From IMG/VR virus record IMGVR_UViG_3300009507_000010: a DNA stretch of 64,000 nt; one strand, given 5' to 3'. Shown piece by piece: positions 1-64,000 of this stretch; position 1 is the stretch's first letter; every line of letters begins with the position of its first letter. The notes beneath the pieces are model-generated. The model saw only the letters and a list, made by a program, of their open reading frames with translations, was not told where the DNA came from and made no database searches. The position numbers were made by a program, and so were the translations under genes. This DNA is from an uncultured virus (IMG/VR IMGVR_UViG_3300009507_000010). Lineage: Duplodnaviria > Heunggongvirae > Uroviricota > Caudoviricetes.

Positions 1-2
1 TT

Positions 3-3000
3 GCTAAATCAGTTGTTACTAACACGCCTATTATTGATACAACACAAGTAGCAGTAGCGCAGCAATTTGACGGTACAAAAACTGCAACAGCAAGCGAAGC
101 AGCAACAGTTGAATCACTAGGACAAAAAGTTGTCGACTTTTACGACAACGGCGTTGGCGAAGCTCCTAACGAAACTCAAACACAAGATGTTGGTCTACTA
201 AATGCTGAAACATTAATTGACAACAACAAAACCTTTATTCAAAACGAAGTTATTGCTTTCTTAAATAATAAGTACAGCGGATTTAGTTTTGATGCAGCTA
301 AATGTTCTCGAGATACTGGGTATATTGTTGACGCTGCAAATTTTGACTTACTATACAGTGGTAATGCAGAATCTCATTATGCAGGTATAACTTACTTAAA
401 TGCAACAGCATCTTTAGTACGTTCGGATCAAAAACAAGAAACACTTGCAGGCATTGACTATGCTAGATCTCTAGCAGAAAAAGTTGTATTAGGCCAGCAA
501 GTTGATTACTTGTATCAAACAACAGTGGCACAAAACACTGAATTAACTCCTGGTACGCAAACTGAAGCAACAACAGTCTTTAATAACATTAGCAAAGTTT
601 ATTCAATCCTAAACAACGGTATTGGTACTGCTAACGGAGTAGTAACGACTGATGCAGGCAAGTTAAATTCAGAAACACTTATTGATCAAAACCAAGACTT
701 TATTAAAGAAGAAGTTATTGGATACTTAACTACAACTTATCCAGGCTTTTCATACGATCAGAACAAGTGTCGTAGAGATGTAGGATATATTTTAGATGCT
801 ATTAGTTACGACTTAACACATGGCGGTAACAATGAAAGTATTCAAGCAGCACTAGCGTATTACCAGTGGACTGCAAAAGATGCAGTTAACTTGCAATTGG
901 CAGAAACAAGAGCAGGAATTACATATGCAATTGATCTTGCTAAACTTGTTATTGTTAACCAAGATCCTGCTACTAGTTATCAAGGTATATTTGCACAGTT
1001 TAAAGACGCAGGCAATCCAGGCGATGCAACTTCACAAACTATACTTACTGGATTAGGCAGCTTAATTGACGATATCATCACAGATGGCGATAGTACTACT
1101 ATTGGCCTAGACATTGATCCTAATAACTCTGTACCAAGTGCAGTTCAAGATACAGTAAATGCTAATGCAATTCTTGCAGCAAACAAAGAATTTATTCAAG
1201 CTGAAGTTGTAGCGTTTATTGAAGAAAACTTTGGCAACTTTAATTACGATCCAGTTGCATGTGAAAGAGATGTTGGCTTAATTGTTGATGCAGTTAAGTT
1301 TGATATTGAACACGGTGGCGATGCTGAAAGTATTTTTGCAGGGATAAGTTATTACAACAATGTAACAACTGGCACTGGGGAAATCACAGGCGATGCTATT
1401 GAAGTTCTAAGAAAGCAACTACAGCCTACATTAGACGCTGTAGAATATGCTAGAGATTTGCTTGCAAACGTTGTATTACAAAATGCAGTATCAAATCTTT
1501 ACCAAAGTGGAACAACGCAAACATTCGACGGCACAAATCCAAGCACAACAAGTGTAGCACAAACAGTTTTTAATCGTGCTAATACTATATTAACTATTCT
1601 TAAGAATGGGTTAGGTACAACTAACAGCTTTACAAAAACTACCGGAATTGGTGCGTTAAACACTGAAGCATTGTTGCAAGCAAACACTGCATTTTTGCAA
1701 GAAGAAGTACTTGGGTATATTAATAATCAATATCCTGGACTAACATATGACCAAGCTTCATGTCGCAGAGACGTTGAATTAATTGTTGATGCTATTGCGT
1801 ATGACTTAACACACGGCGGTAATACAAATAGTATTGCAGCAGGTACAGCATACTATAGACAAGCAGCAGCACTTGTAGTCACTGGACAAAGTACAGAAAC
1901 TTTAGCAGGCCTAGTGCATCTAAAAGAACTTGCACAAAAAGTTGTTCGTAACGTAACAGTTGACGTTACATATAGTGCAACACCTCAAGTATTTGACGGT
2001 GCAAACCCAGGTGATGTAACAAGTGCAAACACAGTAGGAACACTAGCTGATATTGTTATTGATATTGTTGACGATGGACTAAGTCCTTATATTAACATTA
2101 CAGCAAACGGCGCATTAACAACTGATCAAGACATACTTGATGCAGGCGCATTGATTGCTTCGAACAAACTATTCATACAAAAAGAAGTAGTTGCTTATGT
2201 TGACGGAAGTTGGATTAACTTCTCAAGTAACTATAATCAAACAACTTGCAGTCGCGATGTTGGTTTAATTCTAGATGCAATTAACTTTGACTTAACATGG
2301 GGCGGAACATCTAATGCTGTTGCTGCTGGTATTGCATACTTTAAACAAAGCAGTCAGCTAACACTACAGCGTCAGTTAGTACAAACTATTGACGGTATCA
2401 TGCATGCTATTAGATTAGCACAGCAGGTAGTTGAAAACTATCCAGTAGTAAGTTTCCAAAATACTGCTGCACAAGTAACTGACAATTTAAATCCAGGTAG
2501 CGCAGAAGCAATTACTAAGATTGCAGAACTTGGCGCACTAATCGAAGACATTGTTATTGACGGAGCAAGTGCAACTGCAGGTGTTACTATCTTTGGAAAC
2601 GGAATTGTTCCAAATTCAAACATAGCTGTACAAAACGCAGCAGATTTGATTGCACTAAACAGATCGTTTATTCAAGCTGAAGTAGTAAGTTACATTAATA
2701 CTTACTTTACAAACTTCACTTATGACACTGATTTCTGTTACAGAGATGTTGGCTTGTTTATTGATGCAATACAATATGATTTGATCTTTGGTGGTAACGA
2801 ACGTGCTATTGAAGCAGGTAAATCATACTATATTGGTAATACTATTGTTATTCCGGGACAAGAATTCCAAACAGTTCTTGCTAATAGATACTTCCAGTCA
2901 TTAGTAGACAACATATTACAAAACATTGTTAACAAGAAACTTTATCAAAATGTTACTGGTCAAATTACTGACCCAACTAAGATAGTTGACGGCACAACAC

Positions 3001-6000
3001 TAGGAATTGTTGAAGCGGAATTTAATACTATTGTTGATATTATTGAAAATGGTCCTACATCGCCTAACATTCCTACAGAAGTTGAAGGCGCATTTAATAT
3101 CAGTTACACAACTATTATGGTGTCAACTGGTGAATATAAAGAAGACAACCCAGTTATTATTCCAGACTATGTATCTATTGTTGGCGATAACTTGCGTACA
3201 ACTATTATTCGTCCGCTAAATGCTAACCAAGATATTTTCCGTATTCGTAACGGTGCTTATTTGTTAGGTGTTACATTTAAAGATGGACTAGATGCATTTA
3301 ACGTACCTAGCTTTACAGGTAGATATTGTACTGCGTTTGACGATCCGTTTGACACAGGTGTTGATCGTACTGGTTATATAGGACTAAGAGATCGTCCGCT
3401 TATTACACAGTCGCCATACATACAAAACGTATCTATTATTTCGTTCTTAGGTCTAAGCGGTTGTTTAGTAGACGGTTCAAAAGTTATTACACCGAACGTA
3501 CCGCGTTTTGCTATCGAAGCTGAAAATCCAGTATTTGGTGAAACACCTGAACAAGGTAAGTCAATGGTTGCTAACGCATATACTATGCTATCATTTGGTG
3601 GTATTGGCTGGCGCTTAACTAACGATGCATACGCACAGATCGTTTCGTGTTTCCAAATTTTCCTTGGAAATGGTTGCTGGTGTCAGTCAGGTGCTTACCT
3701 TTCTGTTACTAACTCTGCTACTAACTTTGGTCTATACGCACTACGTTCGTCAGGTTACTCTGCAAACAGCTTTGTGTTTGACCGTGGTGTTATTGCAGAA
3801 GTCGGCGCCCAAGCATCGCAGCAAAAACTTATCACAGTTGGTACTAAGCGTACTCCAGTTAACCAATTCGTTATTAGATTGTACGACGATGACGAGTACA
3901 ATAACTTAGCAAACGATATTACAAACAGCTTTAAAACTATTCCAAATATTGTTTACTTTAATGCAGGCGAACTTGGAGAATTATATGGCGATGCTGCAAA
4001 CTACGAAGTTGTAGCAGTAGGGTCAACTACATTTACAGTACAAATAGGATCTGGCAAAAACTTAGGATCTTGGGTCGAAGGCGGCACAGTTGACATAAAC
4101 GGTGCATTTAATCCAGCAGCAGTATTGTCAGCTTCGTATAATAATACAAACGGTGCTTTAGAAATTGAAGTAACTACTTTACCGAATATTGGTGACATAG
4201 TAACACTTACTACATTGACTTTTGACGGAACTAACTACCCTGTAAACGAAGAAGGTTCACTAAGTCTTGAAGACAATACTATTACTATTCCGGGACACGG
4301 CTTAGTAACAGGAGATGCATTAACATATCGCAGAAACGGTAATATTGAAATTAACGGCTTTGCAGACCAAGGTTTGTATTATGTCGAGGTTCTAACTGAT
4401 GATATTATTAGACTATATCAAGATGACTCAAGAGGATTCGTTGCAGATATTATTGACGTATCAACAGGACAACATTATTTCGAAACACAGACTGAAGAAT
4501 TCTTTATCGATGATATCATTCTTGATGCAGATAGCAATAAACTAACACACAACAAGTATCAGGTGTTAACACTTGCACCAGGAACATATAACTTTGAACC
4601 AGGTGACACTATTGAAGCAACAACTGGGGTTTATAGAAACAAGGCGTTTGTTTATACCTACGAAGCTGCAACAAGACAGCTAACTGTATCAGTTGAGAAA
4701 GCAGACAATTCAGGTTCACTAACAAGAATCTTCTTTGATGCAACTTCGATTATTGATAGAGATAGTAGTGCTATTCCGCAAAGTAATATACCTGTAACAG
4801 GATTTACTTCTAGAACAGACTTATTTACAGCAGAGTTTACAATTGATCCGACTATTGTAGGTGGCGTACTAACTAATACAGGTGCGTTAAAAGGAACATT
4901 TATTCGCTTGCATAGACCTTCAATTGTTAACAGTTCGTCACACACTTGGGAATATGCAGGTTCAGGTACAGACTATAACGCTCTACCACAGAACGGCGGT
5001 ATTACAAGAGAAGAATTTGAACAGTTTAGTGACTTACCAGGACGAGTTTACTCTTCAGGTACTAACGAACTTGGTGACTTTAAAGTTGGTGACTTCATTG
5101 TTGCAGAAAACAGAACTGGTAACATTACATTTAAAAACACAGTTACAGTTGGTGAACTTTCAGCACTGAAACTTGCAGTTTCGGATGTTGTTATTGAAGC
5201 AATTTCAACTGATCCAGGACTAGGCGACAACGAACCAGGTGGTGCTACAGATACACGTTTGATTACGCAGAATGCAGCACGTAGCTTCTTAGCAAACAGA
5301 CTAGGTGACTTCATTGACAAGAACGTATCTACTAACTCAGTTAGTGGTGCTGTTCCGCAGATGAACGCACAAGGCTTGTTAAACTCGGATATTATTCCAG
5401 CAACACGTAACTTTAGTTTGTTCACAACAGATAAGAAGTTTGGTAGATTTAACCTAACTGATGATATTCCTGCGCAGGAACCGCTACAAGGCGATATTGC
5501 ACAAGAACGTTACTCACGTACATTCTTTACATTAAGTGCGCCAATAGCATTGAATGAAGACGATGTTATTATTGAATTAAACACTGGAGCAACTGCTATT
5601 GTTGATGAAGACAACGGCGGCGCGGCTACTGTTTATCTTGCTAACATCGAAGGAACGTTTAGTAATAATATTAGCGGAAACGTACTTAATGTAAGAGGAA
5701 GTAACACTACTACATATATTACTAATACTGGTTCAAGTGAAGTACGAGACATTCAGTACACAATGGTACAAGACTCGTCGAGTCAGTTCCTAAGATACTT
5801 ACCATCAGGCGCAGCTTTTGTTAATGGACAAACCATTACAGCAGCTAATTCAAAGACACAAGGTGTAATTACCGGTCAAGTTGAAGGTGTTGCATTGGCA
5901 CTTGATCTTGGAAATATTAGTACAGGTAATGGATATGTTCCATCAACTGGTTCACAAACATATAAGGGTGTTGTACTTTCAAATGTTAGCGGAACAGGCA

Positions 6001-9000
6001 CAGGTGCTATTGCAGACATTAGTGTAACCAACGGCAAAGTTACAAACGTTGACCTTACAAGAGGCGGCAGCGGATATGCTGTTGGTAATGCATTAACTGC
6101 AACAGTTGACCAACTAGGCGGACAGAACACACAAGACTTCCAGGTTAGCATACTTGGAGTTGATAATAGAGTGTTTGTTGAGTTGCTAGCAGGAAAGTTT
6201 GTTGCTACAACAAGTTCAAATGATTATACTGAAGACGGCAACGCAGTAGTAACTACTGTACCGTTAGGAAATACAACACTTACTGCATTTAATGCTGACA
6301 CTATTGGCAACGGCGGTAATGTTGATTATCCAACTTCACGAATAACAATTAATTCGCATATATTTGATAACGGAGATGTAGTTAACTATGCTAGTTCACC
6401 AAATCCAGCAATTGGCGGATTTATACAAGGTGAAAGTTACTTTGTTAAAGTTGTTGATGCAAACACTATTGAACTTTACAACAGATACGATTTAAATGCT
6501 GCAAATAAAGTAATATTTACTTCCAGTTCTACAGGCACACATGCATTTATTATTAACTATGTTGACACACGTAAAGATCGCATTTATGCACAGGACCACG
6601 GATTTACTAACGGACAAGCATTCCGTTTTGTAGGAGCTAATCCTCCAACTGGCATGGCAAGCGGCGGATACTACTATGCTGGTACAGTAAGTCAGAATAC
6701 ATTCTCGGTACACGAATTCCAGCAAGACGCAGAAAACAGTGTTAATGGAGTAACTCAAGGTGCTATTAACTTTATTCAAACTGGTAGCGGTAGTGCAGAC
6801 TTTATTCACCAAAATATTACAATTTACGGAGAAGTTAACACATCAGGTAATGTAGAAACTAACTGGGCACTAACTGGTAGTGCAAACGTAGACGCATCAA
6901 ACATTGTGTCGGGTGTTATTAGTACATCACGTTTGGCAGCAGTTGGTACAGCGAATAGTGATACTTACTTAAAAGGTGACAGCAGTTGGGATTATGCAAC
7001 ACGTACAGTTCGTACAGCACTTAATTCACCGCTTAACATAACTGGTAACTTCTATACAAGCGGCGGTCAAAACTTCTACTTCAAGAACACACAGTTTGAT
7101 ATTGACAGAACTGATGGCACTTTAGGTAACCAAAGTTTCACTAACCTTGGTGTTGCAGCATTTAGTAAAGCACAGTTTAACGTAAACTCAGGTGAAGTTG
7201 AACTAAAAGCAGGAGTACTAGATGCAGGAACACTAGACGGACTAGATAGTCAATACTTCCTAGATCCAGGAAACTTACTAAATCCAGTTCCTGTATCACG
7301 TGGCGGTACACAGATAGATCAATATATTGCCGGGGATATGATTTATGCAACATCTCCAACAACACTAAACAGACTGCCAATTGGTAGTCAAGGTGCTGTT
7401 ATGGTTGTTGATGAATTAGGGAACCCAGCATGGTCAAATGACGTTGCTCCGTTTGTTGAAGATACTAATAACTTCGGTGTTTCAAGACCACTAGAAATAC
7501 GACATGACGTAACAAATACTCCAGCAGTTGGCATTGGTGTTGGTATGCAGTTCCAGGTTGAAACTGCTAACAATAACAGAGAAGTTGGCGGCACTATTGA
7601 CGCTGTTGCATCAGACGTAACATTTGGTTCAGAAGACTTTAGCTTTAAGTTTAACTTAATGGCAGCAGGCTTCTTAGCAGAGCGTATGGTATTAGACTCA
7701 TTAGGTAACTTAGCTATTGACGGTGACTTAAATGTTGACGGTGGTGATATTAAAACTACTAAAACAAGTGCAACTGTATACGATACTACAGTTACATCAC
7801 TAAGCATTGGTAGAGCTGCAACTTCAGTTACTATTGGCGCAGATAAAACTGGTGAACTAAGAGTACGAAATGCAACTCTAGTAGTTGGCGGTGACTCAAT
7901 AGAAACACAGCCAGTTGATGCAAAAATTAAAGCACCAAATTCACTAGGTACTAACAAGCAAGGTCCAGATTTAACTATTCAAGGCGGCGCAAGTACAGGT
8001 AGTGGCGTAGCAGGATCAGTATTCATTGATACTGGTGCTAGTGGATCAAGCGGCAGTACTTCAAATACACAAGTAAATCGTGTAGAAATTAGCGGATCAG
8101 ACAATCATACACATAACTTAGACTTTGGTAGAAGTTCACAAGGTACGCAGCAAATTGGTAAGGTTGGTGTTAAAGGTCCTATTACTGGACAGTTTAACGT
8201 TAACGGTTCGGTATTAGAACTAACGCCAGGCGCCGGTACAGGTTCGGGACAAGGTGCTAAAGTTAACATTTACGGTTCAAATAGTATCGGTTCTGGTAGT
8301 GGCATACAAAGTAGTGAACTAATTGCAAGTTTCTCAGGAGACGCTATTAGACTAAACAAAGATGTTATTACACAAGCAACTAGCTTAGGCACAAATCAAT
8401 CAACATTTGATCTTGTTAATGATACTGCAACAACACTTAATATTGGTGGCGCTGCAACAGCTATTGACATCGGTGCATCAAGTGGTTACTTGCACGTTAA
8501 CTCCGCTGACCAAGCAGTTAGTACTACAACAGGTGCGCTACGTGTAGACGGAGGCGGTAGTTTTGGTAAGAACTTGTATGTTGGTGGTAACTTAGTTGCT
8601 GCTGAACTTACACTAACTGGTGCTATTGATGGTAACAGTTACAATGTAGGCGGTATTGAAGTAATTGACACTAACAGACGCTTTATTTCAAGCGGTGGCA
8701 CAACTGGTGAACTTTCAAAAGTACACGGCATTAGCTTTGACTGGGACGGCAACTACGGCGCAGTCGGCGGTTATGTAAACCATGGTATTAGTTCACGTAA
8801 CGAAACTTGGGGAGCTAACGATAGTTTAAGTATTAACTCGTACAACAATGTTAACGTAAGACTTGATACTAACTCTAACAATGCTGCTGCAAGTACATTC
8901 TTCCGCATTAACAATGACGTAAGTCAAACTAATGGTAACATTGTACTAAGTGCAAGAGGCGACGGCAAGGTTGGTATTAACAAAGATCCAAGCGGTACTT

Positions 9001-10880
9001 ACAACTTAGATGTTGGCGGTAGCTTTAATGCTACAACTGGTTACATTAACGGTGGTGCAATTTGGACTGACGCTAATGACGGTGATGGCTCAGGCTTAAA
9101 CGCAGACTTGCTAGACGGCTTACATGCATCCAGCTTCCTACGTGTTGATACTGGTGCTGCATTTAGTGGTGGTGTATTTAAGATTAGTGCTCCTGCAACA
9201 ACAATTCAAAACACTGGCGAAGTTAACACATTACAGTTATATCAAGGCAACGGTGCTAATAGTTACGATGCATTTATGACATTCCATATTGGCGGTGACT
9301 ATGCTGTACACTTTGGTTTAGATGGAAGTACAAACGATCTAGCATACGGCGGTTGGTCAGCTGGTGCAGTTGCACATAAAGTATGGCACGCTGGTAATGA
9401 TGGTAGTGGCAGTGGACTTGATGCAGACTTGTTAGATGGACAAGATAGTGCATTCTTCCGTAACGCAAGTAATATTAATGCTGGTACTTTCCCAGATAGA
9501 TTTAGTAGTAGCGAACGTTACAACATTGGATTTATTGACGGTTACGGCGGCGATAGCTACGACAAACTGCGTGTATGGAATAGTGGTTCGTACTCAATAG
9601 GTATGCACAGTGGCCAAACAATGGGTTGGCTAAACGACTATGCTATGACATTCACAATGAATAACGATAGTGATCGTGGCTTTAAATGGCGTCATGAAAG
9701 TGATGGTGTTGCTGATGGTGCTATGGCACTTACAACAGATGGTCGTTTAACAGTTAAGCAGTTCATCTCAGTAGGTAATCAAACTACACGTTACCTAAGA
9801 GAACCAACAGGTAACTACGGTTCGATTCAGATTAGCGGTAGTGGATTTGGTAACTGGGAAGGCTTTAGCATTGACGGTCGTGCAGTATTCATGCATGACG
9901 GTGGCACTGCAACTGGTATCTTCAACGATGTAGATAACGAATGGTTGTTCTACGGTGTACACAACGCACAAACTGAAATGATGCATAATGGTAGTTGGAA
10001 AGTTCAAACACGTTCCAATGGTGCAAACATTGCAGGCGAGCTATATGTTGATAACTGGGTACGCATTGAAAGCAATTCAGGTATTTACTGGGAAGGTGGC
10101 AACTATGCTGGATGGCACATTTATCCACAAGCAACTAACAGAATCCACATGCGTTCAGCTAACAGCGGAAGTTGTGAAGTTTCTCTTGCTAACAGTGCAA
10201 ACACTATCTATGGTAGATTATATGCAGATGATGCATCACAAGGCTTCCTAAACGAAGATGGCAACTGGGCACTACGTAGCTACAACAACGACGGTGTTTC
10301 ACCTGGTTGGAGATTCTACGAAAACGGTAACGAAAGCTGGACAGGCAACCCAGGTAATGACGTTGGTAAGATTGAATATCACGCTAACAGATTCTACATT
10401 GCATCAGGTGCTAACTCCGATCGTGTTGTACAGTTTAGACGTGATGGAACAGATGTTTCATACGTTGATAACAGTGGTGTTTACCAAGGTACTGCTGCAA
10501 GTGCTAACTGGGCTGACTTGGCAGAGAAATACTTAGCTGACGAAGTTTACGCACACGGTACTGTACTTGCTATTGGTGGCGATGCTGAAGTTACATTGTT
10601 CAAACCAGGCATGAAACTAGCAGGCGTTGTTTCAACACAGCCGGGCTTGATGATGAACCAAACAGACGATAACAGAGATGATCCGATGTGGCCGTTCGTT
10701 GCACTTAAAGGTCGTGTACCAGTTATGATTAATGGTTCAGCTAAGAAAGGCCAGTATATCATTGCAGATCAAGACGGTAAAGGTCGTGCTGTAGACGAAC
10801 TAAGTACTATAGCAGAATACACTTTATTAATTGGTACTGCATTAGAAGATGGTACAGATGTAGTTGAAGTGAAGGTATAA
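3..10880 (+). CDS. Giant tail fibre/tailspike-like virion protein, 5'-truncated (>3625 aa): N-terminal helical CxRD repeats, beta-helix-like region, HG(L/F)xxG(D/Q)-type repeats, GLDADLLDG fibre motifs, C-terminal peptidase G2-like intramolecular chaperone
   Basis: The frame of ORF 510..10880 is open back to position 3 (AKSVVTNTPII...), so the real start lies outside the window. Motifs: TIMVSTGEYKEDNPVIIPDYVSIVGDNLRTTIIRP (beta-helix entry), GSGL(N/D)ADLLDG x2, C-terminal WADLAEKY...GVVST.PG...VALKGRVPV. Confidence 0.85.
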   Translation, partial: AKSVVTNTPIIDTTQVAVAQQFDGTKTATASEAATVESLGQKVVDFYDNGVGEAPNETQTQDVGLLNAETLIDNNKTFIQNEVIAFLNNKYSGFSFDAAKCSRDTGYIVDAANFDLLYSGNAESHYAGITYLNATASLVRSDQKQETLAGIDYARSLAEKVVLGQQVDYLYQTTVAQNTELTPGTQTEATTVFNNISKVYSILNNGIGTANGVVTTDAGKLNSETLIDQNQDFIKEEVIGYLTTTYPGFSYDQNKCRRDVGYILDAISYDLTHGGNNESIQAALAYYQWTAKDAVNLQLAETRAGITYAIDLAKLVIVNQDPATSYQGIFAQFKDAGNPGDATSQTILTGLGSLIDDIITDGDSTTIGLDIDPNNSVPSAVQDTVNANAILAANKEFIQAEVVAFIEENFGNFNYDPVACERDVGLIVDAVKFDIEHGGDAESIFAGISYYNNVTTGTGEITGDAIEVLRKQLQPTLDAVEYARDLLANVVLQNAVSNLYQSGTTQTFDGTNPSTTSVAQTVFNRANTILTILKNGLGTTNSFTKTTGIGALNTEALLQANTAFLQEEVLGYINNQYPGLTYDQASCRRDVELIVDAIAYDLTHGGNTNSIAAGTAYYRQAAALVVTGQSTETLAGLVHLKELAQKVVRNVTVDVTYSATPQVFDGANPGDVTSANTVGTLADIVIDIVDDGLSPYINITANGALTTDQDILDAGALIASNKLFIQKEVVAYVDGSWINFSSNYNQTTCSRDVGLILDAINFDLTWGGTSNAVAAGIAYFKQSSQLTLQRQLVQTIDGIMHAIRLAQQVVENYPVVSFQNTAAQVTDNLNPGSAEAITKIAELGALIEDIVIDGASATAGVTIFGNGIVPNSNIAVQNAADLIALNRSFIQAEVVSYINTYFTNFTYDTDFCYRDVGLFIDAIQYDLIFGGNERAIEAGKSYYIGNTIVIPGQEFQTVLANRYFQSLVDNILQNIVNKKLYQNVTGQITDPTKIVDGTTLGIVEAEFNTIVDIIENGPTSPNIPTEVEGAFNISYTTIMVSTGEYKEDNPVIIPDYVSIVGDNLRTTIIRPLNANQDIFRIRNGAYLLGVTFKDGLDAFNVPSFTGRYCTAFDDPFDTGVDRTGYIGLRDRPLITQSPYIQNVSIISFLGLSGCLVDGSKVITPNVPRFAIEAENPVFGETPEQGKSMVANAYTMLSFGGIGWRLTNDAYAQIVSCFQIFLGNGCWCQSGAYLSVTNSATNFGLYALRSSGYSANSFVFDRGVIAEVGAQASQQKLITVGTKRTPVNQFVIRLYDDDEYNNLANDITNSFKTIPNIVYFNAGELGELYGDAANYEVVAVGSTTFTVQIGSGKNLGSWVEGGTVDINGAFNPAAVLSASYNNTNGALEIEVTTLPNIGDIVTLTTLTFDGTNYPVNEEGSLSLEDNTITIPGHGLVTGDALTYRRNGNIEINGFADQGLYYVEVLTDDIIRLYQDDSRGFVADIIDVSTGQHYFETQTEEFFIDDIILDADSNKLTHNKYQVLTLAPGTYNFEPGDTIEATTGVYRNKAFVYTYEAATRQLTVSVEKADNSGSLTRIFFDATSIIDRDSSAIPQSNIPVTGFTSRTDLFTAEFTIDPTIVGGVLTNTGALKGTFIRLHRPSIVNSSSHTWEYAGSGTDYNALPQNGGITREEFEQFSDLPGRVYSSGTNELGDFKVGDFIVAENRTGNITFKNTVTVGELSALKLAVSDVVIEAISTDPGLGDNEPGGATDTRLITQNAARSFLANRLGDFIDKNVSTNSVSGAVPQMNAQGLLNSDIIPATRNFSLFTTDKKFGRFNLTDDIPAQEPLQGDIAQERYSRTFFTLSAPIALNEDDVIIELNTGATAIVDEDNGGAATVYLANIEGTFSNNISGNVLNVRGSNTTTYITNTGSSEVRDIQYTMVQDSSSQFLRYLPSGAAFVNGQTITAANSKTQGVITGQVEGVALALDLGNISTGNGYVPSTGSQTYKGVVLSNVSGTGTGAIADISVTNGKVTNVDLTRGGSGYAVGNALTATVDQLGGQNTQDFQVSILGVDNRVFVELLAGKFVATTSSNDYTEDGNAVVTTVPLGNTTLTAFNADTIGNGGNVDYPTSRITINSHIFDNGDVVNYASSPNPAIGGFIQGESYFVKVVDANTIELYNRYDLNAANKVIFTSSSTGTHAFIINYVDTRKDRIYAQDHGFTNGQAFRFVGANPPTGMASGGYYYAGTVSQNTFSVHEFQQDAENSVNGVTQGAINFIQTGSGSADFIHQNITIYGEVNTSGNVETNWALTGSANVDASNIVSGVISTSRLAAVGTANSDTYLKGDSSWDYATRTVRTALNSPLNITGNFYTSGGQNFYFKNTQFDIDRTDGTLGNQSFTNLGVAAFSKAQFNVNSGEVELKAGVLDAGTLDGLDSQYFLDPGNLLNPVPVSRGGTQIDQYIAGDMIYATSPTTLNRLPIGSQGAVMVVDELGNPAWSNDVAPFVEDTNNFGVSRPLEIRHDVTNTPAVGIGVGMQFQVETANNNREVGGTIDAVASDVTFGSEDFSFKFNLMAAGFLAERMVLDSLGNLAIDGDLNVDGGDIKTTKTSATVYDTTVTSLSIGRAATSVTIGADKTGELRVRNATLVVGGDSIETQPVDAKIKAPNSLGTNKQGPDLTIQGGASTGSGVAGSVFIDTGASGSSGSTSNTQVNRVEISGSDNHTHNLDFGRSSQGTQQIGKVGVKGPITGQFNVNGSVLELTPGAGTGSGQGAKVNIYGSNSIGSGSGIQSSELIASFSGDAIRLNKDVITQATSLGTNQSTFDLVNDTATTLNIGGAATAIDIGASSGYLHVNSADQAVSTTTGALRVDGGGSFGKNLYVGGNLVAAELTLTGAIDGNSYNVGGIEVIDTNRRFISSGGTTGELSKVHGISFDWDGNYGAVGGYVNHGISSRNETWGANDSLSINSYNNVNVRLDTNSNNAAASTFFRINNDVSQTNGNIVLSARGDGKVGINKDPSGTYNLDVGGSFNATTGYINGGAIWTDANDGDGSGLNADLLDGLHASSFLRVDTGAAFSGGVFKISAPATTIQNTGEVNTLQLYQGNGANSYDAFMTFHIGGDYAVHFGLDGSTNDLAYGGWSAGAVAHKVWHAGNDGSGSGLDADLLDGQDSAFFRNASNINAGTFPDRFSSSERYNIGFIDGYGGDSYDKLRVWNSGSYSIGMHSGQTMGWLNDYAMTFTMNNDSDRGFKWRHESDGVADGAMALTTDGRLTVKQFISVGNQTTRYLREPTGNYGSIQISGSGFGNWEGFSIDGRAVFMHDGGTATGIFNDVDNEWLFYGVHNAQTEMMHNGSWKVQTRSNGANIAGELYVDNWVRIESNSGIYWEGGNYAGWHIYPQATNRIHMRSANSGSCEVSLANSANTIYGRLYADDASQGFLNEDGNWALRSYNNDGVSPGWRFYENGNESWTGNPGNDVGKIEYHANRFYIASGANSDRVVQFRRDGTDVSYVDNSGVYQGTAASANWADLAEKYLADEVYAHGTVLAIGGDAEVTLFKPGMKLAGVVSTQPGLMMNQTDDNRDDPMWPFVALKGRVPVMINGSAKKGQYIIADQDGKGRAVDELSTIAEYTLLIGTALEDGTDVVEVKV
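303..2800 (+). repeat. Six ~155-167 aa protein repeats with core CxRD(V/T)xx(I/F)(V/L/I)DA...D(L/I)xxxG
   Basis: Cys codons at 303, 768, 1260, 1761, 2247, 2736 (spacing 465-501 bp). Confidence 0.9.
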
Positions 10881-10883
10881 TTT

Positions 10884-11258
10884 ATGGGAAACATGACAAG
10901 AGCCTCGGCAAGAGATTACTTTACCGGAAATGCCGGGGCTCAGTTACGAGGATTTGACAAAACTATTAACTTTGCTGCTACAGTGTATGTTACAGGAAAC
11001 GTGGACGGTGGCCGTGCTGGAACTGCATATGGTAATAGACGTTATGAATACGTAAATGCACCTAACAGTGATTACAACGGAAATGTTTATCCAAATACTA
11101 CACAAGTAGATGCAACCCAATTAATTGATCAAGCACTTGATGCAATACAACGAACTTGCGATTTAATTGAAGGTCGTATTAGCAATAGTTACTTTGATTG
11201 GAGAATATGTCACGCAAGTTGTCATTATAGCTGCCACGGATCAAGAGGGAGAAGATAA
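10884..11258 (+). CDS. Putative RiPP-like precursor/substrate protein A (C-terminal CHASCHYSCHGSRGRR)
   Basis: 124 aa; starts 3 nt after the tail-fibre stop; triple C-H-x-S repeat at the C-terminus; upstream of a radical SAM array. Confidence 0.7.
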   Translation: MGNMTRASARDYFTGNAGAQLRGFDKTINFAATVYVTGNVDGGRAGTAYGNRRYEYVNAPNSDYNGNVYPNTTQVDATQLIDQALDAIQRTCDLIEGRISNSYFDWRICHASCHYSCHGSRGRR

Positions 11259-11430
11259 TGGCAGGATTAAGTCATGCACAATTAGAAGCTCGGTACTATG
11301 GTAATGCATATACAAGAATACGCACATTTGATAAAACTATTAACGTAGCAGCTACAGTATATTATGCGCGATATAATGGTAGTGGCCAAGGAACTGCATA
11401 TGGTAATAGACGTTATGAATACGTAAATGC
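11019..11430 (+). repeat. 41-bp identical direct repeat shared by the two precursor genes (11019-11059 and 11390-11430)
   Basis: GGAACTGCATATGGTAATAGACGTTATGAATACGTAAATGC occurs twice. Confidence 0.9.
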
Positions 11431-11641
11431 CGGGCAAGGTGCCTTTGCTAATACAGATATTCCAAATGGTGTAGGTGACAATTTATTAATAAGAGCAGGT
11501 GATATACAAACATTTGCTTCAAATGCAATCAGCAGAACAGTAAATGGCATAGAAGGAAGAATTACAAATTCGTATTTCGACTTTAGAATATGCCATTCAA
11601 GTTGCCATTATAGCTGCCACGGCAGCAGAGGGAGAAGATAA
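11258..11641 (+). CDS. Putative RiPP-like precursor/substrate protein B (C-terminal CHSSCHYSCHGSRGRR), paralog of A
   Basis: 127 aa; TAATG-coupled to A; shares FDKTINxAATVY, GTAYGNRRYEYVNA and IEGRIxNSYFDxRICHxSCHYSCHGSRGRR. Confidence 0.7.
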   Translation: MAGLSHAQLEARYYGNAYTRIRTFDKTINVAATVYYARYNGSGQGTAYGNRRYEYVNAGQGAFANTDIPNGVGDNLLIRAGDIQTFASNAISRTVNGIEGRITNSYFDFRICHSSCHYSCHGSRGRR

Positions 11642-12703
11642 ATGATAGGCGAAAGTTTTTACTATATCAGTAATAAAAAATACTTAGGACGATCTACTGC
11701 AATGCTTTCGGCATTATCAGAAAGTCCGTGGAGCGGAGTTCAATCAAGACGTATTAGCATAATAATGCCAGATGGACATAGTGCAGTGCAAGAAAGTTAT
11801 GCATCGTCGTTAAGTAATGATTATCCATTAGCAAACGCTGAAGATATGATAACATTTGCTAATTATAGCGATATTGATTCTTGGGAATATCTCAATAACA
11901 ATACTAAGGAATTTTTATTATTTGAATCAGCGCATGAGTTTTTGAAGATGTATGCAAAGTATACAGCTTCGCTATTAAAAACAACAACTAACAAAGATGT
12001 TAAACAAGTTGTTAAGGAATTTATTGTATTAGCAACTACTAGAGATGTAACATACTCGACAATGGGCGATTACAATGAAGGCGATATCAATGCAGCAGTA
12101 GAGGAAGTATTTGCAGAAAACGTATTCTATGATATTCCTAATGCAACCAGTAAGCACTGGGGTTACGATATTCTTTTCTTTATTAATGACAAGTACAATG
12201 AAAATGAAACCTATGCAGAAATTAATGTAACAACAACTGCATTTTTAAGAGAAAAGTTTACAGTACATAGTGATAAAATGATTCATGAAGTTATTAGTAT
12301 GTTACAATCTAAAATTGGTTATGTAAGTGTTATTAACAATATTATTGATTGGTTTAATAATAACGGAAATACAGAATGGAATAGAGCTGAGTTTGTGAAA
12401 GATGTATTTCAAAATACGAATCGCATGCAAGCACTATACAGATTACGTGACTTTTGGAACGATGTAGGTTCTAATAAAGAATTAATGACATTAATTGACG
12501 GGCATGACGAATGGGAATACGAAGAAGTATATAAAGAGTTTGCTAGAACTATTCCAATTGTCATACAAATTGCAGAGGGCGGATTTAATTTTGCAAATAA
12601 CGAAGCACTAAGAAGTGCATGGAGCGAGGTAGAGTTTTTCTATAAACGTAAAAGTCGTATTCCTTATTTGCTGTTTAAAATATTACCACTTGTACCGGAG
12701 TAA
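11642..12703 (+). CDS. Hypothetical protein in radical SAM cluster
   Basis: 353-aa ORF abutting precursor B; no motif recognised. Confidence 0.75.
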   Translation: MIGESFYYISNKKYLGRSTAMLSALSESPWSGVQSRRISIIMPDGHSAVQESYASSLSNDYPLANAEDMITFANYSDIDSWEYLNNNTKEFLLFESAHEFLKMYAKYTASLLKTTTNKDVKQVVKEFIVLATTRDVTYSTMGDYNEGDINAAVEEVFAENVFYDIPNATSKHWGYDILFFINDKYNENETYAEINVTTTAFLREKFTVHSDKMIHEVISMLQSKIGYVSVINNIIDWFNNNGNTEWNRAEFVKDVFQNTNRMQALYRLRDFWNDVGSNKELMTLIDGHDEWEYEEVYKEFARTIPIVIQIAEGGFNFANNEALRSAWSEVEFFYKRKSRIPYLLFKILPLVPE

Positions 12704-12705
12704 AA

Positions 12706-13413
12706 ATGACACAAGAAAATTACACACTGCCACTAAGTCCAACAGATTTAGCAGAAATATATAAAATAAAAACAAGCTCGGAAGATTACGTTCTCAAGGT
12801 TGATTATTTTAAAAGTAAGGAAGTACTGTCAGTAAAACATATACTCGTATATATTGCTAACACTAACTTTAAAGTACAGTTTGAAGGCATTGACGATGAA
12901 TTAATAAATGAATATATAATTTCTAATTTTATGGTTGATTGTCCGTTACTTTCTAGATACATTACGTTAATTGCTAAACGTAAACTAGGACAGGAATATA
13001 ATCAAGTTGACCAAGCATTAAATACTATAATGTCTGATGCTGACATTGATTCATATTTAGAAAAGAATGGCGAATTATTTGACGACTTGTTAGATAAACT
13101 AAAACATGTTACACTGTTTTGTTTAGATCAAGCTGGCAAATATGCCGACAAGTACAAAGAATTTATACCAGAAGAGATTGAACGTGCAGATGAAGAAACT
13201 CAAATTGGACTAAATATTGTATATATTGCAACATACTCGTTGGACTTGTTGTATTTGTTAGGTAATAAATTTGGTCCGTGGCCTACTAATAAATTAAATG
13301 TTAGAGTGTTTAATGATGTTAGTAAGTATCAAGGAGCAGACCTATATAATACATTACTAAAATATGGTGTTGCAACTAGTATGTTAGAATTATTTGACGA
13401 GGAATCAGCATAA
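12706..13413 (+). CDS. Hypothetical protein in radical SAM cluster
   Basis: 235-aa ORF; stop overlaps the start of the first radical SAM gene; no motif recognised. Confidence 0.75.
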   Translation: MTQENYTLPLSPTDLAEIYKIKTSSEDYVLKVDYFKSKEVLSVKHILVYIANTNFKVQFEGIDDELINEYIISNFMVDCPLLSRYITLIAKRKLGQEYNQVDQALNTIMSDADIDSYLEKNGELFDDLLDKLKHVTLFCLDQAGKYADKYKEFIPEEIERADEETQIGLNIVYIATYSLDLLYLLGNKFGPWPTNKLNVRVFNDVSKYQGADLYNTLLKYGVATSMLELFDEESA

Positions 13414-14594
13414 TGACAATGCAACAATCATATTGTAAACAGATGAAGTATAGTGGGCCAGAAAGTCTACCTCCTTCACACGCCCAGAAGTTTGACGTAT
13501 TAATTAACTTTGAAGGCCTTACTGGCTGCGAATATGGTTGTTTAGGATGTTTTGTTAACAAGAATCAAGACGTTACTACAATGAATCAAATGCTAACAAC
13601 TGCAAAAGAACTTGCAGATGGTGTAAAGCGTACAGGTTTAAACTTACGTGAGTTTGTTGTAGGTCCGACAGATTTATTCTCTGCGTCAAATACTGATAGC
13701 ATTCTTAATAATACTATTATACAAGATATAATGCGCGAACACACTAATGCACGTATTGCTACACCTAGTAAGATAGACGGCGTGAGCATGGAAAGGTTGC
13801 GAGAAGTATTTGCAATACTTGATGATCCTTCTAAGTATAGAGACGAAATGATCATTGAGTTTATTATGCCAGTTGGCGATGTTGATCGTATACTAAATGA
13901 CGAAGAATACTTTAAAGATATTAAATCAAAATTAGAATTCTTTAAATCCGAAACTCCCAAGAAAATTGACTGGAGTTGGACATTACAAGCAAGTAATGTT
14001 ATGCAAAAACATCTAACTAAAGAAAACTACAATAAACTGCTATATAAGATTCTTGATGAATATGAAACTATTCTAGAAATGAACCCAGCGTTCTCTAGAG
14101 CACCGAGTGTATTGCACCAGCGTAAGAACTTAGTAGCATGGAATAACTTCCTAAAAGAAGTAGTAGATCAAGACAATTTTAAAGACGTTACAATGAGTAT
14201 GGCTAACTTATATTGTAACTCCATGAACTTCATAGGGTTAACTGTTGTTCCTGGATTAGAGACGCCACGTGTATTTTTAAATGTAATGTTACACGAACAA
14301 GCATTCTTTACACAGCATAGGGATTTAGAAGTAACAGGACTAAGTTTTGAAGAAATTCTAGTCAAGAGGGATCACTTAATAGCACAAGGGTTAGCTAAGT
14401 CGTCTAAAGTTAAGGATTGTGCAGATTGCAAATATGCAGTAGCATGTGCAAACAGACTAATATTCCAAGCACAAGATGCAATGAACATGCACGAATGTTT
14501 AATGCCGCTAGAAGTATTAGAACTGTATAATCCGTTTGTTACTAGTAACGAACAGTGGAACGACGATGCTTTAAAAATCGTCAATGCTCGTTAA
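13413..14594 (+). CDS. Radical SAM protein (GPTD-type paralog 1) with C-terminal Cys cluster
   Basis: CEYGCLGCF (CxxxCxxC); VVGPTDLF; C-terminal CADCKYAVAC...C. Confidence 0.85.
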   Translation: MTMQQSYCKQMKYSGPESLPPSHAQKFDVLINFEGLTGCEYGCLGCFVNKNQDVTTMNQMLTTAKELADGVKRTGLNLREFVVGPTDLFSASNTDSILNNTIIQDIMREHTNARIATPSKIDGVSMERLREVFAILDDPSKYRDEMIIEFIMPVGDVDRILNDEEYFKDIKSKLEFFKSETPKKIDWSWTLQASNVMQKHLTKENYNKLLYKILDEYETILEMNPAFSRAPSVLHQRKNLVAWNNFLKEVVDQDNFKDVTMSMANLYCNSMNFIGLTVVPGLETPRVFLNVMLHEQAFFTQHRDLEVTGLSFEEILVKRDHLIAQGLAKSSKVKDCADCKYAVACANRLIFQAQDAMNMHECLMPLEVLELYNPFVTSNEQWNDDALKIVNAR

Positions 14595-15612
14595 CCTAAA
14601 CTCAACTCCTACAGGATTTAACAATTATATAGAAGGCATAAGCCCTAAGGATAATAACTTTCTTAGGACAGAAGTTCATGCTGATATATTACATGGATGC
14701 AGTCAAAAGTGTCCAGGGTGTTTCATTCCTAGAAAAAATCTTACTAATGCTGATCATCTTACAACACTATGCGATATATTGGAATCTAGTGCATATACAC
14801 CTGATGATGTTGTAATAGGTCCTACTGATATATTTGATGCTGAAAACTTTTGGGACTTAATGGACCATCCTAGTATGAAACGTTTATACAGTATTGCAGC
14901 ACTAAGTTTTAACTCAACACTACTACAGGACTACGACACTGTACTTGCCAAACACACTAAGATTTGGAGTCTTTACGAAGGATTGGATCGTACGCCTGAT
15001 ATAGATTTTAAAATAGTACTTGATATTACTAGATATTTACAAGGCGATATTGAAGACATGTGTCGCAAACTAGAACTTTTTAAACAAGGTAGTGTACAGT
15101 TTAGAGTAAACTATTACCCGGGTATATTTGATCGTGTGAGCTATAATGATTTATGTGATATGATTAAAGAAGACTTCAATGCTCCAGTAGTTATATTGCC
15201 AGGTTTCTTAACAGACAGAAATAGTCGAGGTAAAGTTAGTAAATTACTTCCGATGTTTTTAGACGAGCTACGTAAACAAGATATAAGACCCGAATACAAA
15301 CAGTTATACACGATGTTTGATGCAAACTTTAATAGTCACGGATGTACCAATTATAGTTTTTACAACGGCAGCTTGTATATGAATCCATTTGTGTTTGACG
15401 GAATATTGCAGCGTACACAAGAATTTAAAGTAGACAATCTTAATACTAAAAACTTTTTAGCTGAAAATTTATCATATGCAGCATCTACTAAAGAATGTGA
15501 AAGTTGCGAATACTTAATGAGCTGTGCAGAGCGCAATGTATTGTTCTATATGAAGTCGAGAAATTTAACAGAGTGTGTTACAGTAAAGGAGTATACAAAT
15601 GCCGGTCATTAA
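14584..15612 (+). CDS. Radical SAM protein (GPTD-type paralog 2)
   Basis: CSQKCPGCF; VIGPTDIF; C-terminal CESCEYLMSC...C. Confidence 0.85.
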   Translation: MLVNLNSTPTGFNNYIEGISPKDNNFLRTEVHADILHGCSQKCPGCFIPRKNLTNADHLTTLCDILESSAYTPDDVVIGPTDIFDAENFWDLMDHPSMKRLYSIAALSFNSTLLQDYDTVLAKHTKIWSLYEGLDRTPDIDFKIVLDITRYLQGDIEDMCRKLELFKQGSVQFRVNYYPGIFDRVSYNDLCDMIKEDFNAPVVILPGFLTDRNSRGKVSKLLPMFLDELRKQDIRPEYKQLYTMFDANFNSHGCTNYSFYNGSLYMNPFVFDGILQRTQEFKVDNLNTKNFLAENLSYAASTKECESCEYLMSCAERNVLFYMKSRNLTECVTVKEYTNAGH

Positions 15613-16780
15613 AAATAACTTGTATTATGAGCTTACTACAGAAACGCAAACTAAGCCAGTAAGTGCAGTAAAAATACAGCTTGATGTGTTAGACGGGTGT
15701 GTACACGCTTGCCCCGGGTGTTTTGTACATCGTAGAGGAAATGCACCTGAAGTTGATCATTTAAAAGATTGCCGAAACTTTGTAAAACGAATTACAGATG
15801 TAGGTGTTTTAGTTGACGAAATACTCATAGGCCCAACTGACTGTTTATCTAGTGAAAACTTTTATGAAGTAATGAGCAATACTGATTTGTTAGCAATGAT
15901 AAATGAAAACTCTCCTATACTTGCTTTTACTACTACATTTTTAGAAAAGGATCTAACACATTTAGATCGTTGGATTACGTTTTTACATGACAATGTGAAT
16001 ACTGACACTGAAATAGAAATTGGCATAGCAACTGATCCTATGCGATATAAAGATATACTTTATATACAGCAATTAAAACGCTGTATTGCATATGTCGACC
16101 AGCATTTAAAACATGAATGTACATATACGTTTATTGTTAATATTAGAAACTATGACCTAGACTACGAGCAAATACATGATTTTGTAGTGAAGCAATTTGA
16201 TACAACAATTGACTTTATTCCAAGTGTAAGTCGCAGTCATAAAGCAAGTATCATACTACCTACACTAAATCAATTCAATGAATTTTTTGAAGCATTACCA
16301 GAAGATACTCATTTAAATAATATTATGGTAGATCACACACATGCTGGGCATAATTATACCGTATTAAATTTTAAAGGAGGACAGTGGTATCTAAGTCCGT
16401 TCCTTTATGAAAATATGGCATTGTATGATAATATGTTTGCAGTAAACAATCTAGACGAAGCATATGATCTTACTGTGTCACAAGTAGATCGAGCTAAAGG
16501 AACAGTGTGCGAAAACTGTGATTTATTTTTTAGTTGCTACAATAGAAAAATTATTTTATTACGTGACTACTTGGGTACTAAAGAGTGTATAGCGCCTAAG
16601 CAAAATATGTTAAAAAATATACATAACTATAATAAAAGTGCTGCTGAAATGTATGACTGGACAGGATATACTGTTGAGGGTGATAAGCAAGGATATCGTA
16701 AAAAATTCTTAATAACTAAAGACGGCGATGAAAGATTAGATGAAATAAAAAAGGTGTATCATGTCAATCGTAAAGGATAA
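15599..16780 (+). CDS. Radical SAM protein (GPTD-type paralog 3)
   Basis: CVHACPGCF; LIGPTDCL; C-terminal CENCDLFFSC...C. Confidence 0.85.
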   Translation: MPVIKNNLYYELTTETQTKPVSAVKIQLDVLDGCVHACPGCFVHRRGNAPEVDHLKDCRNFVKRITDVGVLVDEILIGPTDCLSSENFYEVMSNTDLLAMINENSPILAFTTTFLEKDLTHLDRWITFLHDNVNTDTEIEIGIATDPMRYKDILYIQQLKRCIAYVDQHLKHECTYTFIVNIRNYDLDYEQIHDFVVKQFDTTIDFIPSVSRSHKASIILPTLNQFNEFFEALPEDTHLNNIMVDHTHAGHNYTVLNFKGGQWYLSPFLYENMALYDNMFAVNNLDEAYDLTVSQVDRAKGTVCENCDLFFSCYNRKIILLRDYLGTKECIAPKQNMLKNIHNYNKSAAEMYDWTGYTVEGDKQGYRKKFLITKDGDERLDEIKKVYHVNRKG

Positions 16781-17855
16781 TTATTGGGAAGCAACAATGG
16801 GTCATAAAGACTATAATATCAGTGTAGGTGATGCACATGATATAAAAGTAAACATGACAGTTGACGTCCTTGACGGGTGCATACATGCTTGTGAAGGATG
16901 CTTTGTTAATCGCAGAAGACAGCAAGCATCTAATGATCAGTTTTCCAAAGTACTAGCTGCACAAAAAATGTTTAATCAAAATAACATTCGATTTAGCAGC
17001 ATAATACTTGGTCCTACTGATGTCTTTGGTAATTTAAATATACAGGACGTTTTAAAATTTGATAGTTTTAAAGAAGTAGTAAGTAACTGCACCACTGTCG
17101 GAATGATTAGTACACTGCTTAACGATGATACTCATATCAATCCTATAATAGATGGCTTCAACGCTATACCTAAATGTGAAGGTTTCTTATATGACTTTCA
17201 AGTAGTTATTGATGTTAAACGAGCACTTGATCCAGAATATAGAAAGAATCACTTAGCACGTATACATGATGTTTTAAATAGATTTACTGATCCCTTAAAC
17301 TTTACTATAATTTTTAATATGGATCAAGACTTTGCTGAGTTTGGAAATCTAGCAGAAATATGTCGTGTAATAAAAGAAGAGTACGACACTATTGTAGAGC
17401 CTATTCCTAGTTATCAGCGTTATGGTAAAGGAAAAATACACAACGATATTATTAGGGCGTGGGTTGATATAATAGAAGACACGTTCACTAAAGAAAATCA
17501 AGAATACCTAGCCATGACAATAGCTGACAAAAATCAAGGTGGCGCACTTGAATTAAATTATACATATAGTGCAGGAGAATTTTATTCAACTCCGTTTGTT
17601 TATGAAGTTGCACTTATACGTGACGAAAAGTTTAGAGTAAAAGATCCAACAGATATTAAAAGTTGGACTAGCTTAAAAACAGACTTGTATATAGATCAGC
17701 TTGCGTATTCCCCTAAAACGCTGCATTGTGAAACATGCAATCGTCGTGAAATATGTTTGAAAAAACACGTATTAAGTTATATGGAGCATTTTGACTTTAC
17801 GGAGTGTGTGTATCCTAGAGAAGTATTAAATGAATATAGGCCGTTAACATGTTAA
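16761..17855 (+). CDS. Radical SAM protein (GPTD-type paralog 4)
   Basis: CIHACEGCF; ILGPTDVF; C-terminal CETCNRREIC...C. Confidence 0.85.
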   Translation: MSIVKDNYWEATMGHKDYNISVGDAHDIKVNMTVDVLDGCIHACEGCFVNRRRQQASNDQFSKVLAAQKMFNQNNIRFSSIILGPTDVFGNLNIQDVLKFDSFKEVVSNCTTVGMISTLLNDDTHINPIIDGFNAIPKCEGFLYDFQVVIDVKRALDPEYRKNHLARIHDVLNRFTDPLNFTIIFNMDQDFAEFGNLAEICRVIKEEYDTIVEPIPSYQRYGKGKIHNDIIRAWVDIIEDTFTKENQEYLAMTIADKNQGGALELNYTYSAGEFYSTPFVYEVALIRDEKFRVKDPTDIKSWTSLKTDLYIDQLAYSPKTLHCETCNRREICLKKHVLSYMEHFDFTECVYPREVLNEYRPLTC

Positions 17856-18976
17856 AAAATGATTGGCAAACTTATCTGCAAAATAATAAACAATCTCTTT
17901 CACCAGAGGGGTTTATAGATCCTGCTGATCAAAACAAGATAAAAATTCAGTTAATGCTTGAAATATTAGAAGGTTGTGCTTACAACTGTTCGGGCTGTTT
18001 TGTTAAAAGACGAAAAAACTTTGGACAGGGATTAGGGCTAGACTATGCTGCACAACTTGTTGACGAGTTAACTGATCAATATGTATTAGATGATATTATT
18101 GTAGGACCTACTGATTTCTTCTCCAGCGGAAATATAATACAAGTCTTAGAAGATCCTAGATTTAAAAAGATAGTAAACGCATTACCCGAAGACGGCGGAC
18201 TACAGCATAACTGTTCAATAGACTTTTTTATAGGAAATGATCGAGTAAAAGAAATTATTACTTATATTGAAAATAGCTATCTAAAGGATCGTCCGTTTGA
18301 TGTACAAATTGCAGTAGACTTGCATATGTTAGATAATCCACATGTACACGATTTAATAAGTGAACGCCTAGAAGCTATGGAAAATAGTTCTGTAGAATAT
18401 GAAGTAAGCCTGCTGTGTAATATAACTCAAGACATTGACGACGATGTATTAGACAAAATTGAAACTGTTAGAAACAAGTGGAATACTGTTGTTGAATGGG
18501 GGCCTAGTTTAGTACGTGCCATGACAAATAGGCCTGATAAAATGTTAGGTATGATACAAGGATGGAATGAAAGTATAGGAAAGGTTGCTAGCATAGATGA
18601 AAAGCGTTTTACACAAAACTTTATATGGCAACAGAGCGATACTAGTCATAAAAACTTTAATGAAGTAATTGTTACAGTTAATAATGACCAGTTATATATA
18701 GTTCCGTTTTTATATGAAAATTCTCCTATATATCATCCTAGTTTCGAAGTACCGATAGGCGAAAATATATTAAACAGTATTTTTGATAAAAGGCACGAAT
18801 TGCAATTAACACAATATGCTAACATTCCTAACTTAGTATGCAACGGATGTAAGTATGTAGAAAATTGTAGCTCTAGATTAATACCAACGCTAATCACAGA
18901 TGTAGTTAAGCATAACCAGTGTCTAATAAATAAAAACATAATGGCATTATACGACAATATAGGATATAATAAATGA
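17849..18976 (+). CDS. Radical SAM protein (GPTD-type paralog 5)
   Basis: CAYNCSGCF; IVGPTDFF; C-terminal CNGCKYVENC...C. Confidence 0.85.
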   Translation: MLKNDWQTYLQNNKQSLSPEGFIDPADQNKIKIQLMLEILEGCAYNCSGCFVKRRKNFGQGLGLDYAAQLVDELTDQYVLDDIIVGPTDFFSSGNIIQVLEDPRFKKIVNALPEDGGLQHNCSIDFFIGNDRVKEIITYIENSYLKDRPFDVQIAVDLHMLDNPHVHDLISERLEAMENSSVEYEVSLLCNITQDIDDDVLDKIETVRNKWNTVVEWGPSLVRAMTNRPDKMLGMIQGWNESIGKVASIDEKRFTQNFIWQQSDTSHKNFNEVIVTVNNDQLYIVPFLYENSPIYHPSFEVPIGENILNSIFDKRHELQLTQYANIPNLVCNGCKYVENCSSRLIPTLITDVVKHNQCLINKNIMALYDNIGYNK

Positions 18977-20181
18977 GCTGCGGAACAGAAATACTAAAAG
19001 CATTAATGCCGGATAACATTACTGATGATCACTTGTTGGACACAAAGGCACAGCAAGAAGCAAATGCAGTAACACACGCAATATTAGAGCGTAAGCGTCC
19101 TCTTATTGGCGAAATTGAAATAACACTTTTTGAAAACTGTCCTATTAATTGCGACTTTTGCTTCCATGATAAAGAAAGCGAAGTAGGCATGACATATGAA
19201 GAAATGCTAATGAAACTTCCTCTGGTAGAAGCACACTGTAAAAAGATGCAGGGCAAAGTACATGCTATGCAGTTTAATATGGTAGGTGGAGAGCTGTTTC
19301 AAGACCGTGCAAAAGATACACTGTATCCTATGTTTTTTGATTTAATGGTAGAAATTAAAAAAATAACAGATAGGTACGGACACGTTATACAAGTAGTTTG
19401 GGTTAGTAACTTTTTGTTTAAGTATCACGAAGATGTACGCAAACTGCTAGACGATCTAAATGCAGTAGACATACCAAGTAAACTGATTGCTAGTTATGAT
19501 CTAAGTGGACGTCCTACAGGCGGACAATACACTAAAAATATCGAACGTTTTAAAGATTATATTTCTACTATCAATTTAGTAGCAACAACAGACAGTATCA
19601 ATGCATTGTTTGCAGGAGATGATTATTTCAATTATCTATATGAAAACTTTGATTTGTTCTTTGATGATTTTATTCCAGATCCGGGATACGACCATTTAGT
19701 ACCAGCTGATTCGCTTTACTTAAAGTTTATGAAATACATTGCTGATAATTATCCAGAAGTAAATCCGTATAAAGAACTTATAGAAAATGATGTTAATCAA
19801 ATGCATTGTATGAGCTTAAACAAGTTAACTATTTTTCCGGATAACACAACTGCAAATTGCCGTTGGCATCGTTATACACGCAATGATTTTCAACACGCAT
19901 ATATTAGAAAAGACAACACTAACCTCATGCAAGCATACATGGACGAAGTTGGTTGTTTAAGTTGTCAATATTTTGATCGTTGCGGCTTCCGTTGTTATAC
20001 GCAATGGGACTGGAAGAATCGTGCTAGGGATTTACCACCTGGCATTTGTCCTATAAAAGAGTTCTTTAATTATGTAGGGGATACTGATCAAACATCATCT
20101 CTTCCTCATAATAAGACCTTACGTCGGGCACCATTCCCGTCTGAGATGAAGGATCAGGAAGGCTTATATGGTCGAGAATAG
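18973..20181 (+). CDS. Radical SAM/SPASM-like protein
   Basis: CPINCDFCFH; MVGGELF; C-terminal CMS...NC...CLSCQYFDRCGFRC...C. Confidence 0.9.
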   Translation: MSCGTEILKALMPDNITDDHLLDTKAQQEANAVTHAILERKRPLIGEIEITLFENCPINCDFCFHDKESEVGMTYEEMLMKLPLVEAHCKKMQGKVHAMQFNMVGGELFQDRAKDTLYPMFFDLMVEIKKITDRYGHVIQVVWVSNFLFKYHEDVRKLLDDLNAVDIPSKLIASYDLSGRPTGGQYTKNIERFKDYISTINLVATTDSINALFAGDDYFNYLYENFDLFFDDFIPDPGYDHLVPADSLYLKFMKYIADNYPEVNPYKELIENDVNQMHCMSLNKLTIFPDNTTANCRWHRYTRNDFQHAYIRKDNTNLMQAYMDEVGCLSCQYFDRCGFRCYTQWDWKNRARDLPPGICPIKEFFNYVGDTDQTSSLPHNKTLRRAPFPSEMKDQEGLYGRE

Positions 20182-20485
20182 CATTGTAAGTTTCTTTATC
20201 TTCGCTATAGGGTTTAAAGTACGGATCATTGCCGGCTAATAAATCTTTATCATCTAGTAGCTCGTAGAAATCGTATTTAAAATCTAAACTTATCCAATAA
20301 GCATAACAGATTGCTACGAAATAACTTTTAGCAGGATACACCCATTCGTCTACACGTTCGTAGAAATGTTTCACTGCCCAAATAACACTGTCTTCTTCTG
20401 TACGAATGTCGACTTTGTTTAAGTCGTCAGTAAATTCTGTTGCAGTACTATTAAATAGTTGTAATCTAGTCTTCCAGTTCAGCAT
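20066..20485 (-). CDS. Hypothetical acidic/aromatic protein, last gene of the minus-strand arm of the cluster
   Basis: 139-aa ORF overlapping the upstream radical SAM stop; composition typical of a real protein. Confidence 0.65.
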   Translation of the reverse strand: MLNWKTRLQLFNSTATEFTDDLNKVDIRTEEDSVIWAVKHFYERVDEWVYPAKSYFVAICYAYWISLDFKYDFYELLDDKDLLAGNDPYFKPYSEDKETYNAILDHISLPDPSSQTGMVPDVRSYYEEEMMFDQYPLHN

Positions 20486-21383
20486 ACCAGTCTATTAGTC
20501 CCTTATATCCATTACAGCCGTTGTTTAAGTCTTTAACATATCGATAATGTTCAGTTAAGCATTTACCGTAGTATTTACAATTATGACATATTTCACTGAC
20601 GTTTTCTGTAGACTCTTTTGAAGCCCACAACAAGTATTCGTCAAACGTATTATATTCTTCAAAAAACTCATTATCGTTCTTGTCAAATTCAAGCACACCG
20701 AATTTAGCATCAGGCGTAATGTATACATGATCGTTACTAAATGCATTACGATTGCCTTCTAATACATCTTCTAAATCATCTACGTTAACAAAATCAAACT
20801 GCTTTAATACAGGAGATTCTATCCATTGCTGCACATGTTGTTCAAAATCTCTATGTGTAACAGGGTGTGCATTTGCTTGATTAGTTGAGTAAGGTTTTAT
20901 TTCTACACACTTAACATTTTGCATCATATTAAATGTATTAATCATTAAGTCTACATTAGTAGCTAATACCTTAGGACTTGCTAAAACTAGTACACTAATA
21001 TCCTTAGGAAAAAGCATCATATTCTGTAATACTTTATCACTTTGTTCTCGAGCTTCGAAGTCATAGCTTACACTAATATGCACATCATCATCTAAAAAGA
21101 AATCAGGCCTTGCACTTAAATTAGTATTGATGTTAATTCTACCACTAAAATATTTTCTAATAACAGTTTTCAAACTATAAAAATATTCTTTATCTAGCAT
21201 ACCTATTTCGCCACCGTATAAATCTACGTGTGTAATCGGTACAGACACTTCACTAAGACGCTTGTCTAGATCTTCCGGAGTAATACGCTTTTTATTACCT
21301 AGTTGGGCTGTAGTAAGATAACAAAAGTCGCAGCGAAAGTTACAAAAATATGTAGGATTGATACTAACAGTAAATTCAGTCAT
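20466..21383 (-). CDS. Radical SAM protein with C-terminal Cys cluster
   Basis: PTYFCNFRCDFCY; LYGGEIG; CHNCKYYGKC...GC. Confidence 0.9.
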   Translation of the reverse strand: MTEFTVSINPTYFCNFRCDFCYLTTAQLGNKKRITPEDLDKRLSEVSVPITHVDLYGGEIGMLDKEYFYSLKTVIRKYFSGRININTNLSARPDFFLDDDVHISVSYDFEAREQSDKVLQNMMLFPKDISVLVLASPKVLATNVDLMINTFNMMQNVKCVEIKPYSTNQANAHPVTHRDFEQHVQQWIESPVLKQFDFVNVDDLEDVLEGNRNAFSNDHVYITPDAKFGVLEFDKNDNEFFEEYNTFDEYLLWASKESTENVSEICHNCKYYGKCLTEHYRYVKDLNNGCNGYKGLIDWYAELED

Positions 21384-22410
21384 ATTCCCTCACATAAGGA
21401 GTAACGCTATCAGGGTCTTGATTATTCAACTTTAAAATAGTTGGAGCAAGTTGTTTCATTTCAAAACAATGTTCTTCTACTTGACCTTCACGCTTGTGAT
21501 CTCTAACAGTTTTACGACAGCCGTTACATATTCTAAACATAGGACACGTTAGGCATGCCTGCTTCATTGAAATTAGTTCTGGCGCATCTTGCAACGGTGT
21601 ACTAAATCCTCCTGACATTTCATATTCAAAGTCGATAGGATAATCTTTGTCGTCACCTAAACTACCGCAACTATAATAGTCGCCGCCTGGATTGAACGCA
21701 CGTATGCCTTCGTCACAATGTCTGTTTTGAGGACAAGTAGTTGTATCACTTTGTAGCCTACGAACCATTTGTTGTGTATTGTATTCCCAGTCCATTAGTC
21801 CAGCGTTGTAAATATCAATGTATGCTTTATATATTTTACTAAGACGATATGTATAGCCCTGCTCGCCGCTTGCCATTGCATAGTTTACTTTGCAAACTAC
21901 ATTCATCTTTTTAGCAAGCTCTACTGTTTTAATAATAGTATGCTCGTTCATGTCGTCAATAACAGCAATAAACTCAGGACGATAACCACAAAGTTCTAAC
22001 ATTTTATCTGATACTTTCCAGAAGTCTTCTTCTGTAAATATTGAAAAGTCACCTTTAAGTCTACCAGCACCGTATTGAAAACTAGTCGAGATTCCCATAC
22101 GTGGGTGATTGAATAAATCTATCCACTTTTCGGGTTTAACGTAAAACGGCCATAAGTTGCTAGTAAAGCTAATAGTTGCCGGCATATCGTGTGTATCGAG
22201 ATATTCTATTATTTTCCAATAATATTCTGGAGACATCATGAGTGGATCACCACCGTTAACAATAATTGTATTAGTGTCGGGATATCTATCTAAAAATCTA
22301 AAGATATAATCGTGATCTAATTGTCCTGCATTATTAGGATCGATCTTAGTCGAAGAACAAAATGTACATTTGAAGTTACATGCTTCAGTGGGTTTAATAA
22401 TAAGATCCAT
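21376..22410 (-). CDS. Radical SAM/SPASM protein
   Basis: IKPTEACNFKCTFC; NGGDPL; CPQNRHC...YSCG...CLTCPMFRICNGC...HC. Confidence 0.92.
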   Translation of the reverse strand: MDLIIKPTEACNFKCTFCSSTKIDPNNAGQLDHDYIFRFLDRYPDTNTIIVNGGDPLMMSPEYYWKIIEYLDTHDMPATISFTSNLWPFYVKPEKWIDLFNHPRMGISTSFQYGAGRLKGDFSIFTEEDFWKVSDKMLELCGYRPEFIAVIDDMNEHTIIKTVELAKKMNVVCKVNYAMASGEQGYTYRLSKIYKAYIDIYNAGLMDWEYNTQQMVRRLQSDTTTCPQNRHCDEGIRAFNPGGDYYSCGSLGDDKDYPIDFEYEMSGGFSTPLQDAPELISMKQACLTCPMFRICNGCRKTVRDHKREGQVEEHCFEMKQLAPTILKLNNQDPDSVTPYVREYD

Positions 22411-23438
22411 TACGGCGCTAACTCCAACATTAGTGTTTTAGGAGCAGGACATATATCGCCTTCCCATGCAAGTTTGTAACAATCGCCACCGCAGTAAAAC
22501 TGCACAGGACATTCATAACATTTAGAATTTCTATTCATTTCAGTTGCAATATTACACATTCGACTTGGATGAAATAATACATGATCTATGTCATCAGAAA
22601 TGTGTGCATAGTGTGCAGTTGGCGCACTATTGGGACAACCTGCAATGCGACCGTCTGCATTTATAGTAAACAGTTTTTGTTCACAGTCTCTACAGAATGT
22701 ACTTGCACGAGTAATGCCATCCTCAAACTTCATATATACACTTTCAATTGTAGAGTTGTATATTTTATCTCTAAGATTTCTTGCTTGTGTTTCCTTGTGC
22801 AACTGTAAGTACCAATCTTGTATTTCTATATTAGTAGGAAATATCTTAGGATTGCGCACAGCATTGCCGTCTGAAGTTAATCTTTCAAAGTCAACTTCTT
22901 GTATACCTAAGTCGATCAAATATTCGATAACATCTGCAGGATTTTCTTGTATCATATCTTTACTTAAACTAACAAAACACTTGATGTCTACTCCATCTGC
23001 TGTTAGTTGACGCACATTATCTTCCCATAGTTTTTGCTGTTTAGCATTAGCCCAACGTATAAACGGATCGTAACTTGTACCTAAACGTTTGTGTAGTATT
23101 CCGTATATTAGATCAAGTTTCTCGTCTGTAAGTTTATATGTTAAGTTAGTGGTCATGCCGTAGTAAGCTCTGTCACCCCAAACATCATAAGTCAGTTTGT
23201 GAAACAGTTTCATATCTTCTACGGGTGCAAGCATAGGTTCACCGCCGTGGAACTCGAAAGCTATTCCGCTATTGGGCATTTTAGCATACAGTCTATTAAA
23301 AAAATCTGCTGTAGCACGGGGATCAAAATAAATCTTACGTCCGTTGATGCCATTAGTAAAACAATGAGAACAGTTTAAATTACAAGTCTCAGTTGTTTTA
23401 ATATAAGACATATACTGTGTGGCGTTATGTACGGTCAT
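22410..23438 (-). CDS. Radical SAM/SPASM peptide maturase-like protein (anSME-like)
   Basis: IKTTETCNLNCSHCF; FHGGEPML; CRDC...INADGRIAGCP...CYECPVQFYCGGDC...C. Confidence 0.93.
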   Translation of the reverse strand: MTVHNATQYMSYIKTTETCNLNCSHCFTNGINGRKIYFDPRATADFFNRLYAKMPNSGIAFEFHGGEPMLAPVEDMKLFHKLTYDVWGDRAYYGMTTNLTYKLTDEKLDLIYGILHKRLGTSYDPFIRWANAKQQKLWEDNVRQLTADGVDIKCFVSLSKDMIQENPADVIEYLIDLGIQEVDFERLTSDGNAVRNPKIFPTNIEIQDWYLQLHKETQARNLRDKIYNSTIESVYMKFEDGITRASTFCRDCEQKLFTINADGRIAGCPNSAPTAHYAHISDDIDHVLFHPSRMCNIATEMNRNSKCYECPVQFYCGGDCYKLAWEGDICPAPKTLMLELAP

Positions 23439-23901
23439 CTAATCCCCAAGATAGCATAATGCTATTGTCTTTATTTAAAGCACGGTGCGGTGTTTCTGCA
23501 GGCACAAACAAGCAATGTCCACTGTGTGCTGTTATCTCTGTACCGTTTATTTCTAATGTTTTACTTCCATGAGTAACTTGCAATACTAAGTCTACAGGAT
23601 CGGTGTGAATACCGAATGATGGAGAATTAGGCTTTGCGTAGAACACATGACAAGTACCATTATTAAAATTACAAATCTGTTCATACTTTTCTAATTTAAT
23701 TGTTATATCATCACGCAGCAAAAGATTATCTACTACTCCGAGATATGAAATATAATCATTTTCGGTTATATAATGTTGTAAGCCTTCACTGTCAATGTAG
23801 CTAGTCATTACTCTATTATATGCTAAGTCACTGCGGAGTATATCATAAAACTCTAACATTGACATTTTAACTTTAGGAATCATATCAACACCACACGTCA
23901 A
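23425..23901 (-). CDS. JmjC/cupin_4-like 2OG-dependent oxygenase (YcfD/ROXA-like)
   Basis: SFGIHTDPVDLVLQVTHGSKT (HxD) and LFVPAETPHRA (distal His). Confidence 0.7.
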   Translation of the reverse strand: MTCGVDMIPKVKMSMLEFYDILRSDLAYNRVMTSYIDSEGLQHYITENDYISYLGVVDNLLLRDDITIKLEKYEQICNFNNGTCHVFYAKPNSPSFGIHTDPVDLVLQVTHGSKTLEINGTEITAHSGHCLFVPAETPHRALNKDNSIMLSWGLDDRT

Positions 23902-24415
23902 ACGGCATGCAAATTCGCATGTCTTTTACAGTCTCGACATTGTGCCAAACAAAGCTAGGAAATATAAACAAATCACCAGCCTGAGGCTTTAATACAACAG
24001 GTTCAAATATATGATTTAAGTTACTGTTGTAACCTCTATTAGCATTACCTCTAGGATCGTGTAATACTAGTTCTCCGCCTACAGGAGGAGTTGCAAGATA
24101 AAGTATTCCAGTAAACTGACTTCCTAAGTGGTTGTGTATATGATGTGTTGCACCTTGTCTATAAACATGTACCCACCAGCTAAAAGAAAATGATTTCTGT
24201 TTTGGAAAGTCTGATTCTAAATAAGATTTAATAGAATTGTCAATAAACTCGTGTGCTAATTTTAATTCTGAATACTCGTCAATATCAGGACGCTCGTGAT
24301 CACTTATACCATCAGGAAACTTCATGATAATATCGTTAACTACATTGCCTAACGCAATTTGATCATCCCACGTAAACTGTGCAAGTGTAGTAGGCCAAAG
24401 TTCATTAAGTATCAT
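23885..24415 (-). CDS. 2OG-Fe(II) oxygenase (phage TIGR02466-like family)
   Basis: HIHNHLGSQFTGILY...LVLHDPRG...GDLFIFPSFVWHNV...RI. Confidence 0.8.
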   Translation of the reverse strand: MILNELWPTTLAQFTWDDQIALGNVVNDIIMKFPDGISDHERPDIDEYSELKLAHEFIDNSIKSYLESDFPKQKSFSFSWWVHVYRQGATHHIHNHLGSQFTGILYLATPPVGGELVLHDPRGNANRGYNSNLNHIFEPVVLKPQAGDLFIFPSFVWHNVETVKDMRICMPFDVWC

Positions 24416-24857
24416 TGTGATCCTCTATGTATTGCAAAACGTCAACTGCCGTCATGACTTTAGTCTTTATTGTAGCATTGTTTAATGTATTTCGCAACCC
24501 CTGATGTAAGGGTTTTGGCCAATTTCCAAATGTAACCCAACAGTAACCTGAGTGTTCGTCATTTAACAACGGAATAAATTCGTCATTTACAAAACATAGA
24601 TATGTATGAAAATTAAACTTTTCATCATTTGATACAAATAGCTCTAATGGGATAACTTTAGCAAAAGAAGGAAGTTTGCCTAATTCTTCGGTTATCTCTC
24701 GTTGTAGACCTTCCCAAGGAGTTTCGCCATATTCATTTTTGCCGCCTACTAGTCCCCAGTGCTCAGGCTGTTTAACATGAGTTCGTTGTAATAGTAATAC
24801 ACGTTTAGTTTTAAGGGAACAAATCAGAGCTCCACTACAAATTATTTTCTCGGACAT
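24405..24857 (-). CDS. NUDIX hydrolase
   Basis: Nudix box GGKNEYGETPWEGLQREITEELG. Confidence 0.9.
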   Translation of the reverse strand: MSEKIICSGALICSLKTKRVLLLQRTHVKQPEHWGLVGGKNEYGETPWEGLQREITEELGKLPSFAKVIPLELFVSNDEKFNFHTYLCFVNDEFIPLLNDEHSGYCWVTFGNWPKPLHQGLRNTLNNATIKTKVMTAVDVLQYIEDHNDT

Positions 24858-24873
24858 ATAATATATAGTAGTT

Positions 24874-26304
24874 TTAGAGGATGACTTGCCAGTGTCCTGG
24901 CTTATATAAACCTTCCCACGCCTTAATCCATTGCTCGCCGTCCCATTTAAATTGTAGGCCGCTGTTTGGATTAATGTTTGTTACATATACCGGGTCACCC
25001 GTGTACTCACTTGCGTCGAATATAATAGTCCAAGAAGTTCCGTCCCATTCGATAATGTCGTTTGCTCCAGCAACAAAGTCGACACCATTTGTGTTCTTCC
25101 AAAAGTCCGGCCCGTCAACGTTGCTTTCGCTTCCGATATCAGCTGTAAGTAAGAATCTAACACCTGGAACGATTGCCGGAGGATTTCTCACAGGATCAAC
25201 TACTGCATTAATATTTCCATCTGATCTTAATGGTCCTACTAAAGTACTATTTGTTGGCTGAGTGTCAATATCCCAATTAACAGTAAGTTGTGTCTCGTCT
25301 AGTGGATTCAAAGTTAAGTAACCAACAATTGGAGTTTTTGAATCGTCTCTACGTAAAAATACCTTAGATAGTCCTGCTCTATATGTTCCTGGCAATGCAT
25401 CTAATACACCTTGCCAGTTACCTTGAGCACCACTAGGGGTTGATTTCTCAAGTTCAGAAGCATTACTAAGACCCATCGGTTTAACAAGTTTGATTGTGTT
25501 ACCAAACACAAGCGAATGCCAACTTGCTGCTGCGGTATCTAGATTAGCACTAAATGCATCAGGTACAGTTTGATCCCAACCTGGGAAGAGAATTGAATCA
25601 CCCGGTATGTTAATACCAGTTTCAATTGTGCCTCTGTCTTCGTCGCCAATGCTCATTGCAATAGCTGTAATAACACCTAGTTGTTTTACTTTTACTGGAG
25701 GACTAATATAAATCGGAGTACTAAACGATAATGTTGACACATCAATTTCTGTTTCAGTACCTTGTGGTATTGAACGAGAGCTCCATGTAATTCCTTCTAA
25801 GTTTACAACACTTAAACTAGTCCAATCAATAAAGTTATCTGTAGTTTGTATTTCTAAACTTGGATTGAATAGCGTTAAAATTTGTTCTATAATTTGTAAT
25901 TTTTGATCAGTGTTCGTTGACCAAATATCAGCACTTACTGTTAGAGTGTACGGACTTGGCATTAAGCGTTCAACTGTATACGAGTTGCCTTGCTGTGTAG
26001 TGTAACGCTGGTTTACTTCGTCAAAAGCACGTTCTCTAATGTTTACTTTACTAACTAGTGTTGCATCAGACGTTCTAGTCCTGTCTTGCTCCATTGCTGT
26101 AACATACATACCTATGCGAGGTGCGCTTGGTATTTTATTTTCTGAATTATCACGAATAATACTTGACACCTGACGTGTGATATCGCCATACATTACGGGC
26201 ACAGGAGTAATTTTTCCTGATCCGTCTTTGTATGTAAAGTTGCTTAGTAAACGCAACATTTGATTTAAATATCGTCTTACTTGGCCGTCATAAAAGTGCT
26301 GCAT
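24874..26304 (-). CDS. Tail sheath stabiliser/terminator, T4 gp15-like, with C-terminal extension
   Basis: MQHFYDGQVRRY...PVPVMYGD...PSPYTLTVSADIWSTNTDQKLQIIEQILTLFNP; adjacent to gp14-like gene. Confidence 0.7.
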   Translation of the reverse strand: MQHFYDGQVRRYLNQMLRLLSNFTYKDGSGKITPVPVMYGDITRQVSSIIRDNSENKIPSAPRIGMYVTAMEQDRTRTSDATLVSKVNIRERAFDEVNQRYTTQQGNSYTVERLMPSPYTLTVSADIWSTNTDQKLQIIEQILTLFNPSLEIQTTDNFIDWTSLSVVNLEGITWSSRSIPQGTETEIDVSTLSFSTPIYISPPVKVKQLGVITAIAMSIGDEDRGTIETGINIPGDSILFPGWDQTVPDAFSANLDTAAASWHSLVFGNTIKLVKPMGLSNASELEKSTPSGAQGNWQGVLDALPGTYRAGLSKVFLRRDDSKTPIVGYLTLNPLDETQLTVNWDIDTQPTNSTLVGPLRSDGNINAVVDPVRNPPAIVPGVRFLLTADIGSESNVDGPDFWKNTNGVDFVAGANDIIEWDGTSWTIIFDASEYTGDPVYVTNINPNSGLQFKWDGEQWIKAWEGLYKPGHWQVIL

Positions 26305-27671
26305 TAATTATCGCTCCTTGCTCTCAAAGCTTCTGATAAACTTTGACGCTGTTTGACTCTGTCATTATAGAAGATAACTTCCCATAAGCCTGCATCAATA
26401 ATTTCAATAGGCAAGTTAAGTTTTACTAGATTCGGAATATTGTTTCTAGTATGAGTATCGTACATATTAGGATGTTCGTTAGAATCAAATTCTACCTTGT
26501 ATCCATTTATTTTAAGCATAATAAATCTAGGATTAGCAACTTGTGATTCTACATCAGTTAGTACTACAGTGTCGCCTTTAGCAAGTGATACTAAGTCGGT
26601 TGCTATTTGGTCAATATATGTATATTCGTTATTGTTAATAAACGATGTTTTTTGTGTTTGTCTTGCATCGTCGCTTGTTAAGTTCATTCTCATATTATCA
26701 CGCATCTTAACCCAACGTTCGCCGTCATATCTAAAAAGTCTATTTGGCATAAAGTCTACACGTAAGAAATAATCGCCTTCGGCTACTTCTAGTGGAAATG
26801 TAATACCACTACCAAACGGTGCACCATCAGGTGCTTCTGTAGAGCCCAGTAAGTAACCACTGTATCCGTCTTTTCTAGGAGTGTTTCTTAATGCATCTAC
26901 TGTAGCTAAACTTCCTGCATTTAATGAACTATCATCAACTGTGGCTAAATCAACAGTTCCGTTTTCAGTTGACAACGTATAAAAGTTAGTAATGTCATAT
27001 CCTGATTTAGGAGCATCTTTTTCAGCTTCTAATAAGTTAGCATTATTAATTTGCATTTCTGCATCATATGTTGATAACAAGTCACGCAATGATCCTTGAT
27101 CAGGTGCATCTTCATTCATTGGAAGATCAAGTATTTCTTTAAATTCTTGACTATCGACAATTTGTTTTAGTTTAACACGGTACAAGTGCGGATACCACGT
27201 GGGCGAAAATCCTTCAGCTGCACGGTTAACATCTTCTACAACATAAAAGCGTTTAAGTGCTACTTCATAGTCGTTAGCAGCATATTCATCTTTTAAATGT
27301 GGCAATTCAATTACGTCTCCAGGCATAATTTTTCTGCCTAAAGAATCAACGCTACTGTTAATATGAATAGTCATAAACACTGTATCGTTTTGTAAAAACA
27401 ATCCAAACTGACTTAGATCAAAGTCGATATCTTGGACATTATATATTCCTCTTAAGGAGTAAATATCCTGGTCGTACTTTCTATCTCTATTTTCTAAAAA
27501 CAACAGATCTTGAATTTGTCGCTCGTCTTTCACAGTGGTGCCGTCGTCTGTACCAATGTATTTGTGTACTAGAACATCTGTCCCACCAATTTGGAACATT
27601 TCGTATATCTGTCGATCTAAAAATTTATAGTCTCGACCTTTTTCTGGTTTATATAAACTGAGTCTGGGCAT
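26304..27671 (-). CDS. Neck/head-completion protein, T4 gp14-like
   Basis: DLLFLENRDRKYD...LSQFGLFLQNDTVFMTIH...GDVIELP; start moved to the ATG at 27671, just downstream of a TAAATA motif. Confidence 0.65.
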   Translation of the reverse strand: MPRLSLYKPEKGRDYKFLDRQIYEMFQIGGTDVLVHKYIGTDDGTTVKDERQIQDLLFLENRDRKYDQDIYSLRGIYNVQDIDFDLSQFGLFLQNDTVFMTIHINSSVDSLGRKIMPGDVIELPHLKDEYAANDYEVALKRFYVVEDVNRAAEGFSPTWYPHLYRVKLKQIVDSQEFKEILDLPMNEDAPDQGSLRDLLSTYDAEMQINNANLLEAEKDAPKSGYDITNFYTLSTENGTVDLATVDDSSLNAGSLATVDALRNTPRKDGYSGYLLGSTEAPDGAPFGSGITFPLEVAEGDYFLRVDFMPNRLFRYDGERWVKMRDNMRMNLTSDDARQTQKTSFINNNEYTYIDQIATDLVSLAKGDTVVLTDVESQVANPRFIMLKINGYKVEFDSNEHPNMYDTHTRNNIPNLVKLNLPIEIIDAGLWEVIFYNDRVKQRQSLSEALRARSDN

Positions 27672-27679
27672 AGTACAAG

Positions 27680-27711
27680 TATTTATTAGATTCCTGCTCA
27701 TAAGATAAATA
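27680..27711. promoter_or_regulatory. Back-to-back T4-type late promoter motifs (AATAAATA on minus at 27680-27687; GATAAATA on plus at 27704-27711)
   Basis: TAAATA cores lie upstream of both divergent structural genes; resemble the T4 late consensus TATAAATA. Confidence 0.65.
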
Positions 27712-27745
27712 CTTTAACAAATGCAATGCTAGGAAATAGGATACT

Positions 27746-30700
27746 ATGACTCAAGAAATTATTAACGTTGGCAGCAGCCCGGACGCAGGTGATGGCGATA
27801 CATTACGTTCTGCGCTAACAAAAACAAATTTAAATTTTACAGAATTATACGGTAAGGTAGGCGGATTTCCGCAATGGCAAGACGGCCTACAAGGTCAAGT
27901 TCTTATTGTAGGTATTGACGGATCCATTCAATGGGGCAGTGCAACATCATCAAGTACTGACGCTGCTACATTAGGCGGCCAACCTCCTAGCTTTTATTTA
28001 GATTATGACAATTTTGCAAACGTTCCGGCATTAGTTACTTCGCTTTCAGCATTAACTGATACAAGTGTAGGTTCTGCAACAACAGGCCAAGTACTATCAT
28101 ACGACGGCGCTGTGTGGACAGCAACTACTCCAGCAGCAGTAGCACAAGCATTAGGTGATTTAACAAACGTAAGTGTAGCCAATCCTAGCAGTGGGCAAGC
28201 ACTTGTGTGGAATGGCGCTGCTTGGGTACCTGGAAGTGTTGCAGCGGATATTGGGTCAACTAGCATTAACGCATTAAGTGATGTAGATACAACTACAACT
28301 GCTCCTAACAATGGTGAAGCACTTGTGTGGGACGGATCAAACTTTGTACCGGGAACAGTATCGTCTACAGACATTTCAACAGCAAGCATTAACGACTTAT
28401 CAGATGTAGATACAGCTGGTGCAGTATCAGGTAGTGTATTAAAGTATAGCGGAACTGCTTGGATAGTAGGAACTGACGATAGTGCAGGCGGTATTGCATT
28501 AACTGACTTATCAGCTAATACTGTTGCTGCCAGCGGCACTGGTACACTAACATATAATAATACACTAGGACTGTTTACTTTAACACCTCCTGATTTATCA
28601 ACATATGCAACAACAGCAAGTTTAGCAACTGTAGCAACAAGTGGAGCATATGCAGACTTAACAGGTACACCAACATTAGCAACTGTAGCAACAAGTGGCG
28701 CATATGCAGACTTAACAGGTGCTCCTACCATTCCTACAAACGTAGGTGACTTAGCAGATGTAAGTGCTGTTGCGCCTACAACAGGTCAAGTATTAAAATG
28801 GGACGGAGCTGTATGGGCACCAGCAGCTGACTTAACATCAGACGGCGGCGTAGGCATTGCACTAACAGATATTAGCGGCACTGGAGATATTGACTTTAAT
28901 CAGGTTACTGGTGTTATTAGCTTTACTAATAGTACCGGTTATATTACAGGTATAGGCTCTTTTAGTGTAGGCGCACTTAGTGATGTAGATATCACAACAG
29001 CAGCACCTACTAATGGCCAAGCACTTGTATGGGATGGAAACGATTTTGTTCCGGGCAGTGTTGCAGCTGATATTAGTGCTACAAGTATTGATGCATTAGC
29101 AGACGTAGATACAACTACAGCAGCACCTACTAACGGACAAGCACTTGTATGGGACGGATCTAACTTTGTACCTGGAAGTGTTGCTAGTGATTTAAGCACA
29201 TCAAGTATTGATGCATTAGCAGACGTAGATACAACTACAGCAGCACCTACTAACGGACAAGCACTGGTATGGGATGGTTCAAACTTTATACCAGGAGATG
29301 TAGCAAGTGTAGACGGAGTTATTAACTTTGCAGTAACAGCTGATGGAACAAATAACTACGTATTCAATGGTGGCGGCACAACAGCAGCATTAGATCCAGA
29401 AATATATCTATCAAGAGGACAAACATACACATTCTCAATGGATGCAACTGGTAGTCCATTGTTCATTAAAACTGTAAATTCTACGGGGACTGCAAATGCA
29501 TATAATGATGGCGTTACTGGCAACGGATCAGAAACAGGTACTATTACATTTACAGTACCAATGAATGCACCTGATACACTGTACTATAATTCACAGTACT
29601 ATCCGGGAATGTCGGGTACAATTAATGTACTTGATGTGTTTACACAAGCAGACTGGAATGTAATGTTTAGTACTAAGTCAACTGATGATATATCAGAAGG
29701 CTCACTTAATCAATGGTACACAGATGAGCGTGTTGATGACCGCGTAGCTGCATTATTACAAGCTGGTGACGGAATTGCATTAACATATGACGATGTTTCC
29801 AATACACTATCAATTGCAACTACTGGCGGCGGCACAGGCGGCTCAAGTACATTCTTAGGATTAACAGATACTCCAAGTAGCTTCTTAGGCTTTAATAACA
29901 AAGTTCTTGCTGTAAATGCAGATGCAACAGCAGTTGAGTTTACAGATATTTCTTCAGCAATATGGGGCAGTGATGTCAAAGGTAGTGTGTTTGGTGATGA
30001 CTCAACAGTACTTGTTGATGCAGTATCTAATTTAATCACAGGCGATGTAGTCAACGATAGTGTACGTACAGACAACCTAGGCGGATCAACTGGCACAACA
30101 ATTAATATTGCTAATAGTTCAATCCTTAGCTTTGGCACAGGCGGGTACATTTTAGGTCGCCCATTAGCAACACTAGGTGCTTCGCGCATTGAACAGGGCG
30201 GATTAACATTCTATAGTACATTGCCTATGACAGTTAAAGTAGATCCGACAAGTCCAAGCCAAAACTTGAGCTTTGAAGGCTTCTTTACTGGTAGTTTAAA
30301 CGGTAGCGTTAATGGTACACTAAGTGGAGATGTTACAAGTACAAACACATCAACGTTTAATAATTTAACAGTTAATGGAACATTTACTTCAACAGGAACA
30401 TTAGAGTCTGACTTGCAAGGTACTATTATCCTTGGTGGCTTAAATAGTGCAGTAATTAAAACTGAATTTGATGATATTATTATTAACGAGTTCGGCGAAG
30501 TACAAAACCTAAACGGTCAGCTCCCTAGCTACTTCCTTGATTGGGACAACTTTGTAAACAAACCTGCTATTCCTACAATTACTGATCAAATATCAGAATC
30601 GGGCGCTGGTGCAACTAACAAGTACTTTACAGATGCAAGAGCAAGAGCAGCACTAAGTGGCGGCACAGGCGTAACATATAATAATACAACTGGTGTTATT

Positions 30701-32419
30701 GCACTGGGTCAAGATATTGCAACTAATGCAAGTCCGACATTCCTTAACTTAACACTTACTGGCAATTTAACAGTACAAGGCACAACAACAACTATTGACA
30801 CAACACAATTACTAGTTGAAGACAACATTGTAACTCTTAACTCAAATGTTACAACTGGTGCTCCTACAATAAATGCAGGTATCGAAGTAAGGCGCGGCGA
30901 TGAAGGTGTTAAACAACTTGTTTGGGACGAAGCCGTTGATAAATGGTCAGTCGGTGCAGACACGTTTGTAGCAGCAACGTTTGAAGGTAACTTAAACGGA
31001 AGTATTACAAGCCCAAGTGCAACTATTGAGTTGACTAGTGCAACTAACAAAATTAGAAGTTACTATGCAACACTAGTTGACTTACCAGATGCAACTACAT
31101 ATGCAGGTATGATTGCAACAGTACAAGCAACTGGCGAAGTTTATAGTGCTGTTAGCGGAACATGGAATCAACTTGTTAGAGTAGGCGGCGGACTAAACAC
31201 TGATGGAGTTCCAGAAGGTGATAATAATCTATACTTTACTGAAGCAAGAGGTGATGCTAACTTTACTGAAAACTTGTTAGCAATATCAACTGACAGTTTA
31301 GCAGAAGGTAGTTCAAATAGATATTACCAAACTAGTTACTTCAATCAAGATTTTGATTATCGTTTAACTAACTTACTATCGAGTGATATTGAAGAAGGCA
31401 CAACTAACTTATACTGGACTGAGCAACGATTTGACGATAGCTTTAGTTTAAAAACTTCAGATGATTTAGCAGAAGGCATTTCAAACTACTACTTTACAGC
31501 AGCACGTTTTGACACCGAGTTTGGAAATAAAACTATTGACGATCTAAGCGGTGTACAATTAGGAGCACCAGCAACTGGCGATGTACTACAATGGGACGGT
31601 ACACAATGGACTAACGGGAATACATTTGCTACACTAGCAGGTGACTTGAAAGGTTCTGTATTTGCAGACGATTCGAGTGTAATGGTAGACGGTCTAACTG
31701 GTGAAATCAAAGGTACTATTAACAACGACGATATTAGTATATTAAAACAAGGTTCAGATGTATACATTACTCCAGCTACAGTAACAGATGGAATTAGACT
31801 TACTATTGGTGCTAGCAGCTTATTTTATGTCGACGGCAACACTGATTTAGCAGGCAGTGTAACTATTCGTGATTCTGTGCAGACAATGACCGGAGTTAAT
31901 ATTCTACCAGAATTTGACTTAGACGGAGATATCGGTAGTGCAGATTTTAGATACGGAAATATATATGCAGGTACTATTGTTTCTAATGACATTAGAGGCG
32001 ACATTACAGGTAGTGTATTTGCACTAGACAGTACACAAATTATTAACGATATTGATGGCACTGTAGTAGGTGATGTAAATAACGCTAATGTAACAACTGG
32101 CGTATTAAAAACAGGAAAACTATCTAGAGGTTGGACTGAACTAATAACTAATGTAACTGCTGAAGCAGGCAGTCATTATATTGTAGATACTAGTGTAACA
32201 GGCGGAGTAACTATTACGCTTCCTACTGTTGCAGAACTAGGTGACGAAATAAGAGTAATAGACGGATTTGGCACAGCTAGCCAGTTTAACATTACTATTG
32301 CAAGAAATGGACATAATATCCAGGGTAGAGCAGACGATTTAATTATCCAAACTGATCGTTCTGCGTTTGGATTAGTTTATTACAATGCAGAGCAAGGTTG
32401 GATACTAACGGAGAACTAA
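27746..32419 (+). CDS. Baseplate-attached tail fibre protein (gp9/gp10-like N-terminus, repetitive shaft)
   Basis: N-terminal INVGSSPDAGDGDTLRSALTKTNLNFTELY; many LxDVDTTTAAPTNGQALVWDGSNFVPG repeats; TDDLxEGxxNxYFT repeats; C-terminal YIVDTS...TITLP...GDEIRVID. Confidence 0.8.
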   Translation: MTQEIINVGSSPDAGDGDTLRSALTKTNLNFTELYGKVGGFPQWQDGLQGQVLIVGIDGSIQWGSATSSSTDAATLGGQPPSFYLDYDNFANVPALVTSLSALTDTSVGSATTGQVLSYDGAVWTATTPAAVAQALGDLTNVSVANPSSGQALVWNGAAWVPGSVAADIGSTSINALSDVDTTTTAPNNGEALVWDGSNFVPGTVSSTDISTASINDLSDVDTAGAVSGSVLKYSGTAWIVGTDDSAGGIALTDLSANTVAASGTGTLTYNNTLGLFTLTPPDLSTYATTASLATVATSGAYADLTGTPTLATVATSGAYADLTGAPTIPTNVGDLADVSAVAPTTGQVLKWDGAVWAPAADLTSDGGVGIALTDISGTGDIDFNQVTGVISFTNSTGYITGIGSFSVGALSDVDITTAAPTNGQALVWDGNDFVPGSVAADISATSIDALADVDTTTAAPTNGQALVWDGSNFVPGSVASDLSTSSIDALADVDTTTAAPTNGQALVWDGSNFIPGDVASVDGVINFAVTADGTNNYVFNGGGTTAALDPEIYLSRGQTYTFSMDATGSPLFIKTVNSTGTANAYNDGVTGNGSETGTITFTVPMNAPDTLYYNSQYYPGMSGTINVLDVFTQADWNVMFSTKSTDDISEGSLNQWYTDERVDDRVAALLQAGDGIALTYDDVSNTLSIATTGGGTGGSSTFLGLTDTPSSFLGFNNKVLAVNADATAVEFTDISSAIWGSDVKGSVFGDDSTVLVDAVSNLITGDVVNDSVRTDNLGGSTGTTINIANSSILSFGTGGYILGRPLATLGASRIEQGGLTFYSTLPMTVKVDPTSPSQNLSFEGFFTGSLNGSVNGTLSGDVTSTNTSTFNNLTVNGTFTSTGTLESDLQGTIILGGLNSAVIKTEFDDIIINEFGEVQNLNGQLPSYFLDWDNFVNKPAIPTITDQISESGAGATNKYFTDARARAALSGGTGVTYNNTTGVIALGQDIATNASPTFLNLTLTGNLTVQGTTTTIDTTQLLVEDNIVTLNSNVTTGAPTINAGIEVRRGDEGVKQLVWDEAVDKWSVGADTFVAATFEGNLNGSITSPSATIELTSATNKIRSYYATLVDLPDATTYAGMIATVQATGEVYSAVSGTWNQLVRVGGGLNTDGVPEGDNNLYFTEARGDANFTENLLAISTDSLAEGSSNRYYQTSYFNQDFDYRLTNLLSSDIEEGTTNLYWTEQRFDDSFSLKTSDDLAEGISNYYFTAARFDTEFGNKTIDDLSGVQLGAPATGDVLQWDGTQWTNGNTFATLAGDLKGSVFADDSSVMVDGLTGEIKGTINNDDISILKQGSDVYITPATVTDGIRLTIGASSLFYVDGNTDLAGSVTIRDSVQTMTGVNILPEFDLDGDIGSADFRYGNIYAGTIVSNDIRGDITGSVFALDSTQIINDIDGTVVGDVNNANVTTGVLKTGKLSRGWTELITNVTAEAGSHYIVDTSVTGGVTITLPTVAELGDEIRVIDGFGTASQFNITIARNGHNIQGRADDLIIQTDRSAFGLVYYNAEQGWILTEN
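28622..28721 (+). repeat. 54-bp-period tandem repeat (LATVATSGAYADLTG x2)
   Basis: TTAGCAACTGTAGCAACAAGTGG...GCATATGCAGACTTAACAGGT at 28622 and 28676. Confidence 0.85.
28965..29300 (+). repeat. 120-bp-period tandem repeats (40-aa unit), last two copies nearly identical
   Basis: CAAGTATTGATGCATTAGCAGACGTAGATACAACTACAGCAGCACCTACTAACGGACAAGCACT at 29082 and 29202; a more diverged copy precedes them. Confidence 0.85.
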
Positions 32420-32420
32420 T

Positions 32421-33938
32421 ATGTTTTTAGCAGAAATAAGAAACGAAGCGGCCAAACCAAAAGTAGTTGAAGAAGGCTACAACGCTGGGGCAGGCGACAC
32501 AGTCATTGTAGAGGCTCTAAGTAGAGTTGCTTCGGATGGGTTAGCAGATTACAGACCAGGATTTGCAATCAACTTTCCGACTACTCCAGCAGATGGCGAT
32601 GTAATAAGAGTTATTGTAAAGGGATATGGACACACTCAAAATGCTGTAAGCATTAGAGCACAGCATCCTATAGATTTTAGAACTACAGCACAAATACCTG
32701 ATGCAACATATGTTAATCAGTTTCTTGGAGATCCTAAAACACTACTACTTTCAGATGATAATCTAGAAACAGTATTTGTGTATAACGGCATATCAAGTAA
32801 ATGGGATAGTAGCACAAGTGCTGCATCTTTAGATTTTAGAAGACTACGTCCGACAGAAGCAGAACTAGCAACTAAAAACGTGCAGCTAGTAACGTGCGAC
32901 TTTCAACCAGCAATGTGGGACAATCCTTTCAATTATGATCCATTAATTGCACAAGAGTCTGTGTACGGATGGAGTGCTCCAACTGCCGCAGCAAACCATT
33001 TAGGCTTTATTGAAAACAGATACGGCTTCCAAACTAACTTCGGTGATGGAGCAGATTTCCCTAGTAGTGGAATATATGTACAAGGCGATCCGCAATGGCA
33101 TGATCATCAATACGACGGAAACAGACCTGCTAACACTGTAACACGAGCAACCCAAGCAGCGGGTGCTGTTACTGACTTTGGATGGTACTTCGGAACTAAT
33201 GCAACTGGGGCAGCAGATGCTGATCCATTTGCAGGCGGAATAACTGTAGGAACAACTATTAATAACTTCTTGTTTGGTTATCGCGCATTTAATTCACAAA
33301 TCGGCCAAGGTGCCCTAAACGCTACTGCAACCTCAGTTAGTTACAACACACAGGACACTTTTCCAGATCCACTAGCTAACGAAGGTTACGCTGCAACGCT
33401 GAACGAAAACTTTGATGTTAACTTTCAAATTGTTCGTGACGACATTGCTAATAACCGTCCATTCTTTGTATGTTGGAAACACTGGAACATTACTGAAAAA
33501 ACAACTCCTGCTAACAAACTGCCCCCTGAAACAGTCGGTGGCACAAGTATGTGTAAGAGTTTACCAGTTAAGTTTTACGACTGGGGAGCAGTTCAAACAA
33601 CAGGACCGTTTAACGAACAATATTACGTAGGCGGCGTCGACGACTTTGAATCGTCAGTAGGGCACTGGACCTTATGTGTTGGTTATATAGAAGTCGGCGC
33701 AGGTTATGCTGCTACTCCTGAAAATGCAACACATCCGCATATTTCGCCTTCGAGTAAATACTTAATAGTAGTAGACGACAATGCAATGACAGATGCTAAT
33801 GGTGCAAGTGCGCTAAACGGAATGGAACAGCGTGTTCTAAAAGCGATACCTGTAATTGAAAATGGTGTTACTACTGGCAGAACAAACTTAATGGCAACAA
33901 TCCACGTAGATATTACACAAGCAACTTACGCGGTATAA
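32421..33938 (+). CDS. Putative virion protein with a papain/C39-like peptidase fold (Ser at the catalytic Cys position)
   Basis: GWSAPTAAANHLGF ... IVRDDIANNRPFFV ... GHWTLCVGY ... YLIVVDD; lies between fibre and neck genes. Confidence 0.5.
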   Translation: MFLAEIRNEAAKPKVVEEGYNAGAGDTVIVEALSRVASDGLADYRPGFAINFPTTPADGDVIRVIVKGYGHTQNAVSIRAQHPIDFRTTAQIPDATYVNQFLGDPKTLLLSDDNLETVFVYNGISSKWDSSTSAASLDFRRLRPTEAELATKNVQLVTCDFQPAMWDNPFNYDPLIAQESVYGWSAPTAAANHLGFIENRYGFQTNFGDGADFPSSGIYVQGDPQWHDHQYDGNRPANTVTRATQAAGAVTDFGWYFGTNATGAADADPFAGGITVGTTINNFLFGYRAFNSQIGQGALNATATSVSYNTQDTFPDPLANEGYAATLNENFDVNFQIVRDDIANNRPFFVCWKHWNITEKTTPANKLPPETVGGTSMCKSLPVKFYDWGAVQTTGPFNEQYYVGGVDDFESSVGHWTLCVGYIEVGAGYAATPENATHPHISPSSKYLIVVDDNAMTDANGASALNGMEQRVLKAIPVIENGVTTGRTNLMATIHVDITQATYAV

Positions 33939-33948
33939 GGACTAATTA

Positions 33949-34713
33949 ATGGCTAATAATTTAACAGAAGAAAAAAGTAAAATATTTGATTATGTAGACG
34001 CTATGTTAGGCGGCGGCATGGTCGATGTCGAACTTGATCCAAGACATTATGAAATTGCACTTAGTAAAGCTCTTACTAGGTTTAGACAACGATCAGATCA
34101 CTCTGTTGAAGAAAGCTATAGTTTTTTAACATTGATAGAAGATCAAAATACTTATACTCTACCTAACGAAGTTATTGAAGTACGTAAAATATACAGACGT
34201 AGTATTGGATCTAGATCAAGTGGCAGCAATGGCGGAAGTTCTTTCGATCCGTTTAACTTGGCATACACTAATACATACTTAATGAGTTCTAGTTCAATCG
34301 GCGGCCTATTAACATACGAATTGTTTTCAGGATATCAAGAACTTGTAGGCAGAATGTTTGGTAGTTTTATTGAGTTTAAATTTAACAGTAGTTCAAAGCA
34401 GCTAACAATACTACAACGTCCAAGATCGGATATAGAAGAAGTCCTATTATACACCTATAACTACAAGCCTGATATTGTAATAATGACTGATACGTATTCG
34501 GGACAATGGATTAAAGACTATACTGTAGCAGCATGTAAAATGATGTTAGGCGAAGCACGTAGTAAATTTGCTACTATCGCAGGACCACAAGGTGGATCAA
34601 CACTTAATGGCGATGCACTAAAGAATGAAGCTCAAGCAGAGATGGAAAAACTTGAAGAAGAAGTTAAAATGAACATCGCAGGCGGCACTGGCTACGGATT
34701 TATTATAGGATAA
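33949..34713 (+). CDS. Neck protein, T4 gp13-like
   Basis: LGGGMVDVELDPRHY...WIKDYTVAACKMMLGEARSKFATIAGPQGGSTLNGDALKNEAQAEMEKLEEE. Confidence 0.85.
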   Translation: MANNLTEEKSKIFDYVDAMLGGGMVDVELDPRHYEIALSKALTRFRQRSDHSVEESYSFLTLIEDQNTYTLPNEVIEVRKIYRRSIGSRSSGSNGGSSFDPFNLAYTNTYLMSSSSIGGLLTYELFSGYQELVGRMFGSFIEFKFNSSSKQLTILQRPRSDIEEVLLYTYNYKPDIVIMTDTYSGQWIKDYTVAACKMMLGEARSKFATIAGPQGGSTLNGDALKNEAQAEMEKLEEEVKMNIAGGTGYGFIIG

Positions 34714-34904
34714 TGAGTAAGCCCATTCATAAAGACGCTTATAGGCTTTTTTGGATGGTAAAGGGGCATCTTAACATAACCGAAGAAACAGTGTATGCTT
34801 GTTACGATGGTTATTTTAAAAGACTTTGGGGCAACCACGAAGCATCATTCCACGAAGAAGGTTTTGAAGAAGCCTATCAAAAAGTTCTTGACAAGCAACT
34901 ATAA
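34713..34904 (+). CDS. Hypothetical protein
   Basis: 63-aa ORF, TAATG-coupled to gp13-like gene. Confidence 0.55.
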   Translation: MSKPIHKDAYRLFWMVKGHLNITEETVYACYDGYFKRLWGNHEASFHEEGFEEAYQKVLDKQL

Positions 34905-34915
34905 GATGCTATAAT
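34888..34915 (+). promoter_or_regulatory. Sigma70-type promoter (TTGACA-16-TATAAT with extended -10 TG)
   Basis: TTGACA 34888-34893; TATAAT 34910-34915 preceded by TGC; RBS AAGGAG before ATG 34945. Confidence 0.7.
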
Positions 34916-34944
34916 ATACATATTCGTTAAGGAGATGATATTAT

Positions 34945-35514
34945 ATGTTACCTAAGTTACTAGTTGTAGGACACGGTCGCCACGGCAAAGATACTGTATG
35001 TGAAATGCTACAAGCATATGGTTACAATTTTGAATCAAGTTCAAAGTTTTGTAGTGAGCTGTTTATTTTTAACGAACTAAAAGACAAGTACGGATATGCA
35101 GACGAAGAAGCATGTTATGCAGACCGACACAATCATCGTACCGAATGGTACAACATGATTCATGATTACTGCAAAGATGATCTAGCGCGACTAGGCCGTA
35201 ACCTATTTAAAGAACATAATATCTATTGCGGATTGCGTAATCGTCGCGAATTCTTTGCAATGCAAAATGAACAAATTTTTGATTATGCTATTTGGGTAGA
35301 TCGCTGTGATCACTTGCCTAAAGAAGATCCTAGTAGTATGAGTATTGAACAATGGATGTGCAACTATACTATTGACAATAATGGATCTCTAGAAAGATTA
35401 GAAAAGAACGTAGGAATACTAGTGCGTACTATATTTAAAAATCAGGGACTAGATCGCCTTGCTTCCATTGGACCCCTTCTTTCTGAAGAATCCTCTGACA
35501 GTTTGCACATATAG
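34945..35514 (+). CDS. Deoxynucleoside monophosphate kinase-like P-loop protein
   Basis: N-terminal LLVVGHGRHGKDTV P-loop; C-terminal IDNNGSLERL. Confidence 0.65.
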   Translation: MLPKLLVVGHGRHGKDTVCEMLQAYGYNFESSSKFCSELFIFNELKDKYGYADEEACYADRHNHRTEWYNMIHDYCKDDLARLGRNLFKEHNIYCGLRNRREFFAMQNEQIFDYAIWVDRCDHLPKEDPSSMSIEQWMCNYTIDNNGSLERLEKNVGILVRTIFKNQGLDRLASIGPLLSEESSDSLHI

Positions 35515-35773
35515 TTTTTAAGTTAGTAGGTCGACAATTATCAAGTCGACCGTCTATGTGATATACATCGAATTGTTCTTGATGTTTACTTTTATATCCG
35601 CATTTTTCACACTGCTCTTTTTTCTGATAACCTGATCTTTCCCATAATGGTACACCCTGAGGCACTCCGTATCTAGCACAACTTTCGCACTTAGATCTAA
35701 AATATACTCTTCCAGCCTTGCGATAGTTAATTGCAGCTGGTTTTTTATTGCAAATTTTACAAATCGGTCTCAT
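35435..35773 (-). CDS. HNH-type endonuclease/zinc-binding protein
   Basis: CKIC, CESC, CEKC pairs and DVYHIDGRLDNCRPTNLKTICANCQR; TAAATA motif upstream (35778-35785, minus). Confidence 0.7.
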   Translation of the reverse strand: MRPICKICNKKPAAINYRKAGRVYFRSKCESCARYGVPQGVPLWERSGYQKKEQCEKCGYKSKHQEQFDVYHIDGRLDNCRPTNLKTICANCQRILQKEGVQWKQGDLVPDF

Positions 35774-35883
35774 ATTGTATTTAGCTGCCCTTTTCGGTCC
35801 CTTTTTTAGGTGGTTTACTAGGGTAATTTACAATCATTATGCTAAATAATATAAAGTAATAAACGCTCACAGGAGAATATAAA

Positions 35884-38800
35884 ATGGCTTTAGAATCACC
35901 AGGAGTACAGGTCAGTGTAATAGACGAAAGTTTTTACACACCAGCTGAACCAGGTACTACCCCACTTATTATTGTTGCGTCTGGACAAGACAAAACAAAC
36001 AGTTCCAGTACAGGAATTGCAGCAGGAACATTGAAAGCAAACGCAGGCGAAGTATATACTATTACTAGTCAAAGAGAACTTGCAGAAACTTTTGGTGACC
36101 CTACATTTTACACAGATGCAAGCGGCGCAGCAGTACACGGCGGCGAGCAAAACGAATATGGTCTACAAGCAGCATACAGCTTTTTAGGTGTAGCTAACAG
36201 AGCATACGTAGTACGTGCAGATGTTAACCTAACAGAGTTAACTGCTACGTCAGAAGAGCCAGCAGCTGATCCAGAAGATGGAACATATTGGTTTGATACG
36301 TCAGCAACTAGTTTTGGTGTGTTTGAATGGAATAACGCATCAGCAGTAGCAGGCGGACAAAAGTTCAAAACTGTATCTCCAATTGTTATTACAAATGAAT
36401 CACAGCTAGACGGAACTGCTCCAGTACAGAGTGTAGGTAAAGTTGGCGACTATGCAGTAACAGCAGCTACTACAGCACCAATCAAACGCTTATGGTACAA
36501 AGCAAAAACAAACAACGGTACTTGGGTTGAAGTAGGTTCAAATGCATGGGCTATGGCATGGCCAACTATAGCAGGCACAAAATCAACTCCAACAATTCAA
36601 GGTGGCGACACTTTAACAATTAATGCTACTAACTTGTCTATTACAGCAACAGTTGGCGGCACAGGAGCACAGGATCTTACTTCCTTAGTGTCATCTATTA
36701 ATTCCGAACTTACTACAGCAGGCAAATCGAGCGTTATGTCAGCTGCTATTGTAAACGGTAAATTAGAAATTTATGCAAGCAATTCAATTGACGGCGCAGG
36801 CACTGAAGCAGACAACTCAAATGCAATCACACTAGGTGGTACACTTGTAGCTGCACAAGCATCCGATAGTCCAATTGGTGTTGCAACAGGTACTTATTAC
36901 CCACCAAGACTACAACTTTCTGCACACACAACTGTTCCAGAATTTAAAACAATTGATACGTTTAATCGTCCAAGTGGTAGTGTTTGGGTTAAAACAACTG
37001 ATCCAAACGGTGGTGCTAAATGGCGTGTTAAAGCATGGAACGGCGAAACAAAACTTTGGGATGACCAAGGCGCACCAGTTTATGCAAATAACCAAGAAGC
37101 AATTTACAACCTAGATAGAGCAGCAGGCGGAGCAAACATTGGTGTAGGTACACTATATGTTCAGTCTAACGCAGGCGAAACATTTGGCGCAGATACAACT
37201 CCTTCACTAGCAACATTTAAAATCTTCCGTAGAGAAGTTTTAGGTGCAGTAAGCATTGCATCGGCTCCTATTGCAGGAACAACATTTACAAATGGTACAG
37301 CGTATGATTTTGTAATTAGTGAAACTATGCCAAACAGCAAAATGTTAGCTACAAAGAACGGTAGCTTTGTTGGCTCGACTGACGCAACTACTAACGCTGA
37401 GCGCTTTGCAGCAGCAATCAATGGTATTGGCTTAGTTTATGTAACTGCAACTATTGATAGTCAAAACAGAGTAGTTATTACACACGCAGCAGGCGGTGAC
37501 TTCCGTATTGGCGATGGTGCTAATCTACCATTTGCAGCAGCAGGCTTTAGTGCATATGTAAGTTCAGGAATCGGAACTGCAAACTTATACGGCGCACCAG
37601 GTGGCGACACAGTACATAACTTTGTAGCAAGTGGATGGAAATTCCTAGCACCAAAATCAAGTGCTGATAATCCAACTAGCTTAACAGCAGATGGCGCACT
37701 ATGGTATAATAGCATTGTTGATGAAATTGATGTTATGGTACACGACGGCACAAACTGGGTTGGCTATAAAAATCAATTTACTGACTTCTCAGGAGTTATT
37801 GTTAGTGCTACGCAACCGTACAGAAGACAAGACGGAACGTCTGCACTAAAATACGGCGACCTATGGGTTAGTACAGCAGATTTAGAAAATTATCCGCTAA
37901 TGTATCGCTATAACTTAGCAGGTACTTGGGAGTTGCTTGACGGTACTGATCAAACAAGTGAAGATGGTATCTTGTTTGCAGATGCACGTTGGGGAACAAC
38001 AGGTGGAACACCAGATGGTCTTGCATCAGCAACTATTGATGAATTACTAACTAGCAACTACTTAGATCACGATGCTCCGGATCCAGCACTTTACCCACGT
38101 GGTATGTTGCTATGGAATACACGTAGAAGTGGTTTTAACGTTAAGAAATTTATTCGTAACTATGTTCCGTTGATTGAAGAAAACCAACGTGGTTCAGATG
38201 CTGACGCATCAATGAGCAACTACTATCCACATCGTTGGGTAACAGTTTCTACAAACAACGAAGATGGTACAGGCGCATTTGGTCGCAAAGCGCAGCGCAA
38301 GGTTGTTGTACGTGAGCTACAGGCTCTAGTTAACAGTAACGAGCGTATACGTGACGAAGAAGGTCTAAACTTTAACTTAATGGCTTGCCCAGGTTATCCG
38401 GAACTAATCGGCGAAATGGTAACACTAAACGTTGATCGCGGATTGACAGCATTTGTGTTAGGTGATACACCGTTTAGATTAAACTCAAGCGGCACAGAAC
38501 TTAACAACTGGGGCTTGAATGTTGCAGGTGCATTTGAAGACAATGACGAAGGTCTAGTTACTTCAGATGAATACTTAGGCATTTATTACCCATGTGGCTT
38601 TACAAGTGATAATGCAGGAAACAACATTGTTGTTCCAGCGTCACACATGATGATGCGCACTATTGCACTAAGTGACCAAGTTAGCTTCCCCTGGTTTGCA
38701 CCAGCAGGAACAAGACGAGGCGGAGTATCTAATGCAAGTGCAGTTGGATATGTAAGTGCAGAAGGCGAATTTAAAACAGTTGCATTAAATGAAGGTCAAC

Positions 38801-39225
38801 GTAACGTTCTATATAACGTAAATGTTAACCCAATTACATTTATTACAGGCAGTGGTGTTATTGCAATGGGTCAAAAAACTCGTGCAAGAGGTGCTAGTGC
38901 ATTGGATAGAATTAACGTATCAAGACTAGTTGTGTACTTACGTAGACAATTAAATGCTCTTGCTAAACCTTATATCTTTGAACCGAACGATAAGATTACA
39001 CGCGATGAAATCAAACAACAAGTTGAGAGCTTAATGCTTGAGCTAGTTGGACAACGTGCGCTATATGACTTCTTAGTTGTATGTGACGAGTCTAATAACA
39101 CTCCAAGCAGAATTGACCGTAATCAACTTTATGTAGACATTGCTATTGAACCAGTCAAAGCAGTTGAATTTATCTACATTCCACTACGTTTGAAAAACAC
39201 CGGTGAGATTGCAAGTCTTGGATAA
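35884..39225 (+). CDS. Contractile tail sheath protein, T4 gp18-like
   Basis: MALESPGVQVSVIDES; C-terminal PWFAPAGTRRG...VNPI...GQKT...SALDRINVSRL...FEPND...IAIEPVKAVEFIYI. Confidence 0.95.
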   Translation: MALESPGVQVSVIDESFYTPAEPGTTPLIIVASGQDKTNSSSTGIAAGTLKANAGEVYTITSQRELAETFGDPTFYTDASGAAVHGGEQNEYGLQAAYSFLGVANRAYVVRADVNLTELTATSEEPAADPEDGTYWFDTSATSFGVFEWNNASAVAGGQKFKTVSPIVITNESQLDGTAPVQSVGKVGDYAVTAATTAPIKRLWYKAKTNNGTWVEVGSNAWAMAWPTIAGTKSTPTIQGGDTLTINATNLSITATVGGTGAQDLTSLVSSINSELTTAGKSSVMSAAIVNGKLEIYASNSIDGAGTEADNSNAITLGGTLVAAQASDSPIGVATGTYYPPRLQLSAHTTVPEFKTIDTFNRPSGSVWVKTTDPNGGAKWRVKAWNGETKLWDDQGAPVYANNQEAIYNLDRAAGGANIGVGTLYVQSNAGETFGADTTPSLATFKIFRREVLGAVSIASAPIAGTTFTNGTAYDFVISETMPNSKMLATKNGSFVGSTDATTNAERFAAAINGIGLVYVTATIDSQNRVVITHAAGGDFRIGDGANLPFAAAGFSAYVSSGIGTANLYGAPGGDTVHNFVASGWKFLAPKSSADNPTSLTADGALWYNSIVDEIDVMVHDGTNWVGYKNQFTDFSGVIVSATQPYRRQDGTSALKYGDLWVSTADLENYPLMYRYNLAGTWELLDGTDQTSEDGILFADARWGTTGGTPDGLASATIDELLTSNYLDHDAPDPALYPRGMLLWNTRRSGFNVKKFIRNYVPLIEENQRGSDADASMSNYYPHRWVTVSTNNEDGTGAFGRKAQRKVVVRELQALVNSNERIRDEEGLNFNLMACPGYPELIGEMVTLNVDRGLTAFVLGDTPFRLNSSGTELNNWGLNVAGAFEDNDEGLVTSDEYLGIYYPCGFTSDNAGNNIVVPASHMMMRTIALSDQVSFPWFAPAGTRRGGVSNASAVGYVSAEGEFKTVALNEGQRNVLYNVNVNPITFITGSGVIAMGQKTRARGASALDRINVSRLVVYLRRQLNALAKPYIFEPNDKITRDEIKQQVESLMLELVGQRALYDFLVVCDESNNTPSRIDRNQLYVDIAIEPVKAVEFIYIPLRLKNTGEIASLG

Positions 39226-39258
39226 GATAAATACTAATAAGATAAACAGGAGCAAATA

Positions 39259-39885
39259 ATGGCTATATCAACTCTTTCTAAATTTACAGTTCCTCTTGCT
39301 AGCAGTGACTCTGCTAGCAACCAGGGATTGCTAATGCCAAAACTACAGTATCGCTTCCGCCTTACTTTAGAAAACTTTGGAGTTAGCACACCTACAACAG
39401 AACTTACAAAACAGGTAGTGGACGTAACACGACCTACTGTAGGCTTTGAACAAATGACACTAGATGTTTACAACTCACGTGTTTACCTAGCAGGTAAGCA
39501 TAGTTGGGAACCTATCACTATTAACTTACGTGAAGATGTAAACAATAATGTACAAAAACTCGTTGGTGAACAATTACAGAAACAATTCGACTTTTACGAA
39601 CAATCAAGTGCAGCATCAGGTATCGATTACAAATTTACAACACGTATTGAGATCCTTGATGGCGGCAATGGCGCTAATACTCCAACAGTGTTAGAAACCT
39701 TTGAACTATACGGGTGCTATGTAGAAAATGCAAACTACAATCAGTTATCTTATAGTGCAAACGAACCAGTATCTATTACACTAGCAGTTAGATACGACAA
39801 CGCAATTCAGTCACCGCAAGGTACTGGCATTGGTACAAACGTTGGTCGTTCAACAGGCTCGTTAGTAACTGGCGGCGGTTCCTAA
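39259..39885 (+). CDS. Tail tube protein, T4 gp19-like
   Basis: Follows sheath; PKLQYRFR...RVYLAGKHSWEPITINLRED...FELYGCY...LSY...ITLAVRYDNA. Confidence 0.85.
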   Translation: MAISTLSKFTVPLASSDSASNQGLLMPKLQYRFRLTLENFGVSTPTTELTKQVVDVTRPTVGFEQMTLDVYNSRVYLAGKHSWEPITINLREDVNNNVQKLVGEQLQKQFDFYEQSSAASGIDYKFTTRIEILDGGNGANTPTVLETFELYGCYVENANYNQLSYSANEPVSITLAVRYDNAIQSPQGTGIGTNVGRSTGSLVTGGGS

Positions 39886-39911
39886 GCTAAAAAAAGAGTT
39901 GAGGTAATGTT

Positions 39912-39938
39912 AAGAGGGATCATGTGGTCCCTCTTTTC
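39912..39938 (+). terminator. Intrinsic terminator after tail tube gene
   Basis: AAGAGGGATC-ATGT-GGTCCCTCTT hairpin followed by TT. Confidence 0.7.
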
Positions 39939-39976
39939 TATTATATGCACATATAATTTAAAGGATAAATATTTAT

Positions 39977-41305
39977 ATGGCAAATAAACTAAACGGATTT
40001 TTAGATAACTTAACAAACGGCGTCTTAAACCCTAAGGGTAATTTAGGCGACTTTCAGCATGCTGCAAGATTATTTACTGATGATAATTTTCGCCTAGCAC
40101 CGAAAAACAAGTTTGTCTATCATGTTGTCTTTAATATTAACCCAGCTGTACCTAATGTTAGGTTTGATAAATTAGAACTTAACATGTTAGTTAAGAGTGC
40201 AGAAATGCCAAGATTTGGTCTTGATACTAGCACAGTTAATCAGTATAATCGAAAAAGAATTGTTACTACAAAGATTAATTATGAACCTGTAAGTATTGTG
40301 TTTCATGATGATAATAACAACACTACTACTGATATGTGGAAAGCATATTACAAGTACATGATTGCAGACGGCAATTATACAGGCGTTGGCTTTAGTGAAG
40401 ACTCCGCAGGTAATCCACAAGGAAACAACAGTGCCTTTGGGTTAAATCCATATGTAAGTAATAACAATGCATATGGTTTAGATTACAATACTGCTGGCAG
40501 TAAAAAACGATTCTTTACAAGCATACAAATAAGCCAACTGTCTAGACACAGGCACTTTACATATACCTTAGTAAATCCAGTAATAAACAGTTGGACACAC
40601 GACACAGTGTCAGCAGGCGAAAGCGGCACAGCTGAAAGCTCTATGAGCATTGCATACGAAACAGTGTTGTACCATAATCCAGGACAAGTAAAACCAGATA
40701 CTCCTGCAGGATTTGCTGACAGACATTACGACAAAATGCCAAGCCCAATTACACCTGCCGGAGGCGGTAGTGCTACACTATTTGGCCCAGGTGGCGTTAT
40801 AGACGGAGTTGCAAACATTTTTGATTTAGTCGGCAGTGGACAAATTAGTACAGTGGGCGGAGTTGTAGAAGCAATTACTACAGGTATTAATACTGCTAAC
40901 AACTTTAAGCAGCTTAATAGTTCCGGTGTTGTGGGCGAAGGATTAAACATATTAACTTCTGGCTTGCAATCCAATGTTAGTGTTTCTGGTCTAACTGATA
41001 CTTCATTCCCAACACCTAAAGTATCATCTGCAACAGTTGCTAGTTTAAATACTAATATCAATGCAAACTCTAGTGCTACTGTTGGAAATAACATATCAGA
41101 GTCTACTAGACAAATAACAGCAAGTGTTAAAAAGTTAGACGACTTCACATTGTCAACCGTGTACAAATCCGAATATATCACCAATAACGGCGACAGTGAC
41201 ATAAACACTATTAAGTCATCGTACGATGCATTAAGCGAATCTAGAAAGCAAGAGTACAGAACACTTGCAGTAGAAAACATTGAAAATGAGTTGAGAGCAA
41301 GATGA
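39977..41305 (+). CDS. Tail tube-fold baseplate protein (gp48/gp54-like)
   Basis: VKSAEMPRFGLDT...NQYNRKRIVTTKINYEPVSIVFHDD tube-like motif; GATAAATA at 39964. Confidence 0.55.
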   Translation: MANKLNGFLDNLTNGVLNPKGNLGDFQHAARLFTDDNFRLAPKNKFVYHVVFNINPAVPNVRFDKLELNMLVKSAEMPRFGLDTSTVNQYNRKRIVTTKINYEPVSIVFHDDNNNTTTDMWKAYYKYMIADGNYTGVGFSEDSAGNPQGNNSAFGLNPYVSNNNAYGLDYNTAGSKKRFFTSIQISQLSRHRHFTYTLVNPVINSWTHDTVSAGESGTAESSMSIAYETVLYHNPGQVKPDTPAGFADRHYDKMPSPITPAGGGSATLFGPGGVIDGVANIFDLVGSGQISTVGGVVEAITTGINTANNFKQLNSSGVVGEGLNILTSGLQSNVSVSGLTDTSFPTPKVSSATVASLNTNINANSSATVGNNISESTRQITASVKKLDDFTLSTVYKSEYITNNGDSDINTIKSSYDALSESRKQEYRTLAVENIENELRAR

Positions 41306-41673
41306 GTGAAAAAATAACTACAAATTTAGAACCGTCGACTACTAATAGAGAAACGAAAACATTCTTTAACAAATACTATACAACAGAAATATCTTATCCT
41401 GCTAACGAAATAGACGCAGTTGTGTCGTTTTTTACTAAAAGAGGATTTGATACTACTGCTGCTATTAGTGTCGCTACTGCTATTTTACAACAATCAAAGA
41501 ACGAAAATGTTCCTGTATTCGAAGTATTGGATACATTAACAGGTTTAGATTCTGTGCAGATTAGTGGAGTAGTAGCTCAGGTAGTAAACCTTAATAGACC
41601 AATAACAAGTGTAGTTGGATCTAAAAGTAAAAATCAAATTAAAAGTTTAGATACCAGAAATATATTACTCTAA
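41302..41673 (+). CDS. Hypothetical protein (probably structural)
   Basis: 123-aa ORF coupled to both neighbours. Confidence 0.65.
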   Translation: MSEKITTNLEPSTTNRETKTFFNKYYTTEISYPANEIDAVVSFFTKRGFDTTAAISVATAILQQSKNENVPVFEVLDTLTGLDSVQISGVVAQVVNLNRPITSVVGSKSKNQIKSLDTRNILL

Positions 41674-42110
41674 TGCCTAGATTTGCCCAAGGAAAGTTCG
41701 AGCTCAAAAATCCTGAAAAATACGCAGGTAACAGAACTCCAACTTATCGCAGTAGTTGGGAATGGGCAATGATGAAGTTTTGTGATGAAAACACTAACGT
41801 ATCGCAATGGGCAAGTGAAGCAATAAAAATACCCTATCGCAATCCTCTAACAGGCAAGTATACAGTATATGTGCCTGATTTTTTTATTGTGTATACAGAT
41901 AAGACTGGCAAGAATAGAGTTGAACTAATTGAAGTTAAACCTGAAAACCAAGCTGACAGAAGTAAGCTAGGAAAATCAAAAGCAAATCAAGCACACTACA
42001 TTGTTAATATGGCAAAGTGGGAAGCTGCTAGAGCTTGGTGCAAACAAAAAAGCATTTACTTTCGTGTAATAACAGAGAATGATATTTTCCATAACGGCAA
42101 AAGAAGATAA
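41673..42110 (+). CDS. Head completion nuclease, T4 gp4-like
   Basis: YRSSWE...WASEAIKIPY...YVPDF...IEVKP...KWEAARAWC. Confidence 0.88.
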   Translation: MPRFAQGKFELKNPEKYAGNRTPTYRSSWEWAMMKFCDENTNVSQWASEAIKIPYRNPLTGKYTVYVPDFFIVYTDKTGKNRVELIEVKPENQADRSKLGKSKANQAHYIVNMAKWEAARAWCKQKSIYFRVITENDIFHNGKRR

Positions 42111-42139
42111 ATAATAGTAGCATATAATGGTAAAAGGTC

Positions 42140-42622
42140 ATGACAAAAAAATTAGAAGAATTATTAAATTTACCTGAGAATAAAGATATTACTACCGAAG
42201 TTCCTTCAACTCCAGTAGTTAAATCTGACGTCGAAGAAACATTTGATGCAATGGCAGAGTTTGATAAAATTGCTGCTGCATTGCCTAAGGTATCAGGCCT
42301 TGGAACTAAAGCAGATACAGAATTAGATACGATTGCCGATAAAGCAATGCAAACATACGAAGACTTAATGAACTTAGGTATGAATGTTGAAAGCAGATAC
42401 AGTGGCAGAATATTTGAAGTGGCAGGCGGCTTGCTTAAAACTAGCTTAGATGCTAAGACTGCTAAGTTAGATAAAAAACTTAAAATGATAGAACTACAGC
42501 TTAAAAAACAAAAAATGGATCAGGATAACAATTCCGATGATGATGATACATTTGTTGGTGAAGGTAAAGTAATTACAGATCGAAATAGTTTACTTGATAA
42601 ACTACGCAACATTGATAAATAG
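42140..42622 (+). CDS. Possible terminase small subunit (coiled-coil)
   Basis: 160-aa helical protein upstream of terminase large subunit; assignment rests on position and character only. Confidence 0.4.
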   Translation: MTKKLEELLNLPENKDITTEVPSTPVVKSDVEETFDAMAEFDKIAAALPKVSGLGTKADTELDTIADKAMQTYEDLMNLGMNVESRYSGRIFEVAGGLLKTSLDAKTAKLDKKLKMIELQLKKQKMDQDNNSDDDDTFVGEGKVITDRNSLLDKLRNIDK

Positions 42623-42646
42623 TATTATAGTTTGGGAACGAATACA

Positions 42647-43165
42647 ATGAAAAAATTTACAGATTTTCTTACAGAGTCAAAAAAGACTTATGAATTTAGA
42701 ATTAGAGTAGCAGGAGATCTTCCAGAAGCATGTGAAGATCGTTTAGAAACTGCATTAAAGAAATTTAATGTACTAAACATGTCCAGTGGCAAAACAACAC
42801 CTATTGTTGAGCGTCCATTAGACTTTCCGCAATTAAAAAACTGTGAAGTACACAGTTGGAACGTTGAATTAGAATACCCGACTACATCACATCAACTTCA
42901 AGAATATCTTAGAGACACTTGTAAAATTCCTTACTCTCACCTTATTGTACGTAACCCAAACGAGCCACAAGAAGATTATCAGGAAACTAAAGAAGATAAA
43001 GAGTACGAATCAGTACTTAATACTGACTATGCAGTTGAAACAGAAAATCAAAAAATGGCACCTAATAACCAAGTAATGGATCTACTTAAAGAACTTGAAG
43101 TAGCACGTAAAGAAAACAAGCACGATCCGATTGACAGTGTGCAAAAAGCACCGGAGGCAGAATAA
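42647..43165 (+). CDS. Hypothetical protein
   Basis: ORF 42632..43165; likely start MKKFTDFLTE at 42647; GATAAATA at 42614. Confidence 0.65.
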   Translation: MKKFTDFLTESKKTYEFRIRVAGDLPEACEDRLETALKKFNVLNMSSGKTTPIVERPLDFPQLKNCEVHSWNVELEYPTTSHQLQEYLRDTCKIPYSHLIVRNPNEPQEDYQETKEDKEYESVLNTDYAVETENQKMAPNNQVMDLLKELEVARKENKHDPIDSVQKAPEAE

Positions 43166-43818
43166 TGACTACTATTAAAGACATGATTCAACATATGGAT
43201 CGAATTGAAGGAAATACAAAAAGTACTTCCATTATCACAGAAGCAAGTTTAAGCATTAATGCTAATGCAGAAACAGCAGCAGAAATTGGCGAACTAATGC
43301 GTGTAATGCAATTAGGCGGCATAGTGCATAATGATGGTACTACTAGTGAGCTTCCACACATGGAGCCAGACGGCGATGAAATGCCTACTCCATGCGGCGG
43401 TGAGCCAGAAGTACTAGCACTACCTGCACCAGAGCACGATGATCGTGAAATGATGAAACGCAGAATGATGTCACTTGACAGTATTGAGTCAGGCGATGTT
43501 GAAGAAGACTATGCTAATGAGCCTGAAGAAGAATATCACAGTACAGACGACTTACTAGCATCGGGTGATGATCTGCATAAAACTAAGAAGTCCTATGCAC
43601 CTACAAATGGCGCAGATAATCCAATGGCAGAAGAAATTAAATCTATTGCAGAGCAGCTAATGGCAGCACTTGCTGAAAAGAAAGGCGACAAGCCAGACTT
43701 TGCAGACATTGATGGCGACGGCGACAAAGAAGAGCCAATGGCTAAAGCAGCTAAAGATAAAGAAGAAGGTAGCAAGCCTGAAAAAGGTAAAGTACCTCCA
43801 CAGTTCCAAAAGAAATAA
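43165..43818 (+). CDS. Acidic hypothetical protein with DxDxDG motif
   Basis: 217 aa, very D/E-rich; KPDFADIDGDGDKEE. Confidence 0.7.
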   Translation: MTTIKDMIQHMDRIEGNTKSTSIITEASLSINANAETAAEIGELMRVMQLGGIVHNDGTTSELPHMEPDGDEMPTPCGGEPEVLALPAPEHDDREMMKRRMMSLDSIESGDVEEDYANEPEEEYHSTDDLLASGDDLHKTKKSYAPTNGADNPMAEEIKSIAEQLMAALAEKKGDKPDFADIDGDGDKEEPMAKAAKDKEEGSKPEKGKVPPQFQKK

Positions 43819-43846
43819 GAACGTTCTACCGATAGAGCGAACGGCC

Positions 43847-43874
43847 AAATAGCACCTTCGGGTGCTATTTTTTT
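43847..43874 (+). terminator. Intrinsic terminator with UUCG tetraloop
   Basis: AAATAGCACC-TTCG-GGTGCTATTT followed by TTTT. Confidence 0.9.
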
Positions 43875-43888
43875 GAGTAAATAACATT

Positions 43889-45472
43889 ATGGCAGCATCA
43901 TTAGACGGCGTCTTAATTAAGAAGGCGAATAGAAAAGAAACATATACAGAAGAACAAGTTGCAGACTTACTTGCCTGTATGGACCCCGACACGGGCTATC
44001 TATACTTTGCACGTAAGTTTGCATTTATTCAGCATCCTACAAAGGGCAAACTATTATTTGATCCGTATGAATATCAGTTACGATTAATGCACAGCTATCA
44101 CAGCTATCGCTTTAATATTAACATGATGCCTAGGCAAACAGGAAAAACAACGTGTGCAGCAATTTACCTAGCTTGGTACGCAATGTTTACTCCGGATCAA
44201 ACGTGCCTTATTGCTGCACACAAATACACAGGTGCGCAAGAAATTATGTCACGCATACGTTATGTATACGAAACTTGTCCAGACCATATTAGAGCAGGTG
44301 TTACATCGTATAACAAGGGCAGCATTGAATTTGAAAACGGATCACGTATTGTGTCGCAAACAACAACAGGCAACACAGGACGTGGTATGTCAATCTCGCT
44401 ACTATACTGTGACGAGTTTGCATTTGTGCAACCAAACATTGCTGAAGAGTTCTGGACTTCAATATCTCCTACACTAGCAACTGGTGGTAGAGCTATTATT
44501 ACAAGCACACCGAACTCAGATGAAGATACCTTTGCAACTATTTGGAAACAAGCAGAGAACAAATTTGATGAACATGGTAATGAACAAGAGCTAGGCACTA
44601 ACGGATTTCATAGCTTTATTGCACACTGGAACGAACACCCAGATCGTGATGAAAAATGGAAGCAAGATGAAATTGGTCGTATCGGCGAAGAGAAGTTCCG
44701 TCGTGAATACGGTTGCGAATTCCTAGTATTTGATGAAACACTTATTAACAGTCTTACACTTGCTGGATTAGAAGGCGCAGCTCCTATACTTAATATGGGG
44801 CAAACACGTTGGTATAAAAAGCCTACAAGTCAATACACATATGCAGTAGCACTTGATCCTAGTATGGGTACAGGTGGAGACAACGCAGCTATACAAGTGT
44901 TTGAATTGCCTACTTATATACAAGTAGCAGAGTGGCAACACAACCAAACTGCAATACCAGGGCAAATACGTGTACTTGCAGATATTTGTAAGTACATTGC
45001 ACAAGAAACTGGTAATGCTAATAACATATATTGGAGTGTTGAAAACAACGGTATCGGAGAAGCATGTTTGATTGTCATCAACGACTTCGGCGAAGAAAAT
45101 ATTCCAGGGCTGTTTGTAAGTGAGCCAATGCGCAAAGGACATGTAAGAAAGTTCCGCAAAGGATTTAACACTACACACGGCACTAAGATTACAGCGTGTA
45201 GCAGATTAAAAACAATGGTAGAAGGGGGCAAGATGACAATCAAGTCTAAACCTCTACTGTCAGAACTAAAAGGATACATTGCCACAGGCAGTAGTTTCCA
45301 AGCAAAGTCAGGAATGACAGACGACTTGATAAGTGCTACACTATTAGCACTAAGAATGATGGCAGTATTAAAAGACTGGGATCCTAGAATATATAATACT
45401 TTCACACAAGCAGAGCAAGACGATGATTACGAAGCACCAATGCCGATCTTCATCAGTAGCAGTTTTGGATAA
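43889..45472 (+). CDS. Terminase large subunit, T4 gp17-like
   Basis: PRQTGKTT Walker A; LLYCDEFAF Walker B; ITSTPN; ALDPSMGTGGD nuclease; VENN; DDL. Confidence 0.95.
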   Translation: MAASLDGVLIKKANRKETYTEEQVADLLACMDPDTGYLYFARKFAFIQHPTKGKLLFDPYEYQLRLMHSYHSYRFNINMMPRQTGKTTCAAIYLAWYAMFTPDQTCLIAAHKYTGAQEIMSRIRYVYETCPDHIRAGVTSYNKGSIEFENGSRIVSQTTTGNTGRGMSISLLYCDEFAFVQPNIAEEFWTSISPTLATGGRAIITSTPNSDEDTFATIWKQAENKFDEHGNEQELGTNGFHSFIAHWNEHPDRDEKWKQDEIGRIGEEKFRREYGCEFLVFDETLINSLTLAGLEGAAPILNMGQTRWYKKPTSQYTYAVALDPSMGTGGDNAAIQVFELPTYIQVAEWQHNQTAIPGQIRVLADICKYIAQETGNANNIYWSVENNGIGEACLIVINDFGEENIPGLFVSEPMRKGHVRKFRKGFNTTHGTKITACSRLKTMVEGGKMTIKSKPLLSELKGYIATGSSFQAKSGMTDDLISATLLALRMMAVLKDWDPRIYNTFTQAEQDDDYEAPMPIFISSSFG

Positions 45473-45482
45473 ATACTTTACT

Positions 45483-47351
45483 ATGATAAACTTAAACTTA
45501 ATAGCAGAAGACCTATTTAATAAAATACGTAGCCGTTACCAAAGTGTAACTATGGGCGACGAAAATGGAAAAGTGACTAGTGATCCTCAGTTGGCACGTT
45601 TTATTGATTTTGAATATAAATCACAAACAGAAGCCCTAGGACAAGTTAGCATAAGTTTAACTGAAACTGGACTTGTAGTTTATTATAGCACAGAATTTGT
45701 AAGTGAAGAATCCGATGAAGTAAAACGAGATTGGTACAGCTTCCTTAAAGAACTTAGAACATTTAGTAAGAAACGTAGACTTAATTTTGAACCGAGAGAT
45801 ATCACAAAGTCTAATTTAGATAAAAGAGATTATCAGTTTCTAGCACAAAACTCCGGAGAGACCCAAATGAGTGAATCAAAATTATACGGCTCTGCCCGTA
45901 AAAGCTATCAAGATTTAGGTGGCGCAAAGTTAATGGTTACACATAGTAAACCTATTAATACAGAAATCGCAGGCGGACGTTCAATGCATATTGAAAGCAT
46001 CTTTATTGAAAGTTCAGAAGGCGAACGCTTTAAATATCCTGTTAAGCATTTGAATGGTGCAAGAGCATTAGGTCGTCATATTGCAAATGGCGGTAAGCCA
46101 CATGATTCATTTGGTACACATGTAATTGAAATGAGCCAAGAGCTAGGCAAGCTACGTAAGTTTAAAACTTATATGGGACGTTCGGGTGTTATGGCAGAAG
46201 CAATGGGTCCTGTTTCTGATCGTGTTAACGAGCGTATAGAAAAAATTAAAAAAGAAGTAATGCAATTGCAGCGCGAATCATATTACAAAGATGTAGTAGA
46301 GAATTTTGAAACTCGCGAACTATCAGAAGTTCCAGAAGAAGTAAAAGCAAGCTGGGTTGAAGCACTTACTATCAAATCATTCCAAGAAGAATTACAAGAT
46401 GTATTTCCTTATATCTACAATCTTGTTAGTGAAACACAAGATATTAATCCAGAAGATTTTCAAACTGAAGGCGAACAGCCGGCAGAGTCATACGTAGTAC
46501 GTAGAGGCGATACTATCTTTTCAATTGCAAAGAGATTCGCTGATTCTAACTACGACGGTGATGTCAAAGCTGGTGTTGAAGACATTATGGAATTAAATGG
46601 TATTAGTGATCCAACATCACTACAGCCTGGCCAAAAATTAGAAATTGGTTACTTTATGGGCAGTATGAAAAGTGGCGGAACACGAGGACTACCGCCAGGC
46701 GGATTTAAAGCATATGAAGCAGAACTAGAATCATCAATTGGTGCAGTAACAAAGAAGTACGATGTTATTGAAAGTAATTCGGTGTTTAGTAGTGACGAAG
46801 GCGAGCAAGCTCAAGCAATTAAAAAATTACAATCACTAGTAGGAGATCATTTTCCAGCAGGCATAGATGGCATGAATGCAATCGAAAGTCTAAGCGGACT
46901 TATTGACGATCCGATGCTAACTGATATGTTTAAAAAAGTTGGAGCGAAAGATTCAGATATGTGTGTACGTCCATTAGTACACAAATATATCAAAGCTAAA
47001 AACCCACAGTTGCTAGCCAAGTTAGATTTTGGCGACATGACAAGTTCTTCAGAACCAAAAGAAACTGAAGTTACTGTAGGCAAAGACGGATCAATGTCAC
47101 TAGACAAAGAAGAAGCAAAAGAGCAAAAGACTCCATTAGGTGAGTTCATCCTAAGCTACTTTGATCGCGAAACAGGTGAGTTTCCAAAAGGTGAAACAGC
47201 AGTACTAACTAGCGTTGAAAAGGACTACGGTGACAAGTATGTAGGCCCTGCAAAACAGTTTATTGAGCGTGTACGTCAAACATGCGAAGAATATGTTGCA
47301 GACGACAGTACTGAAGAGTTTGATAGAATTAGAGCACTAGCCGGTTTGTAA
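45483..47351 (+). CDS. Hypothetical (late) protein containing a LysM domain
   Basis: YVVRRGDTIFSIAKRF...IMELNGISDPTSLQPGQKLEI; start moved to ATG 45483 after GATAAATA (45468). Confidence 0.75.
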   Translation: MINLNLIAEDLFNKIRSRYQSVTMGDENGKVTSDPQLARFIDFEYKSQTEALGQVSISLTETGLVVYYSTEFVSEESDEVKRDWYSFLKELRTFSKKRRLNFEPRDITKSNLDKRDYQFLAQNSGETQMSESKLYGSARKSYQDLGGAKLMVTHSKPINTEIAGGRSMHIESIFIESSEGERFKYPVKHLNGARALGRHIANGGKPHDSFGTHVIEMSQELGKLRKFKTYMGRSGVMAEAMGPVSDRVNERIEKIKKEVMQLQRESYYKDVVENFETRELSEVPEEVKASWVEALTIKSFQEELQDVFPYIYNLVSETQDINPEDFQTEGEQPAESYVVRRGDTIFSIAKRFADSNYDGDVKAGVEDIMELNGISDPTSLQPGQKLEIGYFMGSMKSGGTRGLPPGGFKAYEAELESSIGAVTKKYDVIESNSVFSSDEGEQAQAIKKLQSLVGDHFPAGIDGMNAIESLSGLIDDPMLTDMFKKVGAKDSDMCVRPLVHKYIKAKNPQLLAKLDFGDMTSSSEPKETEVTVGKDGSMSLDKEEAKEQKTPLGEFILSYFDRETGEFPKGETAVLTSVEKDYGDKYVGPAKQFIERVRQTCEEYVADDSTEEFDRIRALAGL

Positions 47352-47397
47352 TTGGCTAGCGTACTATAAGTTTTATTTCTTTTTCTTTAAAAAAGAC

Positions 47398-47426
47398 TTG
47401 ACAATCGTTGTAGACCAGTATATAAT
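47398..47426 (+). promoter_or_regulatory. Consensus sigma70 promoter upstream of gp32
   Basis: TTGACA(47398-47403)-17 bp-TATAAT(47421-47426), with a T/A-rich UP-like tract upstream. Confidence 0.85.
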
Positions 47427-47506
47427 AATAACTGTGCTACAAACAAATAGGCACTTAGTAGCAATGTAGCTACGCAGCACATAGGCATTTATAGGAGGCA
47501 TTAACT

Positions 47507-48538
47507 ATGGCATCATTAGCAGAAATCCGAGCAAAGCTCAAAGAACAAGAAGCTGGCTCAAACGGCAATCGTACATCAGGCGGTGGCGATAACGCAATTT
47601 ACCCATTTTGGAATATCAAAGAAGGCGAGAGTGCAATTCTACGTTTCCTTCCAGATGGTAACACATCCAATGACTTTTTCTGGGCAGAACGATTGATGAT
47701 TAAACTACCTTTCGCAGGTGTTAAAGGTCAAACTGATTCACGTCCAGTACAAGTACAAGTTCCTTGTATGGAGATGTACGGAGAGTCATGTCCAATTCTT
47801 GCAGAAGTACGCGGTTGGTTCAAAGACCCTTCACTAGAAGATATGGGTCGTAAGTACTGGAAAAAGCGTTCGTATATCATGCAAGGGTTTGTAACTGACA
47901 ACCCGTTGTCAGAAGATACAACACCAGAAAACCCAATTCGTAGATTTATTATTGGTCCACAAATCTTCCAGATTATTAAGCAGTCTTTGCTTGACCCAGA
48001 TATGGAAGAATTGCCAACAGATTATACTGCTGGTGTAGACTTCCGTCTTAACAAAACATCTAAAGGCGGATATGCAGACTATGGTACATCGAACTGGGCA
48101 CGTCGTGAACGTCCACTTAGTGATGCAGAAATGAATGCAATCAATACACACGGATTGTTTAATATGTCAGACTTCCTTCCTAAGAAGCCTACTGAAGTTG
48201 AAGTTAAAGTGTTGCACGAGATGTTTGAAGCATCAGTAGATGGTGAAGCATACGATCCAGATCGTTGGTCACAGTACTTCCGACCAGCAGGTATGCAAGC
48301 ACGTACAGGTGACCCGACTAAGGCAGCAAGCCCACAGGCAACTGCTACAAGTCAAAGTGCTCCTGCTCCACAAGCAGCACCAGTAGCAGCAACACCTGCT
48401 CCACAAGCAGCACCAGCAGCACCGGCAGTTGAAGAGTCAGTACCATTTGATACTACTCCGCAAGAAGCAGCACCAGCAGCAGGTGGCGGCGGCGCAAGTG
48501 ACATTCTTGCAATGATTCGCGCACGTCAGCAAGGTTAA
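47507..48538 (+). CDS. Single-stranded DNA-binding protein, T4 gp32-like
   Basis: AILRFLP...CMEMYGESCPI...YWKKRSY...GVDFRLNK...YADYGTSNW; Ala/Pro-rich tail; RBS AGGAGG. Confidence 0.88.
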   Translation: MASLAEIRAKLKEQEAGSNGNRTSGGGDNAIYPFWNIKEGESAILRFLPDGNTSNDFFWAERLMIKLPFAGVKGQTDSRPVQVQVPCMEMYGESCPILAEVRGWFKDPSLEDMGRKYWKKRSYIMQGFVTDNPLSEDTTPENPIRRFIIGPQIFQIIKQSLLDPDMEELPTDYTAGVDFRLNKTSKGGYADYGTSNWARRERPLSDAEMNAINTHGLFNMSDFLPKKPTEVEVKVLHEMFEASVDGEAYDPDRWSQYFRPAGMQARTGDPTKAASPQATATSQSAPAPQAAPVAATPAPQAAPAAPAVEESVPFDTTPQEAAPAAGGGGASDILAMIRARQQG

Positions 48539-48541
48539 TAC

Positions 48542-48590
48542 AGCAAGCTAAAAGGGTTGCATCTTTAAAAAGCAACCCTTTTTAGTTGCT
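48542..48590 (+). terminator. Intrinsic (possibly bidirectional) terminator after gp32
   Basis: AAAAGGGTTGC...GCAACCCTTTTT hairpin. Confidence 0.8.
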
Positions 48591-48618
48591 CTACTTTTCA
48601 GCTTATTAGGAGAAACAA

Positions 48619-49704
48619 ATGGCTAAATCATTCGATGTTAGTAAGTTCCGTAAGGACTTGACTAAAAGTATCTCAGGCATGAGTGCTGGATTTAACGATC
48701 CTACTGATTGGATTTCAACAGGATCATATGCGCTAAACTATCTTATCTCAGGAGACTTTCACAAGGGTGTTCCGCTGGGTAAGGTAACTGTGTTTGCAGG
48801 TGAATCAGGAGCAGGTAAGAGTTATTTCTGTTCAGGTAACATTGTAAAACACGCACAGGATCAAGGAATCTTTGTAGTACTAATTGACTCGGAGAACGCA
48901 CTTGATGAGAGCTGGCTACAGGCTCTAGAAGTTGACACAAGTGAAGAAAAACTTCTTAAACTTAATATGTCAATGATTGACGATGTAGCAAAAACTATCT
49001 CAACTTTTATTACAGACTACAAATCAATGGCGGAAGAAGACCGTCCTAAAGTGTTGTTTGTAATTGACTCATTGGGTATGTTGCTAACACCTACTGATGT
49101 TGATCAGTTTAACAAGGGTGATATGAAAGGTGATATGGGTCGTAAGCCTAAGGCGTTGACTTCACTTGTTCGTAACACAGTTAATATGATTGGCTCATTG
49201 AATGTTGGACTAGTATGTACTAACCACACATACGCATCGCAAGATATGTTTGACCCAGATGACAAAATCAGTGGTGGCTCGGGCTTTATCTATGCATCAA
49301 GTATTGTTGTTGCAATGAAGAAGATGAAGTTGAAAGAAGACGAAGACGGCAACAAGATCTCAGAAGTTATGGGTATCCGTGCTGGTTGTAAAGTAATGAA
49401 GACTCGCTATGCAAAACCGTTTGAAGGTGTGCAGGTTAAGATTCCTTACGAGACTGGTATGAATCCTTACTCAGGTCTAGTTGAATTGTTTGAGAAGAAA
49501 GGCTTGTTGACAAAGCAAGGCAATCGACTCAAGTATGTAAACTTAGCAGGCGAAGAAGTTCTTGAATATCGCAAGGCTTGGATGCAAGAAGGTAAACTCG
49601 ATTTGATTATGTCGGAATACAACGAAAAAATTGCACCTGTGGTAAATACCGACGATGCAGAAGTAGTTGATGCAGACTTAATTGAAGAAACATACGAGGA
49701 GTAA
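48619..49704 (+). CDS. uvsX: RecA-like recombinase UvsX
   Basis: AGESGAGKS Walker A; IDSENA; VIDSLG; GGSGFIYASS. Confidence 0.92.
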   Translation: MAKSFDVSKFRKDLTKSISGMSAGFNDPTDWISTGSYALNYLISGDFHKGVPLGKVTVFAGESGAGKSYFCSGNIVKHAQDQGIFVVLIDSENALDESWLQALEVDTSEEKLLKLNMSMIDDVAKTISTFITDYKSMAEEDRPKVLFVIDSLGMLLTPTDVDQFNKGDMKGDMGRKPKALTSLVRNTVNMIGSLNVGLVCTNHTYASQDMFDPDDKISGGSGFIYASSIVVAMKKMKLKEDEDGNKISEVMGIRAGCKVMKTRYAKPFEGVQVKIPYETGMNPYSGLVELFEKKGLLTKQGNRLKYVNLAGEEVLEYRKAWMQEGKLDLIMSEYNEKIAPVVNTDDAEVVDADLIEETYEE

Positions 49705-49707
49705 CCT

Positions 49708-49947
49708 ATGAACAACGAAGAGCAGATCGTAGAGATATGGAATCTGTTTAAACCATATCTTGACAAGAAACAGATTGACATTATCGCAGAAAAGTTTATT
49801 GATCATCTTGTTGACTCTGGTACACATGACGAAGTATTAACAGCATGCTTAGGTAACAGTCAGAGTTTAGATAATGCAATTCATTATTATCTAGATATGG
49901 AAGACGAACTTAAAGATGATGCTGATATAGACGAATGGGATGATTAA
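49708..49947 (+). CDS. Hypothetical acidic protein
   Basis: 79-aa ORF with RBS GAGGAG. Confidence 0.65.
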   Translation: MNNEEQIVEIWNLFKPYLDKKQIDIIAEKFIDHLVDSGTHDEVLTACLGNSQSLDNAIHYYLDMEDELKDDADIDEWDD

Positions 49948-49949
49948 AC

Positions 49950-50405
49950 ATGGGTTGGTATTCAGAAGTATCGCGTGATATATCTAAGATTCCTGCGGCT
50001 GTACAGTTCTTTGAAGATGAGCTAATTAGTGCTCGTGTTGAAGTAAAGCTAAAGGGCAATGTGGAACGTGCTGCTGCTGAAATGCCGGGCATTGTTGAAC
50101 ATCGTTTCAATCAGCTTCAAGAGATTGAAGCAATCCTAAACTACTTGAACATCGAGCTACGTAGGTTGCGTAGCTCGTACTTTAAGAAATATCTCGAAAA
50201 CTATCAACGAGCTCTGTCAAGCCGTGACGTTGAAAAATACGTTGACGGTGAGGCAGACGTTGTTGACTATGAAAAGATTATCAACGAGTTTGCTCTTATG
50301 CGCAACAAATGGTTAGGTGTTCTTAAAGCACTTGATCAAAAGCAATGGCAAATTACAAACGTTGTTAAGCTAAGAGTAGCAGGTATGGAAGACGCTTCGA
50401 TATGA
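49950..50405 (+). CDS. uvsY: Recombination mediator UvsY
   Basis: Helical 151 aa; YLENYQRALSSRDVEKYVDGE...LKALDQKQWQITNVVKLRVAG; near uvsX. Confidence 0.75.
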   Translation: MGWYSEVSRDISKIPAAVQFFEDELISARVEVKLKGNVERAAAEMPGIVEHRFNQLQEIEAILNYLNIELRRLRSSYFKKYLENYQRALSSRDVEKYVDGEADVVDYEKIINEFALMRNKWLGVLKALDQKQWQITNVVKLRVAGMEDASI

Positions 50406-50617
50406 ATTGTGTAAAGTGTGGTACATCACTCAACAAAGGTTATTTAAGATGCAGAGCCTGCGGACACGATAATCCGCCGCCAGAGCCTCTTGACATTGTT
50501 GGGTATATGTTAGCAGGTGCTATACCTCTTATATGGTACCTTACTGGTTCGCTCATAAGTGCTGTATTAACTGTGGTAGGACTAACTGGCATATACTATC
50601 TAATGCTTCGCAAATAA
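50402..50617 (+). CDS. Small membrane protein with N-terminal zinc ribbon
   Basis: CVKC...CRAC followed by two hydrophobic segments. Confidence 0.55.
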   Translation: MNCVKCGTSLNKGYLRCRACGHDNPPPEPLDIVGYMLAGAIPLIWYLTGSLISAVLTVVGLTGIYYLMLRK

Positions 50618-50664
50618 TTATCAGTTCTAACATACTGGGCTAATCTTATTGTGTAAATATCTAC

Positions 50665-51444
50665 ATGAGCAGAGTAGTATTAGTAACAGGCGGCTTTGAT
50701 CCGCTACACAGTGGGCATATTGCTTACTTTAAAGCAGCAAAAGAACTAGGTGATCACTTAGTTGTTGGAATAAATTCAGATGATTGGCTTACCCGTAAGA
50801 AAGGTAGGCCTTTCATGCCCTTAGAAGAACGTGCAGCAATTATTAAAGAACTTGCATGCGTTGATGAAGTAATAGCTTTTAACGACAATGATGATAGTGC
50901 ATGTAACGCTATTATGCAAGTACTACAAACAAAAGGCAGTAGCTGGACTGTTGTATTTGCTAATGGTGGCGACAGGATAAACACTAACACTCCTGAATAC
51001 AAAGTATATGGTGAACACCCTTCTGTTGAATTTAAATGGAAGGTCGGCGGCAGTAATAAGGCCAATAGTTCGAGTTGGATACTAGACGAGTGGAAAACAC
51101 AAAAGACCGAACGTGACTGGGGTTACTGGCGTGTGTTAGATCACAAGCCTGAGCAAGGTTACAAAGTAAAGGAACTTGTAATATATCCTGGCAAAAGTTT
51201 AAGTGACCAACGACACCTTAAACGTTCGGAGCAATGGACAGTTTTAGAAGGCACTGTTAAAATGGAAACAGAGTGGAACAACTTAAAAAATGCTGTTCAT
51301 TTACAAGCACACGAACGCCCTTATGATATAGGTGTTAAAGTTTGGCACAAAGCATCAAACCCAGGAACAGAGAATGCACACATACTTGAAATACAACGAG
51401 GTAGTGAATGTATTGAAGAAGATATTGAAAGAAGAGATAAATGA
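50665..51444 (+). CDS. Cytidylyltransferase-family nucleotidyltransferase (RfaE/TagD-like) fused to a mannose-6-phosphate isomerase-type cupin
   Basis: VTGGFDPLHSGH (HxGH), GINSD, FANGGDR, SSS; C-terminal RDWGYW...SLSDQRHLKRSEQW...WHKASN...ILEIQ. Confidence 0.85.
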   Translation: MSRVVLVTGGFDPLHSGHIAYFKAAKELGDHLVVGINSDDWLTRKKGRPFMPLEERAAIIKELACVDEVIAFNDNDDSACNAIMQVLQTKGSSWTVVFANGGDRINTNTPEYKVYGEHPSVEFKWKVGGSNKANSSSWILDEWKTQKTERDWGYWRVLDHKPEQGYKVKELVIYPGKSLSDQRHLKRSEQWTVLEGTVKMETEWNNLKNAVHLQAHERPYDIGVKVWHKASNPGTENAHILEIQRGSECIEEDIERRDK

Positions 51445-52121
51445 AAGTATTTGTAGGTTACGACCCTAGAGAAGACATTGCATATCAAGTGTGCAAACAC
51501 AGCATTGAACGGCACAGCCCTCTGGCAAATGTCATTCCGCTTAAACAATCAGAGCTCAGAAGTGCAGGGTGGTATAATCGCCCTGTAGATAAACTAGCCA
51601 GCACTGAGTTTACGTTTACTCGATTTTTAGTTCCGGAACTTGCTAACTTTAATGGTTGGGCAGTGTTTATGGACTGCGATATGTTGCTTAGAACAGACAT
51701 TGCAGAGTTATTTGCACAAGCAGATGATACAAAGGCAGTAATGTGTGTACAACATGACTATTCACCTAAAGAAGGTATTAAGATGGATGGACAAAAACAA
51801 ACAGTTTATCCACGTAAAAATTGGTCTAGTGTGATGCTTATTAACTGTGGACATCCTGCTAACAAAAGACTTAACATAGACTTAGTAAATGAAAAAGAAC
51901 TTAACGGAGCATACTTTCATAGATTTAGTTGGTTAGAAAGTGACGAGTTGATTGGCGAGATATCACACGAATGGAATTGGTTAGTAGGACACTATAAAGA
52001 GCCAGAGGACGGCACTCCAAAATTATTACATTACACAGAAGGCGGCCCGTGGTTTGAAAACTATCGCGAGTGCGAATATAATCAAGATTGGAAAACTGAA
52101 CTTTTTGAGATGATGAAATGA
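51441..52121 (+). CDS. GT-A fold glycosyltransferase
   Basis: STEFTFTRFLVP, FMDCDML (DxD), YPRKNWSSVML, WNWLVG, LLHYTEGGPWF. Confidence 0.8.
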   Translation: MKVFVGYDPREDIAYQVCKHSIERHSPLANVIPLKQSELRSAGWYNRPVDKLASTEFTFTRFLVPELANFNGWAVFMDCDMLLRTDIAELFAQADDTKAVMCVQHDYSPKEGIKMDGQKQTVYPRKNWSSVMLINCGHPANKRLNIDLVNEKELNGAYFHRFSWLESDELIGEISHEWNWLVGHYKEPEDGTPKLLHYTEGGPWFENYRECEYNQDWKTELFEMMK

Positions 52122-52915
52122 TAATCTTTGACCATACAGATTCTATACTAGAACTGTGGAGGACCGGTACTAACGGTACATACGGACACTTAGAGCAGTT
52201 ACACCTTATTGATAAGTCTATTCCCGTTGCAATACGAGGAATGACTAAACGAAAAATAATGGCCCGCTGTAACGAAGAAGGTCGTGATTATTATTATATA
52301 GACACTGGATACTTAGGAAATTTAGGCAAGCGTAAAGATTTTCACAGAGTTGTTAAAAATAATGTACAACACTTAACTCCAATAGAAGTTCCTGATGACA
52401 GATACAAAGCACTAGTACAGCATACTAACGAATGGCCGATATATTTTCCAGGTTGGCGTAAAGGAGGACATGCTATACTAATTGTTACTCCTAGTGAAAA
52501 ACCCTGCAAGTATTACGGCATTACTAGAGACGAATGGCTTAATGATACTATTGTTAAAATAAAACAGCACTCCGATAGGCCAATTATTATTAGAGATAAG
52601 CCGCCTCGCAGAGAGCGTGTAGGCGATAGCAGCATCTTTAATCAAATGATACAAGATAAGATATTTGCAGTAGTTACATACAATAGTATTGCTGCAACTG
52701 AAGCAGTTTCCTTTGGCGTACCTGCATTTGCTAATGCTCCAAACGCTGCACATTCTGTATGTTCGAACGACTTTACACAAATTGAAAATCCATATTACCC
52801 TCCACGTGAGCAGGTTGCTAAATGGATACACTGGTTAGCTTACTGTCAGTATAATACTTCTGAATTAAACAGTGGCCGTGCATACAAGATACAGGAGAAG
52901 TATAATCTATGTTAG
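52118..52915 (+). CDS. KpsS/KpsC-like capsule-synthesis glycosyltransferase
   Basis: YYYIDTGY; PIIIRDKP; VVTYNSIAATEAVSFGVPAF; W...LAYCQY. Confidence 0.6.
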   Translation: MIIFDHTDSILELWRTGTNGTYGHLEQLHLIDKSIPVAIRGMTKRKIMARCNEEGRDYYYIDTGYLGNLGKRKDFHRVVKNNVQHLTPIEVPDDRYKALVQHTNEWPIYFPGWRKGGHAILIVTPSEKPCKYYGITRDEWLNDTIVKIKQHSDRPIIIRDKPPRRERVGDSSIFNQMIQDKIFAVVTYNSIAATEAVSFGVPAFANAPNAAHSVCSNDFTQIENPYYPPREQVAKWIHWLAYCQYNTSELNSGRAYKIQEKYNLC

Positions 52916-53838
52916 TAGCAAGTTATATGAGAGGTATCCCTGCAAACAACAGAAATCCAGAGAAGCCCGAAATTATTAACAACTTTGTAAAAGGCGTTAA
53001 CATTCACGAAGGAGACCGCGGAGTAGTATGCTGGGACAATAATCCAATAGAGTGCGATGTAGCAGTTATACAAGGCTATGTACACGAACGATCTGAAGGT
53101 AGCCCTCACCTAAGACTTCGCCGAGCAGTTTTAGACCATCAAGAAAAAAGAAACAAGCGTACGATTGTAGTTGATAGTAATTTGTTTTTATATAAAGATT
53201 CAGGCAATACTAATCGATACTTGCGCTATAGTTATGACGGAGTTTTTCCTACTACTGGCGAATACTGCAATGATAGTTATGATCCAATGCGCTGGGAGAA
53301 ACTCAGCAAAGATATTGGATTTTCTTTGCAGCCTTATCGAGGCAACAAAGGTAAGTTCATAGTTATATGTGCGCAACGTGATGGCGGGTGGAGCATGGGA
53401 GGCAAGAGTGTTGTAGACTGGGTATTAGAAATATTGCCAGAAATTAAAAAATATTCTGACAGACCTGTAATGCTACGTTTTCATCCTGGCGACGGCAATT
53501 GGAGAATGCACTACAAACGATTAATTAAATCTGGCATCATTTTAAGTAGAAGTAAGACACTAATGGACGATCTAGGACAAGCAGCAGCAGTTATCACATA
53601 TAACAGTAGCCCTGGTGTTGCAGCAGCTATTGAAGGTATTCCTGTGTTTGTTACAGACCCGTTGCCTGAACAGAGCCAAGCATTTGCAGTAGCACATACT
53701 AGTTTAAGTAGGTTAACAAATCCAGAAGAATTTGACAGAGAAGAATGGATTAAGAAACTAGCAATGTGTCACTGGAATCAAGAAGACTTAAAAAACGGTG
53801 AGTGTTGGAAATGGATGCGGCGCTGGGCTACCAAGTAA
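52909..53838 (+). CDS. KpsS/KpsC-like capsule-synthesis glycosyltransferase
   Basis: ICAQRDGG; RPVMLRFHP; VITYNSSPGVAAAIEGIPVF; REEWIKKLAMCHW. Confidence 0.65.
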   Translation: MLVASYMRGIPANNRNPEKPEIINNFVKGVNIHEGDRGVVCWDNNPIECDVAVIQGYVHERSEGSPHLRLRRAVLDHQEKRNKRTIVVDSNLFLYKDSGNTNRYLRYSYDGVFPTTGEYCNDSYDPMRWEKLSKDIGFSLQPYRGNKGKFIVICAQRDGGWSMGGKSVVDWVLEILPEIKKYSDRPVMLRFHPGDGNWRMHYKRLIKSGIILSRSKTLMDDLGQAAAVITYNSSPGVAAAIEGIPVFVTDPLPEQSQAFAVAHTSLSRLTNPEEFDREEWIKKLAMCHWNQEDLKNGECWKWMRRWATK

Positions 53839-54472
53839 GTATCCAATCTTTGTTAAAGTTAATGACACGCTTCATGCCCCAACTTTCTAATAGTTGTACA
53901 GCAGGAAGCGTTTCTCTATCTTCCTGATATTCGTGATTTTGTTGTTCAACAATCATCATAGGACGATTACGTAGTATAGTTTCTTTTGCTCCATTAAGGA
54001 TCGGAACTTCATATCCTTCGCAATCAACTTTAATTAAATCAACTTCGTTAAATACAAAACTATCAAGAGTACGCATAGGAGTTTTGCCCTTACCGAAACT
54101 GTTAGGATTAACGTGACTATGTCCAGTATTATCAGGAGTAATAATCATATCAATTTCACTTTCAACTTCGCCTAGTGCAACAGGGTGTAGTGTATAATTG
54201 TCATGCTTCGTATTTTTAAACAAGCAATCTTGAAAGTCATTTACAGGTTCAAACGAATGTACATGATCAAAATCTTTTACAAGATCCATAGTCCATAAAC
54301 CTACATTAGCACCTATGTCTAGAGCAAGTCGTTTAGATTCTAATAAGCTAATTGCGTGGTCTCTTACACGATGTTGATAGCGTACACAGTTATCTTTTTT
54401 AAGACTTTTGTCTAGCATACGTTGAAAATGAGTTTCTACATCAGGGAGAAATATTCCTAAGTGTTCTATCAT
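53828..54472 (-). CDS. FkbM-family methyltransferase
   Basis: LDIGANVGLW; SFEP; ALGE; TLDSF...IKVDCEGYEVPILNGA. Confidence 0.88.
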   Translation of the reverse strand: MIEHLGIFLPDVETHFQRMLDKSLKKDNCVRYQHRVRDHAISLLESKRLALDIGANVGLWTMDLVKDFDHVHSFEPVNDFQDCLFKNTKHDNYTLHPVALGEVESEIDMIITPDNTGHSHVNPNSFGKGKTPMRTLDSFVFNEVDLIKVDCEGYEVPILNGAKETILRNRPMMIVEQQNHEYQEDRETLPAVQLLESWGMKRVINFNKDWILTW

Positions 54473-55305
54473 TTCCAGTAATCCTCTGTTCTAGTAACCA
54501 TAATATCTTTCTTATCAGACTTGCCTTTGTCTTTACGTCCGCCTTTCATATGGTCAATCCATTTTCCTAACGGTCCGTTAATCAAAGGATGTCCGCCACC
54601 GCCCGACTTTGCTTCTCTAAGATACATGTCTGCACTATAGTCATGTGATGGAAATTCTTTATACTTCTTTAGTAGCTCGCCAAACACATAACTGTCGTGC
54701 CATTCGTCGAGTGTAAAGATACCGTTCTCTGCATCTTCGTACATACGTTCAAAGTCTTCTAAGAAGCTGTGGCACACAGGATGATTTAAGTTCATACCAT
54801 AGAAGCCGCACTCAGGCCAAGTCTGTGATCCTTTGCCTCTGCCTACATATGTAATGTAAGCATTGTCAGGTAACAGCTCACTAAACTGTTCGTAACTCCA
54901 ATCACTGTGTACAAACGTATCTGCATCCATCCATACACACCAACCCTTAGAGCGTGTACAAGCGTCATATACTGCGTATGTTTTATTAGCAAATCTAACA
55001 GCATCCCACTTGAATTCTTTCATCCAATCGCGACGTGTGTGACGCTGTGGTTCATTACTAACATCGCCATTAGCTTTAGGAACATTGCCCCACTTTTCTT
55101 TAAATGCATTTAGTTTAGGTAACGCTTGTTTTGCGTCAATGATTTCAATGCGATCTGGATCAGGGTTATTAGGTTTACAATCTTCTGCATATACCAACAA
55201 CTTAATACGCTTGTCTACCCTTGCTGCAAAACTGTCTAAAAATCTTTGTCCGTATTTTGTTAATCCTGCTGGGTGAAAAGTTGTAACCACAGTTATTGCT
55301 GGCAT
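54469..55305 (-). CDS. Glycosyltransferase/nucleotide-diphospho-sugar transferase
   Basis: VWMDADT (DxD); ECGF; EWHDSYVF; DHMKG; start moved to MPAITVVT at 55305 (RBS AAAGGA). Confidence 0.7.
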   Translation of the reverse strand: MPAITVVTTFHPAGLTKYGQRFLDSFAARVDKRIKLLVYAEDCKPNNPDPDRIEIIDAKQALPKLNAFKEKWGNVPKANGDVSNEPQRHTRRDWMKEFKWDAVRFANKTYAVYDACTRSKGWCVWMDADTFVHSDWSYEQFSELLPDNAYITYVGRGKGSQTWPECGFYGMNLNHPVCHSFLEDFERMYEDAENGIFTLDEWHDSYVFGELLKKYKEFPSHDYSADMYLREAKSGGGGHPLINGPLGKWIDHMKGGRKDKGKSDKKDIMVTRTEDYWK

Positions 55306-55344
55306 GTTAAATCCTTTGTTAAATATAGTATAGGTATTTAACAA

Positions 55345-56184
55345 ATGAAATTTAGTTTATGGACAAATTATGGCGCACTTAATAGCAGACCGGTGTTTGA
55401 TGCTTTTGCAAATAGTATTATGGATGCTGGGCATACTGTTAGTTACAATGATAACACTGCCGACATTGATGTTATTTGGAGTGTGCTTTTCCACGGCCGC
55501 ATGGCTAGAAACAAAACTATCTGGTGCAACAAAAAGCCTACTATAGTTCTCGAAGTAGGCGGCATACAACGTGGCACAACTTGGAAGGTAGGACTCAATG
55601 GAATTAATAGAGATGCTTATTTTGGTCCCGTGGGGAATAGCAGTAACCGTGCTAATCTTCTTGGACTTGTTTTAAAACCTTGGCAAACAGACAGTGAATA
55701 TATTCTTATATGTGGACAACACGATAAGAGTTTACAGTGGCAAGGCATGCCAAGTATGAGCGATTGGTTTATGCAAACTTACAGAGAAATCCGCAAGCAT
55801 ACTGATCGTCCGATAATATTTAGACCGCATCCGCGATGTCAGCTACCACATATTATAGAACTAGGACTAAAAAATGTTTACAGACAAAATCCTATAAAGA
55901 TAGACGGCTCGTACGATGACTTTGACATGCAGTTTGACCGTGTACACGCTACTGTAAGCTGGAGTAGCAATCCAGGTATACACAGTGTACTCAACGGCGT
56001 TCCAGCGTTTGTAGGGCCCAGCTCGTTGGCGTATGACGTATCTATAAAGACACTTGCCAACATAGACAATCCTCCAGTAGTAGACAGACAGCAATGGCTT
56101 AATGACTACGCACACACTGAATGGACTGTTGAAGAAATTTCTCAAGGAATACCTTTAAAACGCTTGACATCTAAACTGTTTTAG
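55345..56184 (+). CDS. KpsS/KpsC-like capsule-synthesis glycosyltransferase
   Basis: LICGQHDKS; RPIIFRPHPR; TVSWSSNPGIHSVLNGVPAF; RQQWLNDYAHTEW. Confidence 0.65.
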   Translation: MKFSLWTNYGALNSRPVFDAFANSIMDAGHTVSYNDNTADIDVIWSVLFHGRMARNKTIWCNKKPTIVLEVGGIQRGTTWKVGLNGINRDAYFGPVGNSSNRANLLGLVLKPWQTDSEYILICGQHDKSLQWQGMPSMSDWFMQTYREIRKHTDRPIIFRPHPRCQLPHIIELGLKNVYRQNPIKIDGSYDDFDMQFDRVHATVSWSSNPGIHSVLNGVPAFVGPSSLAYDVSIKTLANIDNPPVVDRQQWLNDYAHTEWTVEEISQGIPLKRLTSKLF

Positions 56185-56192
56185 TATATAAT
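56164..56192 (+). promoter_or_regulatory. Consensus sigma70 promoter
   Basis: TTGACA(56164-56169)-17 bp-TATAAT(56187-56192); RBS AAGGAG downstream. Confidence 0.85.
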
Positions 56193-56219
56193 AGTAATAT
56201 TACTAAAGGAGCATTATGG

Positions 56220-57404
56220 ATGTTAAACGTTACTGTAGAAGATTGTTTAGAACTTCTAACTGGTTTAAATAAAATAGAAAACTATAAATTTGAACTAGAA
56301 AGCTCTGACTACAATATTCTAACCAGTGTTGCTAGGCAAGTATTCAAAGGTGTTGCGCTGACTGATAGACAGTATGACATGTTAGCACAAAAGTTAGAGA
56401 AATATACTACACAGTTCGAAGCTCAAGGTATTGATTTAACAAACGTATTAGAACGTAAAATTTTAAGAAATCCTTTTAGAGAAGTTGACCGAACACAGCG
56501 CATTTATATAGATAACAAACTTATTGTTGCACAATTTCCCTTTAACAAGAAACTTATTTCTAAAATACAAAAACTTCGTGACGATGCTGACGGCCAAATT
56601 ACCAATAATGAAAATAAATGGAAGTTTGAACTATCAGAAGGAAACGTGTTGCTTATAGGAAAAACTTTAGACAAGTTTGAATTTTCAAATGAGTTTCAAG
56701 AGTTATTTGACCAAGTTAGTAGTTTTGTATACGAAGAACACGTTCCTGGAATATACAAAGAAGACAATCAGTATGTATTAAAGAATGTGCATCCAGACGC
56801 AATAAAAAATGTTACAACTGATTGCGGTCCTATTGATTCAAATGTTTTAAAGTATGTTGATCGCAGAAATCAATATGGCATTGTACACTGTGATGTAGAA
56901 TCTACTCTTGACACTTTAGAAGAAAAAATAGCATATAGAAAGACGTCATCAGTTTATATTCCAGATGACTATAGTATAGACGAACTTGTTGACTCTATCG
57001 AAACGCTAGGCAGATATCCTGTATTAGTTGTAGCAGACGAGACTAATTTAATTCACTTGTATGAATATTACAATAGCTTTTCAAGATATGTACCTAACAA
57101 TAAACAGTCGGTGATGTTTCGTCTTTCTAACGAAACGCAAACAGAACGAAACTTTAACCAGTGGGTTAAAGATAACAAATTAAACAATTGGGTTGACAAC
57201 ACTACTAAAATAGTGTATATTAATGCTAGTAAAGTTCCTAAACCGGTACTAAAGAATTATGACCCTCAGTGTTTACTTAATTTGTCTACTAGTATTAGGA
57301 CATATGGAGTTAAACAATTATGGTTAGAACACATTAGCGATTTAAGAATATTTTATGCAACCAAGCCTTTGGCTATGAGAAATATGGACACTATTACTAA
57401 ATGA
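56220..57404 (+). CDS. Hypothetical protein upstream of helicase
   Basis: 394-aa ORF; no motif recognised. Confidence 0.75.
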   Translation: MLNVTVEDCLELLTGLNKIENYKFELESSDYNILTSVARQVFKGVALTDRQYDMLAQKLEKYTTQFEAQGIDLTNVLERKILRNPFREVDRTQRIYIDNKLIVAQFPFNKKLISKIQKLRDDADGQITNNENKWKFELSEGNVLLIGKTLDKFEFSNEFQELFDQVSSFVYEEHVPGIYKEDNQYVLKNVHPDAIKNVTTDCGPIDSNVLKYVDRRNQYGIVHCDVESTLDTLEEKIAYRKTSSVYIPDDYSIDELVDSIETLGRYPVLVVADETNLIHLYEYYNSFSRYVPNNKQSVMFRLSNETQTERNFNQWVKDNKLNNWVDNTTKIVYINASKVPKPVLKNYDPQCLLNLSTSIRTYGVKQLWLEHISDLRIFYATKPLAMRNMDTITK

Positions 57405-58864
57405 GTACCTGCAAACTAATTATTGAAGATGAAGTAAACATTAAGATTGAAGGTCTAGAAGTAGATGTTCGTCGACAACTTGCTAATGCTCTTAAGTTTG
57501 AAGTGCCGTATGCAAAGCATATGCCGCAGTATAAACTAGGACGCTGGGATGGTAAAGTTGCTTTCTTTGGTATTGGCGGCAGCGGATATGTTAATCACCT
57601 TGATGTAGTACAGCAAGTACTTGCAAAGAATCGAGTACAAATTGTTGACATTGAAGACAGACGCCATCCAATACAATTTAACTTTACTCCAGTTACAGAA
57701 CGTTACTGGGCAGACCAAGGTGTTTGTTGGCCAGACGGTCATCCTGTAGCAGGTACAGAAATCATTCTACGTGACTATCAAGTAGAAGCAATTAATAACT
57801 TTCTACAAAACCCACAGAGCTTGCAACAGATTGCTACTGGTGCAGGTAAGACAATTACAACAGCAACGCTGTCACACATAACTGAGCCCTACGGTCGTAG
57901 TCTTGTTATTGTTCCTAACAAATCACTTGTTGAACAAACAGAAGAAGACTATATTAACTGTGGGCTTGATGTAGGGGTGTACTTCGGCGACAGAAAGAAC
58001 TTAGGTAAGACTCACACTATTTGCACTTGGCAGAGTTTGAATATTCTAGACAAGAAGCACAAGGACGGTTCAGCAGTGTTATCACTTGCAGAGTTCCTAG
58101 AAGGTGTAAGCACTATTATTGTTGACGAAGTACACCAAGCCAAAGCAGAAGTTCTTAAGAACCTGCTCACTCGCAACCTACGTAATGCACCCATTCGTTG
58201 GGGACTAACTGGCACAGTGCCCAAAGAGAAGTTTGAATTTGAAAGTATTCATGCTAGCTTGGGTCCTGTTATTGGACAGATTAGTGCTAAGGAATTACAA
58301 GACAAAGGTGTGCTATCACAATGTCATGTTAATATTGTACAATTAATTGATACTGTATCACACGCCGGCTATCAAGAAGAATTAAAATATCTTGTAACTA
58401 ATACTGACAGGATTGAATACTTAGGCAAACTATTAAACAACGTAAAAGAATCAGGCAACACACTTATACTCGTAGATAGAATCAGCGCAGGACAAATGCT
58501 TGCTGAACTAATACCTAACAGCACGTTTATTAGCGGTGCTGTCAAAGTTAAAGACAGGAAGGAAACATATGATACAATTCGCGAAGGAACTAATGAAGTC
58601 ATTATCGCAACCTACGGGGTCGCTGCGGTGGGACTTAATATACCTCGTATTTTTAACTTGGTGCTTTTGGAGCCTGGCAAATCATTTGTAAGGGTAATTC
58701 AAAGTATTGGACGCGGCGTAAGAATAGCAAAAGACAAAGACTTCGTGCAAATATGGGATCTTACATCAACGTGTAAGTTTGCGAAGCGACATCTAACTCA
58801 GCGTAAGAAATTTTACAAAGAAGCAGAATATCCCTTTACAATTGAAAAGGTAGATTGGAACTAA
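57401..58864 (+). CDS. uvsW: SF2 DNA helicase UvsW
   Basis: LRDYQ; ATGAGKT; IVDEVH; GLTGT; GLNIP; IQSIGRGVR. Confidence 0.9.
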   Translation: MSTCKLIIEDEVNIKIEGLEVDVRRQLANALKFEVPYAKHMPQYKLGRWDGKVAFFGIGGSGYVNHLDVVQQVLAKNRVQIVDIEDRRHPIQFNFTPVTERYWADQGVCWPDGHPVAGTEIILRDYQVEAINNFLQNPQSLQQIATGAGKTITTATLSHITEPYGRSLVIVPNKSLVEQTEEDYINCGLDVGVYFGDRKNLGKTHTICTWQSLNILDKKHKDGSAVLSLAEFLEGVSTIIVDEVHQAKAEVLKNLLTRNLRNAPIRWGLTGTVPKEKFEFESIHASLGPVIGQISAKELQDKGVLSQCHVNIVQLIDTVSHAGYQEELKYLVTNTDRIEYLGKLLNNVKESGNTLILVDRISAGQMLAELIPNSTFISGAVKVKDRKETYDTIREGTNEVIIATYGVAAVGLNIPRIFNLVLLEPGKSFVRVIQSIGRGVRIAKDKDFVQIWDLTSTCKFAKRHLTQRKKFYKEAEYPFTIEKVDWN

Positions 58865-59371
58865 ATGCAAATATTAACATTAGAAAACACAACATACAAT
58901 TTAAACAATCTTCCAGATAAAATTAACGATGACATACGGTTTGCTGTTTTAGATAACAATGTACCTGCAGAATCAGACTTTTACTGGATACCATTAATAT
59001 TTTTGGAATCGTTTAATAGCCCGGCCATTGTGCTAAACATAGGCGGAACAGAAATAACAATGCCAATTGATTGGAACATAGTTGTTGGTTGTCAAGAAAG
59101 TGGCACCGACTTAGAAGTTATTCCACTAACAAGTGTAGCAGACAGAGGCTTTGATGTATTCCTCTTTAATCCACATACATCATTCGTAGCTCAGTGGGGA
59201 AGCCTTGAAGTAACAAACTTTTACAATGATGTGAAATGGTTCTTTCCTAAAATGAAAAATAATCAAATGCTAGCTGTTCCGCTAGAAGAAGGCAGTAATC
59301 CAATGTGTGCATTCTTCTGCAAAGACGTTAGTAGATCCAGCGAGCTAATAGATTTTGGAAACTTACTATGA
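58865..59371 (+). CDS. Hypothetical protein
   Basis: 168-aa ORF abutting uvsW. Confidence 0.7.
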   Translation: MQILTLENTTYNLNNLPDKINDDIRFAVLDNNVPAESDFYWIPLIFLESFNSPAIVLNIGGTEITMPIDWNIVVGCQESGTDLEVIPLTSVADRGFDVFLFNPHTSFVAQWGSLEVTNFYNDVKWFFPKMKNNQMLAVPLEEGSNPMCAFFCKDVSRSSELIDFGNLL

Positions 59372-59943
59372 CATTATACAGCAAGGACTATACAAATCAA
59401 CTTAAACAGTTGCACGAAAAGAAACAATCATTCGGCAGCCGAACCGGACTAGGCGACATTCAACAATGGATTGAAAAGTATAATCCGGAGACCTTTTTAG
59501 ACTACGGCTGCGGCAAAGGCGGACTAGTTAACACACTCAACGACATGATTCCAAATAGTTGTGTTGGTTATGATCCGGGCAATGCCGAGTACGCTGCTGA
59601 GCCGCCAGGTCCTGCAGAGATGCTTATTAGTACTGATGTACTAGAACATATCGAGCCCGAGTATATCGATGCTGTGTTACAACACATAGATAAACACTTT
59701 ACTCGAGTAGCGTACTTGCTGATTGCAACTTGTCCTGCAAAGAAAAGTTTACCTGATGGCCGCAACGCACACTTAATTCAAGAAGAGCCAGACTGGTGGC
59801 GCCCTCTACTACTAAAAAATATTAATGCAAAGATTGTAGACGAAAAGTATAAACTAGGTACTTGGACTAATAAGAAGACTGGACAAGACCATCCAAACAA
59901 CAAGTTTATCGTAGTATTAGAAAAGAGTAGCAATGGGAATTAA
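59368..59943 (+). CDS. Class I SAM-dependent methyltransferase
   Basis: FLDYGCGKG; GYDP; STDVLEHIEP. Confidence 0.85.
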   Translation: MTLYSKDYTNQLKQLHEKKQSFGSRTGLGDIQQWIEKYNPETFLDYGCGKGGLVNTLNDMIPNSCVGYDPGNAEYAAEPPGPAEMLISTDVLEHIEPEYIDAVLQHIDKHFTRVAYLLIATCPAKKSLPDGRNAHLIQEEPDWWRPLLLKNINAKIVDEKYKLGTWTNKKTGQDHPNNKFIVVLEKSSNGN

Positions 59944-60298
59944 GGCAGGAAAAATTTGGGGTTCAACTGAACTGATCCACGCTAACGGTGTACTAGAGTT
60001 TCATCGTATTGAATATAAAGCAGGATATAAATGTTCAGAACACGAACACGAATTTAAATGGAATGGATTTTTTGTTGAATCGGGCAAGATGATTGTTCGA
60101 GTTTGGCAAGATGATCAAGGACTAGTTGACGAGACTATTCTTGAAGCAGGCGACTTTACACAAGTAAAGCCCGGCAAGATCCATCAGTTTGAAGGTTTAG
60201 AAGACGGTGTCGCTTTTGAACTATACTGGGCGGAATTTAATCACGATGACATTGTTCGTCGTACAAGCGGCACAGAAGTAGAAAGTAAAAAGAAATGA
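59933..60298 (+). CDS. Cupin (sugar isomerase-like)
   Basis: KIWG; CSEHEHEFKWNGFFVESG; VKPGKIHQF. Confidence 0.75.
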   Translation: MGIKAGKIWGSTELIHANGVLEFHRIEYKAGYKCSEHEHEFKWNGFFVESGKMIVRVWQDDQGLVDETILEAGDFTQVKPGKIHQFEGLEDGVAFELYWAEFNHDDIVRRTSGTEVESKKK

Positions 60299-60597
60299 AA
60301 GAATATTTTAATTTTAACGGCGTAGCAAAGCGTCAAGAGTTTTGGGCAGTGCATATTGTCTCAATTCTAGTACTGATTGTTGCTATGGCAATGCTAGAAG
60401 GTGCTGGAGCAGTGGGCGCACTTGCTGCATTAATTATCCTTGTTGGTGCATTTTGGGCAGTACTTGCTGTTACTGTAAAACGCATACGTGATGCAGGACT
60501 CAACACTTGGTGGTTACTAGCAGTGCTTGTTCCTTATGTAGGTACAGTGGCTACTATTGTATTTGGTTGCCTTAGCAGCGCAGAGCAAGATGGCTGA
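60295..60597 (+). CDS. DUF805-like membrane protein
   Basis: FNFNGVAKRQEFW...AVTVKRIRDAGLNTWW...VPYVG. Confidence 0.8.
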   Translation: MKEYFNFNGVAKRQEFWAVHIVSILVLIVAMAMLEGAGAVGALAALIILVGAFWAVLAVTVKRIRDAGLNTWWLLAVLVPYVGTVATIVFGCLSSAEQDG

Positions 60598-60847
60598 TCT
60601 TCTTCCAGGAGAGGCATTGATATATGAGCGTAGCGACGGTGTTGTCTACGCTCATTATCGCGACAAGCCTGAGATACCGCGTTGGATCATAGGCGGCGAT
60701 CCTGCAGGAGTAGCAAGGGCACAAGGTGACATGCTCAACTACAGTGACTGGCAAGACTTGTGTAGATTGTCAGAAGAGTATCCTACAATAAAAAAGCTCT
60801 TGGATCAAGTAGTTACAATGTATTACACAGTGAAGGACGACAAATGA
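60590..60847 (+). CDS. Hypothetical protein
   Basis: Likely start MADLLPGEALIYER at 60590, in frame with ORF 60557..60847. Confidence 0.6.
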   Translation: MADLLPGEALIYERSDGVVYAHYRDKPEIPRWIIGGDPAGVARAQGDMLNYSDWQDLCRLSEEYPTIKKLLDQVVTMYYTVKDDK

Positions 60848-61620
60848 GAATCATAGCAGGACCGTGCCAACACGAATCGTTAGCACAGAGTGCAGAGATT
60901 GCTAAAGAATGTAAGCGTGTGTGCGACAAGTATGGCATTGAATATTATTTTAAAGCCAGTTATGACAAAGCCAATCGTACAAGCGCAAACGGTGTGCGTG
61001 GTATGGGTATGGATGCTACACTCACAGACTTTTTAGCACTAAAGGTAACACTAGGTGTAAAGACACTTACTGACGTACACGACTATGTGCAAGTAAATCG
61101 CATTGAAAGAGAATTTAAAGATGCAGTTGATGTTTACCAAATTCCTGCGTTCTTGTGCAGGCAAACAGATTTGATTACAGCGGCGTGTGCTACAGATAAG
61201 ATTGTAAATATCAAAAAAGGACAGTTCCTTGCACCTTGGGACGTCAAAGGTATACTAAGCAAAACAGAAGGTGCTAAAGAAGTATGGATAACAGAAAGGG
61301 GAACTAGTTTTGGATATAATACACTTGTCGTGGATTTCACTGGCTTACAGTATATGCTTGATACTTATGATGCTCCTATCGTGCTGGATGCTACTCACGC
61401 AGTACAGAAACCTGGAGGCAAGGGTGATAGTAGTGGCGGCAATCGTGATTATGTGCCTGGGCTCGCTCGCGCTGGGGCTGCTCTTGGGATCGACTCCTTC
61501 TTTATGGAAGTCCATGCTAACCCTGATCTAGCACCTAGTGACGGACCTAATATGTTGCGACTAGAAGACTTTGAAAAAGTAGTAGAAGACATTGTTGCTA
61601 TTAGGAGAGTTTTAAAATGA
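60844..61620 (+). CDS. kdsA: KDO 8-phosphate synthase (2-dehydro-3-deoxyphosphooctonate aldolase)
   Basis: IIAGPC; KASYDKANRTS; QIPAFLCRQTDL; NIKKGQFLAP; ERGTSFGY; DATHAVQ; SDGPN. Confidence 0.95.
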   Translation: MRIIAGPCQHESLAQSAEIAKECKRVCDKYGIEYYFKASYDKANRTSANGVRGMGMDATLTDFLALKVTLGVKTLTDVHDYVQVNRIEREFKDAVDVYQIPAFLCRQTDLITAACATDKIVNIKKGQFLAPWDVKGILSKTEGAKEVWITERGTSFGYNTLVVDFTGLQYMLDTYDAPIVLDATHAVQKPGGKGDSSGGNRDYVPGLARAGAALGIDSFFMEVHANPDLAPSDGPNMLRLEDFEKVVEDIVAIRRVLK

Positions 61621-62300
61621 ACAAGACAGCAATACTAATTCCTGCTAGGTACGGCAGCACCCGCCTTCCAGGCAAGCCATTGATATCATTAGATAATATT
61701 CCTATGATACGCAGAGTATATGAACGCTGCCGCAAGACAGGACTTGACACCTATGTACTAACTGATGACATGCGCATCTTTGAATTATTTGGCGCACATA
61801 ACTGTTGGATCGAAGAAGTAGATTATGCTAACGGCACAGAACGATGCGCAGGCGCGATACAAAATGATTTCTTTAAAAAATATAATAAGTTTATTAATGT
61901 ACAAGGCGACATGCCCGATGTAACAGCTGAAGTGATTAACAAGTGTCACACACTGTTAGATTATTACAATGTGTCAACAGTATACGCAACTATGCCAAAG
62001 ATGATGCAAGACGATCCTAATACTGTAAAGTGTGTACACGCAAGTGAACATGCACTTTGGTTTGGCAGAGGCATTACAGGATACGGCAGTTGGCACTTAG
62101 GCGTATATGGTTACAGACGCAACGCATTAGAAATGTATCCTACATTGCCGGTACCAGAAGAAGAAAGAATTGAGCAATTAGAACAGCTCAGATGGTTAAA
62201 AAACTCTTGGCAGATCGGGATTAATCCTGTATACTATAAAGGAGTAGAGATAAACACACCCGAGGATGTAGAAACATGGCAGCAGAAAAACTCCCAATAA
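61617..62300 (+). CDS. kdsB: CMP-KDO synthetase (3-deoxy-manno-octulosonate cytidylyltransferase)
   Basis: IPARYGSTRLPGKPL; GTER; NVQGD; HLGVYGY; EQLEQLRWL; INTPED. Confidence 0.93.
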   Translation: MNKTAILIPARYGSTRLPGKPLISLDNIPMIRRVYERCRKTGLDTYVLTDDMRIFELFGAHNCWIEEVDYANGTERCAGAIQNDFFKKYNKFINVQGDMPDVTAEVINKCHTLLDYYNVSTVYATMPKMMQDDPNTVKCVHASEHALWFGRGITGYGSWHLGVYGYRRNALEMYPTLPVPEEERIEQLEQLRWLKNSWQIGINPVYYKGVEINTPEDVETWQQKNSQ

Positions 62301-62728
62301 AAGATGTACTAGCCGCAATCGATATGGGTGCAAAGTCTGTATGGGATGAGCTAGACGTCGATCAGCGCAAGCAGGTTAGCTTCTGGCTACTCAATAGATA
62401 TGTGTCAGGAGTTAGCGGCAGTAGAGAAAAGCAAGAACTTGCCATCTTTAAGACTAACGAGTACTACAATAAAAATTATATGTCAGTTAGTAAAGAACAA
62501 AAACTAATGTGGCAACTGTTGTGCATGAGCGGCAATACTGGTAAGATAGAATACCATCCATGGATTGGTTTGAAAAAGAAAACCGGTAGCAACAACAAAG
62601 CAATAAAGTTACTAGAACAAATTTATCCACACTTAAAGAACGACGAGGTAGAATTACTTGCTAGAATATCTACAAACAAAGAACTCAAACAACTTGCGCA
62701 AGAGCACGACATTGACTTCAAGCCCTAA
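62276..62728 (+). CDS. Probable clamp-loader small subunit (T4 gp62-like)
   Basis: FWLLNRYVS...NEYYN...KLMWQLL...HPWI pattern and size; weak similarity by eye. Confidence 0.45.
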   Translation: MAAEKLPIKDVLAAIDMGAKSVWDELDVDQRKQVSFWLLNRYVSGVSGSREKQELAIFKTNEYYNKNYMSVSKEQKLMWQLLCMSGNTGKIEYHPWIGLKKKTGSNNKAIKLLEQIYPHLKNDEVELLARISTNKELKQLAQEHDIDFKP

Positions 62729-63401
62729 GCCATATGTATGTGAATACTGTGGCGGCAGCTACGTTAAAGAGTCAACTCTTGCAGTGCATCTTTGCGAAAA
62801 GAAACGTAGAGCATTGCAAAAGGATGAAAAGCGTGTACGGCACGGGTTCTATGCATTTCAGCGTTTCTATAAACTAAGTGCAGGAGCAAAGAAAGAAAAA
62901 ACATACGAAGAGTTTTGCAAGTCACCATACTATAATGCATTTGTTAAGTTTGGCAGTTTCATTAGTAATGTTAAGCCGTTATATCCAGAAAAGTATATTG
63001 ATTACGTTATTAAGAGCGGAGTCAAATTAGATCACTGGTGCCGCGATGAGCTTTATGAAAAGTATGCGTTAGAATTGATTCTTAAAGAAGATGCAACGAC
63101 TGCACTAGAACGTAGTATTGTTACTATGGTAGAATGGGCAAAAGAAAACGATAGTGTATACAATCATTACTTTAATTATGTTAGTCATAATAGAGCAGTC
63201 CAACATATACGCGACGGAAAAATTAGTCCGTGGATTGTTCTTAATTGTGCTAGCGGCAAAGCAATGTTAGCACAATTCAACGACGAACAATTGAAATTAG
63301 TCTATCAAGTTATTAATCCTCAACACTGGGCTATGCGATTTAAAAGATTGCCTCTAGACGTACAACTTGTAAAAGACGTTGCTAAGGAAGCGGGACTCTA
63401 A
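62658..63401 (+). CDS. Hypothetical protein with N-terminal zinc-finger-like motif
   Basis: YVCEYCGGSYVKESTLAVHLCE; true start uncertain. Confidence 0.7.
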   Translation: MLEYLQTKNSNNLRKSTTLTSSPKPYVCEYCGGSYVKESTLAVHLCEKKRRALQKDEKRVRHGFYAFQRFYKLSAGAKKEKTYEEFCKSPYYNAFVKFGSFISNVKPLYPEKYIDYVIKSGVKLDHWCRDELYEKYALELILKEDATTALERSIVTMVEWAKENDSVYNHYFNYVSHNRAVQHIRDGKISPWIVLNCASGKAMLAQFNDEQLKLVYQVINPQHWAMRFKRLPLDVQLVKDVAKEAGL

Positions 63402-63628
63402 TGAAACCTAATACTAACTTTGATTTTAATGTAGAAGAACTTGCTCTAGTAGAAGAGTCTATGCAATATCGTATGCGTAGATTATTAGCACGTCGAGAAA
63501 CTGTTGTAAAAGAAAACAGCAAAATTAAGATTGACAAAGAAGTAAAACAAATATATACTTTACTAGGTAAGATACACAATCAAAAGGTTTGGTTTACTAC
63601 TACAGACAAATTCCAAGGCGGAGGTTAA
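63401..63628 (+). CDS. Hypothetical protein
   Basis: 75-aa ORF, TAATG-coupled. Confidence 0.6.
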   Translation: MKPNTNFDFNVEELALVEESMQYRMRRLLARRETVVKENSKIKIDKEVKQIYTLLGKIHNQKVWFTTTDKFQGGG

Positions 63629-63629
63629 T

Positions 63630-64000
63630 ATGCCTGATATTGATATTGACTTTGCAGACAGAGACATTGTTTTAAACAAGATCAAGCATCGAGTTGCAAA
63701 GCTAGATACTGGCAAAAAACATAACACTGGTGTTTATGTAACAGAGATTCCGCACAATCCGTTTAATGAAATATCTACTATTGACTACAAGGCCGCAGAC
63801 GAACGTGGTTACTTTAAACTAGACTTCCTTAACGTGAGCATATACAAAGACGTTAGGGATGAAGCACACTTAACACAACTAATGGAAAGGGAACCAATAT
63901 GGCAACTACTGGAACACACAGACTTCAGCGACAAAGTCTTTCATCTCAACGGGCACGGCGTACTGTTGCAGCAATTGAAGCCTACTTCGGTGGAACAATT
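63630..64000 (+). CDS. DNA polymerase III alpha (DnaE)-like catalytic fragment, 3'-truncated by the window
   Basis: Not in the ORF track; translates MPDIDIDFADRD...KHNTGVY...GYFKLDFLNV...; RBS GGAGG before ATG 63630. Confidence 0.75.
   Translation, partial: MPDIDIDFADRDIVLNKIKHRVAKLDTGKKHNTGVYVTEIPHNPFNEISTIDYKAADERGYFKLDFLNVSIYKDVRDEAHLTQLMEREPIWQLLEHTDFSDKVFHLNGHGVLLQQLKPTSVEQ

Follow-up and report, generated by a model that had tools for sequence, protein, structure and literature searches.

Two adjacent genes of a large phage contig encode proteins that end in nearly the same 16-residue tail, and such tails are inherited together with a cassette of radical SAM genes, each leading to the other in both directions of search. 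We regard this as a real, widespread, and uncharacterized system in which the enzymes probably make an as yet undescribed chemical change to a particle protein. Our preferred account, to which we give somewhat more credence than doubt, is that the radical SAM enzymes crosslink the tail of a protein that is kept whole and enters the virion; the chemistry is one we infer.

Two adjacent genes share a Cys- and His-bearing tail

The window, by which we mean the whole 64,000-nucleotide stretch that was analyzed, is a large myophage-like contig with open reading frames resembling fiber, tail-sheath, and terminase genes. The two tailed genes, here called paralogs A and B, are followed by the enzyme cassette (Table 1). 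A starts 3 nt after the end of a giant fiber-like gene, which we treat as context rather than as a fixed part of the cassette. The tails of A and B are identical at 15 of 16 residues, so the earlier note was right that they differ at a single residue. It had also described Cys with a period of four, each followed by His-x-Ser, and this arrangement is present in both tails, with Cys at i, i+4, and i+8. The pattern CHxxCHxxCH occurs only twice in the six frames of the window, in these two tails. At the codon level the tails differ by five synonymous changes (including one TCA/AGC Ser switch) and one replacement. The match is thus kept at the protein level and does not reflect a recent DNA copy. 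The Arg-Gly-Arg-Arg codons of the tail of A double as a Shine-Dalgarno-like site for B.

Table 1. Features of the tailed genes and the enzyme cassette in the window
Feature	Position	Strand	Description
Giant tail-fiber-like gene	510..10880	+	3456 aa; phrog_5342 tail fiber protein, E 8.9e-219
Paralog A	10884..11258	+	124 aa; predicted folded body, then (CHxS)3-RGRR tail
Tail of A	11208..11258	+	16 codons and stop; CHASCHYSCHGSRGRR
Paralog B	11258..11641	+	127 aa; predicted helix, long beta-hairpin, helix, then tail (pLDDT 58, low confidence)
Tail of B	11591..11641	+	16 codons and stop; CHSSCHYSCHGSRGRR
Accessory protein	11642..12703	+	353 aa; no family
Core accessory protein	12706..13413	+	235 aa; no family; in 24/24 long-type loci shown
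Five divergent radical-SAM-like paralogs	13413..18976	+	CxxxCxxC kept, GPTD replaces GGE, C-terminal Cys cluster
Core radical SAM enzyme rs6	18973..20181	+	phrog_1802, E 2.7e-24
Core accessory protein	20066..20485	-	139 aa; no family; in 22/24 long-type loci shown
Core radical SAM enzyme rs7	20466..21383	-	Pfam Radical_SAM, 32.6 bits (cut-off 29.5)
Core radical SAM enzyme rs8	21376..22410	-	56-61% identical to cultured jumbo phage homologs
Core radical SAM/SPASM enzyme rs9	22410..23438	-	TIGR04085 SPASM, 28.7 bits (cut-off 27)
Cupin/JmjC-like protein	23425..23901	-	JmjC_2, 23.3 bits (cut-off 22)
2OG-Fe(II) oxygenase	23885..24415	-	PF13759, E 9e-18

Over their whole length the paralogs are 54% identical, with 52 of 112 columns identical before the tail. 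The earlier note had seen much of the N-terminal and middle regions as diverged. This is accurate for three stretches (5/21, 1/10, and 8/39 identical) but understates the conservation, since these intervene among three blocks matching at 12/14, 14/14, and 12/14 residues, the third of which continues directly into the tail. Neither protein had a match near the cut-off in Pfam or NCBIfam; the sole family match was phrog_35144 (unknown function), covering the last 32-50 residues. Inspection of the sequences by eye revealed no hydrophobic N-terminal stretch in A or B. A relaxase likeness of B among ESM Atlas clusters (0.84-0.89) was rejected as lying within the chance range of scores, and a search of ESM Atlas with the tailed protein L066 returned nothing. 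Metatranscriptome cover over positions 8000-24500 was low, flat, and patchy in four runs of one study and is indistinguishable from DNA carry-over.

The tail defines a protein family

A word-indexed search found 18 related proteins, all of them tailed, and a profile built from 20 short members matched 181 protein clusters at 50% identity. Among the best 150 profile matches, 141 end in CH..C[HY]..CH..R.RR, a count that is partly circular in that the search profile itself includes the tail. Eight others lack the R.RR end (two stop after two repeats, five match in the N-terminal part only, and one is an unrelated repeat protein), and one further protein has two repeats. A non-circular count came from tail-free body profiles: in the enzyme-picked loci all 53 matches were tailed, and in the remaining loci the only matches without a tail (4 of 123) all belong to one split gene that carries the tail on its second part. 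The conservation among homologs on which the earlier note had staked its reading is evident in both counts.

We summarized the tail in a logo of 174 representative ends out of 272 distinct ones, in which the C, H, and R positions are partly fixed by the search pattern. At the position two after His (n = 522) we counted Ser 459 times, Asn 41, Ala 18, Gln 2, Lys 1, and Cys 1, with no Gly and no Thr. The residue directly after His varies among small ones (S, G, A, N, or T), being Gly 114 times and Thr 44 times. Judged from these sequences, the family motif is (C-H-x-S/N/A)3-R-G-R-R. The Tyr of the middle repeat, which the earlier note had made part of the motif, occurs in only 4 of the 174 representative tails and is incidental. 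Three repeats are usual; P0043 has two, the megaplasmid pQBR103 four, and L075 fourteen. Cys amounts to 0.3% elsewhere in the family proteins. The 29 residues preceding the tail average 0.72 bits, the tail being far more conserved, and no cleavage motif ahead of the tail is conserved in the family. A heme-binding CX3CH reading of the tail was set aside because Cys numbers are often odd and A and B lack an export signal.

At the DNA level, a Shine-Dalgarno-like core lies within the last six codons in 99 of 119 distinct tail DNAs, and an ATG lies at most 10 nt from the tail stop in 108. At least one Arg is encoded by CGN in 54 of the 119, and CGN is used exclusively in 8, several with a separate downstream ribosome site. 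Ser two after His is encoded by both Ser codon families. Because both families are used and RxRR survives with CGN codons, the constraint on the tail acts on the protein.

The tail is predicted to cap a folded body

Family members range from about 120 to 609 aa (median, 189). A model of a 190-aa relative, built from 97 sequences, has pLDDT 90 and pTM 0.84 and consists of three long helices and a sheet. Its last strand (residues 167-175) ends at the first Cys of the tail, and confidence drops to 76 and then 56 in the last two blocks. B matches the long type over its C-terminal 106 columns at P 99.6% (tail included). Together, the confident model of the relative and the profile alignment of B bear out the suggestion in the earlier note that the N-terminal part is a folded domain. 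The body is predicted to fold as helix, beta-hairpin, and helix over the first ~108 residues, with the tail projecting from the last strand; on these models the tail caps a folded body and not a leader.

The body also connects distant members without help from the tail. An iterated tail-free profile of the long type reached gp170 of Agrobacterium phage Atu_ph07 at E 7e-9 in round 1, and B at 2.4e-8 and A at 1e-3 in round 4. None of 482 reversed or shuffled decoys was matched, and only 2 of 1797 natural pieces, both from the split gene. RSL2 gp68 (tailed; E 0.34-8.5) and L009 were not linked by this profile at the threshold used. In a structural comparison with Foldseek, the L066 model matched gp170 at E 4.7e-7 (TM 0.58). 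On the basis of the tail-free profile, its decoys, and the Foldseek match, gp170 is a true homolog of the tailed family.

Some members carry insertions of 80-120 residues between the two strands (P0021, P0028), and such a fixed core with a variable insert would be expected of a surface-exposed subunit. Only R90, a near-invariant Arg, is conserved at 90% or more in the bodies of 97 long-type members. The fold of the 190-aa relative gave no Foldseek match in the PDB at E ≤0.001, which does not make the fold new; the best VIA Z among 48,161 chains was 3.8 (rmsd 4.6, 122 aligned), and no PDB sequence matched better than E 0.11. Likewise, the low-confidence model of B (pLDDT 58) had no viral structural match at E ≤0.001. 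In a tree of 50 short-type bodies the two paralogs are kept in both phage lineages; long branches meet, and the number of duplications is one or two.

Tail and radical SAM genes are inherited together

We assessed the linkage of tail and enzymes from both sides. When viral loci were picked by their tailed protein, a CxxxCxxC gene was found in the flank of 76 of 77, the one miss having only 2.4 kb downstream. When loci were picked by rs8, which occurs in 271 viral loci, the tail was present in 58 of the best 80 of these: in all 30 with both flanks of at least 9.5 kb and in 28 of 50 with a cut flank, many of these loci being the same contigs as the tail-picked ones. The tail and the radical SAM genes are thus inherited together.

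The loci fall into two types. The short type, to which A and B belong, has two tailed genes in 24 of 26 loci and at least five of the GPTD paralogs in 24 of 26, whereas the long type has a single tailed gene and zero to two GPTD paralogs in 36 of 36. Single-copy tailed genes mostly adjoin rs9 and not a fiber gene. All 24 long-type loci shown have rs7, rs8, rs9, and the 235-aa gene; 23 have rs6, 22 the 139-aa gene, and 20 the cupin gene. The 353-aa protein is weakly like a gene of 345-390 aa found in single-copy cassettes (hhalign P 26%, E 7e-4). Compared with the PDB, family profiles of the 235-aa, 139-aa, and 345-390-aa proteins found nothing better than E 0.25.

The best NCBIfam scores of the cassette enzymes are to crosslinking maturases, namely DynA for rs8 (39 of 450 bits required) and PapB for rs9 (42.9 of 340), but at 39-43 bits they come to roughly a tenth of the cut-offs, too little to assign chemistry. 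All cassette enzymes score below the cut-offs of the named maturase families, and the SPASM scores of rs8 (18.9) and rs6 (11) lie below the cut-off of 27. We recognized no protease or exporter family among the 14 cassette genes scanned, nor any substrate-activating or small-molecule genes in the cassette.

Tailed genes in bacteria and megaplasmids

A scan of bacterial genomes yielded at least 14 loci. At least six, labeled Bdellovibrionales or Bdellovibrionaceae, carry the tail and at least three core enzymes, surrounded by bacterial genes. In L090 the cassette comes after three Peptidase_S74 fiber genes, two of which have weak pilin N-methyl matches; in L085-L087 (Bdellovibrionaceae) a fiber gene is not evident in the fetched flanks. 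From their flanks, four more loci look like phage contigs inside genome bins, and the remaining matches listed are two chance matches and one short contig with an expanded tail.

Among plasmids, rs9 matches 24 records at 24-32% identity. A search with rs8 gave no match at 1e-30, and one with the L066 protein none at E 10. In the megaplasmid pQBR103, a 124-aa gene ends in CHSACHGACHGACHGARGWR, with four repeats and an RGWR end. It sits among eight annotated radical SAM/SPASM genes, directly behind a type IV pilus operon. Its body and accessory genes were not matched by the family profiles, and the N terminus of the protein includes a hydrophobic stretch, possibly an export signal. Homologs of the protein occur in 129 plasmid records, 128 of them from Pseudomonas, the tail itself being confirmed in pQBR103 and pBT2101. 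A Vibrio plasmid locus (L178) has related enzymes, with no tail found within 12 kb. As far as these sequences indicate, the tail is thus portable between unrelated bodies and lies beside appendage genes in three settings, though not in all.

A cultured-phage homolog is listed in a virion proteome

The core enzymes occur in 15 phage records, comprising Chiangmaivirus phages (e.g., RSL2, RSF1, and FLC6), Agrobacterium phage Atu_ph07, Sinorhizobium phage Phosso, and Pseudomonas phage pPa_SNUABM_DT01. Each of the four cultured-phage regions that we inspected has one tailed gene. In Atu_ph07 this is gp170, a 296-aa protein with large insertions and the tail CHSSCHASCHNSRSRR, whose only three Cys lie in that tail.

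The published virion proteome of Atu_ph07 lists gp170 with 8 unique peptides and 35.16% coverage (PMC6102473, Table S5, a table of proteins without a peptide list). It was found in gel bands 1-9 with peak abundance in band 1 and a listed mass of 31.89 kDa (PMC6102473, Table S5), which equals the mass we computed for the tailed open reading frame. In the same table the cassette neighbors gp164-169, gp171, and gp172 are absent (PMC6102473, Table S5). Judged by the trend across the rows of Table S5, band 1 is the high-mass end of the gel. By this measure, in a test devised post hoc, gp170 deviates upward more than any other of the 140 rows (expected band, 8), and among 34 proteins of 25-40 kDa with three or more peptides it alone peaks in bands 1-3; two other proteins of 32-36 kDa, with 1 and 2 peptides, peak in band 1 too.

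Several features of the preparation bear on how this result is read. The particles were PEG-purified, and the loading buffer, as written in the accessible methods, names no reductant (PMC6102473). RecA-like, ssDNA-binding, and ribonucleotide reductase proteins are also on the virion list (PMC6102473). Because a PEG-purified preparation lists such nonstructural proteins, gp170 may have been carried over; and because no reductant is named and all Cys of gp170 are in the tail, plain disulfides or aggregation could explain its position in band 1. Atu_ph07 bears hairy whiskers, which the accessible text does not tie to gp170 (PMC6102473).

A second candidate, RP31 ORF70 (125 aa, next to a radical SAM cluster of another kind), was rejected as a homolog after profile comparisons gave P 1% and 3%; it is absent from the 32 RP31 virion proteins. 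A 125-aa protein of RP12, probably its counterpart, gave a weak fold match (E 0.18).

Proposed role of the tail and competing explanations

We propose that A and B belong to the structure of a large phage particle, probably within a fiber, whisker, or other appendage, and that the (C-H-x-S)3-RGRR tail would be acted on by the adjoining enzyme cassette and also be the tag that the cassette recognizes. The two genes are translationally coupled behind the fiber gene, and four core radical SAM enzymes, two or three accessory proteins, and iron oxygenases are inherited along with them. During infection, the radical SAM enzymes would abstract hydrogen in the tail. Likely products would be links from His(i) to C-beta(i+2) of Ser, Asn, or Ala, Cys thioethers, or both, and the oxygenases may add hydroxyl groups. 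That neither Gly nor Thr occurs two after His agrees with the way three-residue cyclophanes are linked, from i to the C-beta at i+2. To judge from gp170, the protein would not be cut to a peptide but would be built into the particle as an SDS-resistant, high-mass form, with the enzymes left behind; links between subunits, to which we give low credence, would explain band 1, as disulfides would equally. The modified tail may then stiffen, lock together, or arm the appendage. Weighing against this account are the single-copy cassettes, most of which adjoin rs9, the loci L085-L087 with no evident fiber gene in their fetched flanks, and RSL2 gp68, whose body the tail-free profile did not link. A broader version, doubtful as a whole, makes the tail a portable maturation tag that lets radical SAM enzymes join surface-appendage subunits covalently. 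Large phages would then build crosslinked whiskers or fiber parts, which would account for a 32-kDa protein at the top of the Atu_ph07 gel, and Bdellovibrionaceae and Pseudomonas megaplasmids would treat fiber or type IV pilus parts alike; we give this joint reading the same low credence.

We weighed four other explanations against this account. Three Cys and three His could form an unmodified metal or cofactor site, with the cassette making a cofactor or small molecule to be carried by the tail or particle; we consider this unlikely. It would fit the retention of Cys and His at every repeat with so little Cys elsewhere in the family, as well as the variation in repeat number from two to fourteen, and a period of four would place Cys and His on adjacent helix faces. 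However, a metal site alone does not account for why Gly and Thr are excluded two after His, why the terminal RxRR is fixed, or why four to nine radical SAM genes, with best scores to peptide maturases, are needed, and no substrate-activating or small-molecule genes could be recognized in the cassette. It is very unlikely, in our estimate, that the matured basic tail instead acts in the cell as an HXS-like effector (in DNA binding, superinfection exclusion, or counter-defense) and that gp170 merely co-purified. In favor of such an effector, HxsA, with His-x-Ser repeats rich in basic residues, binds DNA and blocks phage DNA entry (PMC13128918), the megaplasmid protein may have an export signal, and nonstructural proteins are present in the Atu_ph07 preparation. 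Yet A and B lie in a fiber operon and have neither a peptidoglycan-binding domain nor a hydrophobic N terminus, and gp170 gave 8 peptides over nine bands when none of its eight cassette neighbors was detected.

Two explanations remain. If the body were a long leader, the modified 16-mer would be cleaved and released as a bioactive peptide, as in a classical RiPP. The conservation of the tail relative to the 29 residues before it, its lower predicted order, and the resemblance of the cassette to peptide-maturation clusters all point this way. We nonetheless find this highly improbable: the body is a confidently predicted domain in the 190-aa relative, with insertions within it and lengths up to 609 aa, and there is neither a conserved cleavage motif nor a recognizable protease or exporter in the cassette, though a protease of the host or one encoded at a distance may act. 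The earlier note had framed A and B as leader-core precursors, and this framing is not supported, given that the first Cys ends the last body strand and that gp170 is listed in virions in bands 1-9, mostly above monomer mass. Finally, the tail might be only a docking or assembly tag (a follower), with the chemistry in the body or the neighboring fiber and part of RGRR kept as the ribosome-binding site of the next gene. The same type of tail on an unrelated megaplasmid body would suit such a tag, as would the frequency of Shine-Dalgarno-like cores and nearby ATG codons in tail DNAs. But RxRR persists without purine-rich codons, and the bodies offer no common target, R90 being the only residue conserved at 90% or more, so we think this scarcely probable.

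Radical SAM maturation of a virus particle protein is absent from the largely openly accessible literature searched, and the tailed system is undescribed there. In their accessible portions, three reports (PMC8066314, PMC11898562, and PMC5468394) name such radical SAM genes without a function. A further one (PMC11242549) has no such genes, and the word "radical" is absent from a jumbo phage survey (PMC7824862; word search). Large marine and soil phages commonly carry the system, which takes up as much as 13 kb of their genomes, and for these reasons a role in attachment or particle stability is probable. Chiangmaivirus phages, Atu_ph07, and Pseudomonas megaplasmids have radical SAM clusters that lack an explanation, and for these the tail is a candidate substrate. 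With four to nine divergent enzymes per 16-residue tag, these cassettes are a likely source of new crosslinking chemistry.

Comparison with known systems

The nearest parallel is the HXS system, in which HxsA, a folded protein and not a short peptide, is modified within its His-x-Ser repeat by an unexplained +8 Da in dependence on two radical SAM enzymes (PMC13128918). Given this precedent, radical SAM action on a His-x-Ser repeat in a folded protein is possible. The tails of A and B likewise contain three H-x-S units each, but these are preceded by Cys and spaced four apart. Their repeat is C-terminal, ends in RGRR, and is accompanied by four to nine radical SAM genes and oxygenases among viral genes, with a homolog listed among virion proteins. 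Of the NCBIfam models for HxsA, HxsB, HxsC, and HxsD (TIGR03976-03979), HxsA matched neither A nor B (E ≤1) nor five long homologs, HxsD matched none of the 353-, 235-, and 139-aa accessory proteins, and no peptidoglycan-binding or other Pfam domain scored above its cut-off in A or B. The enzymes score far below the HXS maturases (rs9 against HxsB, 33.5 of 370 bits; rs8 against HxsC, 22.8 of 267.9). The relation to HxsA drawn in the earlier note therefore survives as an analogy of His-x-Ser repeats and not as membership.

CXXX-repeat systems share Cys at every fourth residue among small residues and several radical SAM genes nearby. The phage tail differs in its three Cys, fixed His, and RGRR, and the cassette scores 29.9 of 350 bits against TIGR04115, with no match to the precursor model. 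CXXX precursors generally carry many more Cys than the phage tail.

Enzymes that form three-residue cyclophanes join an aromatic residue at i to the C-beta at i+2, the pairs including His-Ala, Phe-Ser, and Trp/Phe-Asn, and His-Ala cyclophanes are made by HaaB/ScaB (PMC11002830). The His-x-(Ser/Asn/Ala) of the phage tail fits this pattern, with Gly at 0 of 522 positions. However, triceptide systems (HaaB, ScaB, YhhB, MscB, and XncB) and the dynobactin maturase act on short leader-core peptides with one maturase each (PMC11002830), and triceptide chemistry leaves the Cys of the phage repeat unaccounted for. Beyond DynA (39 of 450 bits), the triceptide maturase scores of the cassette are 33.3 of 445 for YhhB, 29.5 of 370 for FxsB, 25.7 of 425 for AmcB, and 16.8 of 310 for GrrM/OscB.

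The Cys invite comparison with ranthipeptides, whose radical SAM/SPASM enzymes (PapB and CteB/SCIFF) join Cys sulfur to a nearby C-beta or C-gamma, and with QhpD, which makes Cys thioethers in a retained protein subunit (PMC11002830). The SPASM domain of rs9 (28.7 bits; cut-off, 27) is a point of likeness. The known acceptors in the accessible account are Asp, Glu, Thr, and Asn (PMC11002830), whereas the phage repeat offers His and Ser, and the cassette scores are 42.9 of 340 bits for PapB, 20.9 of 425 for the SCIFF maturase, and 25.3 of 453 for the QhpD type.

The megaplasmid region of the pQBR103, pQBR57, and pBT2436-like kind carries radical SAM ("arylsulfatase/SAM") genes related to rs8 and rs9 (PMC4989453; bioRxiv 10.64898/2026.03.27.714766). 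It resembles the phage cassette in its 124-aa tailed gene and in radical SAM genes 24-26% identical to rs9, with a type IV pilus operon upstream. In its accessible text, the recent account describes the role of these radical SAM genes as still to be determined and does not mention the tailed gene (bioRxiv 10.64898/2026.03.27.714766). By curated sequence cut-offs, the tailed system is outside the HXS, CXXX, ranthipeptide, and triceptide families. Scoring below the curated threshold of each, it would by analogy work much as HxsA is matured and as triceptides or ranthipeptides are crosslinked.

Variant forms of the tailed protein and its radical SAM cassette

The family of phage proteins with a folded body and a C-terminal Cys-His tail includes several rearranged members. 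At four loci (L072, L073, L074 and L077) the gene is split into two parts, the first joining the initial ~55 family residues to a Gly_rich_2 domain (E 1.8e-10) and the second carrying the remainder and the tail as a separate 140-aa ORF. Elsewhere the tail is expanded to up to 14 Cys-His repeats, which are grouped and separated by NVPV or NVV spacers. The body fold is also matched by three 504-660 aa BFVD proteins from one phage (E 1e-5 to 4e-3).

The enzymes of the cassette vary as well. An expansion of the GPTD paralogs to five, as in the window, accompanies the two-gene short type. These paralogs may be non-catalytic partners or may carry out altered chemistry. Some cassettes, such as that of L083, encode a B12-binding radical SAM protein (Pfam scores under the cut-off), whose predicted domain suggests an extra methylation step.

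Features of the window and of related loci
Feature	Location or accession	Detail
Split family gene	L072:8692-10060	
Expanded tails	L075:9359-10060; L095:3-362	
Body-fold matches	A0A8S5USJ7, A0A8S5USJ8, A0A8S5USV2	Myoviridae sp. ctijX18
Five radical-SAM-like paralogs	window 13413-18976	CxxxCxxC retained, GPTD replaces GGE
B12-binding radical SAM gene	L083:13319-15022	
Genes with pilin-like N-termini, uncultured Bdellovibrio	L090:4478-8220	
pQBR103 pilus and radical SAM region	L177:11079-30972	
Ralstonia phage RP31 cluster	L082:4173-11743	ORF70-76
Fibre gene	window 510-10880	
Five fibre-gene repeats	window 768-2750	residues 87, 251, 418, 580, 743

Genomic neighbors and possible virion partners

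Immediately upstream of the cassette of the uncultured Bdellovibrio (L090) lie three genes that combine pilin-like N-termini with Peptidase_S74 chaperone domains. In pQBR103, at least eight radical SAM/SPASM genes lie behind a type IV pilus operon, together with the gene for a 124-aa tailed protein that has a hydrophobic N-terminus and genes for a 2OG-Fe(II) oxygenase and a PEP-utilising enzyme. In RP31, the slot of the cassette behind the YomR-annotated genes is occupied by a different cluster, consisting of radical SAM genes, an MgoB-like protein gene and a 125-aa ORF that contains His-x-His and lacks the Cys-His tail. We rejected this ORF as a family homolog, as profile comparison indicated that it is not homologous.

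In the Atu_ph07 virion proteome, two proteins of 32-36 kDa, gp321 and gp616, peak in the top gel band like the tailed homolog gp170, with 2 and 1 peptides, respectively, in the entries of Table S5 of PMC6102473. Both could belong with gp170 to one high-mass complex.

Repeats of the fibre gene

The fibre gene of the window contains five ~165-aa repeats, each with the motif Cys-x-Arg-Asp-Val-(Gly/Glu); there are weak matches to the alpha subunits of phycoerythrin (E 0.003) and phycocyanin (E 0.03). The motif is similar to the bilin-attachment site of phycobiliproteins, and this fibre domain may bind pigment or mimic an antenna.

Follow-up and report, generated by a model that had tools for sequence, protein, structure and literature searches.

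Five tandem phage genes from an unnamed branch of radical SAM proteins with rewritten cofactor-binding motifs

Five contiguous genes of an uncultured virus encode proteins, here called D1 to D5, that belong to an unnamed branch of radical SAM proteins in which the cofactor-binding motifs have all been rewritten. They lie in the window, the whole stretch of 64,000 nucleotides analysed (IMG/VR record IMGVR_UViG_3300009507_000010), close to four canonical radical SAM enzymes (R6 to R9) and two small proteins that end in Cys-His-X-Ser (CHxS) units. The D proteins may be optional tailoring enzymes that have a rebuilt SAM pocket and act on the Cys-His-tailed protein; the probability of this reading is put at about 0.5.

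Annotators recognise radical SAM enzymes by GGE and by the aromatic residue in CxxxCx-phi-C, two features that many but not all members of the superfamily show. The D family, with about 230 clusters at 50% identity, rewrites both marks and sits under the Pfam and NCBIfam cut-offs, and its cluster ligands are strongly selected. Its members represent either a new mode of SAM binding or a SAM-independent use of the radical-SAM fold. The surrounding gene kit suggests that a protein of the phage particle undergoes radical chemistry, and the existence of cultured phages with 0, 1 and 2 D copies makes the question testable.

Table 1. Genes of the D locus and its surroundings in the window
Feature	Position	Strand	Remarks
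Giant tail-fibre-like protein	510-10880	+	3456 aa; first of gene run; PHROG 5342 tail fiber, E 9e-219
Candidate substrate 1	10884-11258	+	124 aa; C-terminal end of three CHxS units and RGRR; Atu_ph07 homolog gp170 in virions
Candidate substrate 2	11258-11641	+	127 aa; tail as in candidate substrate 1
u353, conserved unknown protein of cassette	11642-12703	+	
u235, conserved unknown core protein, candidate partner	12706-13413	+	immediately precedes a D gene in 38/42 D-bearing loci
D1, atypical radical-SAM-fold protein	13413-14594	+	393 aa; C39/43/46; GPTD 84-87; AuxII-type Cys 336/339/345/362
D2, atypical radical-SAM-fold protein	14584-15612	+	342 aa; C39/43/46; GPTD 79-82; Cys 305/308/314/331
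D3, atypical radical-SAM-fold protein	15599-16780	+	393 aa; C34/38/41; GPTD 78-81; Cys 304/307/313/330; C-terminal extension conserved; modelled
D4, atypical radical-SAM-fold protein	16761-17855	+	364 aa; C40/44/47; GPTD; Cys 323/326/332/349
D5, atypical radical-SAM-fold protein	17849-18976	+	375 aa; C43/47/50; GPTD; Cys 331/334/340/358
R6, canonical radical SAM/SPASM-type enzyme	18973-20181	+	core; FC, GGEL
u139, conserved unknown protein	20066-20485	-	PHROG 20737
R7, canonical radical SAM enzyme	20466-21383	-	core; GGEI; AuxII-type Cys set only
R8, canonical radical SAM/SPASM enzyme	21376-22410	-	core; GGDP
R9, canonical radical SAM/SPASM enzyme	22410-23438	-	core; HC, GGEP
Cupin/JmjC-like oxygenase	23425-23901	-	
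2OG-Fe(II) oxygenase	23885-24415	-	

Each D gene overlaps the gene before it by 1-20 nt, so the five are likely to be co-translated. The T4 late promoter TATAAATA has one match in the entire window and none at the D locus. The tandem run described in an earlier note on this DNA is contiguous here, but the order is local: in most relatives D1 stands apart, upstream of two other genes.

The motifs listed in that note are present as described. All five proteins carry CxxxCxGCF (CLGCF, CPGCF, CPGCF, CEGCF and CSGCF) and GPTD. In R6 to R9 the third Cys is preceded by F or H, and GGE or GGD is retained. The CxxxCxxC motif follows strand beta-1 in 5/5 window proteins and in all 184 unique homologs. 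Among these 184 the three N-terminal cysteines and the Asp are invariant, other conserved residues being N87 (178), N181 (180) and P208 (167), and GG[ED] occurs in none. Gly precedes the third Cys in 181/184 D proteins and in 125 of the 134 full-length family representatives, which were drawn from the best 150 of about 230 clusters. The Phe that follows, although common to the five, is lineage-specific (37/134).

Profile-profile alignment sets IGPTD against mGGEl of R6, in agreement with the proposal that GPTD occupies the GGE position; in the alignment of D with R9 a gap shifts the register at this site. In the AlphaFold model of D3, strand beta-2 ends at G78. Across the family the true signature is x[PAS]TD. 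In canonical enzymes the beta-4 SxD and beta-3 TN motifs also contact SAM, and neither the Ser of the former nor the Asn of the latter is retained in D proteins. Several SAM-contact motifs are altered together, as the earlier note held for the GGE position and the residue before the third Cys. The joint change of GGE, the aromatic residue, the SxD Ser and the TN Asn is an observation that weighs against a tailoring role.

The Gly taken by itself is a weak sign that SAM use has been lost. The change is real, but CxGC alone does not imply inactivity because it is found in E. coli NrdG. This anaerobic ribonucleotide reductase activase (TIGR02491) shares the GCxxxCxGC cluster motif with D, with CHECPGCY-type spacing in E. 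coli, and its model weakly matches the first ~60 residues of 15/99 D proteins; scores of the window proteins are 16-20 bits, where the cut-off is 126. Unlike D, NrdG has 154 aa, retains GGDP and has no auxiliary cluster. The NrdG-like pattern does not cover the whole D family, F, Y or H following the third Cys in only 78/134 representatives, which also counts against the tailoring reading.

At the C-terminus the five share a single cysteine set, CxxC-x5-C-x16/17-C, which is not unique to them, since R7 has only such a set as well. Its x16 spacing recurs in 126/134 representatives. The cysteines CX2CX5CXnC of the distal auxiliary cluster (AuxII), assigned after the available part of PMC10452713, are present in 181/184 D proteins, while the AuxI pattern CX2CX5CX3C is found in 0/184 and in 2/134 representatives, and no conserved Cys was seen in the hairpin region. 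Two [4Fe-4S] clusters are predicted, one at CxxxCxxC and one at the four AuxII cysteines, with no AuxI.

The five group in one clade in trees with R6 to R9 as the only outgroup, and the subfamily that had been proposed is real; the trees leave D without a place within the whole superfamily. Their resemblance is not due to chance: pairwise BLAST among D1 to D5 gives E values of 1e-11 to 1e-28, whereas no comparison with the canonical four falls below 0.4. With 18-25% mutual identity they are old, diverged paralogs. Each forms its own clade across phages, which indicates that the copies are kept and are not interchangeable. In hhalign the probabilities against the canonical enzymes are 88 (R9), 79 (R7), 66 (R6) and 4 (R8). 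The family meets no Pfam or NCBIfam cut-off: the best score for PF04055 is 17.1 bits against a gathering score of 29.5, and D1 and D2 have no match to it. When PDB sequences were searched with the D profile there was no significant match, the best radical SAM protein having E 0.23. The neighbours u235, u353 and u139 were considered as degenerate D copies and rejected (hhalign probability <=1.2).

Could the D proteins simply be decaying pseudo-enzymes without function? They are dispensable in many genomes, and one copy, in locus L149, is split. However, dN/dS is ~0.04-0.19 between the window-type locus L001 and three relatives, compared with 0.04-0.13 for R6 to R9; dN is lower than dS wherever both are estimable among 10 gene pairs, and the cluster ligands are near-invariant in the best 150 of about 230 clusters. 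The D genes are under purifying selection as strong as that on the canonical enzymes, and these selection data refute the idea of functionless proteins, which retains almost no probability.

Structure prediction, one of the checks proposed earlier, gives a partial (beta/alpha)6 barrel of the SPASM-type radical-SAM fold. The AF2 model of D3 (pLDDT 84.8) has six barrel strands and a hairpin. Its best matches are SPASM radical SAM enzymes that mature peptides or proteins: anSME (4K36; Z 15.0, rmsd 4.6, 300 aligned), ChlB (9GM3; 14.9), TigE (8VPO; 13.8), 5WGG (13.5) and SuiB (5V1Q; 12.3), and Foldseek is concordant. These maturases share with D the partial barrel, a SPASM-like C-terminal part, CxxxCxxC and CX2CX5CXnC. 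They differ at 10-14% identity, and D has no AuxI cysteines, misses the family HMM cut-offs, replaces GGE by x[PAS]TD and places Gly ahead of the third Cys. The conserved residues N87, N181, P208, S209 and R212 line the barrel, which fits a ligand site. For u235 (model pLDDT 91) the fold search gave no match above Z 4.8 and the Atlas none; the weak rows for ChlB and anSME (Z 3.8, 133 aligned) do not rise above noise.

An AuxII-only arrangement can also be found in the AhbD heme synthases of non-methanogenic archaea, whose SPASM domain is cut to the four cysteines CX2CX5CXnC, according to the part of PMC10452713 available. There the substrate is a tetrapyrrole, and the sequences showed no connection with D, since the NCBIfam matches include no model for AhbD. 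A functional parallel is offered by the HXS antiphage system (HxsA/B/C/D), in which, as far as the accessible portion of PMC13128918 describes it, a His-X-Ser repeat protein is matured by radical SAM enzymes and a partner protein; radical-SAM-dependent modification of such a motif is known. The phage repeat is likewise built on His-X-Ser, as Cys-His-X-Ser three times plus RGRR. HXS is defined by a periplasmic effector that carries a peptidoglycan-binding domain, together with antiphage activity. The cassette is phage-encoded, has its repeat at the C-terminal end of a protein that is likely part of the virion, and includes 4-11 radical SAM-fold genes. R9 and R8 miss the HxsB/HxsC cut-offs (33.5 bits against 370 and 22.8 against 267.9), and no Hxs model matches D.

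The cassette combines a constant core with extras that vary, among them B12 radical SAMs, an enzyme resembling Trp halogenases, a methyltransferase and additional 2OG oxygenases. D behaves as these extras do and is optional; complete genomes exist that have the core without D. Atu_ph07 lacks D, and pPa_SNUABM_DT01 carries two copies. Mutual exclusion of D and B12 radical SAMs was considered and rejected, both being present in L065, L068, L132 and L178. The tailed proteins have no Pfam domain above cut-off. In Atu_ph07 the homolog gp170 was found in purified virions with 8 peptides, and the neighbouring enzymes are absent from the virion list (PMC6102473 Table S5). The Cys-His-tailed protein is thus likely a virion component, and the cassette is probably a widespread kit for chemically modifying a virus-particle protein. 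The part of PMC12390700 available calls it highly unusual that a structural cluster of phage 332-Vera contains eight radical SAM genes, and the accessible text of PMC11898562 and PMC8066314 merely lists Chiangmaivirus radical SAM and 2OG genes. A literature search, with subscription papers and bioRxiv supplements outside its scope, found no paper on the family or the cassette, nor do the accessible portions of PMC5468394, PMC9062424 and 10.1101/2023.10.20.563219 mention D.

The earlier note had suggested one enzyme for each CHxS unit or a hetero-oligomer of the five. The overlap of the genes would suit either idea, as would the joint retention of D1 and D3 in mapped complete window-type cassettes. 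Both are nevertheless very unlikely, and in its strict form the proposal is contradicted. Among 52 cassettes the D copy number ranges from 0 to 6, yet the tail keeps its three units, in the two small proteins as in their homologs, and in a bacterial locus 7 copies accompany a tail that has one CHS unit. An obligatory oligomer is hard to reconcile with the independent loss of D2, D4 and D5 among relatives and with single-copy cassettes such as that of RSF1.

In the main rival reading, a possible but doubtful account, the D proteins do not cleave SAM at all and would assist the canonical enzymes as Fe-S proteins with two clusters, by relaying electrons, donating a cluster or acting as an activating partner. 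The invariant Asp could act as a fourth iron ligand and exclude SAM, for which TsrM-type enzymes provide a precedent. Dph1-Dph2, of a different fold from D, offers a model for such a partner, although Dph2 is obligatory and D is optional. The SAM motifs are all altered, yet the seven Cys and a single Asp hardly vary; D usually follows u235 directly (Table 1), and u235 is duplicated in L054, L056 and L057, where D expands. The regulatory cluster of the Dph2 partner is described in the available part of PMC11048331. In complete genomes the core works without D. A relay would not obviously need 5-7 separately conserved and so divergent paralogs, the number of D copies does not track that of the canonical enzymes, and the residues lining the barrel point to a ligand. 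It is less probable still that D shares no more than the locus and is active on something else, which could be the giant fibre, a different virion protein or a small molecule. Whether 0 or 6 D copies are present, the tail does not change in appearance and shows no extra target site, a point that also counts against tailoring. In G147, 7 copies stand amid glycosyltransferases, numerous 2OG oxygenases and a prepilin-type gene. A D copy at L059/L061 has no cassette gene within 10 kb, which also speaks against the tailoring reading. All other mapped copies, in phages and Bdellovibrionota, are inside the cassette, and the structural neighbours of D are peptide modifiers.

If the D proteins, old paralogs of one SPASM-derived family, are tailoring enzymes, R6 to R9 would make the core modification. 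SAM would still be bound: the near-invariant Thr-Asp would do the work of Gly-Gly-Glu, and the nucleoside site would be lined by the beta-5 Asn together with the beta-6 Pro-Ser. The substrate would be acted on by a 5'-deoxyadenosyl radical, AuxII would move the spare electron, and each paralog may have its own site or chemistry. Gene context suggests this substrate and reaction.

A bolder and rather improbable proposal is that Thr-Asp in place of GGE marks new cofactor chemistry, either non-canonical SAM cleavage or an Asp-capped, SAM-free cluster, and that phages and predatory bacteria supplement with 1-7 D copies a kit by which the Cys-His tail of a protein of the virion or of a surface fibre is cross-linked or decorated. 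RiPP-like radical chemistry would then count virion structural proteins among its substrate classes, and such cross-links would explain why the 32 kDa Atu_ph07 homolog runs for the most part in the top gel band.

The virus record containing the window is linear, 127 kb long and about 36% complete (CheckV). Its genes for tail sheath, tail tube, terminase, UvsX/UvsY-like proteins and helicase identify the source as a large myophage. An unbroken run of abutting genes, with every gap 3 nt or less, extends from a tail-fibre-like gene through the canonical radical SAM enzyme R6 and includes the five atypical proteins D1-D5.

Locations and surroundings of the genes discussed
Feature	Location	Remarks
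Tail-fibre-like protein		3456 aa; starts the gene run
Two small tailed proteins		After the tail-fibre-like gene; C-terminal (CHxS)3-RGRR
u353, u235	u235: window 12706-13413	Proteins of unknown kind between tailed proteins and D1; u235 is a core cassette protein (confident model, pLDDT 91)
D1-D5, then R6	D1-D5: window 13413-18976, + strand	End of the gene run
D3	window 15599-16780	Residues ~345-385: well-conserved C-terminal extension that only D3 of the five has; modelled with low confidence; may serve in docking
u139, R7-R9 (canonical radical SAMs), cupin, 2OG-Fe(II) oxygenase	Opposite strand	Converging on the run
Tail-tube-like genes	window 39259-41305	Two in tandem
SSB, UvsX-like, UvsY-like	window 47507-50405	Grouped
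Heptose/nucleotidyltransferase-like gene, methyltransferase, several unannotated 220-310 aa proteins	window 50665-56184	Possibly sugar modification
Divergent D sub-branch	L065:8526, L066:8166, L125:8425, L132:8386, L177:8659, L178:11638	CxNC or CxGC-FY plus LPTD; immediately before tailed gene, which a second R9-like enzyme follows
Variable cassette extras	L069, L121-L123, L129, L130, L142, L152, L144, L132	B12-binding radical SAMs; Trp-halogenase-like enzyme, L144:16717-18054; methyltransferase, L132:12429-13298
RSF1 cassette insertion	L048:14147-15925	HNH endonuclease and two dihydrofolate reductase genes between R6 and R8
Atu_ph07 tailed protein	L158:4983-5873	AUZ94952
G147 cassette	L175-L176 (G147:C4:15000-54800)	Besides D: two R6-like genes, many 2OG oxygenases, glycosyltransferases, prepilin-type gene; tailed protein 104 aa, ending in CHS unit and SRSRR
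Bdellovibrionota cassettes	L067:4532-8271, L069:17582-18625	Adjoin Peptidase_S74 (fibre chaperone) proteins, one with prepilin N-methylation motif; L069 is Pseudobdellovibrio per its record
Solitary D copy	L059:9920-10969, L061	Surrounding 10 kb free of cassette genes; Thg1 and a nucleotidyltransferase nearby

The D3 structure model (pLDDT 84.8) best matches SPASM-type maturases (anSME, Z 15.0; ChlB, 14.9; TigE, 13.8; 5wgg, 13.5; SuiB, 12.3), and Foldseek concurs; unrelated barrels reach Z 8 at most. None of D1-D5 passes a Pfam cut-off, and their NCBIfam scores lie far under the cut-off. With 99 aligned family members, only four NCBIfam models match at E <=0.001, mainly NrdG across the cluster motif. 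Each of the five hits PHROG 31457, a group without annotation. Judged by the predicted structure, D is a genuine variant, as yet without a name, of the SPASM radical SAM fold; its function is putative.

Every motif that the earlier note listed for D1-D5 is found, and GPTD does occupy the GGE position: its counterpart in the R6 alignment is GGEL, and the D3 model places it after strand beta-2. Mutual identity is 18-25%, and BLAST finds no match to R6-R9 below E 0.4. Profile searching of 1.84 billion representatives gave 232 D clusters at E <=0.001 (205 at 1e-10). The best 150 of the 232 include 134 full-length sequences that carry the cluster motif, and motifs were counted in these. Gly precedes the third Cys in 125 of the 134, xP[TVSA]D occurs in 120 (GPTD in 92), most of those outside the 120 have G[AS]TD, CxxC-x5-C-x16-C occurs in 126, and GG[ED] is absent from all. 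The proposed CxxxCxGCF signature thus keeps its CxxxCxGC part and loses the Phe, since F follows the third Cys in only 37/134 (F, Y or H in 78/134). As read from sequence, the family signature is CxxxCxGC plus x[PAS]TD plus the AuxII cysteines only. Among 184 unique locus-derived D proteins, many of them picked up through motif seeds, neither the three Cys nor the Asp ever varies. Two homologs (P0175, P0179) carry an additional N-terminal region of ~200 aa with no Pfam or cassette match.

The CxGC spacing also occurs in E. coli NrdG, so that it alone is no sign of lost SAM use. The lone C-terminal Cys set is present in all five, as had been noted, but is no distinguishing mark, canonical R7 having the same arrangement. 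D and R7 share it with some AhbDs, for which the source describes a CX2CX5CXnC set assigned to AuxII and, in some, no AuxI cysteines (PMC10452713).

That the five form one clade is borne out by trees with cassette R6-R9-type enzymes as the only outgroup: D separates from R6-R9 with support 99 (FastTree, 130 rows) and 100 (IQ-TREE, 54 rows). Each of D1, D2, D3, D4 and D5 clusters with its own counterparts from other phages, so the duplications are older than these phages. Between L001, protein-identical to the window, and L004/L006/L013, D1-D5 have dN/dS values of about 0.04-0.19 and R6-R9 of 0.04-0.13; the analysis covered ten locus pairs, a few of them with saturated dS.

Copy number was compared in 73 loci with a tailed protein and R6-R9, spanning 10 kb per side and reduced to 52 distinct cassettes, a sample skewed toward five-copy loci because two scans used D as seed. 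Fifteen cassettes have no D, 4 have one, 7 two, 2 three, 1 four, 22 five and 1 six. In one zero-copy cassette (L149), otherwise intact, a D copy is broken into two frames, of 91 aa and 245 aa. Whole-record searches found no D in complete Atu_ph07 (490 kb), Phosso (469 kb) or a record of 173 kb with a completeness rating of 100%, one match in RSF1 and two in pPa_SNUABM_DT01. D also occurs in 6/301 sampled bacterial genomes of the phylum of G006; on these bacterial contigs, which reach 2.8 Mb, ordinary bacterial genes lie on either side of the D cassettes. Across cassettes with differing D number the tail retains its three CHxS units, and in genome G147 7 D copies accompany a tailed protein that has a single CHS unit. 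Such variation makes both one enzyme per CHxS repeat and a fixed five-subunit complex, as suggested earlier, unlikely.

The altered motifs have roles as SAM contacts. D may comprise tailoring enzymes that use SAM in a rebuilt pocket, a reading to which we give a probability of roughly one half: barrel-facing D81, N87, N181, P208, S209 and R212 are conserved, as are both cluster sites; the paralogs are maintained separately; and the distribution of D resembles that of other tailoring extras, namely B12 radical SAMs, a Trp-halogenase-like protein, a methyltransferase and additional 2OG oxygenases. That several SAM contacts are altered together, and that the visible substrate is constant whatever the copy number, would instead fit SAM-independent Fe-S helpers, a tentative reading for which Dph2, described as having a regulatory Fe-S cluster (PMC11048331), offers a precedent. 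Action on another substrate is improbable.

AUZ94952 lies ten CDS ahead of gp180 and its computed mass, 31.89 kDa, is that listed for gp170; it corresponds to Atu_ph07 gp170. In the virion proteome as reported (PMC6102473), gp170 is present in purified virions (8 peptides, 35% coverage, peak in gel band 1), and gp144-169 and gp171-175 are not among the proteins given; nor is the nearby 4449 aa gp180 among those detected. For a 31.9 kDa protein, a place in the top band suggests cross-linking, by disulfides or by enzymes; the paper's description of the loading buffer mentions no reductant, so disulfides could account for the slow migration, and gp321 migrates similarly (PMC6102473). The cassette is thereby linked to a virion protein, in a phage that has no D; as a substrate of D, the tailed protein is a candidate. 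The literature search found no paper on D or the cassette. In HXS, the closest studied system, a His-X-Ser repeat is reported to undergo a +8 Da change that requires two radical SAMs (PMC13128918); the window's enzymes fail the Hxs HMM cut-offs.

A D gene directly follows u235 in 38/42 D-bearing loci examined, which are not independent lineages. The u235 model has no PDB match above Z 4.8; its weak matches include several radical SAMs (Z 3-3.8). In L054, L056 and L057, u235 is duplicated.
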